The position numbers were made by a program, and so were the translations under genes. Under the pieces are notes generated by a model. It was not told the origin of the DNA, made no database searches, and saw only the letters and a list, made by a program, of their open reading frames with translations. DNA of 61,836 nt, taken from positions 1 through 61,836 of the forward strand of contig SICQ01000001.1 in the NCBI GenBank assembly GCA_009691385.1. Direction: 5' to 3'. Within the stretch, counting starts at the first letter, position 1; each line of letters opens with the position of its first letter. Below are positions 1 to 61,836 of this stretch, one piece after another. The DNA comes from Candidatus Ryanbacteria bacterium (lineage in GTDB: Bacteria > Patescibacteriota > Minisyncoccia > Ryanbacterales > GWA2-47-10b).

Positions 1-273
1 ATTTGCCCTGTGGGCTATTGGCACGGCTATCCGCGAGTGCTCTCGAGTGTTGGGTATTTTATTGTCCGTGGCAAACAGGCCAAGATTTTGGGCCGCATCT
101 CGATGGATATGATTATCATTGATGTGACTGATATCAAGGGCGCTGTGGTGGGTGATGAGGCTACGGTTATCGGGGAAGGTATCACCGCAGACGCACTCGC
201 ATACCTTGCTGATACTTCAAATTATGAGATTGTCACACGCATCAATCCGCTTATTAAAAGAATATATAAATAA
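1..273 (+). CDS. alr: alanine racemase, C-terminal fragment (5' end outside window)
   Basis: Frame-1 ORF is open to the window edge. GYWHGYPR...GRISMDMIIIDVT...YEIVTRINP matches the conserved C-terminal domain of alanine racemase. The GTG at 10 is internal, not a start. Confidence 0.85.
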   Translation: MCPVGYWHGYPRVLSSVGYFIVRGKQAKILGRISMDMIIIDVTDIKGAVVGDEATVIGEGITADALAYLADTSNYEIVTRINPLIKRIYK

Positions 274-582
274 ATGGCCGCTCCAAAATTTCAACGCAAG
301 ATTGAAGATTTTGTATGTGAGCGGTGCGGCACGCGAGTTGCAGGTAACGGCTATACCAATCACTGCCCCAAGTGCCTCTGGTCAAAACATGTAGATGTTA
401 ACCCGGGTGATAGGAGTGCCGTATGCAAGGGATTGATGGAGCCCGTGGGCGTTGAAGAAAAAAGTAGTAAGTACAATATCGTATATCACTGCCGCATGTG
501 TGGTAAAACAATCAAAAACAAAGTCGCGCCTGAAGATGATATGGAAATGATCGCCCGACTGGGCGGTAAGGCTACAAAATAA
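274..582 (+). CDS. RNHCP-domain zinc-ribbon protein
   Basis: FVCERCG...GYTNHCPKCLWSKHVD plus a second Cys pair (HCRMCG) fits the RNHCP family signature. The ATG abuts the alr stop. Confidence 0.75.
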   Translation: MAAPKFQRKIEDFVCERCGTRVAGNGYTNHCPKCLWSKHVDVNPGDRSAVCKGLMEPVGVEEKSSKYNIVYHCRMCGKTIKNKVAPEDDMEMIARLGGKATK

Positions 583-586
583 CACT

Positions 587-874
587 ATGAGCATCGAAAC
601 ACTACTGCAAAAAAAATCCGAAGACGCCGTAAAACCGCAGATTTTTGATTTGTCGATTGATGCTGACAGGGTAGCGGTAGAAGATCTACTCAAATCGGGC
701 AAGACCAAGCAGGCTAGTGACAGTTTTGAAGTACGCACCACACACAACAAAAAAGACCTCCGCCCGCACATTGCCTTACGCTCTTACCAAGACGAAAAAT
801 ACTTCAAATTAGGCACAAAGCCCAAATATATCGCCGCCGATTCGCAGGCAAAGGTGCCAGTGTTGGTAAAATAA
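587..874 (+). CDS. hypothetical protein (95 aa)
   Basis: The ORF starts 5 nt after the previous stop and has core-like composition. No family recognised. Confidence 0.5.
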   Translation: MSIETLLQKKSEDAVKPQIFDLSIDADRVAVEDLLKSGKTKQASDSFEVRTTHNKKDLRPHIALRSYQDEKYFKLGTKPKYIAADSQAKVPVLVK

Positions 875-915
875 GAATCATTGCTATTTAGGTATTGTTG
901 TGGCATAGTTCTGCC

Positions 916-1551
916 ATGCAGAAAAGAATCATCTGGCAGGGCATAGCAGCGCTTCTCGTCGTCGTGGCGGGAGGTTTTTATGTGTATACAAATAAGGTGC
1001 CTGCGGTAGACTCAAATCCGCCGGTACAGCCGCCTCCACCTAGCCAAGAGCCAATTGTCATCGACATAAAAAATACAAAATGGGTTACATATGATTCAAA
1101 AGAAGATGGCTTAAAAACGCCTTTTACCTTTCAGTACCCACCAAGGTGGGAAACTTTAGGTGCTATTGGCGGGTATGCTCACGCCGGTGGAGAATTTAAA
1201 GACTATGACAAGACATTGTCGCTTTGGAGAACATTGCCGGACACAACTATTTTAGAGCCTACAGACTACCCAGGTATTGTGGCTGTATTTGATATATCTA
1301 TTGATGGTCGTAATTTATATGATCTAAGGCGTCATACAATAATTAGCGAAAACAAAAAAGAGATTCCTATCCTAGGTACGGTAGGATATAAGTACACACG
1401 CAAAACTATGGTTGGAGATAGTGAGCGTAAAGAGTTTTGGCTTGTCATACCTTCAATAAAGGACAATACTTTTACATTCTATATGAACCCAATATATTCT
1501 AACTCCGAAGAAGTTTTTGATTATATTGTTGAAAGTATACGGTTTCAGTAA
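916..1551 (+). CDS. hypothetical membrane-anchored or secreted protein
   Basis: ATG at 916 (an in-frame TTG at 895 is also possible). N-terminal hydrophobic helix IIWQGIAALLVVVAGGFYVY, then a Pro-rich linker PPVQPPPPSQEP and a beta-rich domain. No family recognised. Confidence 0.6.
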   Translation: MQKRIIWQGIAALLVVVAGGFYVYTNKVPAVDSNPPVQPPPPSQEPIVIDIKNTKWVTYDSKEDGLKTPFTFQYPPRWETLGAIGGYAHAGGEFKDYDKTLSLWRTLPDTTILEPTDYPGIVAVFDISIDGRNLYDLRRHTIISENKKEIPILGTVGYKYTRKTMVGDSERKEFWLVIPSIKDNTFTFYMNPIYSNSEEVFDYIVESIRFQ

Positions 1552-1573
1552 ATTTGAAAGTTAAAAGAAAAAG

Positions 1574-1597
1574 AGCGGAACCAGTGTTGGTTCCGCT
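1574..1597. terminator. bidirectional rho-independent terminator hairpin
   Basis: 9-bp stem AGCGGAACC/GGTTCCGCT with a 6-nt loop. A-rich before and TTGTGTTT after. It lies between convergent genes 916-1551(+) and 1700-3229(-). Confidence 0.6.
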
Positions 1598-1699
1598 TTG
1601 TGTTTATCGGCTAACGCGCTCGCGTCGCCGTGCTAGTAGTTTGATGAGAGATAGAATCCTGTCGGTGGTGTATAACTCAGACATCCCACACGAAACTCT

Positions 1700-3229
1700 T
1701 CAATCCCAAGTCCTTCGATGCGGACTCTGCGGATCGGTCGCTGTCGCGTCAAGCGAGCTACTGCCGTTGTACTTGATCTGGAAGTGGAGGTGGATGCCGG
1801 TACTGTATTTACCGGAGCTTCCCATGACGCCTAGTACTTGCCCTCGGTACAGATATGCGCCCGGGTGGATGCCAGTCGCAAAAGAGGCTAGATGTAGATA
1901 GTAGGTGGTATATCCAGTACCGTTGTATGGTGAGTCGTGATCAATCCTTACGTAGTTTCCGTTCCCACTGTCAACTATTTTCCCAACCTCAATCACTTGA
2001 CCGCTAGCTGCGGCAAGGACGGGAACATCGTTTTCCGCGTTACCGCCATTTTCTGAGGTGTTGGCCGAAAAATCCAGTGAGAAATAAGCTTCATTCGGGT
2101 AATGAAAAGGGTCTCCAGATCTACCACAATGTTCTTTGCCACCACTCTCAACCGTGAGATACCAGTTCTTTCCACCAGGTAGCGGCAACTTCATGTCGGG
2201 TGGAGAGTAGATTGCGCCGTTGGTGAACCGAACATCGTCGAAGTACACGCGTGGGCCTGAAGTGGCACTGCTATTCATGACCACAAAGCTCACGACCGTG
2301 GCATTGCTCGCGCCGAGATCCGCAAGCGGGATGCTGACTTCGTACCAACGATTGGCGGCGACTTGCGTGTAGGGTGGGAGGTAGTCGCGTAGGTTACGCG
2401 TTCCCAAGTTTTGTGTCGCTACCCAAGGAATCCATTGACCACGCAGCTGCACTTGTAAGTCTCGTAGACCCATCCAACCGTCATCTGCTTTGACTGAAAA
2501 CGAGATGAGGTTTGTGCCGCCGGTGCTAATGCCGTACGGATGGTACAGGTAGAGGCCGCTCCACGGCTGGTATCGCGCGAACGACGCCATTAGACAAAAC
2601 GGGTCACTCGCGCATCCACTTTTCCAGAAAAGGTCGGTTTGTGTCCACGACCAGTTTTGGAAGCCGGGAGCCGGACCTTCGCGGTAGATGGTGCCGGGCG
2701 CGTTGATGCCGAGATTCTCGATTTTGACATCATCGATATGCACGGCGGGATAGGACGGGTCTTTGTTCATGATGATGACGTCGGTGATGCTGACGTTGTG
2801 CGCGCCGAGCGATGTGAGCGGTATGATGACCTTGACCCACTGTGCTACTGGCAAGGTTTCTCCGCTCAAGAAGTTGTTGAGGTCCGCCCATCCGAGGACA
2901 GAGCCGGCATGTCGGAGCTGTACTTGAAGCCGAACACCGGTTTGCACTGGTGCTCGTATCCAAAATGTCAGCGCGTCATGCCCGTGTGTGTTGATGGGGC
3001 CGTAGGAGTGCAGGTCGAGGCCGCTCCATTGGCCGGTGTAGCTGACATAGAGGCCCTTGCCGGTATCGCCATGTCGAGCATTGGTGACTGACACGACTGA
3101 TGCCCATGACCAGTTGCCCCAGCCACTCGCGATATCGTCGGTGTAGATATCGATCGCGCGGGCGGAGCCGACCAGACCGAAGAGAACGGTGAAGATCACT
3201 ACTAGAACACGAATTGTGAAGGTACACAT
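1700..3229 (-). CDS. secreted M23 (LytM-type) metallopeptidase with two N-terminal beta-sandwich, carbohydrate-binding-like modules
   Basis: Signal peptide MCTFTIRVLVVIFTVLFGLVGSARA. Two ~150-aa modules are built on the same plan (GWGNWSW...DDVKIEN and GFQNWSW...DDVRFTN). The C-terminal M23 core has SLDFSA, YYLHLASF and GIHLHFQI. Confidence 0.85.
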   Translation of the reverse strand: MCTFTIRVLVVIFTVLFGLVGSARAIDIYTDDIASGWGNWSWASVVSVTNARHGDTGKGLYVSYTGQWSGLDLHSYGPINTHGHDALTFWIRAPVQTGVRLQVQLRHAGSVLGWADLNNFLSGETLPVAQWVKVIIPLTSLGAHNVSITDVIIMNKDPSYPAVHIDDVKIENLGINAPGTIYREGPAPGFQNWSWTQTDLFWKSGCASDPFCLMASFARYQPWSGLYLYHPYGISTGGTNLISFSVKADDGWMGLRDLQVQLRGQWIPWVATQNLGTRNLRDYLPPYTQVAANRWYEVSIPLADLGASNATVVSFVVMNSSATSGPRVYFDDVRFTNGAIYSPPDMKLPLPGGKNWYLTVESGGKEHCGRSGDPFHYPNEAYFSLDFSANTSENGGNAENDVPVLAAASGQVIEVGKIVDSGNGNYVRIDHDSPYNGTGYTTYYLHLASFATGIHPGAYLYRGQVLGVMGSSGKYSTGIHLHFQIKYNGSSSLDATATDPQSPHRRTWD

Positions 3230-3385
3230 CTCTAAACTCCTTGATTCGTCTACGAGAGAAGACTCTGTAGAGGGTTTTTAGGGTATCTAGTTTTAGCGTA
3301 GATTAGCGAGGTCGCACGGGTCAAGTCGGGGCATTGCCAGTATGATTTTATATATTTTTAAGCTTGACGCTTAATCGCATACGTG

Positions 3386-3415
3386 TTGGACGCAAGTTCT
3401 AATCTGGTGTATAGT
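3386..3415 (+). promoter_or_regulatory. sigma70-like promoter for the DUF397 gene
   Basis: TTGGAC (3386-3391), an 18-nt spacer, then TATAGT (3410-3415). It lies about 50 nt upstream of the AAGGAG Shine-Dalgarno site. Confidence 0.4.
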
Positions 3416-3468
3416 CATTTTTAGACAGAAGGTATGCACCTTCCACTAACCAGTTTAAGGAGTTGATC

Positions 3469-3693
3469 ATGAAGCAGTACCGTGAGTATCCAGAGCTGTT
3501 CAAGGACGAGGACTTCGCGGTTTCAAGTGCGACCAAGCCTGGTGGCATCATCAACTGCGTGGCCGTCGCCTACAAGGACGGGATCACCGCCGTACGAAGC
3601 ACCCGCGACGCCGGCAAGAGCACGCTCTACTTCGACAAGGGCGAGTGGGACGCGTTCCTCATCGGCGCAAGCAAGGGCGAGTTCAGCTTCTGA
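3469..3693 (+). CDS. DUF397-domain protein (actinobacterial type)
   Basis: NCVAVAYKDGITAVRSTRDAGKSTLYFDKGEWDAFLIGASKGEF follows the DUF397 consensus (C-V-E-V-A...V-R-D-S-K-D...F...EW.AF..G.K.GEF). AAGGAG sits 6 nt before the ATG at 3469. The sampled line 3541-3600 is 63% GC. Confidence 0.8.
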   Translation: MKQYREYPELFKDEDFAVSSATKPGGIINCVAVAYKDGITAVRSTRDAGKSTLYFDKGEWDAFLIGASKGEFSF

Positions 3694-3708
3694 GCTGCCG
3701 ACCTCCTA

Positions 3709-3741
3709 GGGAGGAGGCCTTCGCCTCCTCCCACATTTTTA
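3709..3741 (+). terminator. rho-independent terminator
   Basis: Perfect 10-bp stem GGGAGGAGGC/GCCTCCTCCC with loop CTTC, followed by ACATTTTTAT. Confidence 0.8.
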
Positions 3742-3748
3742 TATAACT

Positions 3749-4276
3749 ATGAAAAAAATTACTTATATTCAATTTGCTATTTATTTTGCCATGGGGCTTT
3801 TTACGCCTGCGTGGTTGAAAATTATTTTAGGGCAGGGTAATAGTTTAGAAACATTTGGATTGCTTTTTGGGCTCATGTCGCTTGGATCAATAGTATCGGC
3901 CTATCTTGTAGGGTGGGCCTGTGAAGGGAGAAACCCTTTGAAAATACTTTCATGGACGCTCGTTTTACAAGGATCGGTGATGCTTGCTTATTTAATACCC
4001 AACGCTCCACTCTATGTCTTGCAAGCTCTTTTCGGTGCCTTGGAAGCCTCTCTCGTAACACTACAACAGATACTGATAGCCCATTACTCAAACGGGGCTA
4101 CGGGGAAAATTGGAGTGCACAATAGTTTTGTACAGGCAGCTATAGGGTTCTCCATGATTGGTGGTGGATTTTTGGCGCTATGGATAGGCGCAAGCACCGT
4201 GATACTGTTTTCAGTGGCGATACTCTTTATAACTGCAATAGGGGTCAGAGTTTTACCACCATCTGTGGATAGATAA
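3749..4276 (+). CDS. MFS-type transporter, N-terminal six-helix half only (possible gene remnant)
   Basis: 175 aa with about 6 hydrophobic helices. The N-terminus IQFAIYFAMGLFTPAWLKIILGQGNSLETFGLLFG resembles the start of LacY-like MFS proteins, which are normally about 400 aa with 12 TM helices. Confidence 0.55.
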   Translation: MKKITYIQFAIYFAMGLFTPAWLKIILGQGNSLETFGLLFGLMSLGSIVSAYLVGWACEGRNPLKILSWTLVLQGSVMLAYLIPNAPLYVLQALFGALEASLVTLQQILIAHYSNGATGKIGVHNSFVQAAIGFSMIGGGFLALWIGASTVILFSVAILFITAIGVRVLPPSVDR

Positions 4277-4346
4277 GAGCAAAAGGGGCGACAGTGCGCC
4301 TTTTCTCCTGATAATCAAATCATAATTATGCCAAGATCTTATAAAA

Positions 4347-4376
4347 CCCCCTTTCGCGTTCTCTTGCGAAAGGGGG
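4347..4376 (-). terminator. rho-independent terminator of the 4396-4704 gene
   Basis: 11-bp stem CCCCCTTTCGC/GCGAAAGGGGG with an 8-nt loop. On the minus strand it is followed by TTTTAT. Confidence 0.75.
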
Positions 4377-4395
4377 TATAGAGTGTTTTTAGCGT

Positions 4396-4704
4396 TCACT
4401 GCAGCCAGTGCTGCCTAGCGTACACTTTAGATGCCTTGATCTCCATCAAGGTAGGACACCTCTGTGGCCGAGGTACTTCGTGTAGAAGATCGTCCTTCTT
4501 GTTTTTTGCGTAAACTCGTATTCCAGAGATATGCGGACCAAGGACACGAGTCAGCTTGCGGAAGGCATCTCGCGGGCACCGCGCTAGACGTGCGGTAGTG
4601 CGATGACCATCCGCCCTTACCACATGAGCTATTTTGGTGAGCGAAGTCAGAGAGCTAACGACCCGCAAGGTGTATGGCCTGAGTCCTTCAATCCATCTTT
4701 GCAT
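4396..4704 (-). CDS. small basic hypothetical protein (102 aa)
   Basis: The ATG at 4704 is preceded by AAAGGAGGG with a 6-7 nt spacing. The GTG at 4725 lies at or after the predicted transcription start. The gene has its own consensus promoter and terminator. The protein is Arg-rich and no family is recognised. The sampled line 4561-4620 is 65% GC. Confidence 0.6.
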   Translation of the reverse strand: MQRWIEGLRPYTLRVVSSLTSLTKIAHVVRADGHRTTARLARCPRDAFRKLTRVLGPHISGIRVYAKNKKDDLLHEVPRPQRCPTLMEIKASKVYARQHWLQ

Positions 4705-4729
4705 AAAGGACCCTCCTTTCTTCACTTAA

Positions 4730-4758
4730 ATTATACTATACTAATATTAATATATCAA
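4730..4758 (-). promoter_or_regulatory. near-consensus sigma70 promoter
   Basis: The minus strand reads TTGATA (4758-4753), a 17-nt spacer, then TATAAT (4735-4730). Confidence 0.6.
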
Positions 4759-4772
4759 GGCATTGATTAGTT

Positions 4773-5810
4773 ATGATAAAAGACATTGAAAAAATATTGC
4801 GTCAGTATTACCCAACGCATTGGTCAAAAAAAGATATCGAGTTTTTCCTCGGGAAAAGACATTTGGCGGTGCTTAGTAGGTCCGCGGATCAGGGACTCAA
4901 TCAGCCTATTAGGGATCTTCTTTTTAGGGGGGGGAAGCGAATTCGGCCAACACTGTTTCTTATGTTGCTTCAGGCTTTTGGTTTAAATTATAAAAAATAT
5001 TTACCTTATGCATATTTTCTTGAAAACATACACAACGGGACATTAGTTTTTGATGATATCGAAGACGGTTCAATGTTGCGAAGGGGCCACCCAACTTGTT
5101 ATTTGCGCTACGGTATAGATACAGCGGTGAATGTTGGTGCCGCAATGCATTTTATGCCCTTAGTTTTATTGCTCAAAAAAAATCAACTTATTACTACAAA
5201 ACAGCAGCTGCGTATCTATAAAATTTATAGCGAAGAGCTCATTAATCTACATTTTGGTCAGGCGGCGGATATTTATTGGCACAAAACACATCCCAATCAT
5301 ATCAACTTCAATGAGTATATAGAGATGACGCGTCTTAAAACTGGCTCTTTGATGCGTATGAGTGTTCGGCTTGCTTGCGCGGTTAGCAATCGAAGCGCTG
5401 AAGAGGAAAGAAAACTAGCTGAATTTGCCGAGCTTGCCGGTATTGCGTTTCAAATTAAAGACGATTTATTAGACTTGGAGGCGGTTGATAGAAAAAAATT
5501 CGGAAAATTACTCGGAAACGACATATCGGAAGGCAAGCTTAGCCTTCCTGTATTATTTGCTTTAAAAAAACTAAATAATCGTGATCGTAAAAAATTACAT
5601 AATATTTTAAAAATGCACACTTTGGAGAAAGGGGTAATTAATGATGCTATTATTCTTATCAAGAAAACCGATGCTATGCACCGAGCTCGTAAAATTGGTG
5701 ATCATTATCTAATAAAAAGTTTGGGACACCTGGCTCTAACGAGCATTCCTCTTAAAAAACAGGCAAAAGTAGTTGAGTTTATTAAATCTTTTATTGAACG
5801 AGACCGATAA
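4773..5810 (+). CDS. trans-polyprenyl diphosphate synthase (GGPP synthase-like)
   Basis: First Asp-rich motif FDDIEDGSMLRRG and second Asp-rich motif IKDDLLD. KTGSL and GNDISEGK are typical of the polyprenyl synthetase family. Confidence 0.9.
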   Translation: MIKDIEKILRQYYPTHWSKKDIEFFLGKRHLAVLSRSADQGLNQPIRDLLFRGGKRIRPTLFLMLLQAFGLNYKKYLPYAYFLENIHNGTLVFDDIEDGSMLRRGHPTCYLRYGIDTAVNVGAAMHFMPLVLLLKKNQLITTKQQLRIYKIYSEELINLHFGQAADIYWHKTHPNHINFNEYIEMTRLKTGSLMRMSVRLACAVSNRSAEEERKLAEFAELAGIAFQIKDDLLDLEAVDRKKFGKLLGNDISEGKLSLPVLFALKKLNNRDRKKLHNILKMHTLEKGVINDAIILIKKTDAMHRARKIGDHYLIKSLGHLALTSIPLKKQAKVVEFIKSFIERDR

Positions 5811-5818
5811 ATTCAGTC

Positions 5819-6661
5819 ATGCGATTACTCAGGTTTTTATTTATAGAATTTATATACAACGGCCATATGCAATCTTTGGGGGTCGCTTCTATTGTGTATG
5901 GTGCATCAAAATTATTTTTTTGGCAGCCCATTTTGTATCCCATTTTTGCTTCCTATCTACTCTTTCAGTTAGTTTATATTTTTGATCGTTACCACGATCT
6001 TAATGATGACTATTCTACTAATAAAACACGATCAGAGCATCTTTTAAGCTATGCTCAATATATCCCCATCATTTTTCTTATATATTTAATAGCACTTGTA
6101 GTTATACTTTGGCAGACTAGCCAAGTTCAAGGAATAATTTTTACCTTCTTCATCCTTTTCATGGGCATATTATATCCTATATTTTTTAAAAATCTTACAC
6201 GACATATTTTTCTTTTTAAAAATCTTTACGTATCATCAGTTTTCGGTCTCATGGCACTTTATGGAAATATTTATTTTTATATAGCACCAATTTCATATTC
6301 ATTTGCTATATTTGTCTTCCTTTATATCTTTCTTGAGACTATGATCATGCAATTTATGCTGGATTGCAAAGATACGGTAGTAGACGGATTAAAGAGTTTA
6401 AAGACGCTCCCAGTTAGATTTGGCGTAGAAAGAGCGGTAGCTATTATTTATGTTATTATTTTTATAAAAGCAACACTATATATTTTTCTAGCATATTCTA
6501 ATCTTACAGAAGGATTGCCCCAGTTTATCTACCTCATTGGCGCTACGACCCTTATCAATCTTGTAGCTATATATTTAATTGCCAAGAATAATTCAGTTGG
6601 TTATTTATTGAGTGCGGGGAAATTTCTTTTATGGAGTATAATTTTTAGTATTAAGATATAG
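5819..6661 (+). CDS. UbiA-superfamily prenyltransferase
   Basis: About 8-9 TM helices. Asp-rich motifs DRYHDLNDD and DCKDTVVDGLKSLKTLPVRFG (DxxDxxxD...TLP..fG). Very AT-rich (the line 6181-6240 is 20% GC). Confidence 0.8.
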   Translation: MRLLRFLFIEFIYNGHMQSLGVASIVYGASKLFFWQPILYPIFASYLLFQLVYIFDRYHDLNDDYSTNKTRSEHLLSYAQYIPIIFLIYLIALVVILWQTSQVQGIIFTFFILFMGILYPIFFKNLTRHIFLFKNLYVSSVFGLMALYGNIYFYIAPISYSFAIFVFLYIFLETMIMQFMLDCKDTVVDGLKSLKTLPVRFGVERAVAIIYVIIFIKATLYIFLAYSNLTEGLPQFIYLIGATTLINLVAIYLIAKNNSVGYLLSAGKFLLWSIIFSIKI

Positions 6662-6684
6662 TTTTAATATTCTTTACAGTTTTT

Positions 6685-8343
6685 ATGTTTGATTTTTTAA
6701 AAACGATAGGGGATTTAACTACGGTAAATCTCCCGTTATGGCATAAAATCACGATTATTGTGGTAAATGCCCTTACACTCGCTTTAGTTGCAACCGTACT
6801 TAATCATAATTCAATAAAGAAACGCATCACCCAGCTATTTCTTGGTTTGGGGGTTTTCATGTTTCTTTGGGTTGATTTTGCTTACTTCGCAAGACTTGTG
6901 GGATCTTCCAATACGGAAGTTTCTCTACTCTTCTTAAGGATCGCGTGGACTGCTACTCCGCTCTTTTTCTGCTTCGTATATTTAACAACCATATATATTG
7001 TTGAGCGCAAACAACGTGATGTTTTTGTATACGGGGTCATCTCTCTTGCCTTTACTCTTGCTTTGGTGACTTGGTTCACAAATTATATTGTTGCCGGCGT
7101 AAGCTTCGTTGGTATCAATCTAGATATCGATTATGGAAAAGGTTTCTTTGGATTTTTATTTGGAATTTTAATAATTATGTGTGCAACACTTTTTCCATTA
7201 GTCCAGGGTGGAAAAAATGTTCGATTGAAACGGAACACATCCATATTTCTTGGAGGAGTAAGCATTTTTTATGTCAACAATCTTATATTTAATATTACCC
7301 TACCGGCTGTTTTTAATATTACGCATCTTTATTTTTTTGGTGATTACTCACTTCTTATCGTTATAGCAGTTACTGCCTATCTGATTTTACAGAAAGGATT
7401 TTTGGATATAAGGGTATTTTCCGCGGAATTATTTGTTTTTGCCTTGTGGGCCTTTATTTTATTAAGAATGACAATCGCGACCAACAACCAAGAGCGCCTT
7501 ATCAGTCTTGGGATGCTTGGCGCTGCAATTACGATAGGATTATTTCTGCTTAGGAGCATAGATAAAGAAGTTGAGTTGCGGAAAAAAATAGAATTACTCG
7601 CTGCTGATCTTGAAGTCGCCAATGCTGATCTCAAACGGCTTGATGAGGCCAAGTCTGACTTTATCTCAATCGCATCACATCAGCTGCGCACGCCACTCTC
7701 GATCATCAAGGGATATATCTCCATGATGCGCGAGGGCACCTACGGTAAACTTGAGACAAAGATTCATGATCCTTTGGAAAAAGTGTATGTATCAAACGAA
7801 CGCTTGATCACCTTGGTCAATGATTTGCTCGACCTCTCACGCATGGAGCGTGGACGCATGCAGTTTGATATGAAGCCCGTGCATCTATTAGAGATTCTTG
7901 ACCCCATCGTCACTGATTTTCAGATCGTGGCAAAAAATAAAAAGATGGAACTTGTGTGGGAAAAAGATTTTAAGACCGATGCGATGAGCGGTGATGTAAA
8001 CAAACTCCGCCAAGTAGCCCTCAACCTTGTAGATAATGCATTTAAATATACACCGTCGGGAAAGGTGGTAGTGAAGCTCGCACAAGAAGGCGATGCTATC
8101 AGATTTTCGGTCACTGACACAGGGCCGGGTTTGAGTGAGGAAGAATCGCGCAAGCTTTTCAAAAAATTTGTCCGCGGCAAAGAACAAAAGGCGACTCATA
8201 CCGAAGGCCTTGGCCTCGGGCTCTATGTAGCCAAACTCATCGCTGAAGCCCATGGTGGCTCCATCGGCGCCACCTCACCAGGCAAAGGCAAAGGCAGTAC
8301 TTTCTTTATGCTGCTACCGCTTGAAGCAGAGAAAAAGAAATAA
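6685..8343 (+). CDS. sensor histidine kinase with a multi-pass membrane N-terminal domain
   Basis: About 7-8 N-terminal TM helices, then a coiled coil. H-box SDFISIASHQLRTPLS, N-box LVDNAFKYT, G-boxes DTGPGL and GLGLGLYV. Confidence 0.9.
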   Translation: MFDFLKTIGDLTTVNLPLWHKITIIVVNALTLALVATVLNHNSIKKRITQLFLGLGVFMFLWVDFAYFARLVGSSNTEVSLLFLRIAWTATPLFFCFVYLTTIYIVERKQRDVFVYGVISLAFTLALVTWFTNYIVAGVSFVGINLDIDYGKGFFGFLFGILIIMCATLFPLVQGGKNVRLKRNTSIFLGGVSIFYVNNLIFNITLPAVFNITHLYFFGDYSLLIVIAVTAYLILQKGFLDIRVFSAELFVFALWAFILLRMTIATNNQERLISLGMLGAAITIGLFLLRSIDKEVELRKKIELLAADLEVANADLKRLDEAKSDFISIASHQLRTPLSIIKGYISMMREGTYGKLETKIHDPLEKVYVSNERLITLVNDLLDLSRMERGRMQFDMKPVHLLEILDPIVTDFQIVAKNKKMELVWEKDFKTDAMSGDVNKLRQVALNLVDNAFKYTPSGKVVVKLAQEGDAIRFSVTDTGPGLSEEESRKLFKKFVRGKEQKATHTEGLGLGLYVAKLIAEAHGGSIGATSPGKGKGSTFFMLLPLEAEKKK

Positions 8344-8394
8344 CTATTAGTAAGGTTTACAAACCTTTAAGCGGGTACGGATTTTTGAGAGTAA

Positions 8395-8428
8395 AAGATA
8401 ATTTCTGCTAAGAAATTATCTTTTTTGT
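8395..8428 (+). terminator. rho-independent terminator
   Basis: 12-bp stem AAGATAATTTCT/AGAAATTATCTT with loop GCTA and a T-run. Confidence 0.85.
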
Positions 8429-8524
8429 TTATACACAAGTAAACTCACACGCAATTACCATATAATAAACAGCAATAGGTCGCACTATTTATTTTATTTT
8501 TTTATTCAAAAAACTCTTACAGAT

Positions 8525-11500
8525 ATGAGTACACGATTGTTCATGAGATGGGGTTTGGTCGGTATCGTTGCTGCAGCCATGTTGGCGCCGCAACTTGCAT
8601 TGGCGGGTACCCCACGCCTTCAACTTAATAAATATAATTTTAACACTGGCGAAAGTGTCACACTTACGGTTACGGGCGCGGACGCAAATGCTGATGTGAT
8701 TGTGGTCTCATCAGACGCATCGGGTAGTTATTCAAACCCAGAGATGACGCTTGATCGTACTGATGCGAGTGGCCGATGGACATCTCCCGGGTATCCGATC
8801 ACACGAGATTTTCGTTCGAGCTGTGATTATGAAACATATGTCATGGTTAATGGCAAACAAAGTAACAAAGAAAGTTACTGCGTCACGCGCACGACAGAAA
8901 ATCCATCAGGCGTTCATGGGTATGTCGTAGAGACACAAAACTCATTTCAATATATTGAAACAACAGTCGAGATTGATGGAACCAAACGCGTATCTACATC
9001 GGGTGGATTTTATGAAACGCGCGACCTCGAACCAGGACGACACACCATCACCGTACAAACTCCACACTTCACTACGGAGCAAAGAGCTACTAACCCCGAA
9101 TATAATATATGTAGCGGAGGCGCCGACTGTGGTAGAAATTCTGGTGGATGGAGTAGCGGTGATACCGCAAGCTTCAATGTGACTGAAGGAAATATTGCGA
9201 CCGTATATTTTCGATTTCTTGTCACTAATCACAATGGAATTCCCACGCCTCCCGGCGGCACTGAACCTGAACCATGCAATGCGACCCATGGCTCATGTTC
9301 GGCAGGTCAGATAAATACTTATCGTTGTAGAAACGCAGTCAACTATCAGAAGTGTGAAAGAAAAGATGCTAACAATGATGGTTTTGCTATCTACTGTTGG
9401 AATGCACCAAATCAATGTCCTGCAAATGCGTCTATCTGCACTGGCAGTGCGGGTAATAGTATCACTGATGACCCGAACAACCCCCACGACATCCCTGTGT
9501 GCACTAACGCTCTCCAAGGCCCCACACCATCTACTATCTATTCAGTGGGTGGACAAGTTGAGGTGACAGAAAATGGTGTCAATGTACGCAGTGCGCCAGC
9601 GGGCGGTATAGCGGGTACTCGCAACGCGGGAGCTCAAGGTACTATTGCTGCAAGTCCTGCAATCCCCGCAAGGCTTGACGGCGTGTGGCATCAATGGTGG
9701 AAAGTAAACTTTAGCAATTTAACAGGTTGGGTGACAGAAGGATTTTTGCGACCTGCAGGTAGTAGCGCTGGCAACTATGTAGACGCCGGTAATAATGTTT
9801 CGGGCACTTTCCCAAGTGGCGCCAGCAAGCTCTACAGCTATCTCAATGCGTCAGTGTATGTAAATGGTGCAAAGCGTGATGACATCCAAAACAATGGCTT
9901 TGTCATGTGGAGGGTAACTTCCAAAGATGGTGCTGCGTGTGGTGCTGACAATTGTGGCGTAGTCTTTGAACCAATACCAAACGGTAACCAAGCTCAAGAC
10001 CCAACCGCGGTATTTTCTAGCAAAGGAAGCTACCAGCTTCAGTTTTGCGCACCATTTATATTGCCGTGTGACACGATCACCGCTGACATTCGCCAAGGAG
10101 GTACTATCGACTGTGATCAGGACGTACAACAGAGGTATCTTGCTAGATGGTGTCCACCCGGCTTTAATCCTACTAGGGTATCATGGGGTACCAGCGGAGC
10201 TTTCCCTAGCAACCCATCGGGTCCCTATCACGCGTGCAATATCCGCAACCTTCCCGTTGGTGGTATCAACGCTGGCGGATGCAGTGGTAAATACAGTTGG
10301 CCCAATGGCGGTGATGATACTACAGCACGCACACCATCAACGCCTACCTTTAATGATGGAGCTGATGCATACGGCTATGCTCACATTGTAGCTGAGGCAT
10401 GGAATTCAAACTGGACACGCGCACTCAATCTCAATGGCATCCCGACACGATCAGGCCAATGGAATATTGCGGCGCGCTATATGGCACACGGTGTTAGGCA
10501 AGACGGCCCATATAAATGGCTGGGTATCCCCCCCGCGTATGCTGATTTTTTCCCAGAATCACACGCGAGTACCTATGTATCACCCGAAGCATTAGCATCA
10601 GGCCCCGGTCAGCTCCCGCTCTGCATGCAAGACTATAGTGTAAACGCTCAAGTATATGGTTATGCAAAAGGTTGGTGGGGTTTGCCGAGTGGTATGAACC
10701 CTGATGGCGCGCGTCCTGGTCGTCGTATACCACAAACTGGTAAATGCGTACCTGACTGGAGACATTGGCGAGCCAACATCAATCCAATCCCTCAATACAC
10801 CGGAGGCCCCGGCCCAAGCGCTGTAAGTGGTAATTGTGGAGGTCCTACCAGTACTGCTGATGAAGTAGTATGTGGATCCGCAGAAGATCAGTTTTACTGC
10901 ACCGCAAATAAAACAAGAGCCGCTATCGGCGAGGCAGTCACCTTTACTGCGTTTGGCGCAACACCACTCGAGTGGAACGCAAATATCGGTGCAACACCAC
11001 GCCAACAATCTGCCGGGCAATCGTTTACCACTACATGGAATTCAGTAAGCGGTTCAATGAACCAAACTGTGAGCTTTACGCATCGTACTGATGGTAGCGT
11101 CCAATCCGAAAGCTGTAGCGTATTGCTCTATGATCCAAATCCAGCGCCTCCTCCACCGCCACCAGCGCCCGTAGGTCCTCTGAATTGTTCGGGCGGTGAC
11201 GCGTCAGCAGGTACTGTGGCGGGCACGGTAACTCTCCGCGCGTTTGATGTGACCGGCGGTAGCTCAATGTCATTTGGTGTCTACCCCGTACGCAATGGTG
11301 TCCGTCAATACGAGCTTGCCAAGTGGCCGGGTGGCGTGCGTGTAGGTGCTTCAAATACTTTCCGCGGCACGCTAACAGCAGCACAACTCTCCGATGGAAA
11401 CTTTGGCAATGGCCGCTACGGTGTCAATATTTGGCTCTGGGGTAGGCCTGACGATGCGACTGATGACAGACGGTGTGCTACATATGATTTTGTAAAATCA

Positions 11501-12877
11501 GGCGATACTATTACGATTCCTACGCCGGACTTGCCCCCACCTCCTCCGCCAGCCGTAACACCTCCACCACCTCCTGTCGCGCCACCCCCACCAGCAGGGC
11601 CGTTGCCACCACCGTCATGTACTTTGACGCCGACTCCTGGTGGTACCTCAAAAGCAATCAACACTAGATTTGGCGTGACATGGGCCGCTACCAATGCTGA
11701 TTATATTTCAGTCGCAGGCCCCGGTTGGAGTGGCACAATTGATTGCGGACTTCATGATGACAACGGCGATGGTATAGGTGACCGGTTTGATCCAGTGTAT
11801 GCTACTCCGTATTCATGTCGCGCGGCATTCTTGCGTACTGCAAGCGGTGGTGGATATGATCTTGGTACGCAGGGCACGTGGGGCAACCTCTACATGCGTG
11901 AAGCAGGTAGCGCCAATGTAACTGCAACACCAAAACGCTATGACGGCGCTAGTGGCGCACCATGTGCGCTTACTATCACCACATCAGGAGGCGGCCCAAC
12001 CCCTCCACCTCCGCCTCCGCCGCCGGCTCCCACAGCACCTCGCTGTCGCCTCAATGGAACCCTTGGCAATTCGTCTGTTACAAAAACCGTAGGTGATCGA
12101 TTTGAAGTCCCTTGGGCATGGGAAAACGCTGATTATATCACCGTCTCAACTCCATGGGCTGGAACGGTTGATTGTGGCAAACGTGCTGATGGCACCTTTG
12201 ATCCAAATTACTTCCCGTACCCGTACAAGTGTTTTAGAGATTTCATGTCCTCTCCAACTCCGTACGATCTTCGTTCAACGGGGCAGTGGGGCAATCTCTA
12301 TATGCGTGAAGCGGGTACCGCGCGCGTAACCATCACACCAAAGCGCAATGACGGGACTACGGGCGCATCATGTACTCTCACCATTACTGGCACTGGTACT
12401 CTCGTAGCGCCACCCCCACCACCCGTAGCGCCTCCGCCGCCTCCAGCGGCAGCGCAAGCACCAACATATTATAACCATGAATGTTCGGTCACTAGCGTCA
12501 CACAGCTCGGTGGTGGTCGCGTCAAATTACGCGTCGTAGGCGGTACGGCATTGCCTGATTCTGTTGGTTTCTGGAATCTCTCACGGGGCGTCGGCACTGC
12601 TACATGGGTTGGTCGTGGAGTATGGACCACTATCAACTCAACTACCTATGATGTGACATTGAGTGCGGTAGATCACGCGAACACCTACGGCAGATATCAG
12701 GCAAGTTTCTGGAAGTGGGGTACAAGTGATGCGACAAATATCCTGTGCTCGGAAGCACAGTTTGATATCCCACGCCCTACTGCTGCTACAAGCGGTAGCG
12801 ATGTGAGCGCTCTTGCGGATACTCTGCAAGGCCTTCGCAGCATGCTATTGGGCTTACAGTCAGCTCTCGGGCAATAA
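8525..12877 (+). CDS. giant secreted modular protein (1450 aa) rich in Cys, Trp and Pro, with an SH3b-like domain and poly-proline linkers
   Basis: Signal peptide ...VAAAMLAPQLALAG. SH3b-like segment VNVRSAPAGG...WWKVNF..LTGWVTEGFL (about 9539-9752). Four poly-Pro linkers and duplicated modules. No membrane anchor or sortase motif seen at the C-terminus. Confidence 0.85.
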   Translation: MSTRLFMRWGLVGIVAAAMLAPQLALAGTPRLQLNKYNFNTGESVTLTVTGADANADVIVVSSDASGSYSNPEMTLDRTDASGRWTSPGYPITRDFRSSCDYETYVMVNGKQSNKESYCVTRTTENPSGVHGYVVETQNSFQYIETTVEIDGTKRVSTSGGFYETRDLEPGRHTITVQTPHFTTEQRATNPEYNICSGGADCGRNSGGWSSGDTASFNVTEGNIATVYFRFLVTNHNGIPTPPGGTEPEPCNATHGSCSAGQINTYRCRNAVNYQKCERKDANNDGFAIYCWNAPNQCPANASICTGSAGNSITDDPNNPHDIPVCTNALQGPTPSTIYSVGGQVEVTENGVNVRSAPAGGIAGTRNAGAQGTIAASPAIPARLDGVWHQWWKVNFSNLTGWVTEGFLRPAGSSAGNYVDAGNNVSGTFPSGASKLYSYLNASVYVNGAKRDDIQNNGFVMWRVTSKDGAACGADNCGVVFEPIPNGNQAQDPTAVFSSKGSYQLQFCAPFILPCDTITADIRQGGTIDCDQDVQQRYLARWCPPGFNPTRVSWGTSGAFPSNPSGPYHACNIRNLPVGGINAGGCSGKYSWPNGGDDTTARTPSTPTFNDGADAYGYAHIVAEAWNSNWTRALNLNGIPTRSGQWNIAARYMAHGVRQDGPYKWLGIPPAYADFFPESHASTYVSPEALASGPGQLPLCMQDYSVNAQVYGYAKGWWGLPSGMNPDGARPGRRIPQTGKCVPDWRHWRANINPIPQYTGGPGPSAVSGNCGGPTSTADEVVCGSAEDQFYCTANKTRAAIGEAVTFTAFGATPLEWNANIGATPRQQSAGQSFTTTWNSVSGSMNQTVSFTHRTDGSVQSESCSVLLYDPNPAPPPPPPAPVGPLNCSGGDASAGTVAGTVTLRAFDVTGGSSMSFGVYPVRNGVRQYELAKWPGGVRVGASNTFRGTLTAAQLSDGNFGNGRYGVNIWLWGRPDDATDDRRCATYDFVKSGDTITIPTPDLPPPPPPAVTPPPPPVAPPPPAGPLPPPSCTLTPTPGGTSKAINTRFGVTWAATNADYISVAGPGWSGTIDCGLHDDNGDGIGDRFDPVYATPYSCRAAFLRTASGGGYDLGTQGTWGNLYMREAGSANVTATPKRYDGASGAPCALTITTSGGGPTPPPPPPPPAPTAPRCRLNGTLGNSSVTKTVGDRFEVPWAWENADYITVSTPWAGTVDCGKRADGTFDPNYFPYPYKCFRDFMSSPTPYDLRSTGQWGNLYMREAGTARVTITPKRNDGTTGASCTLTITGTGTLVAPPPPPVAPPPPPAAAQAPTYYNHECSVTSVTQLGGGRVKLRVVGGTALPDSVGFWNLSRGVGTATWVGRGVWTTINSTTYDVTLSAVDHANTYGRYQASFWKWGTSDATNILCSEAQFDIPRPTAATSGSDVSALADTLQGLRSMLLGLQSALGQ
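11180..11518 (+). repeat. module B, copy 1 (in-frame protein repeat)
   Basis: LNCSGG...NGRYGVNIWLWGRPDDATDDRRCATYDF shares the GRY..W.WG..DAT...C...FD core with copy 2. Bounded by poly-Pro linkers 11138-11179 and 11519-11614. Confidence 0.6.
11615..11995 (+). repeat. module A, copy 1 (in-frame protein repeat)
   Basis: SCTLTPTPGG...NADYISV...DCG...WGNLYMREAGSANVTATPKRYDGASGAPCALTIT aligns along its length with copy 2. Confidence 0.8.
12041..12409 (+). repeat. module A, copy 2 (in-frame protein repeat)
   Basis: RCRLNGTLGN...NADYITV...DCG...WGNLYMREAGTARVTITPKRNDGTTGASCTLTIT. Bounded by poly-Pro linkers 11996-12040 and 12410-12445. Confidence 0.8.
12467..12772 (+). repeat. module B, copy 2 (in-frame protein repeat)
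   Basis: YYNHECSV...YGRYQASFWKWGTSDATNILCSEAQFDIP is distantly related to copy 1. Confidence 0.6.
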
Positions 12878-12898
12878 TTTCCTTTTGGCGCAGGCACC

Positions 12899-12930
12899 AA
12901 AACCCCCGCACTATGCGGGGGTTTTGTTTC
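12899..12930 (+). terminator. rho-independent terminator
   Basis: AAAACCCCCGC-ACTAT-GCGGGGGTTTTGTTTC: a 7-bp GC stem flanked by A and T runs. Confidence 0.8.
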
Positions 12931-12947
12931 TTGGTATATTAAAATCT

Positions 12948-14348
12948 ATGGAAAAGCGGATTCATATTGTAGATACTCCAAATCATGTAGGCCGAGAAGT
13001 TGAGCTCGCCGGTTGGGTTGATGTACGCCGTGACCATGGCAAGCTTATTTTCATTGATCTCCGCGATGAATCTGGCGTAGTGCAGATGGTAGTGCCGCCA
13101 GACAACAAAGATTTGCATGATACTGCCGACCAAGTACGCACCGAGTGGGTGATTGGTGTACAAGGCCTCGTCAAAGAGCGCCCCGCCAAAATGAAAAACG
13201 ATAAATTGCCAACAGGCGGCGTTGAAATTGAAGTCAAAGGTATCACCATACTAAACTCCGCAGAAACTCCGGTATTTGAATTGGCAGGTGATGGCTACGA
13301 AGTAAGTGAAGAAGTGCGCCTCAAATATCGCTATCTTGATCTGCGAAGAGCACGACTCCAGCACAATATCCGTTTGCGATCAACATTAGTAGACTCTATC
13401 CGCCAGTATCTTTTTGCAAAATCATTTGTCGAGATCGAAACGCCTTATCTGACGAAAGCCACTGCTGAGGGTTCACGCGACTTTTTAGTACCCTCACGCC
13501 TTCAGCAAGGTCAGTTCTACGCGCTCCCGCAAAGCCCGCAACAATATAAACAGCTCATCATGGCTTCTGGCTTTGAGCGATATTTTCAAATCGCCCGATG
13601 TTTTCGCGATGAAGACTTGCGTGCGGATAGGGGATTTGAACACACTCAACTTGATGTTGAGATGAGTTTTATAAAACAAGAAGATATACTTAGCACCGTA
13701 GAGCATATGATGATTGAGATCGCAGAAAAATTGGGCAAAAAAATAAAAGAAACACCGTTCCCACGCTTTACCTATGCTGAAGCTATGGAAAAATTTGGCG
13801 CGGATAAGTTCGATCTACGTACCGAAGAAGAAAAGAATGACGGCACGCTTGCATTTGCGTGGGTCACACACTTTCCATTTTTTGAACGCACCGAAAGTGG
13901 TGGGTGGACTTTTACCCACAACCCATTTTCAAATACGGTGCCTGAACATCGCGAAAAACTTTTGGCAGGTGAGATTGAGTCAATTATCGCCGATCAATAT
14001 GACCTCGTGCTCAACGGGTATGAAGCGGGTGGCGGTAGCATCCGTGCGCATGAGCCTGAAGTGCTTAAAAAAGTATTGGGGGTGATGGGCTTTGGTGATG
14101 AAAAGATTGAACGCGAATATGGTCACATGTTAGAAGCGTTTCGCCGTGGCACGCCTCCACATGGCGGCATCGCGCTCGGCATTGATCGCCTCACTATGTG
14201 TTTTGCAGGCGAGACAGCGCTCCGCGAAGTACAGGCATTTCCTATGACAGCTAGCGGCAAAACATCGGTGATGGACGCACCTACCGATGTATCGCCTGAA
14301 CAACTTCTCGAGTTTGGAATTCAAATCAAGAAAAAACCCGCCGCGTAG
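12948..14348 (+). CDS. aspS: aspartyl-tRNA synthetase, bacterial type but lacking the GAD insertion domain
   Basis: OB-fold N-terminus GWVDVRRDHGKLIFIDLRD. QSPQQYKQLIM and motif 2 FRDEDLRADRGFEHTQLDVEMSF. Motif 3 GIALGIDRL. The ATG at 12948 follows the terminator, so the 12813 ORF extension is rejected. Confidence 0.9.
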   Translation: MEKRIHIVDTPNHVGREVELAGWVDVRRDHGKLIFIDLRDESGVVQMVVPPDNKDLHDTADQVRTEWVIGVQGLVKERPAKMKNDKLPTGGVEIEVKGITILNSAETPVFELAGDGYEVSEEVRLKYRYLDLRRARLQHNIRLRSTLVDSIRQYLFAKSFVEIETPYLTKATAEGSRDFLVPSRLQQGQFYALPQSPQQYKQLIMASGFERYFQIARCFRDEDLRADRGFEHTQLDVEMSFIKQEDILSTVEHMMIEIAEKLGKKIKETPFPRFTYAEAMEKFGADKFDLRTEEEKNDGTLAFAWVTHFPFFERTESGGWTFTHNPFSNTVPEHREKLLAGEIESIIADQYDLVLNGYEAGGGSIRAHEPEVLKKVLGVMGFGDEKIEREYGHMLEAFRRGTPPHGGIALGIDRLTMCFAGETALREVQAFPMTASGKTSVMDAPTDVSPEQLLEFGIQIKKKPAA

Positions 14349-14358
14349 GCGGTTTTTT
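14331..14358 (+). terminator. rho-independent terminator overlapping the aspS stop
   Basis: AAAAAACCCGCC-GCGTA-GGCGGTTTTTTC: a 5-bp GC stem with flanking A and T runs. Confidence 0.6.
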
Positions 14359-14395
14359 CTTTGTTGTTAGCTCATTTTTTGGCTATACTACACGC

Positions 14396-15127
14396 GTGGC
14401 ATACAAAGTACGCGTAAAAAAATTTGAAGGGCCACTCGAGCTCCTCTACGACCTGATCGAGACCAAAAAACTCTCGATAAACGAAGTATCTCTTGGTAGT
14501 GTCACCGAGGATTATTTTCGTTATATTGAAGACCTTAAGGCCAAGCTGGGTGAAAGCTACCACGAAGAGCTTGCTGATTTTTTGGTCATCGCTTCAACCC
14601 TCATCCTCATCAAATCGCGCTCGCTCCTGCCCGGCTTTATGCTCACACGCGAGGAAGAAGTGGACATCAAAGAGCTCGAAGATCGCCTTAAAGCGTACCA
14701 GATCGTCAAACATATGGCTGACGCGCTCGGCGCACGAGTCAAAGCTCGCCAAGAGCTTTTTGGGCGCGAACCGCTTGTACTCGTCGCCCCATCGTTTTTA
14801 CCACCCGCAAAGGGCATTGATCTAAATCGTATGATTTTTTTGTTGCGTGAAATTATCACCGCGATCCCACAGAAAAATGAACTACCCCAGCGTACGGTCA
14901 AGAAAATTATTTCAATCGAGGAAAAGATCAAAGAGCTTGAAGAGCGAATATCGAGCGGTATGGTAAAAACCTTTCATGATTTTGTAGGCAACAAGACAGA
15001 GAAGGTTTCGGTCGTCGTCACTTTTTTGGCGATGCTCGAACTTATCAAACTTGGTGCCATTGCCGTGCGTCAATCGTCAAATTTTGATTTAATACATATT
15101 GAACATGGACGAACTGAACAACAATAA
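14396..15127 (+). CDS. scpA: segregation and condensation protein A
   Basis: FEGPLELLYDLIETKKLSINEVSLGSVTEDY is the ScpA N-terminal signature. GTG start. Confidence 0.85.
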   Translation: MAYKVRVKKFEGPLELLYDLIETKKLSINEVSLGSVTEDYFRYIEDLKAKLGESYHEELADFLVIASTLILIKSRSLLPGFMLTREEEVDIKELEDRLKAYQIVKHMADALGARVKARQELFGREPLVLVAPSFLPPAKGIDLNRMIFLLREIITAIPQKNELPQRTVKKIISIEEKIKELEERISSGMVKTFHDFVGNKTEKVSVVVTFLAMLELIKLGAIAVRQSSNFDLIHIEHGRTEQQ

Positions 15128-15641
15128 CTTACCCCAATCACTCGAAGCACTCTTGTTTGTATCAGGCGAGCCGCTCGCACTCAAAGATTTGGCGCGCCTT
15201 TCTGGTGCGGATAAGCGTGAGGTTGCAAAAGCATTAAACACACTTAAAGACCAACTTACCCTGCATGGCATACGGCTTTTGCAGAGTGAAGATACCTATA
15301 CGCTCGTGACCGCACCCGAGACGAGCGAAGTGTCAGCTCGTATCGCCAAAGAACGACTTGAAGGCGACCTGACGCGCTCACAGTTAGAAGCACTTGCGAT
15401 TATTTTATGGAAAGGCCGCGTATCACGCTCGAGCATTGATTATGTCCGTGGGGTCAATTCGGCATTTGCGCTCCGCGCGCTTTTGATCCGCGGGCTTATC
15501 GAACGCTCACAAGATGAGCATGACGCGCGCGTATTTTTGTATCGCCCCACACTCGATCTTTTTAAATATCTCGGTATCACCTCGAGCGCGGAGCTGCCAA
15601 GCTACGACGATATAGCAAAAGACCTTAAAGACCATGGGTGA
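15105..15641 (+). CDS. scpB: segregation and condensation protein B
   Basis: LEALLFVSGEPLALKDLARL followed by a winged-helix pair. It overlaps the scpA end. ATG at 15105 (a TTG at 15099 is also in frame). Confidence 0.85.
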   Translation: MDELNNNNLPQSLEALLFVSGEPLALKDLARLSGADKREVAKALNTLKDQLTLHGIRLLQSEDTYTLVTAPETSEVSARIAKERLEGDLTRSQLEALAIILWKGRVSRSSIDYVRGVNSAFALRALLIRGLIERSQDEHDARVFLYRPTLDLFKYLGITSSAELPSYDDIAKDLKDHG

Positions 15642-16539
15642 TTTTACGGGAGCTGTCACCGTTGTCGCGAGTTTTTTGGCTGTTTTCGGTATCATCATAC
15701 CGGCGCTTGCACCTCCCGCAGAACACCTCGTGCCACTACCTCCGCCAGCGCACATCGTGCTCGACAGTACCTATACCGCGCAAAGCATGTTGGTAGCTGA
15801 TCTGGGTGGCGCGTGGCGCACCGCAGAGCGAGAGCCCTTTGCGCGCCGTCCTATCGCAAGTATTTCCAAAGTCATGACTGGTCTTTTAGCACTCGAAGTC
15901 CTACCACTCAATACGCCCATCATCCTTTCGAAAGAAGCAATCAAGACGCAGGGTGAGGTGGGTGATTTTCAAGAAGGTGAAGTATTTGCTCTGCGCGACG
16001 CGCTGTACGCGCTCATGATGCCGTCATCAAATGACATGGCGATGGCAATAGCAGAAACAGTAGGCGAGCGTCTTGGCGGAGACACCTTTGATGAAAAGAT
16101 AGAGCGCTTTGTAGTGCTCATGAATAAAAAAGCTGACACGCTTGGCATGCATAATACGGCGTATCGCAATCCTACAGGTCTTGATCTTGATGATGGTAAG
16201 CCAAGTAATTTTTCTTCAGCAAATGATTTACTCAAACTTATCCAGTTTTCGATGAAAACGCCGCTTTTGTGGGAACCATCGCGCGAAGGTGGCAAGATTA
16301 TCACTTCGTTTGGGCAAGTACGCCACGAAATAATCAATAGCAACGCACTCACCCCCTATATCGTAAACTTTGTAGGCAGCAAGACGGGTACTACCGAAAG
16401 AGCGGGGGAATCTATCATCATCATATATGAAACAATACTCGGGAGGCCGCAAGCTCTCATTATGCTTAGCGCCGAACCAGGACAGCGAATCATCGAGGCG
16501 TCATCCCTCCTCCTCAAGACTGGAGGTATGCTACCATAG
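15634..16539 (+). CDS. D-alanyl-D-alanine carboxypeptidase (S11, PBP5-like)
   Basis: SxxK (SISK), SxN (SSN) and KTG (KTGTT) motifs. N-terminal membrane helix. 8-nt overlap with scpB. Confidence 0.85.
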   Translation: MGDFTGAVTVVASFLAVFGIIIPALAPPAEHLVPLPPPAHIVLDSTYTAQSMLVADLGGAWRTAEREPFARRPIASISKVMTGLLALEVLPLNTPIILSKEAIKTQGEVGDFQEGEVFALRDALYALMMPSSNDMAMAIAETVGERLGGDTFDEKIERFVVLMNKKADTLGMHNTAYRNPTGLDLDDGKPSNFSSANDLLKLIQFSMKTPLLWEPSREGGKIITSFGQVRHEIINSNALTPYIVNFVGSKTGTTERAGESIIIIYETILGRPQALIMLSAEPGQRIIEASSLLLKTGGMLP

Positions 16540-16544
16540 AGGGT

Positions 16545-17615
16545 ATGCAGGAGGCAGTATTGCTTGATGTATTAAAGGTTTTCGGTCTCTCGACCCTTTC
16601 TTTTTTCGTGGCTTTTTTGGCGACGCCTCTTTTGACGCATTATCTGTATGCGTACAAGATGTGGCGGCCCCATACTTCGCGCAAAGCAACTACGGGCGAG
16701 CATGCATCTGTCATCTCGGGCATCATGCGCGAGCGCACACGCGTGGAGACACCGCGTATGGGTGGGATTTTAATCTGGGGTACTACGGTTTTTATCGCAC
16801 TCTGCTTGTGGGCATTTAGTCACCTGTACGACAACACGCTTTTTGCAAAACTAACATTTCTCTCACGCAATCAGACTTGGCTACCATTTGCCGCCTTGGT
16901 CGCAGGATCTCTCATAGGCCTCCTCGATGACTGGATGGCAGTGCGCGGCCGTGATACCTATGTCGGCGGCGGACTTGATCTAAAAGCTCGGGTTGGCGCG
17001 GTCATCGTCATCGGTGCGGTTGGCGCGTGGTGGTTTTATAGTCAGCTTGAGATGCGCGGCATTCATATACCATTTTGGGGCGATCTAACACTTGGTATTT
17101 TCTTTATACCGTTTTTTATTTTCACCATGCTTGCGGTATTTGCGGGCGGCGTGATTGACGGACTTGATGGTTTGGCAGGCGGAGTGTTTGCATCGATTCT
17201 TGCCGCGTATGGTGGTATTGCATTTTTTCAGCACCAGCTTGATCTTGCTACATTTCTCGGAGTCACTATCGGCGCGCTGCTGGCATTTTTGTGGTACAAC
17301 ATTCCACCCGCGCGTTTTTATATGGGTGAGACTGGTATGCTCGGACTTACCTCAATGCTGACAGTCATCGCGTTTCTCACGGGCGCGGTAGCGGTCTTGC
17401 CTATCATCGCATTCCCGCTGGTGGCGGAGGTAGCATCTGATATCATACAAATCGCATCAAAGCATTTTCGTGGCAAAAAAGTCTTTTTAGCAGCTCCCAT
17501 TCATCATCACTTTGAAGCGTTGGGCTGGCCACACTACAAGGTAACTATGCGATTTTGGATTGTCGGCGTTGTTTGTGCGATTATGGGTATGGTGATCCAT
17601 CTCATCGGAAAATAA
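16545..17615 (+). CDS. mraY: phospho-N-acetylmuramoyl-pentapeptide transferase
   Basis: LDDWMAV, DGLDGLAGG and APIHHHFE motifs. 10-TM profile. Confidence 0.95.
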   Translation: MQEAVLLDVLKVFGLSTLSFFVAFLATPLLTHYLYAYKMWRPHTSRKATTGEHASVISGIMRERTRVETPRMGGILIWGTTVFIALCLWAFSHLYDNTLFAKLTFLSRNQTWLPFAALVAGSLIGLLDDWMAVRGRDTYVGGGLDLKARVGAVIVIGAVGAWWFYSQLEMRGIHIPFWGDLTLGIFFIPFFIFTMLAVFAGGVIDGLDGLAGGVFASILAAYGGIAFFQHQLDLATFLGVTIGALLAFLWYNIPPARFYMGETGMLGLTSMLTVIAFLTGAVAVLPIIAFPLVAEVASDIIQIASKHFRGKKVFLAAPIHHHFEALGWPHYKVTMRFWIVGVVCAIMGMVIHLIGK

Positions 17616-17616
17616 T

Positions 17617-19194
17617 ATGGCAGCATATTCATACATCATCAAAGGTGGCACTATCATCGACGGTTCGGGGTTTCCTATGTACCGTGGCGATGTTGGTATT
17701 TCGGGCGAAATAATCAAAGAGATTGGATCGGTAGGCAGAGGGCGGGCGACGCGCGTCATTGACGCGGCTGGCAAATACATCGTACCCGGATTTATCGATG
17801 TCACTAATCATTCGGATACTCACTGGACGCTCTTTACCTATCCAGCTCAAGAAAACTTGCTTGCGCAAGGTATCACGACGATTATCGGCGGCGTGTGCGG
17901 ATCGTCACTCGCACCTCTCGTCGATCAGAAAGCTATAAGCTCCGTACAAAAATGGACCGACGCATCAAACTTTAATATCAATTGGCGTAGTATGGAAGAA
18001 TTTTATGGCGAGCTTGATAGACATCCCATGGGAGTCAATGTGGGTAGTATGGTAGGGTACTCAACATTGCGTCATAATATCACCGATGATGACGCGCGCG
18101 AGCTCACCCACCAAGAACTTGAATCAATGAAGATGCTTCTCAAACGATCACTTGATGAAGGCGCCTTTGGACTTTCGATAGGATTGGCGCACATACCAAA
18201 TACACTTGCGATCCAAGAAGAAATCGTCGAGCTTACACGCATTGTAGCCAACGAAGGCAAGGTGATCAGCGTCCATATGCGTAACGAAGGTCGCCGACTG
18301 CTTTCATCGGTGGCAGAGGTTATCAATATCGCACGGTCTTCAGGCGCGCAGGTACATATTGCACACTTTAAGGCTATTGGCAGAAAAGCGTGGCAAGATT
18401 TTCCCAAGGCGCTCACTATCATCCGTAAGGCACGCAAATATGAAAATTTGCCCATATCGGCTGATTTTTTCCCCTATCTACGCACAGGGTCATTACTTTC
18501 AAACCTTCTCCCCGAATGGATTATGGAAGGGGATCGCGCAAAGATTTTGGCCACTCTCTCTGATCCTCATGGGCGCGAGACGATACTCGAAGCTATCCGC
18601 AGTATTACGCTTCACTATGATAATATCGTGATCGCGGAAGCGCAAAAAGATAAAAAAATTATTGGCAAAACAATCACCCAGATCGCCACGCAATCAGGAC
18701 TATCGCCCGAAGAAACGCTCTTGCAGATACTAGTGGTCAATGGTTTGAGTATCACTATTTTTTCAAAAACACTCAAAAGCAGACATCTCGTCACTATCGC
18801 CAAAGAACCCTACAGCATGTTTGCATCTGACGGCGTGGGTGACCCGAAAGGGCGAAAAGACCTGACGCATCCGCGCTCATACGGCGCGGCACCTCGCTAC
18901 ATTGATCGCCTCGTACGCAAATCAAAAGTGTTTTCGTGGGAAGAAGCTATCAAGCGCATGACAGCGATACCGGCGGCACATCTTGGGATCGCGGGTGATC
19001 GCGGATCGCTCAAAAAAGGCGCTTTGGCAGATATTGTGATTATCGACCCTGACGGCATTCACGATACCGCCACCTATAGCGCACCTTATCAATATCCAAA
19101 AGGAATCGAATATGTCTTTATCAACGGACGGCTTGCAATCGAAAAAGGAGCACCTACGGGAGCGCTTGCAGGCAAGATTCTTCGTCGCGGGTAA
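17617..19194 (+). CDS. N-acyl-D-amino-acid deacylase family amidohydrolase (D-aminoacylase-like)
   Basis: IIKGGTIIDGSG...DVGISGEIIKEIG...PGFIDVTNHSD...GITTIIGGVCGSSLAP follows the D-aminoacylase N-terminal pattern, including the GxCG cysteine. It starts 1 nt after the mraY stop. Confidence 0.8.
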   Translation: MAAYSYIIKGGTIIDGSGFPMYRGDVGISGEIIKEIGSVGRGRATRVIDAAGKYIVPGFIDVTNHSDTHWTLFTYPAQENLLAQGITTIIGGVCGSSLAPLVDQKAISSVQKWTDASNFNINWRSMEEFYGELDRHPMGVNVGSMVGYSTLRHNITDDDARELTHQELESMKMLLKRSLDEGAFGLSIGLAHIPNTLAIQEEIVELTRIVANEGKVISVHMRNEGRRLLSSVAEVINIARSSGAQVHIAHFKAIGRKAWQDFPKALTIIRKARKYENLPISADFFPYLRTGSLLSNLLPEWIMEGDRAKILATLSDPHGRETILEAIRSITLHYDNIVIAEAQKDKKIIGKTITQIATQSGLSPEETLLQILVVNGLSITIFSKTLKSRHLVTIAKEPYSMFASDGVGDPKGRKDLTHPRSYGAAPRYIDRLVRKSKVFSWEEAIKRMTAIPAAHLGIAGDRGSLKKGALADIVIIDPDGIHDTATYSAPYQYPKGIEYVFINGRLAIEKGAPTGALAGKILRRG

Positions 19195-20470
19195 ACGCGA
19201 CCCTGAAATACTGATCTTAGGACTCGGTACACTTGGCGGAGGTGTTGGTGTCGCGCGCTTTTTAGCGGACCTTGGGTATCGTCTGACTATTACTGACCTT
19301 CGCTCAAAAAAAGAACTCGCCACTTCACTCGCACAACTCAAACGATATACGCATATCCGTTATACGCTCGGCAAGCATGACCTCCGCGATATCCAAAGGG
19401 CTGATCTGGTAGTCAAAAACCCCGCGGTTCCGCTTGAATCTTCATTTGTCCGCGCGGCAAAAAAGAAAAAGATACCTGTAACCTGCGATGCCGATATTTT
19501 TCTGACGCTCGTACCGCGTGGGCGCATTATCGGCGTCACGGGTACCAAAGGAAAGACCACGACGACACTTCTCATACAACACCTTCTCGGTAAAAAAGCA
19601 GCAGCGGTAGGAGTGCCGGGCGTATCATTTTTTGATGTATTTACAACGCGCACACTACCAGAGTTTGTGGTAGCAGAATTTTCAAGCTTTGATCTTGATT
19701 TGGTCTCGCACAGCCCGCCCGTAGTAGTCATCACATCTCTTTTCGCTGATCACCTCAATCGTTATTCATCATTTGCCGCGTACGCAAAAGCAAAGATGAA
19801 TATCGTAGCCAAGCATACACAAAAAGATCGGGCGTTTGTATGGTACAGCCCTGAACTTATACATGCATTTCCCAAATCATATCGTGGCAATCGCATGTGG
19901 GTAAGCGAGCGCCAATTGCCACCGTATGCAAGTAAAGCATCGTGGCGCGTCGCACGGCCCGCAATCGCGCTCGCAGTCGCCATTGCGCGTACATTGGGAA
20001 TATCCGAACGAGATATTAAAAAGCGCCTCTTGTCATTTGAGGCGCCTACAGGTCGCCTTGAGATAATACGCAAGACACGCACTACGGTTTTTATTGATGA
20101 CACGACCGCGACCAATCCGGGAGGCGCTGCGTTTTCACTCGCTGCTGTCGCGCGTGAATGGAAATCGATCACTATCATCGCGGGCGGTGAAGATAAAAAA
20201 TTTCCTGACAAAGATGTGCGCGTATACGCTGACGCTATCAAAAAATATCATCCGCGCGTGATACTCTTGCCGGGATCGTTGAGCATTAAGCTCAAAAAAT
20301 ATATCGGTACTGTAGAGTACACAAAAACTATGGCGGAGGCGGTGCGCTTGGCGCAGCGTAGTAAAGGCGCAGTAGTACTCTTACCGGGGGCGGCGAGCTT
20401 TAATATGTTTCGCAACGAATATGACAGGAGCGCACAGTTTGTGCGCGCCGTAAAACGCCTACGCCGATGA
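19112..20470 (+). CDS. murD: UDP-N-acetylmuramoylalanine--D-glutamate ligase
   Basis: ILILGLGTLGGGVGVARFL Rossmann N-terminus and GVTGTKGKTTT P-loop. The start is uncertain: the ATG at 19112 overlaps the upstream gene by 83 nt, and the TTG at 19166 is an alternative. Confidence 0.9.
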   Translation: MSLSTDGLQSKKEHLRERLQARFFVAGKRDPEILILGLGTLGGGVGVARFLADLGYRLTITDLRSKKELATSLAQLKRYTHIRYTLGKHDLRDIQRADLVVKNPAVPLESSFVRAAKKKKIPVTCDADIFLTLVPRGRIIGVTGTKGKTTTTLLIQHLLGKKAAAVGVPGVSFFDVFTTRTLPEFVVAEFSSFDLDLVSHSPPVVVITSLFADHLNRYSSFAAYAKAKMNIVAKHTQKDRAFVWYSPELIHAFPKSYRGNRMWVSERQLPPYASKASWRVARPAIALAVAIARTLGISERDIKKRLLSFEAPTGRLEIIRKTRTTVFIDDTTATNPGGAAFSLAAVAREWKSITIIAGGEDKKFPDKDVRVYADAIKKYHPRVILLPGSLSIKLKKYIGTVEYTKTMAEAVRLAQRSKGAVVLLPGAASFNMFRNEYDRSAQFVRAVKRLRR

Positions 20471-21561
20471 CCAAACATGCTGATAAAATATTGCTGGGTG
20501 TGATCGCGTTTTTACTGATAGTAGGCATGATCACTTTTGCGTCAGCATCAGCGCCACGATCAGTACGCAACTATGGCAATTCGTATTCGCAGTTTTTACG
20601 CCAACTTGTTCAAGGACTTGGGCTCGGAGGTCTTTTTTTTATGTTGGGTCTACGCGCGCCTGTTGTAATCTGGAAAAAATGGGCGCCCCTCATGCTCATA
20701 GGAAGTTTACTCATCATGCTTGCTATGCTCACGATACCGAGTATCAGCTTGACGGTAGGTGGCGCAACCCGTTGGATTGTTCTTTTTGGTGTTTCATTTC
20801 AGCCGTCCGAACTACTCAAGTTTGCATTTATCGCGTATCTCGCGGCATGGATTCATTCGCGCAAACGCGAAATCGGCAGTTTTACTTTTGGTCTCCTGCC
20901 GTTTCTTGCCATCACGGGTATCATAGGAGCTTTTTTACTTTTAGAACCTGACCTTGGTACCTTCGGTGTTATCGCGTGTACATCGCTCGGTATGTTTGTC
21001 ATGGGAGGTGGGCATATGAAGCAAGTGGGTATTATCATTTTGCTTGGCTTACTGTTTTTGATAGGTATGAGTATTTTGGAACCATATCGTATAAATCGCT
21101 GGCTCGTATTTCTCGATCCAAATACCGATCCGCAGGGCATCGGCTATCAGATCAACCAAGCGCGTCTTGCGATAGGCTCGGGCGGGCTGTGGGGTAGGGG
21201 AGTTGGCCTTTCGCGACAAAAGTTTTATCTACCGGAACCTGATGGTGACGCGGTCTTTGCAGTGTTCGCCGAAGAGTACGGATTTATAGGGGTCATCATA
21301 CTCATCGGCGCCTTTTTTCTCTTCGCCGTTCGTGGTATGATGGCGGCAGCACATACGCGCGATTCCTTTACCCAGCTTCTAGCTTCTGGCATTACGCTCC
21401 TAGTTGTGACGCAAGCAATCATCAATACCGCGGCGCTCTCGGGACTCTTGCCGCTGACCGGCATTCCCTTGCCATTTATGAGTTTGGGTGGCACGGCGGT
21501 AGCATTTCTCCTTTTTGAAATGGGTGTGCTCGTACAAATCTCAAAACGCAAACATATATGA
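20467..21561 (+). CDS. ftsW: SEDS-family peptidoglycan glycosyltransferase (FtsW/RodA)
   Basis: About 10-TM SEDS profile (PSELLKF, PEPDGDAVFAVFAEEYGFIG, LPFMSLGGTA). It sits in the murD-ftsW-murG position. ATGA overlaps on both sides. Confidence 0.85.
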   Translation: MTKHADKILLGVIAFLLIVGMITFASASAPRSVRNYGNSYSQFLRQLVQGLGLGGLFFMLGLRAPVVIWKKWAPLMLIGSLLIMLAMLTIPSISLTVGGATRWIVLFGVSFQPSELLKFAFIAYLAAWIHSRKREIGSFTFGLLPFLAITGIIGAFLLLEPDLGTFGVIACTSLGMFVMGGGHMKQVGIIILLGLLFLIGMSILEPYRINRWLVFLDPNTDPQGIGYQINQARLAIGSGGLWGRGVGLSRQKFYLPEPDGDAVFAVFAEEYGFIGVIILIGAFFLFAVRGMMAAAHTRDSFTQLLASGITLLVVTQAIINTAALSGLLPLTGIPLPFMSLGGTAVAFLLFEMGVLVQISKRKHI

Positions 21562-22682
21562 AAATAGTACTCTTGGGCGGAGGTACCGGTGGACATTTTT
21601 ATCCTCTCATGGCTGTCGCCCGTTCACTCCGCGACATCGCAGAAGAAGAACGGATCGTATCACTTGACCTCGTGCTCATGGGTGACAAACCCTTTGACCC
21701 TGAGGTGATGCGTGAAGAATCAGTCTCATTTGAGATGATACCCGCGGGGAAGATGCGCCGTTATTTTTCACTGCTCAATTTTTCTGACAGCATCAAAACC
21801 TTGCGTGGCGTTTTTCGCGCGCTTTGGAAGTTCACCACTCATCCGCCTGATATTATTTTTTCAAAAGGTGGCTATGATGCGTTCCCGGTACTCGTTGCCG
21901 CGCGCCTCTATCGTATACCCGTCATGATTCACGAGTCAGACGCGATACCGGGCGCGGTCAATACTTGGGCTGCCAAATTCGCCCGCCGCATTGGTGTATC
22001 ATTTCCAGAGGCAGCAAAACATTTCCCGCCTGATAAAGTGGCGCTCTTGGGCAACCCTATACGCCCCGGCATTTTGGGTGGCTCGTCAGACGAAGCGTAT
22101 GATATTTTCAATCTAGAGACGGGCGTGCCTATCGTGCTTATCTTGGGTGGATCACAGGGTGCACAAAAGATAAATGATCTTATACTTTCAACGCTTTCCG
22201 AGATGGTAGAAAAGTTTCAGATTATCCATTCAACGGGTGTGGCAAACCACGACATGGTCGCCAAAGAAGCCGAAGTAGCGCTGGGTGATTCACCCCACAA
22301 ATCGCGCTATCATCATTTCCCCCTCATGACTGCGAGCCAGTTACGCAACGCCGCGTTTGTATCCAATGTAGCGGTATCGCGCGCGGGCGCGGGTGGAATC
22401 TTTGAGCTTGCTGCGTGGCATTTGCCGGCGATTCTCGTACCCATCACTGATTCCGCGCAAAATCATCAGCGCGAAAACGCCTACAACTACGCGCGCACGG
22501 GAGCTGCTATCGTTGTAGAAGAATCAAACCTCACGCCTCATGTTCTGATATCAGAAATACAAAAAATCATCACTGATACAGCGCGCGCCGCAGAGATGCG
22601 TCAGGCGGCAGGCACCTTTGCTCGTATTGATGCGTCACGCAAGATTGCCCACGAGCTTATTCGCCTCGGTGTCCATGAATAA
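21558..22682 (+). CDS. murG: undecaprenyldiphospho-muramoylpentapeptide beta-N-acetylglucosaminyltransferase
   Basis: GGGTGGHFYP glycine loop and HQRENA near the C-terminus. dcw context. Confidence 0.9.
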   Translation: MKIVLLGGGTGGHFYPLMAVARSLRDIAEEERIVSLDLVLMGDKPFDPEVMREESVSFEMIPAGKMRRYFSLLNFSDSIKTLRGVFRALWKFTTHPPDIIFSKGGYDAFPVLVAARLYRIPVMIHESDAIPGAVNTWAAKFARRIGVSFPEAAKHFPPDKVALLGNPIRPGILGGSSDEAYDIFNLETGVPIVLILGGSQGAQKINDLILSTLSEMVEKFQIIHSTGVANHDMVAKEAEVALGDSPHKSRYHHFPLMTASQLRNAAFVSNVAVSRAGAGGIFELAAWHLPAILVPITDSAQNHQRENAYNYARTGAAIVVEESNLTPHVLISEIQKIITDTARAAEMRQAAGTFARIDASRKIAHELIRLGVHE

Positions 22683-24051
22683 ACCTGTACGCGTACGCAT
22701 CGCGCCATCTCCTACCGGCTTTATGCATATCGGTACGGCTCGCACCGCGCTTTTCAATTTTATCTTTGCCAAACAACACGGTGGTACTTTTTTACTACGC
22801 ATTGAAAACACCGATAAAGAACGCTCAAAAAAAGAATTTGAAGACGATATCATACAAGGCCTTGCGTGGCTCGGGCTTGATCATAGTGAATTTCACCGGC
22901 AATCTGAATATTTACCGACTCATGCAAAATATCTAGAATCACTCCTTGCTGACGGCAAAGCATTTTGGTGCACGCATACTACCGAAGAACTTGAAGCTGA
23001 AGGTGAGCATCAACGCGAAGCCAAAGAACCCCCGCGCCATATTTGCGAGCATCGCGACACGGACAAAACTTCGGGCATCGTGCGCCTACGCAACGACGAG
23101 CGCGCATCCATCGTTATCCATGATATGATCCGCGGCGATATTATCTATGACCCACAACTGTTTGGCGATATTTCTTTGGCGAAAAATCTTGCCGAACCTC
23201 TCTATAATTTTGTCGTGACTGTTGATGATCATGAGATGAATATCTCGCATGTCATCAGAGGTGAAGACCACATCACCAACACACCAAAGCAAATTCTCAT
23301 TGGTCGCGCGCTTGGCTTTACTGAACCCGAGTGGGCACACTTGCCACTACTACTTGCCAAAGATCGCACCAAACTTTCAAAGCGCAATGGCGCGGTGTCA
23401 GTAGGGGAGTATCAAAAAAATGGCTATATCCGTGAAGCGATCATTAACTTTATCGCGTTTTTAGGATGGCACCCCAAAGATGAAGTAGGTGAAGTTTTAG
23501 ATCTTGAAACTATTATTAAAGTATTTGATATCACGCGCGCGCAACGTGGCGGAGCCGTCGTTGATACCGAAAAGCTTGATTGGCTCAACCGTGAACACAT
23601 CAAGCGTTTGGCCCCTGAAGAAAAAATCAATCGTGCCGAACCCTTTATAAACCCTGCTACCAAAGAAAAACTCGGCTCGCGCGTAGCCCAATATATACTG
23701 GCGGTACTCCCGCGGGTCACCAAGCTCACCGAGATAGACGCGATGATCAATGATCTATTGGAGATACCGCCGTACGACGCTGAACTTCTTTTATGGAAAG
23801 GTAAACTTGATCGGGCAAAAGTAAAAGAGACTCTCAGTGCCATTCTCTCGATACTAAAAAATCCTGATACCGCCGAACAAGATTTCAAGCCGCTGATAGA
23901 AAAAGAAGGCAACGGCGCAGTACTCTGGCCACTTCGTACCGCACTCTCAGGGCGCGCCATATCACCCGGACCTTATGAACTCTTAAGCGCTTTTGGGCTT
24001 GATGTAGCCGAGAGGCGCATACAAAATGCTATCAGCAAACTCGATGCGTAG
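22675..24051 (+). CDS. gltX: glutamyl-tRNA synthetase
   Basis: RVRIAPSPTGFMHIGTARTALFN (HIGH) and KLSKRNG (KMSKS). The ATG at 22675 overlaps the murG stop by 8 nt. The ORF extension to 22618 is rejected. Confidence 0.9.
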   Translation: MNKPVRVRIAPSPTGFMHIGTARTALFNFIFAKQHGGTFLLRIENTDKERSKKEFEDDIIQGLAWLGLDHSEFHRQSEYLPTHAKYLESLLADGKAFWCTHTTEELEAEGEHQREAKEPPRHICEHRDTDKTSGIVRLRNDERASIVIHDMIRGDIIYDPQLFGDISLAKNLAEPLYNFVVTVDDHEMNISHVIRGEDHITNTPKQILIGRALGFTEPEWAHLPLLLAKDRTKLSKRNGAVSVGEYQKNGYIREAIINFIAFLGWHPKDEVGEVLDLETIIKVFDITRAQRGGAVVDTEKLDWLNREHIKRLAPEEKINRAEPFINPATKEKLGSRVAQYILAVLPRVTKLTEIDAMINDLLEIPPYDAELLLWKGKLDRAKVKETLSAILSILKNPDTAEQDFKPLIEKEGNGAVLWPLRTALSGRAISPGPYELLSAFGLDVAERRIQNAISKLDA

Positions 24052-25294
24052 ATTGCATCGCCTTGCTATCATCTCCGCGCTTGCTCTTGCTGTTTTTCCG
24101 TTTATTGCTGGATCTGCTTCCGTCGATGAATTACGCCAAAAAATATCTGGCAGCGAATCCGAGATAAAAAAGCTTGAAGCCGAGATCGCCCAATATCAAG
24201 ATGCACTTGATAAACAGTCAAACCAATCACAAACACTGAAAGGTGAGATTAAAAAACTTGAAACCCAGATAAAGAAGATGAACACCGATATCAAGCTCAC
24301 CGAGCAACAAATACAGCGCACCGAACTACGCCTCGAGGAGCTTGATATTGAAATCACCGAAAAGAAATCGGCCCTCGATACTGAAAAAGAAGTACTCGGG
24401 TCACTCGTCAGATCTCTGTACGAAGAAGACGACACCTCAATAATAGAAATATTGGCAGGTTACGGCACGCTGTCTGAATTTTTTGAAAAACGAGAATCGA
24501 CCGAAGCAGTGCAAGAACAGCTCGGGCAAAGCTTGGCATCGTTGCGTAAACACAAAGAAAGCTTAGAGACCGAAGCTGAACGCAAAAAACGCGAAGAAGC
24601 CGAGCTCCTTTCGCGCCGCAAAGATTTGAGCGGCCGCAGGTCAGTACAAGAAACTATCAATCAATCAAAATCAAAACTACTCTCGGAAAGTAAAAACCAA
24701 GAAACTAAATACCAACAGCTTTTGCGCGAACGGGCGGAAAAGCGCGCGCTTATCCAAAAAGAGCTCCAAGCGGTTGAAGATGAATTGCGTAGGTCTATTG
24801 ATCCGTCACTCTTGCCTACCAAGCGTTCGGGTGTGCTGGGCTGGCCTGTAGAAAACCCAAAAGTGACGCAGGGCTTTGGATTCACCGAGTTTGCCACCAC
24901 CCAAGGATCTGATGTGTACAAGGGTAAGGGTCATAACGGTATCGACTTCAAAGCAGCTATAGGAGCCCGTATTTTGGCCTCTGAAGCCGGTATTGTGAAG
25001 GATTTGGGTAATACTGATACCACCTGCCCAGGCGGCTCATATGGCCGATGGGTGATCATCGAGCACCCAAATAACCTCTCGACACTTTATGCACATTTCT
25101 CAGGCATTTCCGTCACCCGCGGCCAGCAAGTAAGTAGGGGAGATCTCATAGGGTTTGGAGGTGATACGGGCTATGTGACGGGCCCGCACCTGCACTTTAC
25201 GGTATACGCCAGCAATACCTATCGGCTTGCCAAGACCAAAAACTGCGGTATGGTACCCGCCGGTGGCTATCTCAACCCACTCGAATACCTCTAG
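24044..25294 (+). CDS. M23 peptidase with N-terminal coiled coil (EnvC-like)
   Basis: Signal or anchor helix, about 220 aa of heptad-rich coiled coil, then an M23 core: GHNGIDF, LYAHFS, GPHLHFTVY. Confidence 0.85.
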   Translation: MRRLHRLAIISALALAVFPFIAGSASVDELRQKISGSESEIKKLEAEIAQYQDALDKQSNQSQTLKGEIKKLETQIKKMNTDIKLTEQQIQRTELRLEELDIEITEKKSALDTEKEVLGSLVRSLYEEDDTSIIEILAGYGTLSEFFEKRESTEAVQEQLGQSLASLRKHKESLETEAERKKREEAELLSRRKDLSGRRSVQETINQSKSKLLSESKNQETKYQQLLRERAEKRALIQKELQAVEDELRRSIDPSLLPTKRSGVLGWPVENPKVTQGFGFTEFATTQGSDVYKGKGHNGIDFKAAIGARILASEAGIVKDLGNTDTTCPGGSYGRWVIIEHPNNLSTLYAHFSGISVTRGQQVSRGDLIGFGGDTGYVTGPHLHFTVYASNTYRLAKTKNCGMVPAGGYLNPLEYL

Positions 25295-25316
25295 AATATT
25301 TGATATAATAAAACCT

Positions 25317-25568
25317 ATGGATCGTACGAACCGCATCAATCGCGCGACAACACGCTATAGCAAAGGCATTATACAACTTGGTATCATCATCATACTTTCG
25401 GTGGTGATTTTGAGCTTGCTGGGTGTATCACTAAGTTCACTTGTCAACAATAAAACGCTCGCAGAAAATTTTGTATTTTTGTGGGAGGGGATCAAATGGG
25501 TTTGGACAAACTACGCGGGCGCATTCTTTTGGAAAATTTGGGATCTCGTCTCAAATATCTGGAAATAA
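25317..25568 (+). CDS. small membrane protein (83 aa)
   Basis: The ATG at 25317 follows the upstream stop. One clear TM helix IIQLGIIIILSVVILSLLGV and a Trp-rich tail. No family recognised. Confidence 0.5.
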   Translation: MDRTNRINRATTRYSKGIIQLGIIIILSVVILSLLGVSLSSLVNNKTLAENFVFLWEGIKWVWTNYAGAFFWKIWDLVSNIWK

Positions 25569-25953
25569 AAAAGTCCCTTACTTGCATGAGGGCTCCCAAA
25601 TAAATACGAAAATAAGTTTGTAGGCGAATGGTGCAGAGCTTTTCGCAAGCTATTTGTGCGCTCATGAGCTTTGCGCTCGAGTGCTAACATGCGAAAGTAT
25701 GCAATTTTCTAGCCCTTTTTATTGGTCGCTGGGGGAGACCCTCGTGCAAAAAAGGAACCTTCTAGTGTCTATCTACCCCCATCATCAAACCGCCAAAAAC
25801 ACCTTGCAAGCCCTATTTTAACGATTCTTGTGTATTGAATGTTGATAAAATGTTTATAATCAGTTATTAAGAGATTAATAAGACTCTAGACAATGGCAAC
25901 AAATCATAGTATAGCTAAAAATCCTGAGATCATAACGCGCGCGGTCATTAACC

Positions 25954-26520
25954 ATGGCATTTAAAGTTAAGGTAACTTTTATAGATGTATTTAAAATTGG
26001 AGATAATATAAATTATAATCTCCAAATTTTAAAAGTTCTTTATTCTGGATATAAAGACTTGCCAGATGGTCATAAATTAATTAAGCCTATAGTAATAATT
26101 AATACTTCGATAGTCGAAGCTTTATTTTTTGATTTTGTTGTTAATAGGCTAAAAAGGCCTTATCGAACGGAAGTTTTATTTTCTGAAATCTTTGCGGCAC
26201 TTAAAGACAAGAATCTACATAGGTTTGAGAACTACATCAGTCAAGTAGAAAAGCGTGATCTATTTGAGCTAGGTAACACAAATTTTTATGAAATATTACG
26301 CATTTTGAGTAAAAAAAGAAATAGGATACATATACAAAATGAAAAATGGGAAGAACCTCGCGATGAGTCAGATGTGTTTGATAAAGAATCAAAGATTATG
26401 TCTGAAAAAATTCTAGAAAAGACAGTGTATATTCTAGTATCTAAATTTTCAAGGCGGGAAGAGTATCATAGATATGTAAATGATTTTGAATTCCCTTGGG
26501 ATCGGCATTTTAAAGAGTAG
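25954..26520 (+). CDS. hypothetical helical protein, HEPN-like (tentative)
   Basis: 188-aa ORF in a strongly AT-rich patch (the line 26041-26100 is 27% GC). Predicted all-helical. YEILRILSKKRNRIHIQN carries R-N-x-x-H at a helix start, one residue shorter than the canonical HEPN Rx4-6H. Confidence 0.55.
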   Translation: MAFKVKVTFIDVFKIGDNINYNLQILKVLYSGYKDLPDGHKLIKPIVIINTSIVEALFFDFVVNRLKRPYRTEVLFSEIFAALKDKNLHRFENYISQVEKRDLFELGNTNFYEILRILSKKRNRIHIQNEKWEEPRDESDVFDKESKIMSEKILEKTVYILVSKFSRREEYHRYVNDFEFPWDRHFKE

Positions 26521-26524
26521 ATAT

Positions 26525-26560
26525 GAGGTCGCAAAAGCTATGTTGTACGACCTCTTTATA
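26525..26560 (+). terminator. possible terminator hairpin
   Basis: 7-bp stem GAGGTCG/CGACCTC with a large 16-nt loop, followed by TTTATA. Confidence 0.4.
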
Positions 26561-26634
26561 CTCGCAAAAATCACTACCCCGCCGCATCTAAGGATTGATA
26601 TTGGTAAATAAAAAACTTACTTCTATATTATAAA

Positions 26635-27270
26635 ATGCTACGATGGATGGGTATGGAGTTAAAATGGACTACAGAAGCTATAAGAGAAGGATTTGAAAAA
26701 TTTTTCAATGAATACGGACGTTATCCAACCACACCGGAGATTGATCGTTATCAATATCTCCCCTCTTCAAAACAGCTACAAAGAAGGTTTGGGAGTGTCT
26801 CTGTAATTAGAGAGCAGTTAGGATTACCTATTTTAGATTTTACTAAAGGCTCTACTAGATCAAAAACAGCAAAAGATATAGGGAGACGTGGAATATATGA
26901 AGAACAAATGATCTATAAAAAACTCGTAGATCATTTTGGAGAAGTTTTTGTACATAACCAAAAACCCTTCAACAACTATGCGGGTAGATATGATTTCTAT
27001 GTCTACTCAAGAAATAGTAATTTTGCTATAGACGTATTCTACGCAGCAAATTTGAGAAACCTTAGTGGATGCATTAATCTTAAGCAGAAAGTTTATAAAG
27101 ATACCGAGGATAAAATAATCCTATTAAGCACAAATCCTGAGATAAAACAGCATGATATTGATTATGTCTTATATAAGAAAGATAAGACCCTTCCCACTAA
27201 TTTAGTAGTTTATAGTTTGGAAAGTTTTCTAGCCTATATAAAAAGCTCAGAAGTATTACGCATAAAATAA
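26635..27270 (+). CDS. homing-endonuclease-associated repeat fused to a restriction-endonuclease-like (Vsr/DUF559-like) domain
   Basis: The N-terminus WTTEAIREGFEKFFNEYGRYPTTPEIDRYQYLPSSKQLQRRFGSVSVIREQLGL fits the HNH-associated repeat pattern (WT.E...GR.P...FGS...GL). The C-terminus YEEQ...GRYDFYVYSRNSNFAIDVFYA resembles a PD-(D/E)xK-type core. AT-rich. Confidence 0.6.
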   Translation: MLRWMGMELKWTTEAIREGFEKFFNEYGRYPTTPEIDRYQYLPSSKQLQRRFGSVSVIREQLGLPILDFTKGSTRSKTAKDIGRRGIYEEQMIYKKLVDHFGEVFVHNQKPFNNYAGRYDFYVYSRNSNFAIDVFYAANLRNLSGCINLKQKVYKDTEDKIILLSTNPEIKQHDIDYVLYKKDKTLPTNLVVYSLESFLAYIKSSEVLRIK

Positions 27271-27286
27271 TTTCAACACTACTATA

Positions 27287-28459
27287 ATGAGAGTTTCATT
27301 TTCAGCGCTTGAAACATATAATCAGTGCCCGCAGAAATACGAGTACGAGCATATCGAACGCAAACGCGTACCAAAAGGCAAAGAGTCTATTTTTGGTACT
27401 TCTATCCATAGCGCTATGCGCTTTATGTTTTCTCGGGATCCCCTCTTTCCTACACTTGAAGAGGTGTTGGCGCATTTTCGTGAATCATTTGCTGATAGCC
27501 AATCAGTTGCTGATGCTGACAAGGCGCGGTACTTGGAATCTGGCGAGCGCATGATACGGGTATACTATGAAAAAAACCCGCCGTGGAACTTTGATGTGAT
27601 TGATCTGGAATCGCGCTTTGAAGTACCACTCGAAGATCCGAAGACGGGTATCACCCACACCATCGCTGGCAGCATTGATCGCATTGATAAAACCGGTGAA
27701 GGTTTATTTGAAATCATTGATTATAAGACTTCACGCAAACTTCCCGCTCAAGAAACAGTCGATGCCAATATGCAGTTGGCTATCTATCAGCTCGCACTCG
27801 AGAAAAAATGGCCACATATCGATCCTGAACATGTGACCTTAGCACTTTACTTTATGAAAGCGGGCGAAAAACTTGTCACCCGCCGCACGCGCCAAGACCT
27901 TGATAACACACGCGGGCAAATTCTCGATACTATTCATTCGATAGAAAAACGCATCGAGACAAAAGAATTCCCTGCCAAACCAAACGCTCTATGTGACTGG
28001 TGCGGGTACAAGCCCATATGCCCTGCGTGGCGGCATTTGTATAAAGCACAAGAAAAAGACGCCCCACCCGATGATGCCCGGCCGCTGATCAAAGAATACT
28101 TTACCCTCAAACACGAGATCGGCGAGCGTGAAGATAGACTTGACCAGATCACAGCCAGTATTAACGCCTATCTCGATGCGCAAAAACTTGATCGTGTATT
28201 TGGTGAGGGTGGATCACTCGCACGATCACAGCAAGAGCGCACAAGCTGGGATGCAAGCAAGATAACCTCGATACTTGAACCAACAGATTTCTGGCAACAG
28301 ATACTCTCCCCTGATGACAAAAAACTAAAAAAGCTTTTACCAAAATTGCCTACCGACCTTCAAGAACGCTTGCTAGCAGAGGCTCGCATCGTCAAACGCT
28401 TTACCATGCTCAAAGCATCTACCAAAAACGCATTGCCCGAAGAAGAACATGAAGCTTAA
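27287..28459 (+). CDS. PD-(D/E)XK nuclease, Cas4/AddB-type with a four-Cys cluster, plus a ~130-aa C-terminal extension
   Basis: The first Cys is in ALETYNQCPQKYEY. The catalytic core is GSIDRIDKTGEGLFEIIDYKTS. The C-terminal CDWCGYKPIC triad completes the arrangement typical of Fe-S RecB-family or Cas4 nucleases. Confidence 0.8.
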   Translation: MRVSFSALETYNQCPQKYEYEHIERKRVPKGKESIFGTSIHSAMRFMFSRDPLFPTLEEVLAHFRESFADSQSVADADKARYLESGERMIRVYYEKNPPWNFDVIDLESRFEVPLEDPKTGITHTIAGSIDRIDKTGEGLFEIIDYKTSRKLPAQETVDANMQLAIYQLALEKKWPHIDPEHVTLALYFMKAGEKLVTRRTRQDLDNTRGQILDTIHSIEKRIETKEFPAKPNALCDWCGYKPICPAWRHLYKAQEKDAPPDDARPLIKEYFTLKHEIGEREDRLDQITASINAYLDAQKLDRVFGEGGSLARSQQERTSWDASKITSILEPTDFWQQILSPDDKKLKKLLPKLPTDLQERLLAEARIVKRFTMLKASTKNALPEEEHEA

Positions 28460-28467
28460 CATCACTA

Positions 28468-28800
28468 CTATTTACACTGTGCGCTACGACTATAGCCCGC
28501 GCCCTCGGCCTCCAATGCTGAAGCGAAAAAGAGGCGATTTTCATCCTTGATCCGTGAGGCAGATTTGCACGCTTTAGGGTAGTAAACCTTACCGTTCTTG
28601 CTCGCCACAAAGTTCCCCGTACCTTGCCCGTCGAGCCGTATTTCGAACGCATTTGGCACTAGTTTTGGCTCAAATTTGGCCTGCTCTGCCACAGTAAGAC
28701 GCCATAGCCCTACCCCGATGACGACCACCAAAAAGACGCCGAGCCCCCAGAAATATACTTCTATCAAGCCCTTGATCTTTTCGGTAAACTGATGTAGCAT
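28468..28800 (-). CDS. membrane-anchored protein with an Ada-Zn-binding-like ('sunset') domain
   Basis: TM helix VYFWGLGVFLVVVIGVGLW. The C-terminus FVASKNGKVYYPKACKSASRIKDENRLFFASALEAEGAGY resembles the small Ada-like domain. Convergent with the nuclease gene, 8 nt apart. Confidence 0.6.
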   Translation of the reverse strand: MLHQFTEKIKGLIEVYFWGLGVFLVVVIGVGLWRLTVAEQAKFEPKLVPNAFEIRLDGQGTGNFVASKNGKVYYPKACKSASRIKDENRLFFASALEAEGAGYSRSAQCK

Positions 28801-28844
28801 ATACCTATTGTAATTGAGTTATATTTTATCGCTAATACTTATTT

Positions 28845-29117
28845 ATGGCACATACCAAAGCAGGCGGATCTACAGCAAACCTACGTGACTCAAACCCCCA
28901 ATACCTCGGGGTGAAACTTTTTGGTGGAGAAATTGCGCGAAACGGCGCGATCATCATCCGTCAGCGCGGATCAAAGTTTATGCCCGGCGAAGGAACTCGC
29001 AAAGGCAAGGATGACACTATCTACGCGATTCGTGATGGCAAAGTACTATTTGCTGACAAGCGCAAGCGCCACTTTGATGGTACTACTGTCATGAGAAAAT
29101 TGGTCAGCGTTGTCTAA
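28845..29117 (+). CDS. rpmA: 50S ribosomal protein L27
   Basis: MAHTKAGGSTANLRDSNPQYLGVK...IIRQRGSKF.PG is the L27 signature. Confidence 0.95.
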   Translation: MAHTKAGGSTANLRDSNPQYLGVKLFGGEIARNGAIIIRQRGSKFMPGEGTRKGKDDTIYAIRDGKVLFADKRKRHFDGTTVMRKLVSVV

Positions 29118-29137
29118 AAATCTTGATATAAAAGTTA

Positions 29138-29175
29138 AAGGACCTTCCACTGCTGTGGAAGGTCCTTTTTTTTTA
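29138..29175 (+). terminator. rho-independent terminator
   Basis: 11-bp stem GGACCTTCCAC/GTGGAAGGTCC with loop TGCT and a 9-T run. Confidence 0.85.
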
Positions 29176-29203
29176 TGGCACCCGAAGGCGCGGTTGATTG
29201 GGG

Positions 29204-29539
29204 TCAGGCGTGTGCGTCTACGGCTTCGGGATCTTCTTCTTCAAGGAAGATCAACTGCTGTCGGTACTTGCGACGCATGTACCAGTAGTGGCCGTCGAGG
29301 CAAGCAGCAAGCCCGCCAATACCGAAGACGAGAATATGCACGAGCACGAATGTCGGGAAGTCGCTGATGGGCCAGCTAATCCAGCCCATCCCCATCGCCA
29401 GAGCGATGGCACCCGTCACAAACGCCGTGCGTGGCACAAGCAGCATTGCCACGAGCACCACGACCCCATACCCCAAAGTTGCAAAGAACAGCATGATCCT
29501 CTCTCCTCTCTCGCTCCACAGCATCCGCCGCCAGAGCAT
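29204..29539 (-). CDS. small GC-rich membrane protein (96-111 aa, about 3 TM helices)
   Basis: Hydrophobic helices LFFATLGYGVVVLVAMLLV, GAIALAMGMGWISW and FVLVHILVFGIGGLAA, with an acidic tail. A consensus promoter lies upstream. The start is ATG 29539 or ATG 29494 (GAGAGG before it). The line 29401-29460 is 63% GC. Confidence 0.55.
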   Translation of the reverse strand: MLWRRMLWSERGERIMLFFATLGYGVVVLVAMLLVPRTAFVTGAIALAMGMGWISWPISDFPTFVLVHILVFGIGGLAACLDGHYWYMRRKYRQQLIFLEEEDPEAVDAHA

Positions 29540-29559
29540 GCCAAACTTACCTACTATGG

Positions 29560-29588
29560 ATTATATCAGGTTTTTAAGTATTTGTCAA
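29560..29588 (-). promoter_or_regulatory. consensus sigma70 promoter
   Basis: The minus strand reads TTGACA (29588-29583), a 17-nt spacer, then TATAAT (29565-29560). It lies about 20 nt upstream of the ATG at 29539. Confidence 0.6.
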
Positions 29589-29605
29589 TATTAGGTATTT
29601 TACCT

Positions 29606-31234
29606 TTATTTATGCCTTTTGATAGCCGCTTTGATGAATTCGCGAAAGAGTGGATGTGGCGTGAGTGGGCGGCTGATGAGTTCAGGATGAAATTGTGTAC
29701 CTACAAAAAATGGATGATTGGGAAGTTCAATGATTTCTACCAAATCGCGCTGGGGGTTAATACCAGAAACTACGAGTCCCCTCTTTATGAGCTTCGGCAA
29801 AAATGTTGCGTTGACCTCATAGCGGTGGCGATGACGCTCTTTGATTTTATCTTTACCGTACGCGCGCGCGGCGATGGTACCCTTGGCAATCTTACAATCA
29901 TACAGGCCCAAGCGCATCGAACCGCCATAATCTTTTTTATCCAAAAGCACTTGTTGTTCGGGCAAAATATGAATAACGGGATACGGACTCTTTTTAGTAA
30001 TCTCTTCAGTGTGTGCGCCCTCGAGCTTGGCTACATTGCGCGCGTATTCTACGACCGCAAGCTGAAGCCCGTAGCAAAGTCCGAAAAATGGTATCTTTTC
30101 TTTTCGGCAAAACTCAATCACCTTGATCTTGCCCTCAATACCGCGTGAACCAAATCCGCCGGGTACTACCACACCATCAAGTACTTTGAGCTCACGAAGT
30201 TTCTCTGGATGTTTTTCATATTCTTCGGCATCGAGCCACAAAATCTCGGCATCATGCCTATGCGACCACGAAGCGTGTTTGAGCGCCTCTATAACCGAGA
30301 GATATGAGTCAGCAAGAGCAAACGCACCCGTGGTAAAATATTTGCCCACGATGCCGATACGCACACGAGGTTTGTTGGTCTTTCTAATAACAGAGACGAG
30401 TTTTTTCCATTCGCGTAGATCGGTCTTTTTCTTTTTGAGACCGAGCTTTTTGAGCACAATCGTGCCGAGTTGATCTTTTTCAAAATTAAGCGGTACTTCG
30501 TAAATAGATTTTACATCGGGTGCCGATATGATATCTTCCTCACGCAAGTTAAGGGCAAACGAAAGCTTTTCTTTGCGTGGCTTATCAATAGGTACTGCTG
30601 ACCGCGCCAAGATAATGTCCGCCTGAATGCCCGCCACATTGAGTGAGCGGGAGGCGTGTTGGGTTGGCTTGGTCTTCATCTCACCTATTACCCCCGGTAC
30701 GGGCAAGTAACTCACGAGCACATATAAAACGCTACCGGGCTTGCGAAGCTTCATGATACGCGCGGCCTCCAAGAACAGTAGATTTTCGTACTCCCCTACC
30801 GTGCCACCAATCTCAATGAGCATAATCTCTGCCTTGGCATTTTCGGCTGCGCGCTCAATACGCGCGATGACTTCTTCGGGTACATGAGGTACGACCTGTA
30901 CGCACTTGCCACCATATTCCAAATTGCGCTCTTTCTGAATCATCGAAAGATATACCATACCCGTGGTCATATAGTTGACCCTGTGAAGTGAGATGCCTAA
31001 AAAACGCTCATAGTTACCGATGTCCTGATCACATTCAAGACCATCATCTGTCACAAACACTTCACCATGCTCGGTAGGATTCATGGTGCCCGCATCGACA
31101 TTGATATAAGGGTCGATCTTCATCGCCGAGACCCGAAAACCGTATGATTGTAAAATCTTTGCGAGTGACGCGGTGGCGACTCCCTTGCCAATACCTGACA
31201 TCACGCCACCCGTAATAAAAATGTATTTACGCAT
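29606..31234 (-). CDS. pyrG: CTP synthase
   Basis: N-terminus YIFITGGVMSGIGKG and the glutaminase nucleophile motif GLCYGLQ. Full length, 542 aa. Confidence 0.95.
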   Translation of the reverse strand: MRKYIFITGGVMSGIGKGVATASLAKILQSYGFRVSAMKIDPYINVDAGTMNPTEHGEVFVTDDGLECDQDIGNYERFLGISLHRVNYMTTGMVYLSMIQKERNLEYGGKCVQVVPHVPEEVIARIERAAENAKAEIMLIEIGGTVGEYENLLFLEAARIMKLRKPGSVLYVLVSYLPVPGVIGEMKTKPTQHASRSLNVAGIQADIILARSAVPIDKPRKEKLSFALNLREEDIISAPDVKSIYEVPLNFEKDQLGTIVLKKLGLKKKKTDLREWKKLVSVIRKTNKPRVRIGIVGKYFTTGAFALADSYLSVIEALKHASWSHRHDAEILWLDAEEYEKHPEKLRELKVLDGVVVPGGFGSRGIEGKIKVIEFCRKEKIPFFGLCYGLQLAVVEYARNVAKLEGAHTEEITKKSPYPVIHILPEQQVLLDKKDYGGSMRLGLYDCKIAKGTIAARAYGKDKIKERHRHRYEVNATFLPKLIKRGLVVSGINPQRDLVEIIELPNHPFFVGTQFHPELISRPLTPHPLFREFIKAAIKRHK

Positions 31235-31237
31235 AGT

Positions 31238-31687
31238 TTACTTTTTCTTTTCTGCCTCAACACGCACGGAGATGTAGAGCCGTTCTTTTTTTATCTTAAT
31301 CTCCACATCGTGCTTACCTACCAGTTTAATAGGTAAACCCCACAGCTGATCTTTTTCAATAGTACGGAAATGTCGGCGTTTGAGCTCAGTCATCACATCA
31401 TCGGCAGTGACCGCAGCGAAAAGATGCCCCTGATCGTTGGCTGGCTTATGAAATACCAACGCTACCTGACTCAACGCCTTTTTTTCTGCTTCAAGTGCTG
31501 ATGCTTTTTCGGCAAGCCGACGCGCTTGGGTGATCTTGGTGTCTTCCACCATCTTTACTGCTTTTTTGTCTGCCTCGCGCGCGAGACCTTGTGGTATCAA
31601 AAAATTGCGCCCGTAACCGTCTTTTACAGTGAGAATCCTCCCCTGTTGGCCAAGCTGGGGGATGTCTTTGAGAAGGATGACTTTCAT
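31238..31687 (-). CDS. rplI: 50S ribosomal protein L9
   Basis: MKVILLKDIPQLGQQGRILTVKDGYGRNFLIPQGLA is the L9 N-terminal domain. Confidence 0.9.
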   Translation of the reverse strand: MKVILLKDIPQLGQQGRILTVKDGYGRNFLIPQGLAREADKKAVKMVEDTKITQARRLAEKASALEAEKKALSQVALVFHKPANDQGHLFAAVTADDVMTELKRRHFRTIEKDQLWGLPIKLVGKHDVEIKIKKERLYISVRVEAEKKK

Positions 31688-31696
31688 AGGAGTATC

Positions 31697-32956
31697 CTAG
31701 CGCGCAGTGCGCAAGTGCTCAAGAGCGCGCTCTAACTGTGGATCTTTTTCAGGATCACCATCTGGTTTAATCTTTACCTCGATGTCAGGCGCCAATCCTT
31801 CTTTAGAGATTGATTTGCCTGATGGCGTGGTCCATCGAGCAATAGTCACCTTTATAGAAGTCTTGTCAGTAATGTCTTCAAGCTCTTGGACAGAACCCTT
31901 GCCAAATGTTCGTTCACCAATCAAAATCGCTTTTTTGTGTTCTTGGAGGGCGCCTCCTAAAATCTCTGACGCGGATGCCGACCCTTGATTGACCAAAAGA
32001 ACGGTGGGTACTTTTTCGAGCGCTCCAAAACCGGCACTGCGATAAATAGTCGCCTCACGACCACGAAACTCCTCACGCGTGACTACCTCGCCTTCGGGCA
32101 ACCACCAGCTCGCAATATCAACCGAACTGTGGAGGTACCCTCCGGGATTATTGCGAAGATCGAGTACGATCTTGGTCGCGCCCGAACGGAGAAACTCACG
32201 AACAGCTTTTTGGAACTCTCCGCTTGAATTTTCAGAGAAGCTCGAAAGCGCAATGATAAATACATCGCCCTTCTTTTCGGTGGTGATCGCCGGCACACGG
32301 ATAACATCGCGCGTGATAGCAATCTCCCGTGGCTTGTCTTCGCCCGTGCGTCCGATAGTGAGTACTACTTTGGTGCCGCGCTCACCCCTAATCTTGTGAA
32401 TCGCATCATCCAGCGTAAGATTTTCTGTAAAAGCATCATCAATCTTGAGAATCTTATCGCCAGCCTTGAGTCCCGCGCGCGCTGAAGGAGACTCTTTGAT
32501 AGGAGCGATCACCGTGAGTGTTTCTTTACGAATACCGATCTCTGCGCCAATACCGGAGAATTCACCTTTTACTTCGCTTTGGAAATCTTCATGATCTTTT
32601 GGTGGGAAAAAGACAGTGTAGGGATCACCGAGGCTCCCCACCATGCCCTTGATCGCTCCCCAAACCATGGCCTGACGATCGATAGGATCATCACTGATAT
32701 GTTTACGCTCTACAACTTCCCACGCCTTCCAAAATGGCTCAAAATCAACATCTTTGAGTTTTTCGGCGAGATCGCCAGTAGGTGCTTGGTTTGAGACGCC
32801 GAATACGCGCTCGATCGATGCGCGCTCATTGAAGCCGAACCAAGTGCCGGCTCCAAACGAACCGACCACAATAACTAATGCTGTGATAAAAACAAAAAAG
32901 CGCCGATCCTTACCCATATTGCCAATCATTTTCCCATACTTTTGTATTGCCGGCAA
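31697..32956 (-). CDS. carboxy-terminal processing protease (S41) with PDZ domain
   Basis: N-terminal anchor, PDZ segment (AGLKAGDKILKID), LVNQGSASASEILGGAL Ser site and FGKGSVQ Lys site. The start could also be an internal Met (MIGN or MGKD). Confidence 0.9.
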   Translation of the reverse strand: MPAIQKYGKMIGNMGKDRRFFVFITALVIVVGSFGAGTWFGFNERASIERVFGVSNQAPTGDLAEKLKDVDFEPFWKAWEVVERKHISDDPIDRQAMVWGAIKGMVGSLGDPYTVFFPPKDHEDFQSEVKGEFSGIGAEIGIRKETLTVIAPIKESPSARAGLKAGDKILKIDDAFTENLTLDDAIHKIRGERGTKVVLTIGRTGEDKPREIAITRDVIRVPAITTEKKGDVFIIALSSFSENSSGEFQKAVREFLRSGATKIVLDLRNNPGGYLHSSVDIASWWLPEGEVVTREEFRGREATIYRSAGFGALEKVPTVLLVNQGSASASEILGGALQEHKKAILIGERTFGKGSVQELEDITDKTSIKVTIARWTTPSGKSISKEGLAPDIEVKIKPDGDPEKDPQLERALEHLRTAR

Positions 32957-32982
32957 GGGAAAGTATTAGGTATACTAGAGCT

Positions 32983-33894
32983 ATGGACAAAGTGTCATCA
33001 CGACATGTTTCTTGGATAGATCTTGAACAGCCCACGGAAGAAAAAATAGCTGACCTCTCGCGTCGGCACAATATTCATGCGCTTGTTGCCCAAGAACTCT
33101 TGGTGGCGACCTATCGTCCCAAAGTAGAAGAATATGACGATCACCTCTATCTCGTTTTGCACTTTCCTGTCTTCGACAAAAAAACAACCGCCACACTGAG
33201 CCGTGAGATTGATTTTGTCATCTTCCCCTACACACTCATCACTGTTCACTACGAAGACATCCCCCAGCTCGACAACTTCCAGCAATTTTTAGCAGGACAC
33301 GAAGCGGTCAGAGAGCGCAAATTTGGTAGATCGTCTGGTCAGCTTCTCTACCAGATCATCAAGCAACTTTTTTCGGTATCGCGCGAAGAGCTTCAAGCAC
33401 TTGAGAAAAAAATCGACGCCGTGCAAGAAAAAGTATTCAACGGCAACGAACGCTCGGCACTCCAAGAAGTCGCGGGACTTCGTCGCGATATTCTTAATTT
33501 CCAGAAAGCGCTCAAACCGCAAGAAACAGTCCTCAAATCACTTGCTGAACATGGCAAGAAATTTTTTGGCCCTGACGCCGCACCCTATTTTAACGATATT
33601 TTGGGTGAATATACGCAACTATGGAACATCGTAGAAGACCTTCGCTCTACTCTTGATGTCATTCATGAGACTAATGTTTCTCTCTTGTCAGTAGGGATCA
33701 ATGAAACGGTAAAATTTCTCACTGCTGTATCTTTCATACTCCTTCCTATGCAGGTGATCATCAACATTTTTGGCATGAATATCAATGACATCCCGCTTGC
33801 CCATCATCCGAATGCTTTTTGGATTCTACTTGCACTAAACGCCTTGGTTGGTATCATCATTCTGCAATGGCTAAGACACAAAGACTGGCTGTAA
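32983..33894 (+). CDS. corA: CorA-family magnesium transporter
   Basis: Two C-terminal TM helices with the FGMN (GMN) motif. The ATG at 32983 is preferred over the 32947 extension, which overlaps the divergent gene. Confidence 0.85.
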   Translation: MDKVSSRHVSWIDLEQPTEEKIADLSRRHNIHALVAQELLVATYRPKVEEYDDHLYLVLHFPVFDKKTTATLSREIDFVIFPYTLITVHYEDIPQLDNFQQFLAGHEAVRERKFGRSSGQLLYQIIKQLFSVSREELQALEKKIDAVQEKVFNGNERSALQEVAGLRRDILNFQKALKPQETVLKSLAEHGKKFFGPDAAPYFNDILGEYTQLWNIVEDLRSTLDVIHETNVSLLSVGINETVKFLTAVSFILLPMQVIINIFGMNINDIPLAHHPNAFWILLALNALVGIIILQWLRHKDWL

Positions 33895-35252
33895 CCCTCT
33901 TCGATTCGCTCACCCGTAGTGAACGGCCTTTTGAACCCCTTGTGGGTGCTACCGTGCGCCTCTATACCTGCGGGCCTACGGTGTACCGGTCGCAACACAT
34001 CGGCAACTATCGTACTTTTATCTTTGAAGATACGCTGCGCAGGATGCTTTTGGCATCTGGTTGGCGAGTGAAGCATGTGATGAATATCACCGATGTGGGC
34101 CATCTTGTATCTGACGCTGATGATGGTGAAGATAAAGTGGAGCGCGAGGCGCGACTCACCGGTAAAACGGCATGGGATATCGCCAAATATTATGAAAAAG
34201 AATTTATCGAAGATATCGCGGCACTTAATATCTTGCCGCCCACCAAGCTGGTGCGCGCCACCGAACATATCACCGAACAACGAGCGCTCATTAAAATACT
34301 TGAGAAAAAAGGATTTACCTACCGTACCGCTGACGGCATATATTTTGATACATCAAAACTAGCAAACTACGGCGAGCTTGCAGGTCGCGACCAGCGCACC
34401 ATTCAGGCGGGATCGCGCGTCGCAATCGGTGAAAAGCAAAACTCTACCGATTTTGCTTTGTGGAAATTTTCGAAGACAGCGGAAAAGAAACGCGATATGG
34501 AATGGCCATCGCCATGGGGTGTAGGATTCCCTGGCTGGCATATTGAATGCTCTGCTATGAGCATGAAATATCTTGGTAAAACGCTTGATATTCACTGTGG
34601 AGGCGCTGATCACCGCGAGATTCACCATCCAAATGAAATTGCACAAAGTGAGGCGGCAACTGGCAAAACCTTTTCGCGCTTTTGGATGCATAGTGCGTTT
34701 TTGACCGTAAAGGGTGAGAAGATGGCCAAATCATCACCCGAGACCAATATCACTATTGCGATTCTCCGCGAACGCGGATTTGATCCGCTTGATTTTCGAT
34801 ATTTTGTACTTGGCACGCACTACCGCAAACCGCTTTCATTTAGCTGGGAAGCTTTGGAAGGGGCGCGTACCGCGCGGCTCAAACTGGTAGGATCTTTGGC
34901 AAATCTTCCAAAAAGAAAAGCGCGAGCTGATGATGATATGAAAAAAGATATTTTGGCCGCCTTTGCCGATAATCTTGCAGCCCCCCAAGCACTCGCGCGT
35001 CTTTGGCAAGGAATCCGTGAGAGTGCATCACGCCCCGCGGTCCTTTGGGCTGATCATTTGTTTGGGCTTAATCTTGCTCATGTTCCTGTCACCTCGCCGA
35101 TACCACTCGATATTCAAGCATTGGCTGACGCACGCGAAGCATACAGGCAATCAAAAGACTGGCAAAAATCAGATGAAATGCGCGAAAAACTTACCGCTCT
35201 TGGTTGGCGCGTAGAAGATACGCCGCACGGACCTGTAGTCCACAAGATATAA
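33867..35252 (+). CDS. cysS: cysteinyl-tRNA synthetase
   Basis: LYTCGPTVYRSQHIGNYRTF (HIGH-type) and GEKMAKSS (KMSKS). The ATG at 33867 overlaps the corA end. Confidence 0.9.
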   Translation: MAKTQRLAVTLFDSLTRSERPFEPLVGATVRLYTCGPTVYRSQHIGNYRTFIFEDTLRRMLLASGWRVKHVMNITDVGHLVSDADDGEDKVEREARLTGKTAWDIAKYYEKEFIEDIAALNILPPTKLVRATEHITEQRALIKILEKKGFTYRTADGIYFDTSKLANYGELAGRDQRTIQAGSRVAIGEKQNSTDFALWKFSKTAEKKRDMEWPSPWGVGFPGWHIECSAMSMKYLGKTLDIHCGGADHREIHHPNEIAQSEAATGKTFSRFWMHSAFLTVKGEKMAKSSPETNITIAILRERGFDPLDFRYFVLGTHYRKPLSFSWEALEGARTARLKLVGSLANLPKRKARADDDMKKDILAAFADNLAAPQALARLWQGIRESASRPAVLWADHLFGLNLAHVPVTSPIPLDIQALADAREAYRQSKDWQKSDEMREKLTALGWRVEDTPHGPVVHKI

Positions 35253-35321
35253 GTCGTCTGACAACATAAATCGTATTTTTGGCAATTGCCCACCCGCGCT
35301 TCTGCGGGGTACATTAGTGAT

Positions 35322-36659
35322 ATGACCGATCCGCTCAAAATACCTCCACACAATAGAGATGCTGAGATGGCAGTACTCGGATCAGTCATGATTGATCGCA
35401 ATGCGATGATCAAAATCGTCGATGTGGTGACGGCTGATGATTTTTATGTAACCGAGCACGCGATCATTTTTCGCGCGATGCTGGATCTTTTCGAACGCAA
35501 CGCACCGCTCGATGTCTTGTCACTCCAAGCGTATCTTGAAGAGAAAGGCCAACTTGAACGCGCGGGCAATGCGAGTTATCTCGCAGGTCTCGTCAATGCG
35601 GTTGCGAGTCCAGCGTCGGCAGGACACTATGCATCTATCGTCAACCGCAAACGAGTTTTGCGCGATCTTATCTCAGCTTCCTATGCTATCGGCGAGATGG
35701 GCTACCAGGAAGACCAAGATGTAGAGCATTTACTCGATCAGGCGGAAAGCCGAATCTTTAGTATTTCGCAGCACTCACTACGGCAAAAGTTTTTTCCTGT
35801 GCGCGATGCGCTCCAAGAAGCGTGGGAGCGCATCGATAATTTGCACAAGGGTGACGGTGCAATGCGTGGTGTGCCGACTGGATTTGATAAGCTTGATAAC
35901 CTTCTTTCGGGTCTTCAAAAATCTGACCTTGTTATTTTAGCCGCTCGCCCCTCGCTTGGTAAGACATCTCTCGCGCTTGATATTGCGCGCAATGCGGCAG
36001 TACAGCACAAAATCCCCGTAGGCATTTTTAGTTTGGAAATGTCGAACCAGCAACTTATTGATCGTTTTATCGCGGCCGAGGCTCATGTGGATTTGTGGAA
36101 ACTGCGCACCGGGCGACTCTCCGAGCATTCAAATGATTTTGTGCGCATCAATGACGCACTTGCGCGCCTTGCTGAAGCTCCTATCTATATTGATGATGCA
36201 GCGACCTCAAATGTCCTCCAAATGCGCGCGATGGCTCGTCGTCTGCAGTCAGAGTCGAACCTTGGCCTAATTATTATCGACTACTTGCAGCTCATGCAAC
36301 CACGCCAGCATACTGACAATATGGTGCAACAAATCACCGAAATCTCACGCTCACTCAAACAACTCGCGCGTGAACTCAATGTACCCGTACTCGCCCTCTC
36401 GCAACTCTCGCGTGCCGTAGAACAGCGCCACCCGCCAATCCCTAAGCTTTCTGACCTTCGTGAATCAGGATCTATCGAGCAAGATGCCGATGTGGTTATG
36501 TTTATCTATCGCGAAGATCGCACGAAACAAGATTCGGCACGACCCAATGTCGCTGAAATTTTAGTAGAAAAACATCGTAACGGTCCCACCGGCAAAGTAG
36601 AGCTTTATTTCAACCAAGAAAAAGCGAGCTTTTCATCACTCGACGAATCATTTACCTAA
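35322..36659 (+). CDS. dnaB: replicative DNA helicase
   Basis: N-terminus PPHNRDAEMAVLGSVMID, Walker A ARPSLGKTSLAL, and IIIDYLQLM. Confidence 0.9.
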   Translation: MTDPLKIPPHNRDAEMAVLGSVMIDRNAMIKIVDVVTADDFYVTEHAIIFRAMLDLFERNAPLDVLSLQAYLEEKGQLERAGNASYLAGLVNAVASPASAGHYASIVNRKRVLRDLISASYAIGEMGYQEDQDVEHLLDQAESRIFSISQHSLRQKFFPVRDALQEAWERIDNLHKGDGAMRGVPTGFDKLDNLLSGLQKSDLVILAARPSLGKTSLALDIARNAAVQHKIPVGIFSLEMSNQQLIDRFIAAEAHVDLWKLRTGRLSEHSNDFVRINDALARLAEAPIYIDDAATSNVLQMRAMARRLQSESNLGLIIIDYLQLMQPRQHTDNMVQQITEISRSLKQLARELNVPVLALSQLSRAVEQRHPPIPKLSDLRESGSIEQDADVVMFIYREDRTKQDSARPNVAEILVEKHRNGPTGKVELYFNQEKASFSSLDESFT

Positions 36660-37277
36660 ATGCACCCTGAACCCATAAAGCGCTTGATAGATTTCTTCAC
36701 TCGCCTTCCGGGTATTGGACCACGGCAAGCATCTCGCTTTGCCTATACGCTTCTTGATGAAGATCAATCGACACTCAAGGGATTTGCACGCGCACTCGAA
36801 GCGCTTGCCGATCAAGTATCAAGATGCGAAGAATGTTTTCGTGGTGTTGAAACTGCTGACGGCAAAAAATGCTCAACCTGCAAGCTTGGCGCGTTTAACG
36901 CACTTCTGATAGTCGAGAAAGACCAAGATTTTGAAACCGTATCAAAAAGCGGACTGTGGGATGGCGGCTACCATGTACTGGGCGGTACCATATCACTCCT
37001 CAATGAAAAAACGAGGGTTACCGAACGCATCCGCGCTCTGTATGATCGTATAGGCGCACGCGCTAAAGGACGCGAGACACCACTTGAAATAGTACTCGCG
37101 ACCTCTCTTACAACTGAGGGAGACGCGACCGGTTTGTATATCGAACGAGTGCTGGAACCCTACATAAAAAATAAATCAATCGCACTCACCCGCCTTGGAC
37201 GCGGAATATCTACCGGTACTGAGATGGAATTTGCCGATCCTCAAACCCTCAAAAACGCTCTCAAAAATAGAAAATAA
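36660..37277 (+). CDS. recR: recombination protein RecR
   Basis: LPGIGPRQASRFAY helix-hairpin-helix, a CxxC...CxxC zinc finger and a Toprim domain. It starts directly after the dnaB stop. Confidence 0.9.
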   Translation: MHPEPIKRLIDFFTRLPGIGPRQASRFAYTLLDEDQSTLKGFARALEALADQVSRCEECFRGVETADGKKCSTCKLGAFNALLIVEKDQDFETVSKSGLWDGGYHVLGGTISLLNEKTRVTERIRALYDRIGARAKGRETPLEIVLATSLTTEGDATGLYIERVLEPYIKNKSIALTRLGRGISTGTEMEFADPQTLKNALKNRK

Positions 37278-37307
37278 AAACACCTTCTCCATCTAGTGAA
37301 GAAGGTG
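37270..37307 (-). terminator. rho-independent terminator of the 37293-37553 gene
   Basis: 8-bp stem CACCTTCT/AGAAGGTG. On the minus strand it is followed by TTTTTATTTTC. The minus-strand stop codon lies in the loop. Confidence 0.6.
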
Positions 37308-37553
37308 ACTGCCCATCCCAAGAAGTTTCTTGGATGTTCTGTCGGGACCCTCGTAGTCCCAGTAGACGCGTTGTACCGGCTCTTCGCGCCCCTCGGCGCT
37401 GACTTCGAGCGCGCCGCCGCGCCATCCATGCTGGATCTTTGCGGCGATCTGCTCGAGAACCTCGCCGAGCCCTACCTGACAGAGCCCAACATCATCGACA
37501 AGTGTTGTGATGGAGATGTTGAGCGTACCCCTGATGACTCCTCCTTTAGGCAT
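37293..37553 (-). CDS. small GC-rich hypothetical protein (86 aa)
   Basis: The minus-strand ATG is preceded by GGGAGGT at a 5-nt spacing and the ORF is followed by its own terminator. The line 37381-37440 is 68% GC. No family recognised. Confidence 0.55.
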   Translation of the reverse strand: MPKGGVIRGTLNISITTLVDDVGLCQVGLGEVLEQIAAKIQHGWRGGALEVSAEGREEPVQRVYWDYEGPDRTSKKLLGMGSHLLH

Positions 37554-37610
37554 ACATACCTCCCGAGCTATCTATAATCAGAGTAGCAATAGCGTTTTTT
37601 ATACGCAAGA

Positions 37611-37640
37611 AAAAATAGCCCTTTGTGGGGGCTATTTTTT
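37611..37640 (-). terminator. rho-independent terminator of rplU
   Basis: Stem ATAGCCC/GGGCTAT with A and T runs on both sides. It overlaps the rplU stop codon. Confidence 0.75.
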
Positions 37641-37943
37641 GATGGTTTTGATCGCTACTTCAGTGAAGTGTTGGCGATGACCCTTTCTGCGGCGTCTGCG
37701 AGTCTTTGAGTGGTAACGGAGAATCTTAATCTTACGAAGGCGGCCTTGGCGCATGATATCCGCCTCGACACTCACGCCTTTCAAATATGGCTTGCCGATA
37801 GATACTGTCTCGCCATCGATCACGAGCAAAACTTTATCAAACACAATCGTATCCCCTTCTGACTCAGGGAGCTTTTCAATCTTGAATTTCTGGCCGGCAC
37901 CAACGAGATATTGCTTGCCGCCTGTCTCAATAACTGCGATCAT
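37632..37943 (-). CDS. rplU: 50S ribosomal protein L21
   Basis: MIAVIETGGKQYLV...KIKILRYHSKTRRRRRKGHRQHFTEV is the L21 signature. Confidence 0.95.
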   Translation of the reverse strand: MIAVIETGGKQYLVGAGQKFKIEKLPESEGDTIVFDKVLLVIDGETVSIGKPYLKGVSVEADIMRQGRLRKIKILRYHSKTRRRRRKGHRQHFTEVAIKTIKK

Positions 37944-37955
37944 AATTGCTCTATA

Positions 37956-39008
37956 CTACCCGTTTCTGTCCGTTGTGTCAAGAAGTTGGGGGTCAATTCC
38001 CATGCCTTCGCCGGCAATACGAGTGACATCTTTGTCTATCTTTTTGAGCTCTTTATAGCCCGTATTATAGTGGTTGATAGTCGAATCAAGCGAAGTGCCA
38101 AGCTTCATATAAAACTGCTCATAGGCGGCCACATGGCGCCCTAACTCGCCTACACGCTTGATAACCTCCCCGACGGATTTTTCAATCTTCATCTGATTGA
38201 GTCCCTGCAATATCGTCTGTAAAAACGCATAAAACGAGTTTGGTGAGACGATATGCACGCGCTTGGTCAGCGCGTATTGGATAAGATCCTGCGTGTTTAC
38301 CTTTATGGTGCCTACCTGATTTATCGTCAGATCATAATAAATAGCTTCTGATGGGATAAACATAAGCGCAAAATCCATCGTGCCTTCTTGGGGGCGAACA
38401 TACTTGGAAGTTTCATCGATACGCATTTTGAGATCCTGTTTAAACGCTTTTTCATAACGCTCGCGCTCTTCGGTGCCCTTTGCCTCCACCACGCGGTTAT
38501 AATTTTCAAGCGAAAACTTTGAGTCGATAGGTATAACCTTCTCACCTACTAATATGACTGCATCAACGATGAGCTCGCGACCATCATCATTTTTACCAAG
38601 CTTGTACTGCATCTGATAGGCAGAGGGCGGCAAAATATTTTTGAGTACGGTTTCAAGATAATACTCGCCGAGCACGCCGCGTTGTTTTGGGTTTTTGAGA
38701 ATATCTTGGAGTGATTGGAGCTGATCGGCAAAATTTACCACCTGACGGTTGGTTTCATCAAGTTTGGTAAGTTTTTCGGTTACATCACGGATGATTTTAA
38801 ATGATGACTCGCCTTGTGATTGGATAAGCCGCGTTGATTCGCCAAGGCGCGCGTCAAGCTTGCGCTCGATATCACTGATCTGGCTCTGCAGCATGAGCAT
38901 GCTCTCGCCCGGAGGCCCTGCTTTGCGCCCGCGCAACAATATCCATGCCACAATAAAAGCAATAATAGCACCTGCAAAAAATATTCCGATTGATTGCGTA
39001 TCTTGCAT
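37956..39008 (-). CDS. rmuC: DNA recombination protein RmuC
   Basis: N-terminal TM helix, a coiled coil, then LKNPKQRGVLGEYYLETVL...DAVI...IPIDSKF, the RmuC nuclease-like core. The ATG at 39008 sits just after the upstream gene stop. Confidence 0.85.
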   Translation of the reverse strand: MQDTQSIGIFFAGAIIAFIVAWILLRGRKAGPPGESMLMLQSQISDIERKLDARLGESTRLIQSQGESSFKIIRDVTEKLTKLDETNRQVVNFADQLQSLQDILKNPKQRGVLGEYYLETVLKNILPPSAYQMQYKLGKNDDGRELIVDAVILVGEKVIPIDSKFSLENYNRVVEAKGTEERERYEKAFKQDLKMRIDETSKYVRPQEGTMDFALMFIPSEAIYYDLTINQVGTIKVNTQDLIQYALTKRVHIVSPNSFYAFLQTILQGLNQMKIEKSVGEVIKRVGELGRHVAAYEQFYMKLGTSLDSTINHYNTGYKELKKIDKDVTRIAGEGMGIDPQLLDTTDRNG

Positions 39009-39009
39009 G

Positions 39010-41604
39010 TTAGGACTGTAGCACGGCTCGGGTACCTTCACGCAAGCGTCTAACGATAAAAATATACTTTACAAGCTCAATAATACAAAGATCTACAAGA
39101 CCCAAGAACAACAATGCTATAAAATACATCGGTTCGAGCTGTTCAAGATGCAAAAGTTTTTGTAATGGCTCTACAAAAAGAGTGGGGAGCAAGAGTAACA
39201 TGCTCGCGGTAAAGGCAAGTAGCAAATAAGGGTTTGAGAAAAAATTGATCTTCCAAATCGGTCTGCGAAGACTGCGGATGGAAAATACAAAGAAAAACGC
39301 ATTGATGGCGAGTCCGTAAAACATCACGGTACGCACCGTATCGAGAGGAATGCCTGCGCCGAGCAATTTCACAAATACCGAAAGTAGCAAGAGATCAGCC
39401 GAGATGCCTACGATAAATACCATAGCTTTCATCTCGGGGGTAAAAAATGCCCCGTGCTCCTGAGGTCTACGCGTGAGCACATCTTTTTCGCGCTTTTCAA
39501 ACGCAAACGCAAAATTGAAAAAACCCTCGCCAACGAGATTCATCCACAAAATCTGCGCGGGTAAAAGCGGCAAAGGCAACCCCAATACAAACGCGCCACC
39601 GATCAAAATAATCTCGGTAAAGGCGGTCGCGAGCAAAAAAGTCATCACTTTGCGAATGTTATCGATAATCGCGCGGCCTTCTTCAATCGCACCGACAATC
39701 GTCGAAAAACTATCATTGATCAGCACAAGATCAGCGGCTTCTTTGGCGACATCCGTACCTGACCCGAGCGCCACGCCAATATCAGCACGACGGAGTGCAG
39801 GTGCGTCATTGACCCCATCGCCTGTCATAGCAACCACCGCGCCTCGCTTTTGCCATGCCTCGGCGATCATTGATTTTTGATGCGGCAATACACGCGCAAA
39901 TACATCGATACGCGAAATATCGACCTTGCCATCTTCAGCATCCTGCCCTAAAGCGATGCGATCCGTGTTACCAGCAAACTCAAGCTCGTGTGCTACGCGC
40001 TGCGCGGTAAGCTGATGATCGCCCGTCACGATGACAGGACGGACACCCGCGGCTTCGGCAAGATGCAAAGAAACCTTGGCGTCTTTACGAAGCGGATCGT
40101 GTAAACCCAAAAAACCTAAAAACTCCATACTGGTAAAATGATCAGGTGTCGGAGGAGTATGGCTATGTACATGCTTGCGCGCGCACGCGATAAGTCGAGC
40201 GCCGGTTTCTGCCGCTTTACTATATAAGGCTTCAAGCTCTAAGCGCTCATCGGCAGGTAAATGCGAACGCGCGAGGATTGCCTCAGGTGCGCCACTGACA
40301 AACACAATATATTCTCCACCCTTTTGGTATATGGCTGCCGAAAAACGCAGCTCGGTATCAAAGGGCATCGTCTCAATTTTGATATGCGTTCGCTCAAAAT
40401 CATCTTTGTTAATACCCGAAGCAATACCGGCCTTTAAAAGTGCTGCGTCAGTTGCCTCACCTCTGATCTTCCATTCAGCAAGCTGTGCCTCGGGGTTTTC
40501 AATAAACGCGGTGGAGGTAAGAACACCAGCCAAGAGCAAATCTTCTTTTGCGCGCGGACCTTCCTTGCGCGGCATGACTTGGGATACTTCCATTTTACCT
40601 TCAGTGAGCGTGCCTGTTTTATCAGTTAAAATAACCGTCGTCAGGCCCAAAATCTCTGCGCTCTTCAAACGCTTGAGAAGGCCTCCTTTTTTTAAAATAC
40701 GCTCAGCGCCAAGTGCCAAGATAACCGTAACCGCGATAGGCAATCCTTCGGGTACCGCTGACACGGCAAGCGCAACTGCTGTCAAAAACATCGTCTCGAC
40801 ACTTTCTCCACGCATCACACCGAGCACAAAAATAAAACAAGAAAATACAAACGCTCCGATACTGATTACGCGAGCAAGATCTTTGATATGTTCTTGAAAC
40901 GGCGTGAGTGGTTCACGCGTGTCAGAGACAAGCTGCGCAATCTTACCGAGCTCGGTGCGCATGCCGGTTGCCGTCACGACAGCTCGGGCGCGACCCGCCT
41001 CGCAGAGCGTGCCAGCAAAAATCATATTGTCACGATCAGCGACTGGTGTGTGCGCGGGAAGCTCATGAATATTTTTTTCTTGTCCAATCCATTCACCAGT
41101 GAGCGCGGATTCGTTAATCTTGAGGCGCTGAACCTCTATGAGTCGCGCGTCAGCCTCAACACTCATGCCTGCATCAATCTCGATAATGTCGCCCGGCACG
41201 AGCAGACGCGCTTCTACCTCGCGTAATACCCCGCCACGCAATACCCGTGCCTTACGCTCTATCGTTTTGCGTAGTGCTTCAAACGCTCGCGATGCGCGCC
41301 CTTCCTGTGCAACACCAATGATAGTATTGATCGCTACCGCGATGATGATGATCAGCGCTTCAGGAGCATCATCAAGAAGAAAAAAAGTAATACCCGCGGC
41401 GATAAGCAAAATAGCGACTAACGGACTGGCAAGCTGACCTAGTATCAAATTTAAAAGACGCCATGGGCGTTTGCGTGTGATTTCATTGGCACCGTATTGT
41501 TGACGCATTTCCTCCGCACGATCATCAGAAAATCCACGCGCGCGCACAACTGAAAAACGAGCCAAAGCCGCATCAGCGCTCAAAACATGCCACTGATCAT
41601 TCAT
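39010..41604 (-). CDS. P-type cation-transporting ATPase (type II, Ca/Mg-like)
   Basis: TGE (ALTGEW), DKTGTLT phosphorylation site, TGDGVNDAPAL hinge, and a Cation_ATPase_N-like N-terminus. The ATG at 41604 (MNDQWHV...) is preferred over 41655. Confidence 0.9.
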   Translation of the reverse strand: MNDQWHVLSADAALARFSVVRARGFSDDRAEEMRQQYGANEITRKRPWRLLNLILGQLASPLVAILLIAAGITFFLLDDAPEALIIIIAVAINTIIGVAQEGRASRAFEALRKTIERKARVLRGGVLREVEARLLVPGDIIEIDAGMSVEADARLIEVQRLKINESALTGEWIGQEKNIHELPAHTPVADRDNMIFAGTLCEAGRARAVVTATGMRTELGKIAQLVSDTREPLTPFQEHIKDLARVISIGAFVFSCFIFVLGVMRGESVETMFLTAVALAVSAVPEGLPIAVTVILALGAERILKKGGLLKRLKSAEILGLTTVILTDKTGTLTEGKMEVSQVMPRKEGPRAKEDLLLAGVLTSTAFIENPEAQLAEWKIRGEATDAALLKAGIASGINKDDFERTHIKIETMPFDTELRFSAAIYQKGGEYIVFVSGAPEAILARSHLPADERLELEALYSKAAETGARLIACARKHVHSHTPPTPDHFTSMEFLGFLGLHDPLRKDAKVSLHLAEAAGVRPVIVTGDHQLTAQRVAHELEFAGNTDRIALGQDAEDGKVDISRIDVFARVLPHQKSMIAEAWQKRGAVVAMTGDGVNDAPALRRADIGVALGSGTDVAKEAADLVLINDSFSTIVGAIEEGRAIIDNIRKVMTFLLATAFTEIILIGGAFVLGLPLPLLPAQILWMNLVGEGFFNFAFAFEKREKDVLTRRPQEHGAFFTPEMKAMVFIVGISADLLLLSVFVKLLGAGIPLDTVRTVMFYGLAINAFFFVFSIRSLRRPIWKINFFSNPYLLLAFTASMLLLLPTLFVEPLQKLLHLEQLEPMYFIALLFLGLVDLCIIELVKYIFIVRRLREGTRAVLQS

Positions 41605-41642
41605 TGAGTTTATTGTACCAAAAAATAAGTATTCACTAAAAG

Positions 41643-41673
41643 AAAAAAGCCGCATACCCTGTGGGATTGCGGC
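41643..41673 (-). terminator. rho-independent terminator of the 41682-41921 gene
   Basis: Stem GCCGCA...TGCGGC with an inner CCC/GGG pairing. On the minus strand it is followed by TTTTTTC. Confidence 0.75.
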
Positions 41674-41681
41674 CTATCTGA

Positions 41682-41921
41682 CTAAAATACCCCCTCGGCC
41701 CTGTTCGCCTCGAGAAGTGCGTGGAGCGTTTCTCGAATCGCACCGAGTGCCTCATTGGCGCCGATCGGGTGATTGGCGACTACAAGAAATTCATGAACCT
41801 CAGTGCTCGATGCGCCCTGCTCTGTCCAGTTGGCAAAGGCGCTGGTCAGGCCCAAGAGCTCTACTGAAACGACTTCGAGATGCTGGGTAATCTCTATAAA
41901 CGACGTACGATCAACGATCAT
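41682..41921 (-). CDS. small GC-rich helical hypothetical protein (79 aa)
   Basis: The ATG is preceded by a GGGGG Shine-Dalgarno-like run. The gene has its own terminator and lies 60 nt downstream of tRNA-Glu. No family recognised. Confidence 0.5.
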   Translation of the reverse strand: MIVDRTSFIEITQHLEVVSVELLGLTSAFANWTEQGASSTEVHEFLVVANHPIGANEALGAIRETLHALLEANRAEGVF

Positions 41922-41980
41922 TAATACCCCCGTTACAATTATGGTTTTGTGGAACTGAAATTTTAATGTACATTTGTCAG

Positions 41981-42052
41981 CAGCCCCACGGAGAATCGAA
42001 CTCCGATTTAGCGGATGAGAACCGCTTGTCCTAGCCGTTAGACGATAGGGCC
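41981..42052 (-). tRNA. tRNA-Glu (anticodon CUC)
   Basis: A 72-nt cloverleaf folded by hand. Acceptor stem GGCCCTA/TGGGGCT (two G-U pairs), D arm GTCT-AACGGCTA-GGAC, anticodon arm AGCGG-TTCTCAT-CCGCT, 4-nt variable loop, T arm CGGAG-TTCGATT-CTCCG, discriminator G. No CCA is encoded. Confidence 0.85.
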
Positions 42053-42095
42053 GTAATTGCCTGCCACTATACCATAAAAATACTAAAAATCCAGC

Positions 42096-43367
42096 CTATG
42101 GGCGCTTTTGCCAATAGTCTTCTTGACGCACCAAGAGACGATGCGAATCTTCTGAATGCAGCAAAAGTGCTTTGGTAACCTTTTCCATCCGCACGCCCTG
42201 TGATCCTTTGATCAAAACAGCGTCACCCTCGCGAACAAAATGCCCGAGAAAATCCGCCGCCTCGGCCGATTTTGCAAACCAATGAAACTCGGTGGCGTCT
42301 CCCGTATCCATAAACTTCGCGCGCACACCCACCCCTATCACCACATCAGCCACTTCTGCCGCGCGCTTGCCTATCATACGGTGCGCCTCAGGTGTGTATT
42401 TACCAAGCTCAAGCATATCGCCCAATGCCGCGATGCGGCGCAGGGCTGGCATCTTTGAAAGTGCCTCTAACGCGGCGAGTGCGGCGAGTGGCGAAGAGTT
42501 GTAGGTATCATCCAATATCAATGAATTGTTGCGACCATCGAGCAGGCGTAGGCGGCCGGGCGGATGTTCGTATTTGAGGAGTGCCTCGCTGATCTCGATC
42601 AGATTGAGGTCTTGAGCAAGACCGACAGCGGCCGCCGCCAAAAACGCGTAGATACTCTGCTCGCCTACGACACCCGGTACGCGGATAGGCATCGTCTTGC
42701 CCTGATAATCAATCTTAAATGTCATGCCATCGGGTCGTCCTTTTTTGAGACTCATGCGGACATTGGAGGCCTTGACCTCCGCTTGGCGCGAAAAACCATA
42801 GGTGATCACTTTGCCTTTGGTATCTTTACGCATGGCAAAGACGCGCGGGTCATCAGCGTTGATGATAGCCGTCCCCTGCTCACTGAGCGCTCCTATGAGC
42901 TTTGCTTTTTCTGTGGCTACGGCATCAGGTCCATCAAAAAATTCAACATGTACAGGCATGTCGCCAATCATCGTCACCACACCAATGTCGGGTTTGAGCC
43001 ACGGGAGCACCTTATCAAAATCACCCGGCCGATCTACTCCCATCTCGAGCACCAAGAGCTCAGGATACTCATCGCGCGAGATAACACGCAATGTGCCTTT
43101 TATAATATTTTTTAGCCAACCCAAAGGTGAATTCCATGCGCTCTCTAAACCCAAAATGGTCAGTGGTAAACCAAGCTCGCTATTGTAGCTTTTGGGGCTT
43201 TTACGCGTCCTAAAATGTTCAGCTAAAACGGCGGCGATTGCTTCTTTGGCGGATGTTTTACCAACACTGCCCGTCACACCAATGATGATGGGTTTATGTC
43301 GACGAATAATGAGCGCGGCTTGGGCGCGTAATATCCAGAGAACGATGAGGCGCAATACTTGTATCAT
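42096..43367 (-). CDS. murF: UDP-N-acetylmuramoyl-tripeptide--D-alanyl-D-alanine ligase
   Basis: GVTGSVGKTSAKE P-loop and Mur ligase middle and C-terminal domains. ATGA overlap with ftsI. Confidence 0.9.
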   Translation of the reverse strand: MIQVLRLIVLWILRAQAALIIRRHKPIIIGVTGSVGKTSAKEAIAAVLAEHFRTRKSPKSYNSELGLPLTILGLESAWNSPLGWLKNIIKGTLRVISRDEYPELLVLEMGVDRPGDFDKVLPWLKPDIGVVTMIGDMPVHVEFFDGPDAVATEKAKLIGALSEQGTAIINADDPRVFAMRKDTKGKVITYGFSRQAEVKASNVRMSLKKGRPDGMTFKIDYQGKTMPIRVPGVVGEQSIYAFLAAAAVGLAQDLNLIEISEALLKYEHPPGRLRLLDGRNNSLILDDTYNSSPLAALAALEALSKMPALRRIAALGDMLELGKYTPEAHRMIGKRAAEVADVVIGVGVRAKFMDTGDATEFHWFAKSAEAADFLGHFVREGDAVLIKGSQGVRMEKVTKALLLHSEDSHRLLVRQEDYWQKRP

Positions 43368-45091
43368 GGTGTTTTTGCTTCGAGTTCGTGTGGTCTGTCA
43401 GGGATAATCTCAAAGTATGAAAAAAGATGCTTCATCGTAGCGCGAAATGGTTGCGTGAGCGACTCTGACGCATACCGAATACCTTGGGGGCGCTCAATAT
43501 ATAAAAATACCAAAAACTGTGGATCGTAGGCGGGACCGTATCCAAAAAAAGTATGCATGAATTCACCGGAATATCCGCGCGAGTTTTTTGATGCAATCTG
43601 TGCGGTACCTGTTTTTGCGGCCACCGAATATCCAGGGATCTTGCCCTTGCCGTTTGCGAGTTTCAAATCAACCACTTCTACCAACATACGAGTTACCATT
43701 TTTGATGTTTCTTCTTTGAGGACACGGCGTGGCTCACTGCGCTTTTTCTCGACCTTACTGCCTTGCTCGTCGCGTACCTCCTCTATAAGGTAAGGATCAA
43801 CTAAAAATCCTCCGTTGGCAATACTAGAGAGTGCCCGCACAAGCTCTACGCCCGTCATGGAAATACCTTGCCCAAATGACGCGGTCGCGAACTCGATCAA
43901 TCGTGAGCTATCAAGATTATTGAGTTTGCCCGTCGCCTCACCTGGTACATCGATACCCGTCTTCTCGCTCAGGCCAAACTTGTACATATAATCACGAAAG
44001 CGATCCTTACCAAGCTGCTCCATAACAAATACCGTACCAATGTTGAGTGATTGTGAAAGTATCTCTTGGATGGGGACTACGCCACGCGCCTTACCATCAA
44101 AATTTGCGATTGTTCTACCATCAATCGTACGCGTGCCCGTATCTTTGTATGTCGTTTTGAGCGTGACGGCTTCTGCGTCGAGTGCGGCGGCAAGTGTGAG
44201 CGGCTTTACTACCGAGCCCATCTCAAATAAATCTTCAACAAGTGGATTTTTAAACACTGCGATATCTTCCACGCCTGAATATATATTTGGATCAAATGAC
44301 GGAACGGATGCCATAGCGATGATACGACCCGTCTTTGGATTCATGATAATACCGCCAGCTGATGAGGCGTGATACTGTGTCTGTAAATCTTTGAGAACAC
44401 TTTCCAAATTTGTCTGCACACCCGTATCAAGCGTAGCTACCAATGACGCACCGTGCTCAGCGGGAGTTAAACTTGCATTACCAAACCATAAGAGTTTGCC
44501 GCTTGATGTTTTCTCCCCCACAAACACGCCATCTCTACCAAACAGATCTTCGTTGTAAAATCGTTCGAGCCCGTACTGCCCTGTACCATCGGCGCCCACA
44601 AACCCTATAACTTGTGATGCAAAATCAGCAGCTGGATAAAAACGCCAACGCTCGGGAGAAAATGCGATCCCCGTCAGCTTTGCTGACTCAATCGCGCGCT
44701 TTACCGATGGTGATATGCGATGTTCGATAATTTCATACGGATCGTCGCTCTTGCTTGCTCGCTCGATAAACTCATCTCTTGGCATAGTGGTACTCGCAAT
44801 ACGGGATAGATCTTCGTAGAGTTTTACCGGATCTTCAATAAGTTTTGGATTGATGTGCATCAACCATCCTTCTTTGGTAGTCGCCACCGGTACGAGCGCA
44901 TCTTTCTCATGGGCTAGAATCTCGCCTCGATGTGCTTCAAACTTTTCTGACACCGCCTGCTGACGTGAAGCCTGCTCGCGATATTCGGCTCCGCGTACTA
45001 CCTGCAACCAACCGATGCGTAATAGCACGACGAGCAAAAGCCCCCCCACAAAGAGCGTGAGATGGGTAGTGCGTTTCAAAAACGCATTCAT
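43364..45091 (-). CDS. ftsI: class B penicillin-binding protein (FtsI-type transpeptidase)
   Basis: N-terminal anchor, SxxK (SVVKP), SxN (SLN) and KTG (KTGTA) motifs. It sits in the ftsL-ftsI-murF position. Confidence 0.85.
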   Translation of the reverse strand: MNAFLKRTTHLTLFVGGLLLVVLLRIGWLQVVRGAEYREQASRQQAVSEKFEAHRGEILAHEKDALVPVATTKEGWLMHINPKLIEDPVKLYEDLSRIASTTMPRDEFIERASKSDDPYEIIEHRISPSVKRAIESAKLTGIAFSPERWRFYPAADFASQVIGFVGADGTGQYGLERFYNEDLFGRDGVFVGEKTSSGKLLWFGNASLTPAEHGASLVATLDTGVQTNLESVLKDLQTQYHASSAGGIIMNPKTGRIIAMASVPSFDPNIYSGVEDIAVFKNPLVEDLFEMGSVVKPLTLAAALDAEAVTLKTTYKDTGTRTIDGRTIANFDGKARGVVPIQEILSQSLNIGTVFVMEQLGKDRFRDYMYKFGLSEKTGIDVPGEATGKLNNLDSSRLIEFATASFGQGISMTGVELVRALSSIANGGFLVDPYLIEEVRDEQGSKVEKKRSEPRRVLKEETSKMVTRMLVEVVDLKLANGKGKIPGYSVAAKTGTAQIASKNSRGYSGEFMHTFFGYGPAYDPQFLVFLYIERPQGIRYASESLTQPFRATMKHLFSYFEIIPDRPHELEAKTP

Positions 45092-45094
45092 AGA

Positions 45095-45367
45095 TTATCG
45101 CGCAAAACCGACCGCAGTCTGTGGGCGAATATAGCGAGGACTCTCGAGCGCTACAAAACCTTGGGCGCGAGCCTGTGGCTCAAGCTCTTCGAGCGCGAGA
45201 CGCAAATATGATGATTTGATTTCCGTATATTGGTCATCAAGCTCAGAAAGATGCGCGCGCACGCGGCGTACATCATGACTCTCGGTATAGGTAGCATTGG
45301 CAAACACAAGCGAAGTGATGCTCGAAGCAATACCTACGAATAGTAAAAAGAATACCGCGCGCTTCAT
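45095..45367 (-). CDS. ftsL: FtsL-like small bitopic division protein
   Basis: About 90 aa with one TM helix (AVFFLLFVGIASSITSLVF) followed by a helical region. The call rests on the position between rsmH and ftsI. ATGA overlap with the rsmH stop. Confidence 0.55.
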   Translation of the reverse strand: MKRAVFFLLFVGIASSITSLVFANATYTESHDVRRVRAHLSELDDQYTEIKSSYLRLALEELEPQARAQGFVALESPRYIRPQTAVGFAR

Positions 45368-46221
45368 AGTGATTTCTCCCATGCGCGGAGTACTGCGGAG
45401 CGTGAGCGTGTATTTTCAAGATATTCAGCCCGTGTCGCGCGGATTGCTTTTTTGGTCAGCATCACGCCACCCTCGGTATTGCGCATCGCCTGCTTTACAA
45501 TGCGGTCTTCGAGCGAATGAAATGCGATAGCTACTACCCTGCCGCCCGGTGAGACAAGTCTGAGTGCGGCTGCCAAGCCCTCTGCCACATTATCAAGCTC
45601 ACGATTAACCGCGATACGAAGAGCTTGGAAAACACGTGTCGCCGGATGCTTTGCACTTTTTGGCACGATACGGCCAATGACGGAGACAAGACGCTCGGTT
45701 GTCAAAATTCGTCCATTTTTACGCTCGTCTACAATAGCCTCGGCGATTTTGCGAGCTCTACGCTCTTCCCCGTAAGTACGAAAAATATCTTCGAGCTCGT
45801 GCGCAGTCGATTGATTGATGATATGTGCCGCTGATGTAGCGTTTAAAGGATCAAAACGCATATCGAGCACTTCGTCTTTTTGAAATGAAAATCCCCTGCC
45901 TGATGCGTCAATATGCCACGAGTTCATGCCAAAATCAAAAAGCACGCCGTCAACGCGATCTAATGTGTGTGATGTTGCAAGCTGTTCCATGGTGATATAT
46001 GAAGCGTTTTCAATGATGAGATGTTTAATATGTTCTTCTTTTATTTTTTCAGCAAGCTCGGGATCTTGTTCGATGCCGAGTACCGTACCCTCGTATCCGA
46101 TCTTTTCGAGTATCGCGCGCGTATGGCCTCCTGCCCCCAGCGTCGCGTCGATATAGGTTCCTCCGCGCTTCGGCTGCAAATATTCCATCACTTCGTCTAC
46201 CAGTACGGGTTTGTGAATCAT
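45364..46221 (-). CDS. rsmH: 16S rRNA (cytosine1402-N4)-methyltransferase
   Basis: HKPVLVDEVMEYL, DATLGAGGH, LFDFGMNSWHID and FHSLEDRIVK motifs. Confidence 0.9.
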   Translation of the reverse strand: MIHKPVLVDEVMEYLQPKRGGTYIDATLGAGGHTRAILEKIGYEGTVLGIEQDPELAEKIKEEHIKHLIIENASYITMEQLATSHTLDRVDGVLFDFGMNSWHIDASGRGFSFQKDEVLDMRFDPLNATSAAHIINQSTAHELEDIFRTYGEERRARKIAEAIVDERKNGRILTTERLVSVIGRIVPKSAKHPATRVFQALRIAVNRELDNVAEGLAAALRLVSPGGRVVAIAFHSLEDRIVKQAMRNTEGGVMLTKKAIRATRAEYLENTRSRSAVLRAWEKSL

Positions 46222-46656
46222 TTAATACATCCCTAGCTCTCCCAAGCGTTCGGCTAATCTATCAGCGTTGTCTTGCGTATGTTTGCGTACATCTGCCCAA
46301 CGATCGGGCGACCATACTTCGATTCGATCAAATACTCCTACCACAACTGCTTTTGATCCAAGCTCTGCGTATTCTTTAAGTGTGTCAGGCACTAGTATGC
46401 GCCCAAGATTATCGAGCTCTGATTCGGCTGCACCCGAGAGCATAAAGCGGACAAAGTTTCGTGTGTCTGCCTGCCCGAGCGGCAAGTGCGAAAGTTTCTC
46501 GGCCATCGCCTCCCATGTTTTGGTTGGGAAGAGAAAGAGACAATGATCGGGCCCTTTTGTCACGACGGCTTCTTTACCAAGTTCTTTGCGCAAACGCGTG
46601 GGTATCGAAAGACGCCTTTTCTGATCTATCGTGTGTACGTATTCGCCTAAAAACAT
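46222..46656 (-). CDS. mraZ: transcriptional regulator MraZ
   Basis: Two SpoVT/AbrB-like halves: FLGEYVHTIDQKRRLSIPTRLR and LDNLGRILVPDTL. Confidence 0.9.
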   Translation of the reverse strand: MFLGEYVHTIDQKRRLSIPTRLRKELGKEAVVTKGPDHCLFLFPTKTWEAMAEKLSHLPLGQADTRNFVRFMLSGAAESELDNLGRILVPDTLKEYAELGSKAVVVGVFDRIEVWSPDRWADVRKHTQDNADRLAERLGELGMY

Positions 46657-46680
46657 TGGTATAGAATATCCATCAAATTA

Positions 46681-46740
46681 CCCACTTCTTCCCACCTTTC
46701 TACCACTATATATTCAATATACACCACTAACCTATCCACC
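46681..46740 (-). promoter_or_regulatory. array of five GTGG(G/T) boxes upstream of mraZ (putative MraZ operator)
   Basis: The plus strand shows CCCAC at 46681 and 46691, and CCAC at 46703, 46724 and 46736. Spacings are 10, 11, 21 and 12 nt. The array lies 25-85 nt upstream of the mraZ ATG. Confidence 0.5.
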
Positions 46741-46786
46741 TACAACACTTTCGTGAAAAGAATCTAAAATCCTTGTGGATAAAAGC

Positions 46787-46810
46787 AAAATGCCCCCTCG
46801 GGGGCATTTT
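46787..46810 (-). terminator. rho-independent terminator of lysK
   Basis: AAAATGCCCCC-TC-GGGGGCATTTT palindrome. On the minus strand it is followed by TTTTGCTTTT. Confidence 0.75.
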
Positions 46811-46839
46811 GTGCACAGTTTATCAACCGTGAAAATAGA

Positions 46840-48408
46840 CTAGCTTACCTCTTTGAGACGGGCTATGAGAAAATCTCTATCGATAGTCGACAAAAACCAG
46901 CCTGCTTGGGGTCCTGAATCTCGGCCCAAAAATGCGATATAGAGCGCGCTAAACAACTCTTTTGGCGCGATACCGATCTGCTCTTTGATTTCATGTAATT
47001 TTGCATGAAAATCTGCGCCTATCAAAGATTTATTTTGCTCAACGAAAGTAAGTACTGACCTTAATGCCTTTTTTTGTGTATCGGAAAAGTCTTTAACACC
47101 ATCAGGGATAGCATCTTTGGCGAGAACAAAACGATATTTATCAGGCGCATATCGTTCGAGCCAGCGACGAGCATAAACGATTCGCTCCTGAAGCTCCTTT
47201 TTTTCCTCTGCCGTCAAAACACTCTCTTTAAGTCCTTTGAATTCTTCTTCAATATTCAAATGCTGCATTTGGGCCACAAAAGTCACGGTTGAAAAGCGAG
47301 GGTAATATATTTTTTGAGGTGGCGCGCCATGATATAAAACCTCAAATAAACGAGCTTCATTGTCATCGGTCTTATCCCAATAAGCACTCGCTATTCTATC
47401 GTGCCAATCATAGAGGAGCGCTAACAGCTCACCGCTTGGATCAATCGATACTTGTACTGCCGGCTCTTTACCGATGAGGGCGAGGCGAAGGATGGTTGGC
47501 GAAAAATTATCGGCGATTTCGCGCGATGAAGCGCCCCTACCGGCGGAGGAAGACATTTTTTTGCCATTTCTATCTAAAAAGAATTCGTACGGAATATCGT
47601 AGGGTGACTCGATGCCAAACACTTCGCGTGCGATTGTGTCTGACACTTCGCGTGCGCCTCCTTTGGTTGAGTGATCTTTGCCAGCACCTTCTATATCAAC
47701 GCCTACCACCTTCCATTTTGCAGGCCACTCAACCTTCCATGGCAATTTTGCAGCGCCATCCCACGGAGCCACGGAGCCTTTATGCTGACATCCTACAGAG
47801 CCACCGGGACCCTTGGTGCATATATAACTCACCTTCTCACCATCCCAGTTATGCGCTTCGGTGGTACCAATCTTGCCACACTGTTCACATAATACAGAGA
47901 TCGGTAGCCAATCTGATTTTTTTACTGAACCCGAGACTTCTTTATAAATAGCTCGAATGCGATCAGCTGCATCGAGAGCATCGCGTATAACACCGTTCAT
48001 CTTGCCACTCGTATAGAGCTCGCTCGAATGGTAATACTCAGGCTTAAATCCCGCCTCCGCGATAACACCCTTGAATTCGTCAGCGTAATATTCTGCAAAA
48101 TTTTTTGCCTTACCATCAGGAGACGGTACGCGACAAAGCGGCTTACCTAAATGCTCAGCCCATACATCAGAATCAAGTTCTGATGGGATGCCGTCCATTG
48201 GGTCAAAATCATTAATTTCATAAAGAAAGGTCGCGAGCACACCATCAGCCGCAAGAACCTCAGCCATGGTGCCATGTATCGCGACACCTCGCATAGAACC
48301 GATATGGACACGCCCTGAAGCAGTCTTTTCGTCACGTACAATGAGTGGACTTGTGCGCTTACCGAAGCGCTTTTTTATTTCTTCAGCGTGCCTATCTGCC
48401 CAAAACAT
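46840..48408 (-). CDS. lysK: lysyl-tRNA synthetase, class I
   Basis: Rossmann-type HIGH region (SGRVHIGSMRG), a KMSKS-type loop (GKKMSSSAGRG) and a Cys cluster CEQCGK. About 520 aa, as for class I LysRS. No class II motifs. Confidence 0.85.
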   Translation of the reverse strand: MFWADRHAEEIKKRFGKRTSPLIVRDEKTASGRVHIGSMRGVAIHGTMAEVLAADGVLATFLYEINDFDPMDGIPSELDSDVWAEHLGKPLCRVPSPDGKAKNFAEYYADEFKGVIAEAGFKPEYYHSSELYTSGKMNGVIRDALDAADRIRAIYKEVSGSVKKSDWLPISVLCEQCGKIGTTEAHNWDGEKVSYICTKGPGGSVGCQHKGSVAPWDGAAKLPWKVEWPAKWKVVGVDIEGAGKDHSTKGGAREVSDTIAREVFGIESPYDIPYEFFLDRNGKKMSSSAGRGASSREIADNFSPTILRLALIGKEPAVQVSIDPSGELLALLYDWHDRIASAYWDKTDDNEARLFEVLYHGAPPQKIYYPRFSTVTFVAQMQHLNIEEEFKGLKESVLTAEEKKELQERIVYARRWLERYAPDKYRFVLAKDAIPDGVKDFSDTQKKALRSVLTFVEQNKSLIGADFHAKLHEIKEQIGIAPKELFSALYIAFLGRDSGPQAGWFLSTIDRDFLIARLKEVS

Positions 48409-48419
48409 CTTGCCAGACG

Positions 48420-48890
48420 CTAGGCAATTTCGATAATAGAATATTCGATCTGGCCGCGAGGAGTGGAGACGAGCACCTTTTCATTTTTGCGCTTGCCCAA
48501 AAATGCCTTGCCGAGTGGTGATTCGTTTGAAACTTTACCTTTGAGAGGATTGGCTTCTTCACGGCCTACGATCATAAACTGTTCGTCACCATTGCCGATC
48601 TTGCGGCATTTTACATTTGAACCGAGACGAATCTCTGAAGAATCGGTGTTTGAAATGACTGACGCGCGTGACAAAATATCTTCGAGTTTTGCTACCTCGG
48701 CTTCGTTTACCATTTGTTCTTCTTTTGCCTCCGAATATTCGGCGTTTTCCGAAAGATCACCAAGACTCTTTGCGAACTCGAGACGCTCTGCAATCTGAAC
48801 ACGACGAGTCGTCTTGAGATTTTTAAGTCGCTTTTCGAGGTCTTCGAGTCCTTCGGGTGAAAGATATTCGCGGTCGTCTGAAAGTGTCAT
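48420..48890 (-). CDS. greA: transcription elongation factor GreA
   Basis: The coiled-coil N-terminus carries GDLSENAEYSEAKEEQ, followed by the C-terminal globular domain. Confidence 0.9.
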   Translation of the reverse strand: MTLSDDREYLSPEGLEDLEKRLKNLKTTRRVQIAERLEFAKSLGDLSENAEYSEAKEEQMVNEAEVAKLEDILSRASVISNTDSSEIRLGSNVKCRKIGNGDEQFMIVGREEANPLKGKVSNESPLGKAFLGKRKNEKVLVSTPRGQIEYSIIEIA

Positions 48891-48949
48891 AGTATGTTGT
48901 TTTTACTCTAGCTATAAGGGTTTTATTGTAAAAGACCAAAGGCGCTCTG

Positions 48950-50665
48950 TCAACGCAAAATACCCTCGACTCCTCCATGGTCCATAATCCAGCGAAATAC
49001 CTCGGAAGTAGCAAAAGGAGCCCCCACAAGGTTGGCGCGGGGTCCTGACTCTAAAAAGAGCACAATGCCAATCTGGGGGTCATCTGCGGGAGCGTACCCG
49101 ATAAACCATGAGTGCACACGATCTTTCCTACTCCCTACCTCTGCCGTACCCGTCTTGCCCGCGATAGGCGTTTGGACCCAAGAAACGGCCGCGGCAGTGC
49201 CCCCATCGGCAACTGCCGAGCGCATACCCTCGCGAATCGCCTTAAGGTGCTGCGCCTCAAATGAAAGCTTTTCAAACTGTTCAGGTGGTTTTGCAGCATT
49301 TTCGGCTATATGGAGCTCGGTGAGCATGCCGCCCGTAGCAATAGCTGAGAGGGCGCGCGCCGCCTCGAGCGGTGTCACGAGCACATCGCCTTGTCCGATA
49401 CTCGCGTGATAGGTATCGCCAATACGCCAGATAGGATTTTCAGGATGCAATGTTTTTTTGGATTCGGGGTCGGGCAAAAAGCCAACCCTCTCGCCATCAA
49501 GATCAATGCCTGTCGTTTTACCAAACCCAAATTTCTCAAGCCACAATTTAATGCGCGCGATACCGAGTCCTTTGACATCGCCGAACCCTCCGCCAACGGT
49601 ATAAAAATACACATCAGATGAAACTGCGATAGCGCGGCGTAAGTCAACATAGCCATGTGCCTTCCAGTCAAGAAATCTACTCGGCTTACTCGGATCAAAA
49701 GGATTGGGTAGTTCCAGCACGCCCGAACTATAAATACTCTTGTGCTCATCGATCACGCCTTCTTCGAGTGCGGCCATTGCTACAAAAGGTTTGATAATAG
49801 AACCGGGTGCATAGGTACCAGAAAGAACACGATTGAAAAGTGGTGCTTGCTTGCTTGAGAAAATTTCTGCCGCCTCGTCTTTGGTAAGTCCGCGCGCGAA
49901 CGCGTTTGCATCATAGCTCGGTACGCTCACGAGCGACGCTACTGAACCATCTTTGACGGAGAATACAATACCTCCGCCGCCACGAAAACCGCGTTCGCGC
50001 ATCGTACGATCCAGTATTTCCCAGATCGCTTCTTGCAGTGGAGCGTTGATGGTTGTCTTAATATTCTCACCTTCATGCGGTTGCACGATAAGTCCACGCG
50101 ATACCGTAGAGCCAGAGGCATCAAGCTCCTGATCGCGTCTACCTGCCGTACCGCGCAACTTTGTATCATATCTACTCTCGAGCCCCGCCTTACCGATAGC
50201 AGAAACACCGATCGCGTCATGGCCTGCGTCTTTTTCTGCTTGTGAGGGTATGCCCGTGTACCCTACAAGATGACTAAACGCGTATGGATGGCGCATCGAA
50301 CGCCGATAGCGTATCTCGCCCTTGTCATCGGTATACGCTTCGTTGGTAGCGATGATGGCGCCGGCGCGGTCATAGATAACCCCTCGCGGCGGATCGATAT
50401 AGGTGGTCTCAATATAATTATGCTCGGAACGAGTAGTAAGCTCGTCTCCGCGTACCACCTGCAACCAAAAAGTCCGACCAAGCAAAAACACGCCGAATAG
50501 CATTAAGAGGGCACTAAACGAGAAAAAAGCGCCCTTGCCAATCGGCTTTTCGATCAGACCTTCAAAGCGTTCTCGTGAAAACCCCGGAATCTCGTGGGCA
50601 TCGAGGAACACTTCATCGGGCGTGAGATGATCATGCGAACGGATTTTTTTCTTCAGCCAACGCAT
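48950..50665 (-). CDS. mrdA: class B penicillin-binding protein 2 (elongasome transpeptidase)
   Basis: SxxK (SIIKP), SSD and KTGTAE motifs. It follows mreBCD. Confidence 0.85.
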   Translation of the reverse strand: MRWLKKKIRSHDHLTPDEVFLDAHEIPGFSRERFEGLIEKPIGKGAFFSFSALLMLFGVFLLGRTFWLQVVRGDELTTRSEHNYIETTYIDPPRGVIYDRAGAIIATNEAYTDDKGEIRYRRSMRHPYAFSHLVGYTGIPSQAEKDAGHDAIGVSAIGKAGLESRYDTKLRGTAGRRDQELDASGSTVSRGLIVQPHEGENIKTTINAPLQEAIWEILDRTMRERGFRGGGGIVFSVKDGSVASLVSVPSYDANAFARGLTKDEAAEIFSSKQAPLFNRVLSGTYAPGSIIKPFVAMAALEEGVIDEHKSIYSSGVLELPNPFDPSKPSRFLDWKAHGYVDLRRAIAVSSDVYFYTVGGGFGDVKGLGIARIKLWLEKFGFGKTTGIDLDGERVGFLPDPESKKTLHPENPIWRIGDTYHASIGQGDVLVTPLEAARALSAIATGGMLTELHIAENAAKPPEQFEKLSFEAQHLKAIREGMRSAVADGGTAAAVSWVQTPIAGKTGTAEVGSRKDRVHSWFIGYAPADDPQIGIVLFLESGPRANLVGAPFATSEVFRWIMDHGGVEGILR

Positions 50666-51074
50666 ACATACCTACGGCATACGCCGCGCGTACTCCCATA
50701 ATAAGCGAAAAAACGAAAAGTCCCGCAAGAAACTGCCGTACAGCGAAAATGCCGCCTCGCACCAAAAATGCCTCGGTGATACTCCCCCGTTCAAAAACAA
50801 AGAGCGCGAGTACAAGCGAGACTTGCAGGATAATACCCGAGAGAAACACGATAACAATACTGACAAATGACGAAGTATCAAAAAAAATAATAAGCGCGCG
50901 CACAAAGAGCCATCCTACCAACAGCGCGCTGGCCTGCAATCCAAAAGAAAATGGCGAAAAAAACTCCGCGACCAAAAGCGCCGCCCCGACACTTGCCCAA
51001 AACACCCATCGCACACTCGGTGCTAACAGAGCGATAAAAGGAGTCACCAGCAACATATCAATGGCTGTGTTCAT
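50631..51074 (-). CDS. mreD: rod shape-determining protein MreD (by position)
   Basis: 147-aa polytopic membrane protein between mreC and PBP2, overlapping both. Confidence 0.55.
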   Translation of the reverse strand: MNTAIDMLLVTPFIALLAPSVRWVFWASVGAALLVAEFFSPFSFGLQASALLVGWLFVRALIIFFDTSSFVSIVIVFLSGIILQVSLVLALFVFERGSITEAFLVRGGIFAVRQFLAGLFVFSLIMGVRAAYAVGMYALAEEKNPFA

Positions 51075-51700
51075 AACAAATTTACTATTTCTTCCTGCGT
51101 CTCGACATACGAAAGCGTATAAATATTGACAGGACTTTGAACGATAACCGTGACAAAGGGATCCGATGGGCTATCAATAATATCTACAACAACGCCGATA
51201 CCAAGCGGAGTACCCTGGTCTTCAACGATCGCGTCACCCTTTTGCACATCAGTACCGCGCGGAAGACGCGCTTCGAGCAACAGAGCACCCTTGCCGTGGA
51301 GTTCGGCCGGCACACCCGAGCGTTGTATAGTGCCGTGCAATATAAACCCTGGCGCGGTTATCGCCTCTACTTTTGAAGCCATACTGCCTCTCGCGACCAC
51401 AACGCCGACAAGTGTGTCGCCTGACACGACCTTCGCGCCCTCGGCAACGCTGGCGCTGATAATAAAAGTATTTTGAAACTCATCAGCACGACGAGCGATG
51501 ATACGCACGACGCCTTCTGGAATCGTCACTCCACCTGATACCGCGTCTGAAAACGAACGCACTCCGAGCAAAAGCCCGCCTAACCCATCGAGTACGATGC
51601 GTTGCGCGGGTACCAAAATCTTTGTAAAAAGAGCGATCGTTGAGAAAAAGAGAATAACCGCAATAATGATGATGCGTACACTAACTGATCGCCGTTTCAT
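51071..51700 (-). CDS. mreC: rod shape-determining protein MreC
   Basis: N-terminal anchor plus beta-rich domains (TLVGVVVARGSMASKVEAIT...GTIQRSGVPAELHGKG). Immediately downstream of mreB. The ATG at 51700 is preferred. Confidence 0.7.
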   Translation of the reverse strand: MKRRSVSVRIIIIAVILFFSTIALFTKILVPAQRIVLDGLGGLLLGVRSFSDAVSGGVTIPEGVVRIIARRADEFQNTFIISASVAEGAKVVSGDTLVGVVVARGSMASKVEAITAPGFILHGTIQRSGVPAELHGKGALLLEARLPRGTDVQKGDAIVEDQGTPLGIGVVVDIIDSPSDPFVTVIVQSPVNIYTLSYVETQEEIVNLL

Positions 51701-52733
51701 AATCAGTCTCAACAAGCACCGGTCGTAACATATCAAGGTCTTCAAGGATAATGCCTGTACCGCGCACCACGGCGGTCAACGGATCTTCAGCAACACGCAC
51801 CGGAATGCGCGTTTCTCGCTCGATAAGCGTTGCAAGTCCACGCAAAAGCGATCCTCCGCCAACGAGCACGATGCCGCGATGGATGATATCGGCAACTAGT
51901 TCGGGTGGCGTCACTTCGATTGTTTCTCGTACTGATTTGATAAGGGTGGCGACAGAACCACGCATTGCTTCGCGAATATCGACATCCGTCACCAACACCT
52001 CGCGAGGAAGACCTGTCACTAAATCTCGTCCGCGCATGGTTGCCTCAAGCGCCTTCGGCTGAGGCAATACGGACCCAATAGCAATCTTCAGGTCTTCTGC
52101 GGTGCGTTCGCCTAAAAGTAATTTGAACTCATCGCGCGCGTATTGGATGATATCGTTGTTGAGCCGGTCGCCTGCCACATGGAGATTTTTTGCCGCCACG
52201 ATGCCACCGAGCGAGACTACCGCGATATCGGTGGTGCCTCCGCCAATATCAACGATCATACTACCCATTGGATCTTGCACCTCAAGACGCACGCCTATGG
52301 CAGCGGCCATAGGCTCTTCTACTAAATACGCTTCTTTGGTACCCGCGGACAATGCCGCATCACGCACCGCTCTGCGCTCAACCTCTGTAATACCTGATGG
52401 AATACCGACTACCACGCGCGGACGGGTAAACATTGATGAACGACCGCCTAAAGCCCGCTTGATAAAATACCGAAGCATCTCTTCGGTTACCTCAAAATCA
52501 GAGATGACACCGTTGACGAGAGGCCTTACCGCTACGATATGACTAGGCGTGCGCCCTACCATACGCTTTGCCTCAGCGCCGACAGCGACTACATGGCCCG
52601 TCTTTTGATTGATAGCAATCACGGAAGGCTCGTCAATCACAATACCGCGCCCACTCACATATACGAGTGTGTTTGCAGTACCGAGATCAATGCCGATATC
52701 ACTGCGCGTCATCGGGAAATATTTTTCTAACAT
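51681..52733 (-). CDS. mreB: rod shape-determining protein MreB
   Basis: MLEKYFPMTRSDIGIDLGTANTLVY parallels the E. coli MreB N-terminus. Actin-fold phosphate and adenosine motifs are present (DIGGGTTD, GGGSLLRG). Confidence 0.95.
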   Translation of the reverse strand: MLEKYFPMTRSDIGIDLGTANTLVYVSGRGIVIDEPSVIAINQKTGHVVAVGAEAKRMVGRTPSHIVAVRPLVNGVISDFEVTEEMLRYFIKRALGGRSSMFTRPRVVVGIPSGITEVERRAVRDAALSAGTKEAYLVEEPMAAAIGVRLEVQDPMGSMIVDIGGGTTDIAVVSLGGIVAAKNLHVAGDRLNNDIIQYARDEFKLLLGERTAEDLKIAIGSVLPQPKALEATMRGRDLVTGLPREVLVTDVDIREAMRGSVATLIKSVRETIEVTPPELVADIIHRGIVLVGGGSLLRGLATLIERETRIPVRVAEDPLTAVVRGTGIILEDLDMLRPVLVETDYETAIS

Positions 52734-53953
52734 ACTAACTTTATAAACGATGCGGTATCCATTAATGTTGCATCGGACTCGGTGCGTTTTTTAACCTCGA
52801 TCTTACCTTCTTTGACTGTCTTATCAGAAATCACCACACGCCACGGAATACCGATAAGATCAGCATCAGAGAATCGCTCGCCCGGTGTCTTGCCTTCACG
52901 ATCATCAAATAAAACTTCTACACCTTTTTGCTCAAGATCAAACATGACTTTTCGTGCCTCTTCTTGCACTGATGCGGAAAGTGCCAATATATGCACACGA
53001 AACGGTGCTACTGACTCCGGCCAGATAATGCCACGATCATCGTGAGAGACTTCTACGATGGTACCTACAAGCCGCCCCGGGCCGATGCCGTACGACCCCA
53101 TCACCACGGGTTTTTTCTCGCCTTTCTCATCAGTAAATGAGAGACCGAATGCCTCAGAAAACTTGGTACCAAGCTTAAAGATATTACCTACCTCAATACT
53201 TTTGCTTGTTGCGAGGGGCTTTTTGCAGTTTGGACATTGGGTAACATCGCCAATAATCTCTTTGTTGCGGGCAAAAGCGCATTCTTTGCAATAAATAATC
53301 TCGTCCTCACCTGCTTCTGACACCACCTGAAACTCATGGGAATATTCTTTGGTGAACGCGCCACCTGATGCCTCCACACAATATGCTTTGAGGCCCACGC
53401 GTTCAAAAATTTTGTGATACGCACTTTTAGCAATCTCGTAAAACGAATCGAGCTCTTCGCGCGATGCATTAAAACTATACAGATCCTTCATCAAAAACTC
53501 GCGGCCACGAATGACACCGGACTTGGCGCGGGGCTCATCACGAAACTTTGTCTGTATCTGATAAACATACTGCGGAAGATCGCGATACGAACTGATGTGC
53601 GAAAGAGCAATCTTTGTCACCGCCTCTTCATGTGTCCACCCCAAACAAAAATCGCGCTTGCTTCTGTCTTGCAATTTATATGCCTCTTCTACTTTCCAGC
53701 GGTCAGTAGTCTCCCATAAGTCACGGGGCTGCAAGGTCGGCATATGGAGCTCCACTCCGCCAATAGCATTCATCTCCTCGCGGATGATGTTATTGACATT
53801 TTCGAGCACGCGCCAACCAAGTGGCAGATAGGTCCAAACACCAGCAACCAATTTATCGACAAATCCACCCCGAATCAAAAGCTCCGCGTTGACACTTACA
53901 TCGTCTTTTGGCGCTTCTCGTAGCGTTTTTGCAAATAAATGTGACTGCAGCAT
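52727..53953 (-). CDS. proS: prolyl-tRNA synthetase, bacterial-like core without the INS editing domain
   Basis: Motif 2 FRDEPRAKSGVIRGREFLMKDLYSF, motif 3 GSYGIGPGRL and a C-terminal anticodon-binding domain. Only 408 aa. Confidence 0.9.
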   Translation of the reverse strand: MLQSHLFAKTLREAPKDDVSVNAELLIRGGFVDKLVAGVWTYLPLGWRVLENVNNIIREEMNAIGGVELHMPTLQPRDLWETTDRWKVEEAYKLQDRSKRDFCLGWTHEEAVTKIALSHISSYRDLPQYVYQIQTKFRDEPRAKSGVIRGREFLMKDLYSFNASREELDSFYEIAKSAYHKIFERVGLKAYCVEASGGAFTKEYSHEFQVVSEAGEDEIIYCKECAFARNKEIIGDVTQCPNCKKPLATSKSIEVGNIFKLGTKFSEAFGLSFTDEKGEKKPVVMGSYGIGPGRLVGTIVEVSHDDRGIIWPESVAPFRVHILALSASVQEEARKVMFDLEQKGVEVLFDDREGKTPGERFSDADLIGIPWRVVISDKTVKEGKIEVKKRTESDATLMDTASFIKLVC

Positions 53954-54001
53954 GGGGGTATAGTAGCACCCACCCCTCCAAATTGAAAATACCTGAATAA
54001 C

Positions 54002-55051
54002 TTATATAAGCCGCGCGATATCCTGCCAGCTTACCCAGAGAAGAAACCCGATAAGAACCAAAAAGAAAAACGAGTGGATATAGCCCGCAACCCGAGCTGG
54101 AATGGGCCTACGAATTATTTTTTCAACCACAAAAAAGGCAATGCGCCCGCCATCGAGCGCGGGAATTGGCAAGATATTGATAACCGCAAGATGAAGTGAT
54201 AGCAAAGCAATGAGAAACAAAAATTCACGGATACCGACGCGAAATGTTTCTTGCGCGACGCCTGCGATACCAATCGGTCCTACTACTTCGCCTGGGACTT
54301 CGGCGCCCGTAAATAAACTACCAAAAAACGCTACCATGCCTTCTGCGATAAGCTTCAAGAAATTGCCCGTCATCTTCGCACCAGCGATAGGTGCCATAAA
54401 AATTGATTTGCGGACGATCTCGGTTTGGATATTGTTGATGCGTACACCCAGCGGACCTTGGCCTTCAGGAGGATTAGTGCGTGGGCCTGCGAACACATGC
54501 AACTCGCCACCGTTGCGCAGTATCAAAAATTCTGCCTGACGGCCTCGCTTGCTATCAATATACATATGAACTTCGGCTACATTGATACTCTCAAGACGCT
54601 CGCCCTCAAACCCTACAATCCTGTCACCTACTACAAAACCCGCGAGTTGAGCAGGAGAGTTCGGCGCTACCTCCTCAATGGCAACTTCAAAACGCGGGAC
54701 ACCGTGCCACGCGACATACGACAAGATTAAAAAACCAACCAAAACATTGGCGATGACCCCCGCGGCAACCACGAGCGATTTTACGCCGATACCGCGAGAT
54801 GAAAAACTGCGTGGATCGTCTTTGTCTTCGTCTTCACCAAAAATACGCACAAACCCACCAAACGGTAGCCAATTTATTGAATAGAGTGTCTCACCTCGCT
54901 TGATACCAAACATGCGCGGAGGCAACCCTACGCCAAACTCATCGACACGGATACCAAACCATTTGGCCGTCAAAAAATGCCCAAGCTCGTGTGATACGAC
55001 AAGGAGTAGGACGACAAGAATAAAAATAAAAACCGCCTCTATGATACCCAT
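54002..55051 (-). CDS. rseP: RIP site-2 metalloprotease (RseP/M50) with PDZ
   Basis: HELGHF zinc motif, a PDZ segment, and NILPIPALDGG. Confidence 0.9.
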   Translation of the reverse strand: MGIIEAVFIFILVVLLLVVSHELGHFLTAKWFGIRVDEFGVGLPPRMFGIKRGETLYSINWLPFGGFVRIFGEDEDKDDPRSFSSRGIGVKSLVVAAGVIANVLVGFLILSYVAWHGVPRFEVAIEEVAPNSPAQLAGFVVGDRIVGFEGERLESINVAEVHMYIDSKRGRQAEFLILRNGGELHVFAGPRTNPPEGQGPLGVRINNIQTEIVRKSIFMAPIAGAKMTGNFLKLIAEGMVAFFGSLFTGAEVPGEVVGPIGIAGVAQETFRVGIREFLFLIALLSLHLAVINILPIPALDGGRIAFFVVEKIIRRPIPARVAGYIHSFFFLVLIGFLLWVSWQDIARLI

Positions 55052-55053
55052 AC

Positions 55054-55605
55054 TTATCCTGAAATCTCCTGCGCCTTTTTTTCTTCGGCAGCGAGAATCT
55101 TTTTATTAAACTCATCGACAAGTTTTTGGACGCCTTCACGCGTGCGGAATTTCATATCTTCGGAGATCATTTTACTCTTTTCCATTTCTTCGGCGGATTT
55201 CATGGCGTGATCGCGCACTCTGCGTACGCTGATACGGATATCCTCCACCTTGCGCCCGAGGATTTTGAGTATCTCGCCTCTTCGTTCTTCGGAAAGCTGC
55301 GGCAAGGTAAGACGAATAAACTTCTCCTCAACAGTGACCCCAAAACCAAAATTTGATGAGACAAACGCATTTTGAATCTCGGACAACACTGATACATCCC
55401 ACGGCTGTACGATAATAGTACGCGCATCAGGTACGGACAGTGACGCGAGCTCGCGCAGTGGCATCTTGTTGCCGTAGGCAGGCACCAATATATTTTCTAC
55501 CAGTGCTGGTGTCGCGCGCGCCGAATGAATCACTGCAATATCAGCATTGAGACGCGCGAGCGTAGATTCGAGTTCTTTTTTTGTATTATTGAGTAGTTCC
55601 TGCAT
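55054..55605 (-). CDS. frr: ribosome recycling factor
   Basis: From the ATG at 55605: MQELLNNTKKELE...IHSARATPALVENI...IVQPWD...RRVRDHA is the RRF pattern. The ORF extension to 55764 is rejected. Confidence 0.9.
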   Translation of the reverse strand: MQELLNNTKKELESTLARLNADIAVIHSARATPALVENILVPAYGNKMPLRELASLSVPDARTIIVQPWDVSVLSEIQNAFVSSNFGFGVTVEEKFIRLTLPQLSEERRGEILKILGRKVEDIRISVRRVRDHAMKSAEEMEKSKMISEDMKFRTREGVQKLVDEFNKKILAAEEKKAQEISG

Positions 55606-56662
55606 AAAGATGTTTTGGTTGATTGGGGTCGATAACAAGTGAAGTAATATCTTTTTTCTCTGATAGTGATGTCTGACGCCAAGTGATGCCGCCGTCGTCA
55701 GTACGATATATCTGATTGCCCGATGTTGTCCAGAAGACTTCGGCAAAATGCGGATGAGTAGCAATCGTCATGATAGGAGCACCACCGGAGGGTATGGGCA
55801 TGCGAATCGTACGCCAAGAGACCCCGAAATCGCTCGACTCGCCCAAACCATAGTTTGTAGCCGCAAAGAGTGCGCGGCGCATCGCATGGAATCCGAGTTG
55901 ATGTATCTTGGATACTTTAACTCCATCAAATGCGACGCGAGGCAATTCCTTCCATAGTCTTCCACGACTATCGGATTGAAACAAGGATCCTTTGCTATCG
56001 AGCGCCCATACCACACCATCGGGCTCGCCGTCATCCCAAAAGCGTGCAATGCCGGTGCCGATGCGCGAAATCGGCTCCCATGTGCGCGACCTACCTCCAT
56101 CGCGCGCCTCAAATACCGTACCGTCAGCAACCGCTATTGTAATATGAGCGGCGTCTCCCGTATCAACCGTAAGTCCCGTGATATCAAAACGATCAAGTGA
56201 CGCCCTAAAGATCTCTTCTGCGTTATCTTCAGTAAGCTTTATGACGCGCGCGCGACTATCTTGCGTGGCGCCGATAAAAAGCTGAGTCCCGTCAGTATTT
56301 TGCGCAAGTGCTGTGATGCGGGTATTGTCAGCAAGAATGCCTTTGGGATCTCGCACATGTTCGGCGTTCTGCGATTCTCTGCGCACGATAAAAAGGCCGG
56401 AGCGCTCGGTACCGATATAGAGCTGACCCGATCCGCCTGATTTAAAAACGAGCACACGGGGTACAGCGTCGCCCAGTCCCGCAATACCTTTCCACGACGC
56501 ACTGCCATCATCTGAGAAAAAAAGCTTTGAATCAGCGGCCGCAAGCGGATTCTTATCAGTAGCGGGCGCTGCGGGTTGGTTGCGCAACACAATAAAGGTC
56601 ACGAGCGTCCCCGCCAGAGCGACCCCAATGATAATAAGAAAGACAATAACTATTCGCGGCAT
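55586..56662 (-). CDS. membrane-anchored BNR/Asp-box beta-propeller protein
   Basis: N-terminal TM helix. Repeated Asp-boxes SDDGSASW, RDGGRSRTW, SSDFGVSW and TDDGGITW. It overlaps the frr start by 20 nt. Confidence 0.75.
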   Translation of the reverse strand: MPRIVIVFLIIIGVALAGTLVTFIVLRNQPAAPATDKNPLAAADSKLFFSDDGSASWKGIAGLGDAVPRVLVFKSGGSGQLYIGTERSGLFIVRRESQNAEHVRDPKGILADNTRITALAQNTDGTQLFIGATQDSRARVIKLTEDNAEEIFRASLDRFDITGLTVDTGDAAHITIAVADGTVFEARDGGRSRTWEPISRIGTGIARFWDDGEPDGVVWALDSKGSLFQSDSRGRLWKELPRVAFDGVKVSKIHQLGFHAMRRALFAATNYGLGESSDFGVSWRTIRMPIPSGGAPIMTIATHPHFAEVFWTTSGNQIYRTDDGGITWRQTSLSEKKDITSLVIDPNQPKHLYAGTTQ

Positions 56663-57177
56663 ATCTCTTCATATTCTACCAAAGATTGCGCGCTTATGCG
56701 CGCATTGGTACGGAGTATATCCACACGCCCTTGGCGGCGCAGACGATCTGCCGCGTCACGCGATACCTTACCGGTCTTGCGTATTGTATCTTCAAAGCGC
56801 GCAAGTGCGCCTGATACACCTTCTTCCATAAAAGACTGTGCAGTCAGCCGAGACAATAGAGTTACGGGAATATCCGCAGAATCTGACACGAGAAAAAATA
56901 CGGAACCCGCCGGCGGCTCCTCGAGCGTCTTGAGCATCGCTTGTGTAGCTTCGTGCGTCATAAGATCGGCCTGATGCACCACAAATGCTTGCGTATCACC
57001 TCCTACCGAAAGCATCGCTTTGTGCTGGATCTCATGTGCGTCATCGATACCGAGCGGCTTTTCGAGACCGAAAGTAAAACGAAAGCGTGGATTGAGTACA
57101 TCAAGATGCACAACGAGAGCGGCGTCGCGCGCTGCTGCGTCACTGCCGTAAAGAAAATATGCGTGAGTATGCGCCAT
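56650..57177 (-). CDS. holB: DNA polymerase III delta-prime-like protein, truncated (175 aa)
   Basis: HAYFLYGSD... then AFVVHQADLMTHEATQAMLKTLEEPP...LLSR. The LKTLEEPP clamp-loader signature is present. The P-loop is degenerate (GSDAAARD) and there is no C-terminal domain. Confidence 0.7.
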   Translation of the reverse strand: MAHTHAYFLYGSDAAARDAALVVHLDVLNPRFRFTFGLEKPLGIDDAHEIQHKAMLSVGGDTQAFVVHQADLMTHEATQAMLKTLEEPPAGSVFFLVSDSADIPVTLLSRLTAQSFMEEGVSGALARFEDTIRKTGKVSRDAADRLRRQGRVDILRTNARISAQSLVEYEEICRE

Positions 57178-57178
57178 G

Positions 57179-58192
57179 CTAGCGCTTGGTCATGATACTC
57201 TTTTTATAAGTTTCCAAATGTTCAAGTGCTTTGCCCGTACCACGCGCGACACACAAAAGTGGATCTTCAGCTATGTGAGCAGGCACGCCAGTTGAGCGAT
57301 ACACGAGCTCATCAACATTGCGTAGGAGCGCGCCACCGCCCGTCATCATGATGCCGGTCGTCGTAATATCCGCGGCGAGCTCGGGAGGCGTATCCTGTAA
57401 GACAAGCTTGATCGCCTTCATGATCTCGGCCATCGGCTCTTTGATGGCTTCTACAATTTCGTTTGTTTTGATTTCAGCGCTTCGTGGAAGACCCGTCAGA
57501 TAGTCACGACCCTTTACTATAGTAGAGAGTTCTTCTTTGAGTGGGACCGCCGAACCAATACTAATCTTGAGATCTTCGGCGGTGCGATCACCGATCGCAA
57601 GATTGAATCGTTCTTTTATATAATCAGCAATCGCCTGATCTATTTTGTTCCCCGCTACTTTCGCGGAGGTAGACGCCACGATGCCACCAAGCGATATGAC
57701 CGCCGCGTCAGTCGTGCCACCACCAATATCTACCACCATATGACCACGCGCTTCTTGGATAGGAATACCCGCGCCAATGGCGGCCAAGATTGGCTCTTTG
57801 ACCACATACGCAGATTTTGCACCGGCCTTGAGTGCTGCCTCTACGACGGCTCGGCGTTCGGTTGATGTCACACCCGCGGGCGCCGATACCATAACTTCTG
57901 GCTTGAAAATACGAGGATTGGGAAGTGCTTTATTGATAAAATAACGAAGCATTGCTTCGGTCACGCGATAATCAGCGATGACACCATCACGAAGCGGACG
58001 GTACGCGATGATACTCTCGGGCGTACGGCCAATCATTTGTTTTGCTTCGTCCCCCACCGCCAACACTCGATGATTGAGAACTGAAATGGCGACGACGGAT
58101 GGCTCATTGAGAATAACGCCTTTGCGCGGCATAAAAACCAGCGTGTTCGCCGTACCAAGATCAATGCCTAGTTGTTTGGTAAAAAAGCCCAT
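57179..58192 (-). CDS. MreB paralogue (Mbl-like actin homologue)
   Basis: MGFFTKQLGIDLGTANTLVF..., DIGGGTTD, GGGALLRN. The ATG at 58192 is preferred over 58231. Confidence 0.9.
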   Translation of the reverse strand: MGFFTKQLGIDLGTANTLVFMPRKGVILNEPSVVAISVLNHRVLAVGDEAKQMIGRTPESIIAYRPLRDGVIADYRVTEAMLRYFINKALPNPRIFKPEVMVSAPAGVTSTERRAVVEAALKAGAKSAYVVKEPILAAIGAGIPIQEARGHMVVDIGGGTTDAAVISLGGIVASTSAKVAGNKIDQAIADYIKERFNLAIGDRTAEDLKISIGSAVPLKEELSTIVKGRDYLTGLPRSAEIKTNEIVEAIKEPMAEIMKAIKLVLQDTPPELAADITTTGIMMTGGGALLRNVDELVYRSTGVPAHIAEDPLLCVARGTGKALEHLETYKKSIMTKR

Positions 58193-58205
58193 TGGTGCCC
58201 TAACC

Positions 58206-59486
58206 CTATGATTTTTTACGCTCGATAGCAACCCCGATGCGACGCAAACGCATCTCTATTTTTTCGTAGCCACGATCAATTTTATAAATACCCTCAAGTA
58301 CTGACGGCCCTTTGGCAATTGCGGCTGCGATGACAAACGCAAGGCCCGCACGAATATCAGGACTTTCCATGTGTCTTCCTCGAAGTTCGGTGGGGCCATT
58401 GACCAAAACGCGATGCGGATCGCATATGGTAATCGCAGCGCCCATACGATTCAGATCGTCGATATAGGCTAGTCGCCCCTCAAAAATTGTTTCAAACACC
58501 AAACTTGCGCCGCGCGCGCGCGTAAGCAGTACGGTAAATGGCGCCTGTAAATCGGTTGGGAATCCTGGATACTCGCGTGTCTTTATCATATCAATCGGCT
58601 TGAGCTTACCTTTACTCTCAATAAGCATAAAATCCTTACCCGCAGTCACGCGCACACCCATCTCACGCAAAATCTCTATCGGTACCGCCAAATGTTCGGG
58701 GTTGCATGAAGTAATTTTTACCTTGCCACCTCGCGCAGCGACAAGAGCCGCAAAACTGCCCGCCTCGATTCTATCAGGCAATGTCGCAAATTGACCGGGA
58801 CCTTCGAGAAGTTTTCCATCTGTACCTTCAATAGTAATAGTAGGAGTGCCAGCACCATGAATACGCGCACCCAACGAATTGAGAAAATCGGCCAAATGTG
58901 GAATCTCAGGTTCGAGTGCCGCATTGCGGAGCACCGTCGTGCCATGCGCAAGGACCGCTGAGAACATCATGGCTTCGGTACCTGTAACGCTTACCTTATA
59001 AAAAGTGATATCAGCACCATGCAGGCGTGACGCGGAAAACTCATACTCATCACCTACCAGGCGCATGCGCGCGCCCATGGCACTCCAGCCGTGTACAAAA
59101 AGATCTATGGGTCGTTTGCCAAGCACACACCCACCGGGGAACGGAAAACGCACCTTGCCTTGGCGTGCGAGTAAAGGACCTGCGAGCACGATTGATGCGC
59201 GAATCTGTTCGGCGATGTCACGGCGCAAGATATGCCCTTTGATATGTGAAGCGTTGAGCGTACATACTCGAGTAGTTCTATCTGTCATCTGTACACCAAG
59301 TGACTTGAGAAGCTCGAGCGTGCGCCGCACATCTTCTATATCGGGCATGTTGGTATACGCGATATCACCCCTTGTAAGGAGTACCGCCGCAAGCCCCTTG
59401 AGAATGTCGTTTTTTGCACCTCGCACCTCGATAGTACCGCGCAACGGCTTTGTAGACCCCGAAATATGAAAAACAGCTTTTGCCAT
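58206..59486 (-). CDS. murA: UDP-N-acetylglucosamine 1-carboxyvinyltransferase
   Basis: VRGAKNDILKGLAAVLL and the catalytic-Cys loop PGGCVLGKRPIDL. Full length. Confidence 0.95.
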   Translation of the reverse strand: MAKAVFHISGSTKPLRGTIEVRGAKNDILKGLAAVLLTRGDIAYTNMPDIEDVRRTLELLKSLGVQMTDRTTRVCTLNASHIKGHILRRDIAEQIRASIVLAGPLLARQGKVRFPFPGGCVLGKRPIDLFVHGWSAMGARMRLVGDEYEFSASRLHGADITFYKVSVTGTEAMMFSAVLAHGTTVLRNAALEPEIPHLADFLNSLGARIHGAGTPTITIEGTDGKLLEGPGQFATLPDRIEAGSFAALVAARGGKVKITSCNPEHLAVPIEILREMGVRVTAGKDFMLIESKGKLKPIDMIKTREYPGFPTDLQAPFTVLLTRARGASLVFETIFEGRLAYIDDLNRMGAAITICDPHRVLVNGPTELRGRHMESPDIRAGLAFVIAAAIAKGPSVLEGIYKIDRGYEKIEMRLRRIGVAIERKKS

Positions 59487-59545
59487 AGTTGCTTCATGAT
59501 AGAGGTTCTTGCGCTCTGGGGCAAGAATTCCTATAGTCAGTAGTA

Positions 59546-60463
59546 ATGACTAAACGGCGCAGAAAAGTACTCTTTTGGATGCTGACCACACTCTTTGTAT
59601 CGCTCGGTGTGCCACTCATCCTCTATTCATTTGGCTATCGCGTTGAGCGAGAACCCGCATGGCGGATCGTGCGCGCAGGTGGACTTCTGGTAGCGCCGAC
59701 ACCCACAACGGGCGTGCGTATTTTTGTCGACAATATTTTGGAGCGCGAGACAAATATTTTTACTCGTGAACTTTTTTTGCAGGGCCTGACACCGCGCAAG
59801 TACCGCGTACGACTTGAGAAAGATGGATACTACTCGTGGGAAAAAACGCTACGGGTCTACCCTGCCCAAGTTGTCCGTGCGGAAGCGTTACTGATACCAA
59901 CAGCGGAACCTCGAAAACTCACGCACGGAGAATACACCGCCATGCAATTTCTTGATAACGACGAACAAGCGCTTATCATGACAAAACCGCGTCGTACGTT
60001 TGATCTCTTTTCGCTTGATAACCAAACGACTACCAAGCTTACGACTGCCAGCGCCATAAGCACCGCGACCACAACCCATACAAAAATCGTGCGAGATTTT
60101 ATTGCGTCAAAAAATCTGGCTACATTTGCGTATGAGCCATCACGCATCGTGTGGTGGGATACCCACAGCATTTGGATCAAATGGCTCGACGGCGAAGCGT
60201 ATCTGCCTACCTATGCTGGACATGACGAAATAAAGCTCCTCACACTCGCGGGCACCATTCGTAATATTGTTTTTTATCCTGCCCGAGAAGCTGTGATCGT
60301 CGCGACTGATACGAGCGTTGAGATTATTGAACTTGATGGCCGTGATCGACACAATAGCTTCACTATCTTTCGTGGTGCAAACCCCAAGATACTCGCCTCA
60401 ACCCAAAACGAGACGCTCTACATCCTCTCGGAGGGAGTGCTCTGGTCAACTCCCCTTTTGTAA
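59546..60463 (+). CDS. membrane-anchored PEGA-domain protein
   Basis: TM helix VLFWMLTTLFVSLGVPLILY, then GVRIFVDNIL...LTPRKYRVRLEKDGYYSWEKTLRV (PEGA-like beta-sandwich). Confidence 0.6.
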   Translation: MTKRRRKVLFWMLTTLFVSLGVPLILYSFGYRVEREPAWRIVRAGGLLVAPTPTTGVRIFVDNILERETNIFTRELFLQGLTPRKYRVRLEKDGYYSWEKTLRVYPAQVVRAEALLIPTAEPRKLTHGEYTAMQFLDNDEQALIMTKPRRTFDLFSLDNQTTTKLTTASAISTATTTHTKIVRDFIASKNLATFAYEPSRIVWWDTHSIWIKWLDGEAYLPTYAGHDEIKLLTLAGTIRNIVFYPAREAVIVATDTSVEIIELDGRDRHNSFTIFRGANPKILASTQNETLYILSEGVLWSTPLL

Positions 60464-61729
60464 ATCGCCGGCGAGCGCTTGGGCTACGCGCCATACATCA
60501 CCTGCGCCCATCGTAACTACCACACAATCTTGCTTTATCTTTTCGCGGGTGAGCGTGAGTGCATCATCAATATTTGCGGCAAACATCGTATGCGCGTGAT
60601 GTTTTGCTACTTCTTCAAAAAGATTTTTCCCTGTGACCTCGCCTACCTGTTCGCGCGCTGAGCTATAGATATCGAGAATGACCACCTCATCGCTATCACC
60701 AAAAGCAGTAGCAAAATCGCCCAAAAATGTTTTTGTGCGAGAATAGGTGTGTGGCTGGAAAAGCGCGATGATATGGCGATTGCCATAATGATTGCGCAGT
60801 GCCGATAGCGTTGCCCGTATCTCGGTCGGATGATGCGCGTAGTCATCGAGAACGACTACCGGCGCTTCAGCAAGCGTATAGAGTTCCATACGACGCTTCG
60901 TACCACGAAAACCCGTGAGTGCTTTTATTGAGATCTTTTGTTCAATACCCAATGCGTCTGCAAGCATCAAAGCTCCAGCGGCATTCTCGCGATTGTGCTT
61001 GCCCCATAGCGTCAGATTGGTAGATGCATCAAGCTCGCTAAAAAATATTACACGAACTTTTGTACTAGATTCCGCCACCAAACCTCTCAAACTTTCATGC
61101 GCCACCACGATGCCATCGGTTGGTACTAGCCCTATAAGTTGTCTAAATACATTTTTATATTCTTCTTCGTTCTTATAAAAGTCAGGGTGATCATACTCAA
61201 CATTAGTGAGTAACACCGCGTAGGGTTTGAGTGCCAGAATCTTTGCCTGGTACTCATCGCCCTCTACTACCATCCATTCGCCAGAACCCGTGCGCACCGT
61301 ACGATGCCACTCGACAAGCTCGCCACCGATGACGGCAGTGGGATCAAATCCTGCATCCTCGAGTATGCGTGCGAGCATTGCGCTTGTCGTCGTCTTGCCG
61401 TGCGTACCTGTCACGACGATTCCCTTTTTTGCATTAAACAGCTCTGCGAGCGCCTCACTATATGACGCGATAGCTATTCCAAGTTCTCTCGCACGCGCTA
61501 CTTGCGGATGATCTGCACCATACGCGCTTGAGTACACAAGCTTTGTGATATCAGCGGTAATATGGGAAATATCAAACGACACGACCGAGATGCCAAGTTT
61601 TTTTAAAATCTCATCAGTAAAAAACTCTTCTGCGACATCAGAGCCAATAACCTCATGCCCCCATTCTTTATAGAGCGTAGCGATGCCAACAACGCCAACG
61701 CCTTTGATGCCAACAAAAAAATACTTCAT
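60446..61729 (-). CDS. murC: UDP-N-acetylmuramate--L-alanine ligase
   Basis: FVGIKGVGVVGIATLYKEWGHEVIGSD N-terminus and GTHGKTTTSAML P-loop. The ATG at 61729 is preferred over 61804. The 3' end overlaps the convergent PEGA gene by 18 nt. Confidence 0.9.
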   Translation of the reverse strand: MKYFFVGIKGVGVVGIATLYKEWGHEVIGSDVAEEFFTDEILKKLGISVVSFDISHITADITKLVYSSAYGADHPQVARARELGIAIASYSEALAELFNAKKGIVVTGTHGKTTTSAMLARILEDAGFDPTAVIGGELVEWHRTVRTGSGEWMVVEGDEYQAKILALKPYAVLLTNVEYDHPDFYKNEEEYKNVFRQLIGLVPTDGIVVAHESLRGLVAESSTKVRVIFFSELDASTNLTLWGKHNRENAAGALMLADALGIEQKISIKALTGFRGTKRRMELYTLAEAPVVVLDDYAHHPTEIRATLSALRNHYGNRHIIALFQPHTYSRTKTFLGDFATAFGDSDEVVILDIYSSAREQVGEVTGKNLFEEVAKHHAHTMFAANIDDALTLTREKIKQDCVVVTMGAGDVWRVAQALAGDLQKGS

Positions 61730-61836
61730 ATGGGCATCATACCTCAGAGCGTAGGTGACATCAAAATGGGTATTTGAAAAAAACCTGATTTTATGGCATA
61801 ACAATAGTAGAATTGAACCTACAACCCGTTCGCGCA

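What the first reader, a model, noticed from the sequence alone, without database searches (positions are those of the whole stretch)
8525..12877. 1450-aa secreted Cys/Trp/Pro-rich modular protein without recognisable anchor or enzymatic domain
This is the largest gene in the window. It is GC-rich (57% in a sampled line) and sits between two strong terminators as a monocistronic unit. It contains:
- A signal peptide.
- An Ig or carboxypeptidase-regulatory-like stretch (GVHGYVVETQ...GRHTITVQTP).
- An SH3b-like cell-wall-binding segment (9539-9752).
- A roughly 500-aa region dense in Cys, Trp and Gly (WCPPGFNPTRVSWGTSG..., GWWGLPSGMNPDG...) that I cannot assign.
- Four duplicated modules.

I saw no LPXTG motif, TM anchor, S-layer-homology motif or catalytic motif. 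In a reduced genome, such an investment suggests a surface adhesin or host-interaction factor.
Basis: partly seen in the sequence, partly recalled or inferred. Interest (0 to 1): 0.6.

Follow-up and report, generated by a model that had tools for sequence, protein, structure and literature searches.

The report
Modular surface protein with orphan domain
This is an intact, conserved gene for a 150-kDa secreted, beads-on-a-string surface protein of an ultra-small (Patescibacteria) groundwater bacterium; it carries a cell-wall-binding SH3b module, a very rare 260-residue domain that matches no known family or fold, and an undescribed C-terminal helical tag that may replace the 'missing' anchor.

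Summary
The 1450-aa ORF (8525-12877, +) is real. Independent contigs cover it without differences, it is syntenic in close relatives, and it is under purifying selection (dN/dS about 0.1).

Architecture, N to C:
- Sec signal peptide
- N-terminal beta domain
- transthyretin/CarboxypepD_reg-like domain
- 8-Cys module
- SH3b
- PKD-like domain
- orphan alpha-rich domain (aa 526-783)
- beta domain
- four beta-sandwich modules (A-B-B-A) joined by poly-proline linkers
- a 25-residue amphipathic helix at the extreme C-terminus

The orphan domain has only 8 credible relatives among 1.84 billion cluster representatives. It has no Pfam, NCBIfam, PHROG or PDB-sequence match and no Foldseek hit, despite a pLDDT-81 model. 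A motif resembling lytic transglycosylase motif I failed a profile-profile test. One robust homologue is a membrane-anchored phage protein.

The C-terminal helix has a heptad Leu pattern. It recurs at the extreme C-terminus of other modular secreted Patescibacteria proteins, including one that lacks the orphan domain, so it is a portable tag.

Best reading: a surface-displayed stalked protein that engages another cell's wall. Whether the orphan head binds or cleaves is open. I class it as a new variant of a known kind; function is untested.

The parts
8394..8432 (+). Terminator-like hairpin (perfect 13-bp A+T-rich stem, GCTA loop, T-run) that closes the upstream histidine-kinase gene
   Evidence: Read directly. 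The scanner did not flag it because the stem has fewer than 3 G-C pairs.
8525..8605 (+). Sec-type signal peptide, aa 1-27 (basic n-region, hydrophobic core, ALA|G cleavage motif)
   Evidence: this is the only Kyte-Doolittle hydrophobic window in the protein. The N-terminus is conserved in orthologues.
8606..8899 (+). N-terminal beta-type module, aa 28-125. It is shared with P0006, P0008, P0009 and P0010.
   Evidence: Iterative search. There is no Pfam match. It is the fastest-evolving part of the protein (dN/dS about 0.2).
8900..9244 (+). Transthyretin-like / CarboxypepD_reg-like beta-sandwich, aa 126-240
   Evidence: PF13620 E=9.5e-4 and DUF2846 E=4.5e-4, both below cut-off. The homologous module of P0010 hits SdrD_B.
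9245..9529 (+). 8-Cys module, aa 241-335. It is also present in P0009, P0010 and P0015.
   Evidence: No family match.
9530..9760 (+). SH3b (bacterial SH3_3-type) domain, aa 336-412
   Evidence: SH3_3 E=0.011, covering profile positions 2-53 of 54. An iterative search links it to the P0012 repeats that score SH3_3 at E=5.8e-16.
9761..10099 (+). PKD-like beta domain, aa 413-525. It precedes the orphan domain in every long family member.
   Evidence: Iterative search links it to the K319L-like PKD domain of P0007.
10100..10873 (+). Orphan alpha-rich, Cys-containing central domain, aa 526-783. The minimal conserved core is aa 576-691 (nt 10250-10597). The invariant Glu624 is at nt 10394-10396.
   Evidence: Rarity. 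Alignment and invariant residues. AF2 model, pLDDT 81. No Foldseek, PDB, Pfam or PHROG match. hhalign against SLT gave probability 0.1%.
10874..11134 (+). Beta domain that follows the orphan domain, aa 784-870 (weakly PKD-like). It is conserved after the central domain in P0006, P0007, P0008 and P0010.
   Evidence: PKD E=0.078.
11135..12769 (+). Stalk. It consists of four all-beta modules: A1 (11180-11494), B1 (11606-11974), B2 (12032-12394) and A2 (12470-12769). Four poly-proline linkers join them: 11135-11179, 11495-11605, 11975-12031 and 12395-12469.
   Evidence: Self-comparison. Module census. AF2 secondary structure and pLDDT. Foldseek hits only to generic tandem Ig/FN3/MG arrays.
12797..12874 (+). 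C-terminal amphipathic helix tag, aa 1425-1450 (SDVSALADTLQGLRSMLLGLQSALGQ). Hydrophobic residues follow a 4-3-4-3-4 heptad spacing.
   Evidence: AF2 predicts a helix at model residues 555-579. Its hydrophobic moment is in the 99.8th percentile within the protein. The same tag ends P0003/4/5, P0007, P0012, P0015, the L012 ORF and the L025 ORF.
12898..12926 (+). Intrinsic-terminator-like hairpin (13 pairs, 8 G-C) plus T-run. It lies between this gene and the aspS start (ATG 12948).

Best explanation
The gene encodes a protein of about 150 kDa (pI 5.7), rich in Cys, that is exported by Sec and displayed on the cell surface of a Patescibacteria (CPR) bacterium.

**Shown**
- The protein has a cleavable-type signal peptide and no membrane or sortase anchor.
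- The C-terminal 40% is a stalk of four beta-sandwich modules. Proline-rich linkers, predicted with low confidence, separate the modules.
- A conserved heptad-patterned amphipathic helix sits at the very end of the protein.
- The N-terminal 60% carries binding-type modules: a beta module, a transthyretin-like domain, an 8-Cys module, SH3b and a PKD-like domain.
- A very rare orphan domain follows these modules. Its only invariant charged residue is Glu624.

**Inferred**
- The C-terminal helix retains or oligomerises the protein at the cell surface. It could do so as a coiled coil, with itself or with a partner.
- The linkers and beta modules hold the N-terminal half away from the cell.
- SH3b binds peptidoglycan.
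- The SH3b-PKD-orphan unit is the working head. It recognises, and possibly cuts, a wall polymer of another cell. That cell would be the host, if this organism is an episymbiont like the cultivated Patescibacteria.

**Module turnover**
Modules are gained and lost by recombination between the repetitive linker-coding DNA.
For: **The gene is real and functional**
- Single contigs in two runs cover it with zero differences, and fragments from a second study also match.
- Orthologues of 72-80% identity sit in the same kinase / this gene / aspS / scpA / scpB / S11-peptidase / mraY neighbourhood.
- dN/dS is 0.08-0.13 overall and at most about 0.23 in any domain; only the 27-codon signal-peptide segment goes higher (0.62).

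**It is exported**
- It has a signal peptide and no other hydrophobic segment.
- Every long family member also starts with a signal peptide.

**Stalk**
- AF2 predicts all-beta modules (pLDDT mostly 65-90), low-confidence linkers and a terminal helix.
- Foldseek matches only tandem Ig/FN3/MG arrays, including an S-layer protein and a bacterial 'grappling hook' fibre.

**SH3b**
- Supported.
- SH3b lies directly next to the PKD-orphan unit in P0001, P0007, P0009, P0010 and P0012.

**The tag is portable**
- The same heptad helix ends six distinct proteins, one of which (P0015) lacks the orphan domain.
- In a pattern scan of metagenomes, all 5 family-like hits place the motif 20-24 residues before the stop codon; four of the five ORFs are long, and the L025 ORF is cut at the contig edge (26 residues visible).
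- The 13 unrelated hits were two repeated sequences inside short ORFs.

**Module turnover**
- A 12-nt direct repeat in the linker DNA flanks the Cys module that P0003 has and the window gene lacks.
- P0005 carries different modules in place of B2.

**Wider context**
Large extracellular proteins are an expected feature of CPR cell surfaces (PMC6851277).
Against: - There is no expression, localisation or binding evidence. No RNA run holds the sequence.
- The role of the C-terminal helix is inferred from its sequence pattern alone. It contains a conserved Gly and is only about three heptads long.
- SH3b could bind the cell's own wall, acting as the anchor, and not a partner's wall. That would reverse the orientation I propose.
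- The lifestyle of this organism is not known from these data.
- The family is extremely narrow: 2 of about 185,000 species genomes by pattern scan. It therefore cannot be a general CPR attachment device.
Confidence: 0.5

Rival explanations
1. The orphan central domain is a new kind of wall-cleaving (muralytic or glycan-cleaving) enzyme that uses Glu624 as a single acid/base. SH3b targets it to peptidoglycan. On this reading the protein is a surface-tethered tool for opening a host or prey wall, or for remodelling the cell's own wall.
For: - Glu624 is the only invariant charged residue among 12 diverse members. It lies at the C-terminal end of a predicted helix, in the motif (I/V)-x-E-A-x-N-(P/S)-N-W. 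As I recall lysozyme structures, that helix-end position is where lysozyme-type enzymes carry their catalytic Glu, and the motif resembles Slt70's E-S-A-W-N-P-K (sequence fetched).
- SH3b lies next to the domain in most architectures. SH3b beside the catalytic domain is, from general knowledge, the usual layout of wall hydrolases.
- The phage protein P0014 is a robust homologue: 83 bits, E about 2e-18 at library scale, against a profile built without it.
- P0014 carries the conserved core behind an N-terminal, Ala/Ser-rich signal-anchor. It is encoded a few genes upstream of TerS and TerL. That topology is what signal-anchored endolysins have.
- The window also holds a secreted M23 peptidase and wall-synthesis genes.
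Against: - There is no similarity to any known hydrolase. Pfam and PHROG find nothing even at E<=10 across all 12 members.
- The profile finds nothing in PDB sequences.
- Foldseek returns 0 PDB hits at E<=10 for a pLDDT-81 model.
- hhalign against a profile of five E. coli SLT domains gives probability 0.1%.
- No holin, spanin or endolysin was recognisable next to the phage homologue. Other phage membrane proteins share the same topology.
- P0011 has the domain but no signal peptide.
Confidence: 0.25
2. It is a structural envelope component (an S-layer-like or wall-associated scaffold) with no role in cell-cell interaction. SH3b pins it to the cell's own peptidoglycan, and the coiled-coil tag builds a lattice or oligomer.
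For: - Foldseek hits for the stalk include the Bacillus anthracis Sap S-layer assembly domain.
- The gene neighbourhood holds wall-synthesis genes: S11 carboxypeptidase, mraY and murD.
- The gene is a conserved single copy in close relatives.
Against: - There is no SLH or other S-layer family match.
- The protein has 38 Cys (2.6%). From general knowledge, S-layer proteins typically have almost none.
- The family is far too rare to be a basic envelope component.
- Module content changes even between orthologues of 80% identity. That is more typical of interaction proteins than of lattice proteins.
Confidence: 0.12
3. It is a released, unanchored extracellular protein that binds or degrades environmental polymers or detritus to scavenge nutrients.
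For: - It has a signal peptide but no proven anchor.
- It carries modules of carbohydrate-binding type, seen as weak CBM77 and CarboxypepD_reg hits.
- The organism lives in oligotrophic groundwater, according to sample names.
Against: - A rigid stalk plus a conserved terminal tag that is always at the extreme C-terminus points to retention or assembly.
- No recognisable polysaccharide-active catalytic domain is present.
Confidence: 0.1
4. It is a decaying or non-functional acquired gene.
For: GC content is slightly higher than in the rest of the window. The taxonomic range is very narrow.
Against: - The 4.35-kb frame is intact in the window and in the two full-length orthologues; P0005 is N-terminally truncated in the record.
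- dN/dS is about 0.1.
- Synteny is conserved.
- GC3 is below the genome GC, so the GC excess comes from amino-acid composition.
Confidence: 0.02

Closest known systems
Gram-positive modular surface adhesins (MSCRAMM / Sdr / Cna type, sortase-anchored)
   Same: Both have an N-terminal Sec signal and tandem Ig-like or transthyretin-like (SdrD-B-like) beta modules. Both have a Pro-rich region toward the C-terminus and a binding region toward the N-terminus.
   Different: This protein has no LPXTG motif, no C-terminal TM segment and no basic tail. It ends in an amphipathic helix instead. It is rich in Cys. It contains an orphan alpha-rich domain.
SH3b-targeted peptidoglycan hydrolases (lysostaphin/ALE-1, phage endolysins, NlpC/P60 proteins)
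   Same: An SH3b module lies next to a compact non-repeat domain. A homologue of that domain occurs in a phage behind a signal-anchor.
   Different: The neighbouring domain matches no known catalytic family by sequence, profile or fold. This protein is five to ten times larger and carries a stalk.
Family-1 lytic transglycosylases (Slt70/MltC/EmtA, Pfam SLT, GH23)
   Same: There is a local motif resemblance around a single conserved Glu at a helix end: E-A-W-N-(P/S)-N here, E-S-A-W-N-P-K in Slt70.
   Different: hhalign gives probability 0.1%. There is no SLT Pfam hit in any of 12 members and no Foldseek hit to any lysozyme-like structure. The GLMQ and AYNxG motifs are absent.
C-terminal amphipathic-helix membrane anchors of PBP5/PBP6-type DD-carboxypeptidases
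   Same: Both are Sec-exported proteins whose last 20-25 residues form a strongly amphipathic helix, with no TM segment.
   Different: The tag here has a narrow a/d heptad stripe of Leu/Ile. Its polar face is Gln/Ser/Glu/Lys and it has few aromatic or basic residues. It therefore looks like a short coiled coil and not like an in-plane membrane anchor.
Long fibrous contact proteins built of tandem Ig-like domains (e.g. GhpA 'grappling hook' of Aureispira; S-layer Sap)
   Same: The stalk model gives Foldseek matches to these tandem beta-sandwich arrays.
   Different: The matches are generic, with TM-scores of 0.11-0.15. There is no sequence relationship. This protein is much shorter and has poly-Pro spacers.

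Membership tests
Bacterial SH3 (Pfam SH3_3, PF08239) | HMM match at or above the gathering score (27 bits) | tested here: not met
   The score is 16.4 bits, E=0.011, although the match covers profile positions 2-53 of 54.
Bacterial SH3 (Pfam SH3_3, PF08239) | Homology to bona fide SH3_3 domains | tested here: met
   An iterative search joins aa 336-412 to the P0012 repeats. Those repeats score SH3_3 at 58.9 bits, E=5.8e-16.
Lytic transglycosylase family 1 (Pfam SLT / GH23) | Sequence or profile similarity to the SLT domain | tested here: not met
   No Pfam hit at E<=10 in 12 members. hhalign of A1 against five E. coli SLT domains gives probability 0.1%, E=0.53.
Lytic transglycosylase family 1 (Pfam SLT / GH23) | Lysozyme-like fold | tested here: not met
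Lytic transglycosylase family 1 (Pfam SLT / GH23) | Catalytic Glu at a helix end in an E-S motif, followed by GLMQ and AYNxG motifs | tested here: inconclusive
   An invariant Glu lies at the end of helix 96-107 in an E-A-x-N-P-N-W motif. No GLMQ or AYNxG counterpart is present.
Sortase-anchored (LPXTG) surface proteins | LPXTG-type motif followed by a hydrophobic segment and a basic tail at the C-terminus | tested here: not met
   The relaxed pattern gave only two matches, at aa 24 and aa 735, neither near the C-terminus. There is no hydrophobic window outside the signal peptide.
S-layer proteins with SLH domains | SLH (or other S-layer family) HMM match | tested here: not met
   No such hit in Pfam or NCBIfam.
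PKD domain | HMM match or homology to a recognised PKD domain | tested here: inconclusive
   aa 413-525 has no direct Pfam hit. An iterative search links it to the segment of P0007 (iE 1.3e-10) that scores K319L-like_PKD at 29.1 bits, above the 27-bit cut-off. aa 784-870 gives PKD E=0.078.
CarboxypepD_reg / transthyretin-like clan | HMM match at the gathering score | tested here: not met
   The score is 19.9 bits against a 32.3-bit cut-off (E=9.5e-4). The homologous P0010 module gives SdrD_B E=1.8e-4. This is consistent with the fold class but below threshold.
PBP5-type C-terminal amphipathic membrane anchor | Amphipathic helix at the extreme C-terminus of a Sec-exported protein | tested here: met
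   AF2 predicts a helix at aa 1425-1449. Its hydrophobic moment is in the 99.8th percentile within the protein.
PBP5-type C-terminal amphipathic membrane anchor | Broad hydrophobic face with aromatic residues and flanking basic residues; membrane binding | tested here: inconclusive
   The composition is Leu/Ile in a/d positions, with a Gln/Ser/Glu/Lys polar face and 0-1 aromatic residues. Membrane binding cannot be tested with these tools.
Coiled-coil oligomerisation element | Heptad (a/d) spacing of hydrophobic residues, conserved across homologues | tested here: met
   Four of the six tagged proteins place hydrophobic residues at positions 3, 7, 10, 14, 17 and 21; P0015 and the L025 ORF show the same 4-3-4-3-4 spacing in a shifted register.
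Coiled-coil oligomerisation element | Actual self-association or association with a partner | not testable with these tools
   No multimer prediction or experiment was available.

The most novel reading that the evidence does not exclude
The orphan domain (minimal core aa 576-691, invariant Glu624) is a previously unrecognised fold that acts on cell walls. It is shared between Patescibacteria surface proteins and a membrane-anchored phage protein. The protein would then be a stalked tool, held at the surface by a new C-terminal coiled-coil display tag, that an ultra-small bacterium uses to breach or grip the wall of its host cell.
Probability: 0.2. Interest if true: 0.8.

Novelty: new variant of a known kind. 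Interest (0 to 1): 0.5.

Why it matters
How ultra-small Patescibacteria recognise, hold and tap their host cells is largely unknown beyond type IV pili (PMC12206443, listed).

This protein family offers two concrete, testable parts that are absent from every domain library I searched:

- **The orphan domain.** It folds confidently, is Cys-rich (probably disulfide-bonded) and has one invariant Glu. It travels with SH3b wall-binding modules and also occurs in a phage.
- **The C-terminal helical tag.** It is short, portable, and shared by several otherwise different secreted proteins. It may be how these cells display proteins that lack an LPXTG or TM anchor.

If the domain proves to be wall-active, it would add a new muralytic family and a direct molecular handle on episymbiosis. 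If it is only a binding head, the finding is a well-described but ordinary lineage-specific adhesin.

Tried and rejected
1. **Lytic transglycosylase or lysozyme identity of the central domain.** The E-A-W-N-P-N motif prompted this idea. I rejected family membership on three results: no Pfam or PHROG hit, no Foldseek hit, and hhalign probability 0.1% against a profile of Slt70, EmtA, MltC, MltD and MltF.

2. **P0013 as a family member.** Rejected. It scores E=1.2 against the profile and consists of low-complexity repeats.

3. **Operon partners.** The distant members share no conserved neighbour. P0007 lies after a type IV pilus cluster, but P0010, P0012 and P0018 lie among housekeeping genes.

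4. **Phage lysis-cassette context for P0014 and P0016.** TerS, TerL and portal genes lie downstream, but no holin, endolysin or spanin is recognisable. All contigs end 130-540 bp upstream of the gene. Related pelagiphage genomes were uninformative. There are no relatives in INPHARED or IMG/VR.

5. **Census of the C-terminal tag.**
   - The alignment was too degenerate for the search for related loci.
   - A word-indexed search of the tail alone was too insensitive.
   - A back-translated pattern scan worked, but it is deliberately narrow.

6. **Foreign origin inferred from GC content.** Rejected, because GC3 is 41%.

7. **Positive selection.** None was seen at domain resolution.

8. **Paralogues in the window.** None were found.

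9. **Expression evidence.** No RNA runs were found.

Full report
**Observation**

The window holds an uninterrupted ORF at 8525-12877 (+) of 1450 codons, ending in TAA. It is the largest ORF on this 61.8-kb contig.

The assembly is sound:
- Single Logan contigs from two runs cover 8300-13000 with zero differences.
- Fragments from a second study also match.
- The only other contigs that touch the region do so over about 20 nt of CCN-repeat linker DNA.

The gene is bracketed by hairpin-plus-T-run structures:
- Upstream, a perfect 13-bp A+T-rich stem at 8394-8432 follows the kinase gene.
- Downstream, a 13-bp stem with 8 G-C pairs lies at 12898-12926, before the aspS start at 12948.

The 'GC-rich' remark holds only locally. 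The gene is 51.6% GC against 47.5% for the rest of the window, and its GC3 is 41%. The excess comes from Pro, Gly and Ala codons.

**Organism and conservation**

The closest proteins are three orthologues of 72-80% identity. NCBI names one of them as a hypothetical protein of a 'Patescibacteria group bacterium'.

The full-length orthologues lie in the same gene order in groundwater metagenome contigs (neighbours in the window confirmed):
- 7TM histidine kinase
- this gene
- aspS
- scpA
- scpB
- S11 DD-carboxypeptidase
- mraY
- amidohydrolase

Pairwise dN/dS is 0.08-0.13 over the whole gene and at most about 0.23 in any domain; only the 27-codon signal-peptide segment goes higher (0.62). Synonymous sites are near saturation.

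The protein diverges faster than AspRS, ScpA and MraY (88-95% identity). It diverges about as fast as the S11 peptidase, and more slowly than the kinase. This is therefore a functional gene that evolves moderately fast, not a decaying acquisition.

**Architecture**

Pfam and NCBIfam give nothing above their cut-offs for the whole protein. I cut the protein into modules and used the few relatives as stepping stones. The resulting map (coordinates):

| aa | Module | Evidence |
|---|---|---|
| 1-27 | Signal peptide; the only hydrophobic window | |
| 28-125 | N-terminal beta-type module shared across the family | |
| 126-240 | Transthyretin/CarboxypepD_reg-like; E=9.5e-4, below threshold; the P0010 counterpart hits SdrD_B | |
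| 241-335 | 8-Cys module | |
| 336-412 | SH3b; SH3_3 E=0.011 alone, but firmly linked to SH3_3 repeats that score E=5.8e-16 in P0012 | |
| 413-525 | PKD-like; linked to the K319L-like PKD domain of P0007 | |
| 526-783 | Orphan central domain | see next section |
| 784-870 | Beta domain, weakly PKD-like | |
| 871-1415 | A1, B1, B2 and A2 modules joined by four poly-Pro linkers | |
| 1425-1450 | Terminal helix | |

An AF2 model of aa 871-1450 gives these features:
- four all-beta modules with pLDDT mostly 65-90
- low-confidence linkers
- one 25-residue C-terminal helix

Foldseek matches this model only to generic tandem Ig/FN3/MG arrays: complement C3, fibronectin, the Sap S-layer protein and the GhpA fibre. 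TM-scores are 0.11-0.15.

There is no LPXTG motif, no C-terminal TM segment and no SLH domain.

**The orphan domain**

An exhaustive phmmer search with aa 520-795 against 1.84 billion cluster representatives returned 9 proteins. One of them, P0013, is spurious. A back-translated pattern scan of one genome for each of about 185,000 species found two loci: one labelled Patescibacteria, the other labelled only 'bacterium'.

A 12-member alignment (A1) shows 11 invariant positions. All of them fall within a minimal core, aa 576-691. Glu624 is the only invariant charged residue.

AF2 on this alignment gives mean pLDDT 81 and pTM 0.73. The model has an alpha-rich core and a confidently placed Pro/Gly-rich C-terminal meander. 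Glu624 sits at the end of helix 96-107.

Every search for a known relative came back empty:
- Foldseek found no PDB chain at E<=10 and nothing meaningful in BFVD.
- The profile found nothing significant among PDB sequences.
- None of the 12 members hits any Pfam or PHROG family, even at E<=10.

The motif around Glu624 (E-A-W-N-S/P-N-W) recalled motif I of family-1 lytic transglycosylases. To test this I fetched Slt70, EmtA, MltC, MltD and MltF from E. coli K-12 and aligned their SLT domains. I then ran hhalign against A1. The result was probability 0.1% and E=0.53. Membership in that family is not supported, and the motif remains a resemblance only.

**Family and context**

The long members are P0006-P0010 and P0012. 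All start with signal peptides and reuse the same kit in different orders: PKD-like domain, orphan domain, beta domain, SH3b repeats, the 8-Cys module, a small 'CANDWNSTNGG' Cys module, B modules and poly-Pro linkers.

SH3b directly abuts the PKD-orphan unit in five of the seven distinct architectures.

No operon partner is conserved.

Two short proteins carry the domain nearly alone. P0011 has no informative context.

P0014, and its near-identical relative P0016, are informative:
- Their contigs carry a small terminase, a large terminase and a portal gene three to five genes downstream, so this is phage DNA.
- The protein has an N-terminal Cys-rich stretch, then a basic patch, then an Ala/Ser-rich hydrophobic segment, followed by the conserved core including the Glu.
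- It scores 83 bits (E about 2e-18 at library scale) against a profile built without it.
- That topology is what signal-anchored endolysins have, but other phage membrane proteins share it.
- No holin, spanin or endolysin is recognisable nearby.

The phage link therefore supports an envelope-directed function but does not prove it.

**The C-terminal tag**

The last 25 residues are SDVSALADTLQGLRSMLLGLQSALGQ.
- AF2 predicts them as a helix.
- Their hydrophobic moment is in the 99.8th percentile of the protein.
- Leu/Ile/Met fall at positions 3, 7, 10, 14, 17 and 21, which is a heptad a/d stripe.

The same tail ends the following proteins:
- the orthologues
- P0007
- P0012
- P0015, a 1233-aa modular secreted protein next to P0009 that lacks the orphan domain
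- a paralogue on the P0007 contig (L012)
- a further ORF at a contig edge (L025)

In the metagenome pattern scan, all five family-like hits place the motif 20-24 residues before the stop codon; four of those ORFs are long, and the L025 ORF is cut at the contig edge. The other 13 hits are two unrelated repeated sequences inside short ORFs.

The tag is therefore a portable C-terminal element. Its composition (few aromatic or basic residues; a Gln/Ser/Glu/Lys polar face) looks more like a short coiled coil than like a PBP5-type in-plane membrane anchor. That is my inference.

**Module turnover**

The window protein lacks the roughly 60-residue Cys module that P0003 and P0004 carry between B1 and B2. 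In P0003 a 12-nt direct repeat (TCCACCTCCGCC) in the linker-coding DNA flanks that module, and the window gene is joined exactly at the repeat.

P0005 carries different modules in place of B2.

Between the window gene and P0003, dS drops to 0.3-0.56 in B1-B2, against about 1.2 elsewhere. This hints at recent exchange of that segment.

**Interpretation**

Shown:
- an exported, conserved, modular protein
- an SH3b module
- an orphan domain with a single invariant Glu and a phage homologue
- a beta-sandwich / poly-Pro stalk
- a portable terminal helix

Inferred:
- The helix retains or oligomerises the protein at the surface.
- The stalk projects the N-terminal half away from the cell.
- The SH3b-PKD-orphan unit engages a wall polymer of another cell.

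I put 0.5 on this surface-interaction reading as a whole. I put 0.25 on the more specific rival that the orphan domain is a new wall-cleaving enzyme. I give lower odds to a purely structural envelope role or to a released scavenging protein.

I saw it only after my own analysis. I could not confirm its 'endolysin-adjacent' remark on the phage contigs available here.

**Novelty**

Large extracellular proteins are expected in CPR genomes (PMC6851277), and the overall kind, a modular surface protein, is known. The new elements are the orphan domain, which has no family, no fold match and 8 credible relatives in 1.84 billion representatives, and the C-terminal tag. I class the finding as a new variant of a known kind. 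Its interest is moderate until function is tested.

Noticed in passing
L010:276-3974 (+): A second large secreted modular protein (P0015, 1233 aa) lies directly upstream of family member P0009. It has the 8-Cys module, SH3b repeats, poly-Pro linkers and the same C-terminal helical tag, but it lacks the orphan domain.
   Followed up: partly
L012:1-1101 (+): This is the C-terminal 366 aa of a paralogue on the same 535-kb contig as P0007. It has the end of a B module, the small 'CSNNWNSTNGG' Cys module, an SH3b domain and the tag ...ALANTLQGLRETLLGLQAALSQ*.
   Followed up: partly
window 11975-12031, compared with L001 (P0003 gene): A clean in-frame indel of about 186 nt (the small Cys module) is flanked in P0003 by a 12-nt direct repeat, TCCACCTCCGCC, in the poly-Pro-coding DNA. 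The linker repeats look like recombination or slippage sites for module loss or gain.
   Followed up: yes
window 11606-12394 (B1-B2), compared with L001: Synonymous divergence from the P0003 orthologue falls to 0.30-0.56 here, against about 1.2 in the rest of the gene. This suggests recent recombination of this segment between related populations.
   Followed up: partly
L035, L038-L041 (phage contigs with P0014/P0016): All five independent contigs end 130-540 bp upstream of the P0014/P0016 gene. This may mark a physical genome end or a terminal repeat. The gene would then be among the first on the phage genome, ahead of TerS, TerL and the portal gene.
   Followed up: no
L005:1-6531: The P0007 family member lies just downstream of a type IV pilus gene cluster (PilC-like T2SSF, PilM, N_methyl pilins). 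Other members do not share this arrangement.
   Followed up: partly
window 6685-8343: The upstream 7TM histidine kinase is only 58-76% identical to its syntenic orthologues, whereas AspRS and ScpA are 91-95% identical. It is the fastest-diverging gene of the neighbourhood.
   Followed up: no
window 12813-12950: The mechanical ORF list starts aspS at TTG 12813, which overlaps the end of the big gene and the terminator. The orthologues' length of 466 aa points to ATG 12948, downstream of the terminator hairpin.
   Followed up: partly
window 1700-3229 (-): A secreted M23 peptidase (PF01551, E=1.3e-18) with N-terminal extra modules lies 5 kb upstream. It is another wall-active exported protein on the same contig.
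   Followed up: no

Follow-up and report, generated by a model that had tools for sequence, protein, structure and literature searches.

The dcw cluster is among the most conserved gene arrangements of bacteria. In the window analysed here, a 61,836-nt stretch of DNA from Candidatus Ryanbacteria bacterium (contig SICQ01000001.1, assembly GCA_009691385.1), this cluster contains an additional gene between mraY and murD, here called gene X. The genes of the locus and the overlap at the X/murD junction are given below.

15634..16539, plus strand, S11 D-Ala-D-Ala carboxypeptidase homologue, 5' of mraY (PF00768)
16545..17615, plus strand, mraY (TIGR00445, 1e-41; PF00953)
17617..19194, plus strand, gene X (protein P0001), D-aminoacylase-family amidohydrolase; open reading frame of 525 aa with no internal stop
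19112..19194, plus strand, stretch shared by the 3' end of gene X and the 5' end of murD, 83 nt long with ATG 19112 and 29 nt long with TTG 19166
19112..20470, plus strand, murD, with its start at ATG 19112 or TTG 19166 (TIGR01087, 266 bits against a cut-off of 212)
20467..21561, plus strand, ftsW, SEDS protein (PF01098)
21558..22682, plus strand, murG (PF04101 and PF03033; synteny)

The TAA stop of mraY (17613-17615) is separated from the ATG of gene X (17617) by the single base 17616. The ORF coordinates confirmed the first-pass annotation, in which a 525-aa deacylase homologue had been placed between mraY and murD with a 1-nt gap and an 83-nt overlap. Besides ATG 19112, the only in-frame murD starts upstream of the GxGxxG motif are TTG 19133 and TTG 19166. 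Since TTG 19166 is the last in-frame start before the MurD GxGxxG, the two genes overlap by at least 29 nt. The sequence AAGGA (19100-19104) lies 7 nt 5' of ATG 19112, and AAGGAG (19145-19150) lies 15 nt 5' of TTG 19166. The same overlapping layout was found at three further loci (L036, L037 and L038), and the overlap of the reading frames makes translational coupling from gene X to murD likely in this lineage. As the order mraY-X-murD-ftsW-murG recurs at these loci in relatives of the same family and order, the mraY-X-murD arrangement is not an assembly artefact. At the same-genus locus L035, mraY-X is likewise followed directly by murD (G005:C7:129737-130987). No signal peptide or membrane segment was found in the gene X protein, the N-terminus of which forms a beta-sandwich.

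The gene X protein was assigned to the amidohydrolase superfamily by its match to Pfam Amidohydro_3 (PF07969; 72.9 bits, gathering score 29.7). Its best PDB sequence matches were D-aminoacylase 1m7j (2e-64) and N-acyl-D-Glu deacylase 3gip (3e-57). The AF2 model of the protein (pLDDT 91.8) showed the three-domain architecture of D-aminoacylases, with a beta-sandwich, a TIM barrel and an inserted alpha/beta lid. When this model was searched with Foldseek, the top nine matches were all D-acylases or OngB, with TM-scores of 0.81-0.85, and the next class scored about 0.55. Membership of the D-aminoacylase family, as first proposed from the sequence, was thereby upheld. Dihydroorotase, hydantoinase and allantoinase sequences matched the N-terminal region alone, at E values of about 1e-10 or worse, and gave Foldseek TM-scores of 0.50-0.57; a dihydroorotase- or hydantoinase-type identity was ruled out on the difference between about 0.55 and the 0.81-0.85 obtained with D-acylases. 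The closest NCBIfam model, NF006560/PRK09061, gave 169.9 bits, below its cut-off of 340. We regard the gene X family as a branch of the D-aminoacylase family (amidohydrolase subtype V; EC 3.5.1.81-83) that is specific to Patescibacteria. Full-text literature searches found no paper linking D-aminoacylases, also under K06015 and COG3653 in CPR, to Patescibacteria.

The active site was mapped by alignment to 1m7j, and residue conservation was counted over 101 homologues of the gene X protein.

17785..17817, plus strand, motif PGFIDVTNHSD, residues 57-67 (T63-N64-H65), from the alignment to 1m7j
17896..17898, plus strand, Cys94, metal-bridging Cys of GGVCGSS, kept in 88/101
18274..18276, plus strand, His220, beta-site metal ligand, kept in 96/101
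18364..18366, plus strand, His250, beta-site metal ligand in the motif H-x-K252, kept in 99/101 (K252 in 95/101)
18499..18597, plus strand, insertion of about 33 residues (295-327) that is specific to the family, lies within the mobile alpha/beta lid domain and carries the LLPxW301 and R320 motifs
18829..18831, plus strand, Asp405, strand-8 catalytic Asp (1m7j Asp366), kept in 72/101 (N in 14, A in 6, S in 4, G in 2)

The alignment agrees with the earlier reading that the first His of the HxH motif is lost (T-N-H) and the Cys of GGVCGSS is kept. Where 1m7j has the first alpha-site His (His67), the gene X protein has T63, and H65 corresponds to 1m7j His69. Position 63 was His in none of the 101 homologues (T in 51, L in 20, N in 17), while H65 was kept in 88. 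With the first His missing throughout, the weak, inhibitory alpha metal site is dismantled across the whole family. In D-aminoacylase, activation comes from the metal at the beta site and inhibition from the one at the alpha site (Lai 2004, as quoted in PMC12149444), and loss of the first His is for this reason compatible with activity. Active D-acylases that lack the bridging Cys also exist (PMC12149444).

Around the pocket, Lys252, Tyr287, Arg420, Glu224, His418 and Trp301 were each kept in at least 95 of the 101 homologues; the carboxylate-binding Arg420 (98/101) and Lys252 are both present in the gene X protein. In KleDacyl, the substrate is contacted by Tyr188 (n-site) and by Tyr279 and Arg373 (c-site) (PMC12149444). 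The Arg is kept as R420, and Tyr188 and Tyr279 correspond to His192 and Phe285. Position 192, on the acyl side, is variable among homologues, and position 285 is F in 54 and Y in 36. Residues 295-327 were unmatched in HMMER alignments to 9g5m, 3gip and 1m7j, and within this insertion P299 (101/101), W301 (97/101) and R/K320 (88/101) are conserved. For Arg295 of Bb3285, the lid-domain residue that binds the side-chain carboxylate of D-Glu, there is no secure counterpart in the gene X protein: HMMER aligned it to W301, anchoring on the IVI strand that follows placed it at S329 or R328, and the alignment is unreliable here because of the insertion of about 33 residues in the gene X lid. Position 328 is K or R in 66/101 homologues.

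Of the 201 genomes examined from the class Paceibacteria/Parcubacteria, 141 carry a single-copy orthologue of gene X, as do 41 genomes from elsewhere in the phylum sample, and the gene is retained in genomes of 0.5-1 Mb from which most metabolism has been lost. At 87 of 100 loci gene X directly adjoined a peptidoglycan or division gene, and at 95 such a gene lay within three genes of it; these neighbours include MraY, MurD, FtsW, MurG, MurI, MreB, MreC and PBP. Loci with gene X among peptidoglycan genes span about 50 families and comprise the arrangements mraY-X, mreBC-X-ftsW and murI-X-murD, the commonest order being mraY-X-[murD]-ftsW-murG. MraY was located directly upstream at 55/99 loci, the S11 carboxypeptidase homologue at position -2 at 36/94 loci, and FtsW, the most constant downstream partner, no more than three genes downstream at 76/100. 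Gene X adjoins murI in several lineages; it lies directly between murI and murD at 7/100 loci, and wherever murI is borne in the operon (7 loci) the order is always mraY-murI-X-murD. In genomes lacking gene X, mraY-murD or mraY-murI-murD are directly adjacent, which identifies gene X as an insertion exactly at the mraY/murD junction. The order mraY-deacylase-murD, noted at first in this genome alone, is thus conserved in relatives, for example at L035-L038, and gene X is a fixed, conserved and undescribed single-copy member of the dcw operon in most Parcubacteria. An apparent MurI-X fusion in one genome (G103, an open frame of 757 aa) was rejected, as the MurI and X HMM matches fall in different frames.

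The first-pass annotation had further suggested that gene X supplies D-Glu by salvage, and had proposed a search for murI and D-amino-acid aminotransferase. This genome lacks both murI and the class IV (D-amino-acid) aminotransferase (Dat), as do a same-genus genome that is 100% complete and a genome of the same family. In this genome Alr is present and MR/MLE racemase is absent. Alignments to MurD structures showed that this MurD has the canonical D-Glu-type Asp (slfaDHlnry) and Lys (GGEDK), the residues used to distinguish D-Glu from L-Glu specificity being those of PMC8788868. The salvage proposal thus came through the searches made in this lineage: murI is absent, the insertion is conserved, and the fold is not of the dihydroorotase or hydantoinase type.

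Class-wide controls did not bear it out. murI was absent from 154 of the 201 class genomes, with or without gene X. Fisher tests over the class genomes showed no complementarity of gene X with MurI (OR 1.0, p = 1), no significant association with MurI or Dat (p = 0.17) or with Alr (p = 0.75), and no dependence on MurD (OR 0.84, p = 0.84). Gene X was likewise not complementary to LdcA, being present in 19 of 26 LdcA-positive genomes against 70% overall. Since 31 genomes possess MurD but none of MurI, Dat and gene X, D-Glu can be obtained by other means. Gene X was kept in 27 of 37 genomes without recognisable MurD, one of them a complete single-contig genome with MurE and MurF only, and it persists in genomes that have lost MurC as well as MurD. 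The best position separating proteins from MurD-positive and MurD-negative genomes, column 289 (R/K), had p = 0.03 uncorrected, and the signal disappeared under phylogenetically independent contrasts. Routes that pair the deacylase with a racemase (N-succinyl-amino-acid racemase or L-Ala-D/L-Glu epimerase) were also considered and rejected; MR/MLE-type enzymes occur in about 3 of 201 genomes, this one not among them. The other MR/MLE matches were weak, fell in open frames of about 400 aa, and are presumably enolase itself.

The catalytic residues have been lost repeatedly. At least one of His65, Cys94, His220, His250 and Asp405 was missing in 39 of the 101 homologues, the full set being kept in 62, and on the tree such losses arose independently at least 13 times. 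Two homologues lacked almost all catalytic residues and still kept the operon slot. The pocket residues Lys252, Tyr287, Arg420, Glu224, His418 and Trp301 were each kept in 32-37 of the 39 eroded homologues. Catalytic erosion showed no link with the MurD, MurI or Dat status of the genome. Judged from these sequences, hydrolysis appears to be dispensable in about a third of lineages. Because gene X is independent of MurI and Dat, adjoins murI, outlives MurD and is catalytically eroded, the step from a missing murI to D-Glu salvage fails. Salvage is possible for this genome, where murI and the class IV aminotransferase are absent and MurD carries the D-Glu signature, yet it is not what explains conservation of the gene X family. 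The pocket and the operon position are conserved rather than the catalytic residues, which suggests that the common role of the family is ligand recognition in cell-wall precursor synthesis.

Gene X is best read as encoding a peptidoglycan-linked derivative of D-aminoacylase whose ligand is a D-amino-acid terminus, which it probably hydrolyses in this organism. In this organism the product would be a cytoplasmic one-metal amidohydrolase, with the beta-site ligands Cys94, His220 and His250 and Asp405 retained, the alpha site dismantled, and the domain that shapes the substrate pocket enlarged by the lid insertion of about 33 residues. Its ligand may be a peptidoglycan building block with a large acyl group, bound at the D-amino-acid end, where the carboxylate is free. 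The likeliest substrate would be a peptidyl- or N-acyl-D-glutamate, such as L-Ala-D-Glu, a muropeptide or a precursor fragment. Cleavage of the amide before the D-residue would free D-Glu for the D-Glu-specific MurD encoded directly downstream, and the role shared by the whole family would be to recognise a ligand of this kind during the synthesis of cell-wall precursors. To this combined reading we assign a probability of about 0.4.

It is also conceivable, though somewhat unlikely, that gene X encodes a non-hydrolytic accessory protein, either a pseudoenzyme or a retooled enzyme in which the surviving catalysis is vestigial. Such a protein would keep the D-aminoacylase scaffold as a binding module for UDP-MurNAc-peptides or lipid I/II, recognising their D-Glu or D-Ala carboxylate end, and would serve the MraY, MurD, MurG or FtsW steps as a chaperone, channel or regulator. 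The independent catalytic losses in full-length ORFs that hold an unchanged operon slot, and the conserved pocket of the eroded members, are what this explanation would predict; so are ftsW-murG, not murD, as the most constant neighbour (76/100 loci), the indifference of gene X to MurD, MurI and Dat, and its retention where MurC and MurD are missing. Long persistence of an unused set of catalytic residues is unexpected, however, and the full Cys/His/His/Asp set with His65 is found in 62/101 homologues, this one included. The 96-99% conservation of His220 and His250 points to a retained metal, the known active Cys-less D-acylases (PMC12149444) mean that some of the erosion may leave activity intact, and no partner-binding surface or fusion was found. 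A hydrolase acting on another peptidoglycan D-terminus, in the processing of scavenged or recycled stem peptides, appears improbable. It could remove C-terminal D-Ala from tetra- or pentapeptide stems, as an LdcA-like cytoplasmic analogue of LD- or DD-carboxypeptidases, or edit mis-built precursors. Peptidyl-D-Ala, whose carboxylate is free, is itself an N-acyl-D-amino acid, and hydrolysis of such compounds is an established D-acylase reaction (PMC12149444); gene X lies in a peptidoglycan operon and outlasts MurC and MurD where MurE and MurF remain, and the conserved Trp301 with a variable, mostly non-basic r-site region would be in keeping with a side chain that is small or neutral. But gene X shows no anticorrelation with LdcA/S66 or Alr, its positional ties are with murI and murD and not with murF or ddl, and catalytic erosion counts against a D-Ala-type hydrolase as well.

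A general N-acyl-D-amino-acid or other amidohydrolase that merely hitch-hikes in a highly expressed operon is very improbable. The name and fold of the D-aminoacylase family imply no cell-wall role, and 5/100 loci have no peptidoglycan gene within three genes, but at the other 95 loci the linkage has survived several operon rearrangements in about 50 families, and the gene is single-copy and retained in the reduced genomes of 0.5-1 Mb. That gene X is a functional analogue of MurL, with MurD ligating L-Glu and gene X converting the product to the D-form, has hardly any likelihood. As in organisms with MurD2 and MurL (PMC8788868), murI and Dat are absent here and the gene adjoins murD. MurL, however, requires ATP and lacks any known conserved domain (PMC8788868), whereas gene X encodes a plain amidohydrolase without a nucleotide-binding motif. 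The L-Glu signature of MurD2 is Glu197/Arg358 (PMC8788868), whereas the MurD encoded here has the Asp and Lys of the D-Glu type. In addition, gene X co-occurs with and adjoins murI in several genomes. The analogy was rejected.

An extra single-copy gene at the mraY/murD/ftsW junction in most of a large uncultivated class suggests an additional step of precursor synthesis or an accessory factor. About three quarters of the class genomes lack murI, a third lack any recognisable source of D-amino acids, and nearly all keep MurD or later peptidoglycan genes. A broader proposal, which we consider quite improbable, is that gene X is an unrecognised core component of peptidoglycan-precursor supply in Parcubacteria, scavenging host-derived muropeptides or peptidyl-D-Glu for the Mur pathway, and that in lineages without MurC and MurD it forms part of a bypass. 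If so, those lineages, which keep MurE, MurF, MraY, MurG and FtsW, would reach UDP-MurNAc-peptide without the first two ligases. The gene X protein, being easy to express, offers a handle on the supply of D-glutamate and stem peptides in ultra-small episymbionts, and the family provides a natural series of transitions from enzyme to pseudoenzyme in the amidohydrolase superfamily.

Among known systems, MurD2/MurL of Xanthomonas also provides entry of D-Glu into the stem peptide without MurI, through a gene that adjoins murD (PMC8788868). LdcA (S66 LD-carboxypeptidase) and other muropeptide-recycling hydrolases trim stem peptides at a D-residue in the cytoplasm, with a fold unrelated to that of gene X. 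The carbohydrate deacetylase OngB (PDB 9KB1/9KB3) belongs to the same family and gave the highest TM-scores to gene X (0.84-0.85) with a weaker sequence match (6e-45); it indicates that the D-aminoacylase scaffold can take sugar-acid amides. OngB functions in chitin catabolism, whereas no chitin-catabolism genes lie near gene X. The D-acylase structures share the fold of the gene X protein, with Foldseek E values of about 1e-46 to 1e-48, about 28% identity and TM-scores of 0.81-0.83 when normalised to the query and 0.89-0.92 when normalised to the target. Both have the bridging Cys, the two beta-site His, the strand-8 Asp, the HPR Arg, and the Lys and Glu of the polar network. The lid domain of the D-acylases is about 33 residues shorter, and they occur in catabolic contexts, whereas gene X lies within the dcw operon of Patescibacteria. 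The N-acyl-D-glutamate deacylase Bb3285 of Bordetella bronchiseptica (PDB 3GIP/3GIQ) is near to the gene X protein (3e-57, TM-score 0.83), and its product, D-Glu, is the substrate of MurD, the neighbour of gene X.

Gene X, the D-aminoacylase-like ORF, lies between mraY and murD. Gene X and the mur-type genes located by profile matching were as follows.

16545-17615, forward strand: mraY (TIGR00445, PF00953), with its TAA stop at 17613-17615
17617-19194, forward strand: gene X, an ORF of 525 aa
From ATG 19112, forward strand: murD, longest ORF (TIGR01087, 266 bits, over the cut-off)
42624-43277, reverse strand: murF (NCBIfam match)
Contig C28 of the same genome, 16118-16744: murE (NCBIfam match; loci L146 and L152)

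The ATG of gene X follows the mraY stop codon after one spacer base, and ATG 19112 of murD is located within gene X, giving an 83-nt overlap (19112-19194). This is the arrangement described in the first-pass annotation, and the two motifs it named, PGFIDVTNHSD and GGVCGSS, were both found in the protein. TTG 19133 and TTG 19166 are the only other in-frame murD starts upstream of the GxGxxG motif, so the genes overlap by at least 29 nt. AAGGA is located 7 nt upstream of ATG 19112 and AAGGAG 15 nt upstream of TTG 19166. All three relatives examined (same family or order) are organised alike, their candidate starts falling at about −71 to −89 and −29 to −35. In the window and in three relative loci (L036, L037 and L038) GxGxxG begins just 25 nt past the gene X stop, a murD start inside the upstream gene is obligatory in this order, and the N-terminal extension of MurD (KKE.L.ERL..RF) appears conserved. 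Constraint on the C-terminus of gene X, encoded by the same bases, may account for that conservation. Elsewhere in the window, a 1450-aa ORF (8525-12877, forward strand) was observed upstream of the AsnS/AspS-scpAB block, and GC content was 0.36 at 6001-8000 and 26001-28000 versus about 0.49 in the remainder.

The gene X product matches Pfam Amidohydro_3. Its best solved sequence relatives were D-aminoacylase 1m7j (2e-64) and the D-acylase KleDacyl 9g5m (9e-60), followed by N-acyl-D-Glu deacylase 3gip (3e-57) and carbohydrate deacetylase OngB (6e-45). No match to a hydantoinase or dihydroorotase was better than 1e-10. An AlphaFold2 model built from 110 homologues (mean pLDDT 91.8) had the same D-acylases and OngB as its nine top PDB matches (E 1e-45 to 1e-48, TM 0.81-0.85); hydantoinase, allantoinase and dihydroorotase came next, with TM at about 0.55. 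The assignment to the D-aminoacylase family was thus borne out, and clustering with dihydroorotases or hydantoinases was not seen. For the closest curated model, NCBIfam PRK09061, the cut-off is 340 bits and the protein reached 170, which makes it a family outlier. Active-site residues were mapped by alignment to 1m7j, 3gip and 9g5m, with residue roles after PMC12149444.

Active-site positions of the gene X product and, where counted, their retention among 101 homologues
Alpha-site His (1m7j His67): Thr63; never His in the homologues
Alpha-site His (1m7j His69): His65; kept in 88/101
Bridging Cys: Cys94; kept in 88/101
Beta-site His: His220, kept in 96/101, and His250, kept in 99/101
Catalytic Asp (1m7j Asp366): Asp405; kept in 72/101
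Carboxylate-binding Arg: Arg420
Polar-network Glu and Lys: Glu224 and Lys252
n-site Tyr (KleDacyl Tyr188): His192
c-site Tyr (KleDacyl Tyr279): Phe285

The first His of HxH is therefore lost, as noted at first reading. Its absence fits with activity, since according to Lai et al. 2004 (quoted in PMC12149444) the enzyme is activated by the beta-site metal and inhibited by the alpha-site metal. About 33 extra residues (295-327) are inserted in the mobile lid domain and include a near-invariant LLPxW301 motif and R/K320. The insertion makes it ambiguous which residue corresponds to Arg295, which specifies D-Glu in the deacylase Bb3285 (3gip): it pairs with W301 in the HMMER alignment, or with S329/R328 in the register of the following strand. 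These results show that the product is derived from a D-aminoacylase, with the alpha site dismantled, the ligand pocket conserved, the lid enlarged and the acyl side variable.

A single-copy orthologue was present in 141/201 sampled genomes of the class (Paceibacteria/Parcubacteria), in about 50 families; Ryan-, Giovannoni-, Taga-, Niyogi-, Sung-, Terry- and Campbellbacteria are represented. A phylum sample contained it in 46/301 genomes, 41 of them additional to the class set. To describe synteny, ORFs of 100 loci with 6-kb flanks were clustered, and cluster identity was checked by Pfam. MraY was directly upstream in 55/99 loci, and FtsW (49 loci) or MurD (28) directly downstream. The commonest order was scpA-scpB-dac(S11)-mraY-X-[murD]-ftsW-murG-gltX-M23; alternatives were frr-rseP-aaRS-mreB-mreC-x-X-ftsW-murG (RRF, M50 and class-II tRNA-synthetase Pfam matches) and mraY-murI-X-murD (7 loci). 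FtsW lay no more than three genes downstream in 76/100 loci. A peptidoglycan or division gene adjoined gene X in 87/100 loci and was within three genes in 95/100, so its placement is conserved in relatives, and gene X is a fixed part of Parcubacteria peptidoglycan operons. Genomes without it have bare mraY-murD or mraY-murI-murD adjacency, which indicates a lineage-specific insertion exactly at the mraY/murD junction. In some lineages small unannotated ORFs adjoin gene X, between it and murD or between mreC and it (L133 and L134, cluster c59; L068 and L104, c36; L108, L112 and L114, c25); the c36 representative had no match in Pfam.

No MurI, class-IV aminotransferase (Dat) or MR/MLE-type racemase/epimerase was found in the source genome assembly (634 kb, 46 contigs, 85% complete), in which alanine racemase (Alr) is present. 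The outcome was the same in a same-genus genome (100% complete) and a same-family genome, and the predicted absence of murI and D-amino-acid transaminase thus held. In MurD of the source genome, the DH motif (slfaDHlnry) supplies the Asp and GGEDK the Lys by which a D-Glu-specific MurD is recognised (PMC8788868). D-Glu is therefore needed, with no known route to make it, and the gene X product could deliver it to MurD.

The salvage role that had been drawn from the lack of murI fits the source genome and did not hold across the class. In HMM searches of draft genomes, with presence/absence sets hand-copied from result tables, MurI was found in 47/201 genomes, Dat-like proteins in 49, Alr in 71 and none of the three in 71. 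Among the 201 genomes gene X was independent of MurI (33/141 genomes with gene X versus 14/60 without; OR 1.0, p=1). The same held for MurI or Dat taken together (p=0.17), for Alr (p=0.75) and for MurD (OR 0.84, p=0.84). It occurred in 62% of genomes without a D-amino-acid source versus 75% of the others, and it directly adjoins murI in several families. MurD was present without MurI, Dat and gene X in 31 genomes; conversely, 37/201 genomes had no recognisable MurD and 27 of these retained gene X. In the three MurD-less genomes checked, G018 (single contig, 100% complete, with gene X), G014 (with gene X) and G185 (without), MurE and MurF were the sole Mur ligases found. It follows that murI absence is uninformative in this class and that D-Glu supply to MurD cannot be what keeps gene X.

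Several observations were made alongside. About 75% of sampled Paceibacteria are without murI, and nearly all of the 71 sourceless genomes retain peptidoglycan genes; this implies that D-amino acids are taken up or come from an unrecognised source. MraY, MurG, FtsW and a PBP are retained in G018 (L145, L158), G014 (L142, L155) and G185 (L139, L160). In the source genome and relatives, MurE and MurF match the NCBIfam models only over model positions about 70-471 and about 117-418, respectively, so their N-terminal UDP-binding domains are apparently absent or very divergent. A 700-aa open frame in another genome (G149, contig C3, 25137-26687) combines a MurI match with an N-terminal MurD match and appears to encode a MurI-MurD fusion.

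For the gene X product of this window we favour a hydrolase, because it retains every essential residue of the beta site and of catalysis and because the 3' end of its gene is overlapped by murD. The protein may be a cytoplasmic one-metal amidohydrolase whose substrate would be a peptidoglycan building block with an end of the peptidyl- or N-acyl-D-Glu type (probability about 0.4). The main rival, on the doubtful side of possible, is that the conserved role of the family is non-hydrolytic ligand recognition, accessory to the MraY, MurD, MurG and FtsW steps. Only 62 of the 101 homologues keep His65, Cys94, His220, His250 and Asp405 together, and 39 are eroded, missing at least one. The intact/eroded state changed at least 13 times on a FastTree phylogeny (Asp405 alone at least 11), with no relation to MurD, MurI or Dat status. 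Eroded homologues also conserve Lys252, Tyr287, Arg420, Glu224, His418, Trp301 and Asp67 of the pocket, and two that are without nearly all five residues still occupy the mraY-X-ftsW slot. Cys-to-Gly variants are not necessarily inactive, since D-acylases active without the bridging Cys exist (PMC12149444).

A hydrolase that trims D-Ala or edits is unlikely: an LdcA-analogue role lacks phyletic support, as 19/26 genomes with LdcA have gene X. That gene X is an unrelated hitch-hiker of these operons is quite improbable. Full-text literature searches returned no paper tying D-aminoacylases, K06015 or COG3653 to CPR/Patescibacteria, and none on glutamate racemase in these bacteria. A role like that of MurL, the partner epimerase of the L-Glu-ligating MurD2, is hardly credible: MurD2 has Glu/Arg where the source-genome MurD has the Asp/Lys of the D-Glu type, and MurL, which requires ATP and is without a known conserved domain (PMC8788868), is unrelated to gene X.

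Follow-up and report, generated by a model that had tools for sequence, protein, structure and literature searches.

The region described here lies in a window of 61,836 nucleotides (the whole stretch of DNA that was analysed) and centres on two short genes, A and B, both of which are real as open reading frames. The features of the locus are as follows.

21558-22682, plus strand: murG, recognised from Pfam domains in homologous loci; part of the block that anchors the position of B
22618-24051, plus strand: gltX, recognised from Pfam domains in homologous loci; same anchor block as murG
24026-25294, plus strand: M23 peptidase gene, Pfam match in the window; same anchor block as murG and gltX
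25317-25568, plus strand: gene for a small membrane protein, 83 aa from an ATG; directly after M23 in relatives (tblastn)
25569-25953, no strand: non-coding stretch of 385 nt, 5' of A; within the segment missing from relatives that lack A
25954-26520, plus strand: gene A, HEPN-like protein of 188 aa (AF2 model, Foldseek, family alignment)
26525-26554, plus strand: hairpin (inverted repeat) upstream of B (pattern search, stem covariation)
26635-27270, plus strand: gene B, 211 aa, HNH-repeat-like N-terminus and PD-(D/E)xK-like core (Pfam, AF2, Foldseek, alignment)
27287-28459, plus strand: gene C, Cas4/AddB-type PD-(D/E)XK nuclease with Fe-S cysteines (Pfam), 16 nt after B
28468-28800, minus strand: gene for a conserved small protein with a weak Ada Zn-binding Pfam match; tblastn matches in 21 B loci
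28845-29117, plus strand: rpmA (L27), anchoring the other end of the syntenic neighbourhood

The NCBI start of B is at position 26647, giving 207 aa, which is probably the true length. The A-B spacer comprises 114 nt (26521-26634), and its fold z-score over the entire length was -1.56. The GC content of 25954-27270 was 31.4% (A 29.1%, spacer 34.2%, B 33.0%), compared with 47.8% for the window; the first-pass annotation of this DNA had put it at about 27%. Only three genes of the window fell more than 2 SD under its mean GC, and A and B are two of them. That annotation had correctly read the ORFs, the 114-nt spacer, the hairpin and the Cas4-like nuclease that follows, and the peptides that it quoted are present (LRILSKKRNRIHIQN in A; WTTEAI..., YEEQ, RYDFYVY and AIDVFY in B). 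Rfam and tRNA searches around A and B returned no match, and the non-coding stretch 25569-25953 displayed no DNA similarity to other loci. The small membrane protein had no Pfam match, and its tblastn matches lie after M23 in several related loci (L070, L066, L078/L080 and L100); in L145, the nearest relative by synteny, a gene of 69 aa stands at this position. Meanwhile, gene C matched Pfam PDDEXK_1 (PF12705) with E = 5.5e-36 across the full model, Cas_Cas4 with 1.5e-5, and TIGR00372 (cas4) with 7e-14, under the cut-off of that model. Its translation contains C14 and a C-terminal CX2CX5C, the four Fe-S cysteines expected of a Cas4/AddB-type protein. Of the three genes, C was the sole one to match PADLOC models (Cas4), and no CRISPR or cas genes were seen near it. 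The conserved small protein encoded at 28468-28800 adjoins L27 in the B loci where this was checked.

The position of gene B is shared with its relatives. By tblastn, the order murG-gltX-M23-(0.2-2.8 kb)-[Int]-B-[Cas4-like or RNase T-like]-L27 was found in about 30 distinct related loci, so the earlier claim that nothing ties the region to the division operon beside it does not hold for B. In about 20 loci an Xer-like integrase lies directly 5' of B and is co-directional with it. Gene C follows B after a 3-nt gap in L068/L069, and in L145 a gene of 137 aa stands between the two. The context of B varies among deep clades. Pairwise identities of B correlated with those of the flanking genes (Spearman 0.46 and 0.52) about as the flanking genes correlated with each other (0.42). 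At intermediate distances B was 80-88% identical, compared with 54-66% for gltX, and the codons of B at conserved residues were only 49-69% identical. This divergence of synonymous codons rules out recent horizontal transfer as the source of the high identity of B between genomes. Since B is at least as conserved as gltX while its synonymous sites have diverged, we infer that it is an old, vertically inherited Patescibacteria gene kept between murG-gltX-M23 and rpmA, its 'core' status being read from B-containing loci alone. The same pattern suggests strong purifying selection on the protein. In nearly all loci, the GC3 of B was far under the values of the adjoining genes, an observation that a juxtaposition of A and B leaves unaccounted for.

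The N-terminus of B had been described as opening with a clear homing-endonuclease-associated repeat. A match to this repeat does exist there, yet it is less than clear: residues 22-64 aligned to model positions 12-53 of 54 of Pfam HNH_repeat (PF18780) with 21.6 bits and E = 2.8e-4, under the gathering cut-off of 26. One B homologue (P0088) has a precomputed HNH_repeat annotation. In B the repeat is single rather than arrayed, and its fusion partner is a PD-(D/E)xK-like rather than an HNH domain. A literature search on the HNH_repeat Pfam name, and on HEPN proteins in Patescibacteria, found nothing specific. The AF2 model of B (pLDDT 85.3) displays the alpha-beta-beta-beta-alpha-beta core of PD-(D/E)xK nucleases (H69-97, E102-104, E117-119, E126-131, H136-150, E156-161). 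Its top Foldseek matches were Bax1, PspGI, Can2, BamHI, Ecl18kI, BsaWI, Hjc and Mus81 (probability up to 0.99, E from 4e-3); the C-terminal half of B thus shares its core fold with type II restriction enzymes (PspGI, BamHI, Ecl18kI), Bax1, the Can2 nuclease domain and the Hjc/Mus81 resolvases. The restriction-endonuclease-like fold proposed earlier therefore stands as a fold, while the Vsr- or DUF559-like affiliation does not, as no Vsr or DUF559 Pfam model matched at E <= 1.

Across 136 B sequences of uniform length, E86, E99, H103, D116, D129, N144 and K146 were at least 95% conserved. An acidic set reminiscent of PD-(D/E)xK nucleases is conserved, with E86 on the first helix, D116 at a strand start and D129 on the next strand. 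In contrast to those nucleases, B has F131 rather than a lysine two residues past D129, and the conserved lysine is K146, in N144-x-K146 on the next helix. Displaced-lysine arrangements are known from some restriction enzymes, and B resembles such a variant. Unlike type II restriction enzymes, B has no methyltransferase partner and is conserved like a housekeeping gene. No usable match to B was found in any Pfam or PDB family at the sequence level, nor in NCBIfam, PADLOC or PHROGs. The family comprises at least 306 clusters, and all source-named members belong to the Patescibacteria group or are unclassified. We assign B a PD-(D/E)xK nuclease-like fold with modest confidence, with a putative nuclease core at the C-terminus and an HNH-repeat-like, predicted DNA-binding domain at the N-terminus.

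Between A and B lies the hairpin GAGGTCG-N16-CGACCTC, whose core GTCGCAAAAGCTATGTTGTACGAC spans 26528-26551 and whose loop contains a -10-like TATGTT. It is the local instance of a palindrome conserved upstream of B (GTCGCAAAAG-N-TAT...CGAC). A search of the window for the pattern GTCGYAAAAGNTATNTTNNNCGAC gave a single match (0 expected), and in the fetched loci it was found exclusively upstream of B, 54-148 nt from the B start where measured. One stem pair covaries as CG/UA/GC. We considered a terminator and rejected it: the intrinsic-terminator scan was negative, there being no T-run, and the element lies anywhere from 5 to 116 nt from the upstream stop codon while staying 54-148 nt from B. 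The hairpin also precedes B in loci without A (including L145, L070, L069, L071, L077 and L078). It therefore belongs to B and is conserved independently of A.

These loci also display the empty site. L145, which has B without A, reads murG-gltX-M23-small TM gene-88 nt-B-137 aa-Cas4-like, and in L070, similarly without A, the small membrane gene is about 190 nt from B. Gene A is inserted between the small membrane-protein gene and the hairpin element upstream of B. A direct repeat (25555-25579 and 26598-26622, 19/25 matches) was evaluated as a target-site duplication of A and discarded, as its right copy lies past the conserved element upstream of B and the repeat is AT-rich and of low complexity.

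Gene A encodes a different type of protein. Its AF2 model is all-helical, in agreement with the first-pass annotation (pLDDT 84.6, pTM 0.85), and its best PDB matches in Foldseek were the HEPN domains of YutE, HepT toxins and AF_0298. Almost all of the top PDB matches were HEPN proteins, with probability 0.8-1.0, E 0.04-1, and TM scores of 0.4-0.5 (query) and 0.5-0.68 (target). Against BFVD, the best meaningful match was a 'HEPN domain-containing protein' (E = 0.6). A HEPN-like helical fold can be assigned to A with modest confidence. Within residues 115-129 (LRILSKKRNRIHIQN) is the motif LRNRIHIQN, in which R122-N-R-I-H126 forms Rx3H, outside the Rx4-6H of HEPN proteins. The reported R-N-x-x-H, one residue short of the HEPN motif, is exactly so, and it is conserved family-wide: RNxxH was present in 71 of 74 A-family members, in a segment devoid of insertions or deletions. 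R122, N123 and H126 were at least 90% conserved across phyla, H126 being invariant.

Among the closest known counterparts is HepT (DUF86) of the HepT-MntA system (PDB 5YEP, 7AE8 and 7BXO; YutE 1YLM), which shares the all-helical fold and provided the best Foldseek matches. HepT proteins display GLRNRLVHEY or GLRNIAVHDY on a late helix where A has KLRNRIHIQN, so that the family-wide LRNRxHxQ equals the HepT motif less one residue; the PDB HepT segments were retrieved via a DUF86-like consensus, which makes this a comparison of motifs and not a test of homology. A differs from HepT in having one residue fewer between R and H, no trailing Tyr, and an N-terminal extension of about 70 residues that contains a conserved FKxGDNIxYN motif, and from HepT-MntA in having no adjacent MNT antitoxin. 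DUF86/HepT genes were sought in the fetched loci for profile building and none were found. No usable match to A was obtained in Pfam, NCBIfam, PADLOC or PHROGs, and profile searches against PDB sequences gave nothing relevant. A Pfam scan of the 74 A-family members returned two weak HEPN_RiboL-PSP matches (best E = 0.015) and no other HEPN model; HEPN_AbiV, AbiU2 and Abi_2 were absent at E <= 5 from the families listed for these members. The weak Foldseek scores, the lack of a Pfam HEPN match and the motif spacing outside the family definition weigh against the HEPN reading of A.

The distribution of A is that of a mobile gene. Homologues were found at 53 loci in genomes of Patescibacteria, Planctomycetota, Eremiobacterota, Verrucomicrobiota, Bacteroidota and Proteobacteria, and the family comprises 556 clusters at 50% identity from many phyla. 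The GC content of A was under that of its host in 55 of 55 loci, with a mean gap of 11 points. B, to which a foreign composition had also been ascribed, is not foreign: it is positionally conserved with diverged synonymous sites. No recurrent partner of A emerged among 272 flanking proteins, the largest neighbour cluster having three members, and an MNT nucleotidyltransferase was absent from the 25 commonest A-neighbour families listed. A is a mobile stand-alone accessory gene with no fixed partner. Its neighbours include ResIII (adjoining A in L003, L015 and L037), Type ISP restriction-modification genes (near A in L018 and L148, with a homologue by clustering in L013), GmrSD with HNH (L030), Mrr (L045), AbiH (L057), C5 methylases, serine and tyrosine recombinases, and a relaxase. 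Rhizobiaceae plasmids also carry A homologues, and Agrobacterium pAt7 has one. These frequent restriction, defence and mobile-element neighbours make a defence role for A alone plausible.

Lactococci have HEPN proteins that act in abortive infection as single genes (AbiV, AbiU2, AbiD/F and AbiJ); these are strongly AT-rich relative to their host and occur in mobile-element or defence contexts. A source on them is reportedly Anantharaman et al. 2013, as cited in PMC9122126. A resembles them in being stand-alone, AT-rich, of similar size and in a mobile or defence setting, but among the families listed for the 74 members its family has no sequence match to AbiV, AbiU2 or Abi_2 at E <= 5. In Marinobacterium stanieri (DSM 7027), an A homologue lies at the margin of a P2-like prophage, 78 nt from its portal gene. 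This is reminiscent of the P2-like prophage defence hotspot, which, according to Rousset et al. 2022 (PMC9122126), adjoins the portal gene gpQ. The M. stanieri homologue is likewise beside the portal gene, but it sits between that gene and a host chemotaxis gene and not between gpA and gpQ; the A family does not appear to be among the families tested in that paper. Collectively, we regard A as a candidate HEPN-variant defence gene of a family undescribed so far.

Alternatively, A might be a helical protein without nuclease activity, an adaptor, sensor or regulator found alongside restriction and mobile-element genes, with its R/H motif used for binding. That 71 of 74 members break the HEPN spacing rule, the missing HEPN profile match and the weak fold matches would all fit such a protein, as would its frequent place as the final gene behind restriction enzymes of various types. 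Nevertheless, LRNRxHxQ is near-identical to the catalytic GLRNRLVHEY of HepT bar one deletion, its R, N and H are retained across phyla, and A often stands by itself among housekeeping genes, a setting that would offer a dedicated adaptor no partner. We therefore consider an adaptor role unlikely.

Linkage between A and B was rare. A was present in one of 83 other B loci and B in one of 59 other A loci, both counts referring to the same locus (L024); the 58 A loci without B include about 15 from Patescibacteria with sufficient flank. In both the window and L024, A directly precedes B and points the same way; the spacers are similar in length, at 114 nt and about 120-130 nt (depending on the B start codon of L024), respectively. 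The A of the window belongs to the CPR clade of its family, while that of L024 is nearest to Planctomycetota and Omnitrophota sequences, and the window was not paired with L024 in either the A or the B tree. Judging from these trees, the adjacency apparently arose twice, independently. In L024, the 1.5-kb AT-rich A-B block is flanked by tRNA-Glu-derived direct repeats (18/21 and 22/31 matches), as if it were one island, something that chance alone would not easily give. The double adjacency, the shared layout and this bracketing weigh against the two genes being merely juxtaposed.

Taken at its furthest, the recurrent order of A 5' of B could reflect functional coupling and not a shared insertion hotspot. 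A would then be a widespread single-gene HEPN-derived defence effector with a shortened Rx3H site that docks beside restriction-type DNA nucleases, B included, as an RNA-targeting back-up for when restriction at the DNA level fails. B would be a near-essential, Xer-linked, Paceibacteria-specific nuclease with an operator-like hairpin, acting in chromosome recombination or resolution. This combination of roles is speculative, and we judge it rather improbable.

The first-pass annotation had proposed a functional two-gene cassette of the defence, abortive-infection or toxin-antitoxin-like type, with A as its RNase-like effector and B as its DNase. The two independent adjacencies, the island-like block of L024, the AT-richness of both genes relative to their hosts and the restriction-type nucleases often found beside A elsewhere speak for it. 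However, 82 of the 83 other B loci lack A, and homologues of the two genes came close to never co-localising, so the adjacency expected of a dedicated system is not conserved and the 'cassette' part of that description falls. Relatives without A keep an intact B with the same upstream hairpin, B evolves as a slowly changing vertical gene, the window and L024 are unpaired in both trees, and a search of PADLOC-DB 2.0.0 at E <= 1 matched neither A nor B to any family. The co-occurrence counts already largely refute a cassette, which we hold to be highly improbable.

A free-standing homing-endonuclease-like selfish gene B, re-inserting at one intergenic site by homing, would account for the fixed position and AT-rich composition and would fit the sub-threshold N-terminal repeat, the consistently low GC and GC3, the differing contexts across deep clades and a distant homologue that adjoins a terminase fragment on a viral contig also encoding an intein-bearing helicase, but we give it very little probability, since B does not vary in length and keeps near-invariant residues in its active site, exceeds gltX in conservation between related genomes despite diverged synonymous sites, follows its flanking genes in identity, and has one homologue match in 2.9 million viral contigs and none in a collection of 50,697 phage genomes, where A was likewise absent.

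Based on these findings, we postulate that unrelated genes stand side by side in this region and do not form a two-gene system, a mobile HEPN-like gene A having come to lie next to a resident nuclease-like gene B (probability about 0.68). The activities and roles that follow are predicted from what was observed above on anatomy, fold class, distribution, synteny, conservation and the empty site. Gene B would be a resident, vertically inherited gene of the Patescibacteria (Parcubacteria/Paceibacteria-type) lineage, in a recombination- or repair-flavoured neighbourhood where it often follows an Xer-like tyrosine recombinase and, in this subclade, lies directly 5' of a Cas4-like exonuclease. Its product may be a housekeeping DNA-processing nuclease, structure- or site-specific, that acts in recombination or repair, and its AT-rich codon usage would be long-standing rather than a mark of recent import. 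Gene A would have landed here as a lone mobile gene of a kind that moves alone across phyla into defence islands and mobile elements, frequently beside restriction-type nucleases. On its own it may serve as an effector of the abortive-infection or toxin type, most probably an RNase working as a dimer in the manner of other HEPN proteins, with catalysis that may run on the shortened motif.

This juxtaposition indicates that a small AT-rich gene pair amid core genes need not be an imported cassette. If A is active, the HEPN catalytic motif would reach past its accepted spacing and a compact single-gene candidate would join the defence repertoire; as the family also occurs in cultured Rhizobium, Marinobacter and Marinobacterium strains, it is testable there. 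Meanwhile, B represents an unannotated family whose conservation exceeds that of a tRNA synthetase in bacteria of the candidate phyla radiation. It carries nuclease-type residues and adjoins an Xer recombinase, and lineage-specific conserved genes such as this are candidates for the missing recombination and repair functions of minimal genomes.

The first-pass annotation had read two adjacent, AT-rich genes as a candidate defence cassette of two genes, undescribed and foreign in origin. They lie in a Candidatus Ryanbacteria (Patescibacteria) genome, on a contig of 61.8 kb, where both ORFs, the 114-nt spacer between them, the Cas4-like gene on the 3' side and the peptide motifs quoted at first pass are all present.

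Features of the locus in the window
25954-26520: gene A, HEPN-like protein of 188 aa
26528-26551: inverted repeat (hairpin)
26635-27270: gene B, nuclease-like protein of 211 aa (NCBI start at 26647)
28468-28800, minus strand: protein of 110 aa, weakly matching Ada Zn-binding (E = 5e-4)

A 390-aa gene begins 16 nt after B and encodes a PD-(D/E)XK_1/Cas4-like nuclease (Pfam 5.5e-36), with a Cys near its N-terminus and a CX2CX5C motif at its C-terminus. Across 25954-27270 the GC content averages 31.4% (29.1% in A, 33.0% in B) versus 47.8% for the window; the initial figure of about 27% was too low. Only three genes of the window fall more than 2 SD under mean GC, A and B among them. The third is a UbiA prenyltransferase (31% GC) in a second low-GC stretch (4773-8343, 31-41%), which also holds a polyprenyl synthetase and a histidine kinase. 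A 1450-aa ORF at 8525-12877 displayed no significant Pfam domain. Homologues of the 110-aa protein were found by tblastn in 21 loci carrying B, and adjoin rpmA (L27) where checked.

The comparison of homologous loci from other genomes (L-numbers) does not support the cassette, as A is present in one of 83 B loci, B in one of 59 A loci (L024 in both cases), and B is vertically inherited. The closest syntenic relative, L145, lacks A and displays the order murG-gltX-M23-small membrane gene-88 nt-B-137 aa-Cas4-like; L070 resembles this arrangement. In L066, the closest relative among the B loci with long flanks, A's slot is occupied by a 272-aa phage-associated protein with a Bro-N domain (L066:7082-7900), and the gap separating B from the small membrane gene is therefore a recurrent insertion site. 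The hairpin reported between the two genes does exist, but it is B's own element, also standing upstream of B where A is missing. The inserted segment therefore consists of A plus 385 nt of non-coding DNA 5' of it, and separates the small membrane-protein gene from this element.

The window contains a single occurrence of the pattern GTCGYAAAAGNTATNTTNNNCGAC, with 0 expected. The inverted repeat, GTCGYAAAAG-N-TAT-N-TT-NNN-CGAC, is conserved within one B subclade (L145:5242-5265, L069:7919-7942, L071:2543-2566, L077:7865-7888, L078:7833-7856 and L070:~914-937). It lies 54-148 nt 5' of the B start where measured, A-less loci included, at a variable distance from the upstream stop codon, and is absent from the rest of the window and of the fetched loci. 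In the stem, four pairs never vary and one covaries (CG/UA/GC), with covariation at the outer positions; the loop holds a -10-like hexamer (TATAAT/TATATT). This repeat is a candidate operator or promoter, or may form a structure in the 5' leader of B.

Gene B is positionally conserved. Marker proteins mapped onto the 83 B loci revealed that about 30 distinct loci share one gene order: murG-gltX-M23-(variable 0.2-2.8 kb)-[Xer-like integrase]-B-[Cas4-like or RNase T-like exonuclease]-small conserved protein-L27. The Xer-like tyrosine recombinase (318 aa) lies 14-35 nt upstream of B and is co-directional with it in about 20 loci (including L007-L011, L089, L091, L110, L112, L114 and L115); no homologue of it was found in the window. 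B is followed by a Cas4-like gene, as in the window, in L068/L069 and L145, and one B locus has DinB and LexA adjacent.

Pairwise identities of B correlate with those of gltX and M23 as strongly as the latter two correlate with each other. Between moderately related genomes, identity reaches 80-88% for B versus 54-66% for gltX and 56-67% for M23, and the Xer-like integrase follows the same pattern (85-89%, between genomes with gltX 66-72% identical). Recent transfer as the source of this high identity was rejected, since conserved residues of B use identical codons in only 49-69% of cases, which indicates purifying selection. These results mark B as an old gene, inherited vertically and under strong constraint. 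In almost every locus, nevertheless, its GC content, GC3 above all, is well under that of the neighbouring genes (mean difference -8 points), despite vertical inheritance and a conservation exceeding that of gltX. Loci with this low GC3 include L119, L089, L012 and the window; one example is 0.18 versus 0.36-0.38 for neighbours.

At least 306 clusters, with proteins of 205-230 aa, make up the B family; every one is annotated as hypothetical, and members named by source all derive from the Patescibacteria group or an unclassified bacterium. The sole family match of B is a sub-threshold hit to HNH_repeat (21.6 vs 26 bits, residues 22-64). The predicted structure (pLDDT 85.3) combines a helical domain at the N-terminus with a long helix and an alpha/beta core, with best PDB matches to PD-(D/E)xK nucleases (Bax1, PspGI, Can2, BamHI, Ecl18kI, BsaWI, Hjc and Mus81; probability up to 0.99, E-values from 4e-3). 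Ten residues are at least 95% conserved in 136 homologues (E86, E99, H103, R114, D116, D129, N144, K146, Q168 and K178), but the Lys lies on the following helix rather than in the canonical (D/E)xK position. A distant homologue (34% identity) occurs on a viral contig of 29% GC (IMGVR_UViG_3300032269_001075; L141:7893-10568) beside a short N-terminal fragment of a terminase large subunit; this contig also carries a SNF2/ResIII helicase with an intein.

Gene A had no match in Pfam, NCBIfam, PHROGs or PADLOC, the last a check proposed at first pass; it belongs to a compact, single-domain family of about 185-200 aa. A word-indexed search retrieved 67 clusters and an exhaustive profile search (E <= 1e-3) 556 clusters at 50% identity. 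A genome scan recovered members from Patescibacteria, Saccharibacteria, Eremiobacterota, Planctomycetota, Omnitrophota, Verrucomicrobiota and Bacteroidota, as well as from many Proteobacteria. When 74 sequences were aligned, three residues (K44, H126 and R167) never varied, conservation was 90% or more at R122, N123, I127, Q128, D17, N18, E55, D60, P181 and W182, and RNxxH was found in 71 members within a segment of constant length. The AlphaFold model is confident (pLDDT 84.6, pTM 0.85) and helical almost throughout, and its top PDB matches are HEPN proteins, namely YutE (1YLM), HepT toxins (7AE9, 7BXO, 8XEH, 5YEP) and AF_0298, at probabilities of 0.8-1.0, weak E-values (0.04-1) and TM-scores of about 0.5-0.65. 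The description of A as HEPN-like but one residue short was accurate: HepT carries GLRNRLVHEY or GLRNIAVHDY as its catalytic segment and A carries KLRNRIHIQN. Structure matches thus support the fold-level reading of both proteins with modest confidence, but membership of A in the HEPN superfamily is not established, because its motif departs from the defining Rx4-6H spacing and the family gave no HEPN profile matches beyond two weak ones among 74 members.

The genomic profile of A is that of a mobile, stand-alone accessory gene. Its GC content is under that of the host in 55 of 55 loci, by 11 points on average, and no conserved partner emerged among 272 flanking proteins from about 50 loci (the biggest similarity cluster had 3 members). 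Restriction, defence or mobile-element genes are frequent neighbours, including ResIII-type enzymes (L003, L015/L035, L037), Type ISP restriction-modification enzymes (L018, L148, and by clustering a homologue in L013), GmrSD with HNH (L030), Mrr (L045), AbiH (L057), C5 methylases (L047, L053), a MobA/TraI relaxase (L059) and serine or tyrosine recombinases. Thirteen Rhizobiaceae plasmids carry A; in one it overlaps a resolvase gene with HigA adjoining, and in another it follows an ATPase and S8 peptidase pair. In other Patescibacteria it lies between housekeeping genes. In Marinobacterium stanieri, A borders a P2-like prophage, with 78 nt separating it from the portal gene, and a defence hotspot has been documented in the portal-proximal region of P2-like phages (PMC9122126). 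In strain DSM 7027 (L034:9986-15483, identical to L142), the other neighbour is a host chemotaxis receptor gene.

L024, from a Parcubacteria genome, holds A directly 5' of B, with the orientation seen in the window and a spacer of comparable length. Its A is nearest to Planctomycetota and Omnitrophota homologues and that of the window falls in the CPR clade, so the two adjacencies look independent. The AT-rich A-B block adjoins tRNA-Ser, tRNA-Glu and a large serine recombinase; an XRE-S24 repressor accompanies them (L024:9502-11438). Repeats of the tRNA-Glu 3' end flank the block (18/21 and 22/31 matches), the 18/21 copy just after B and further degenerate copies before A, which gives the block the appearance of a tRNA-integrated island. 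A could have a tendency to settle next to nuclease genes, as already seen for restriction enzymes; equally, B could sit in insertion-prone regions. Functional coupling of A and B is improbable.

Gene A remains of interest as a widespread unannotated HEPN-variant family that behaves like defence-island genes, plausibly an abortive-infection or toxin effector encoded by a single gene, and its homologue is open to testing in the cultured M. stanieri DSM 7027. Gene B represents an unannotated nuclease-like family of Patescibacteria that is highly conserved, linked to Xer and equipped with a conserved cis-element of its own.
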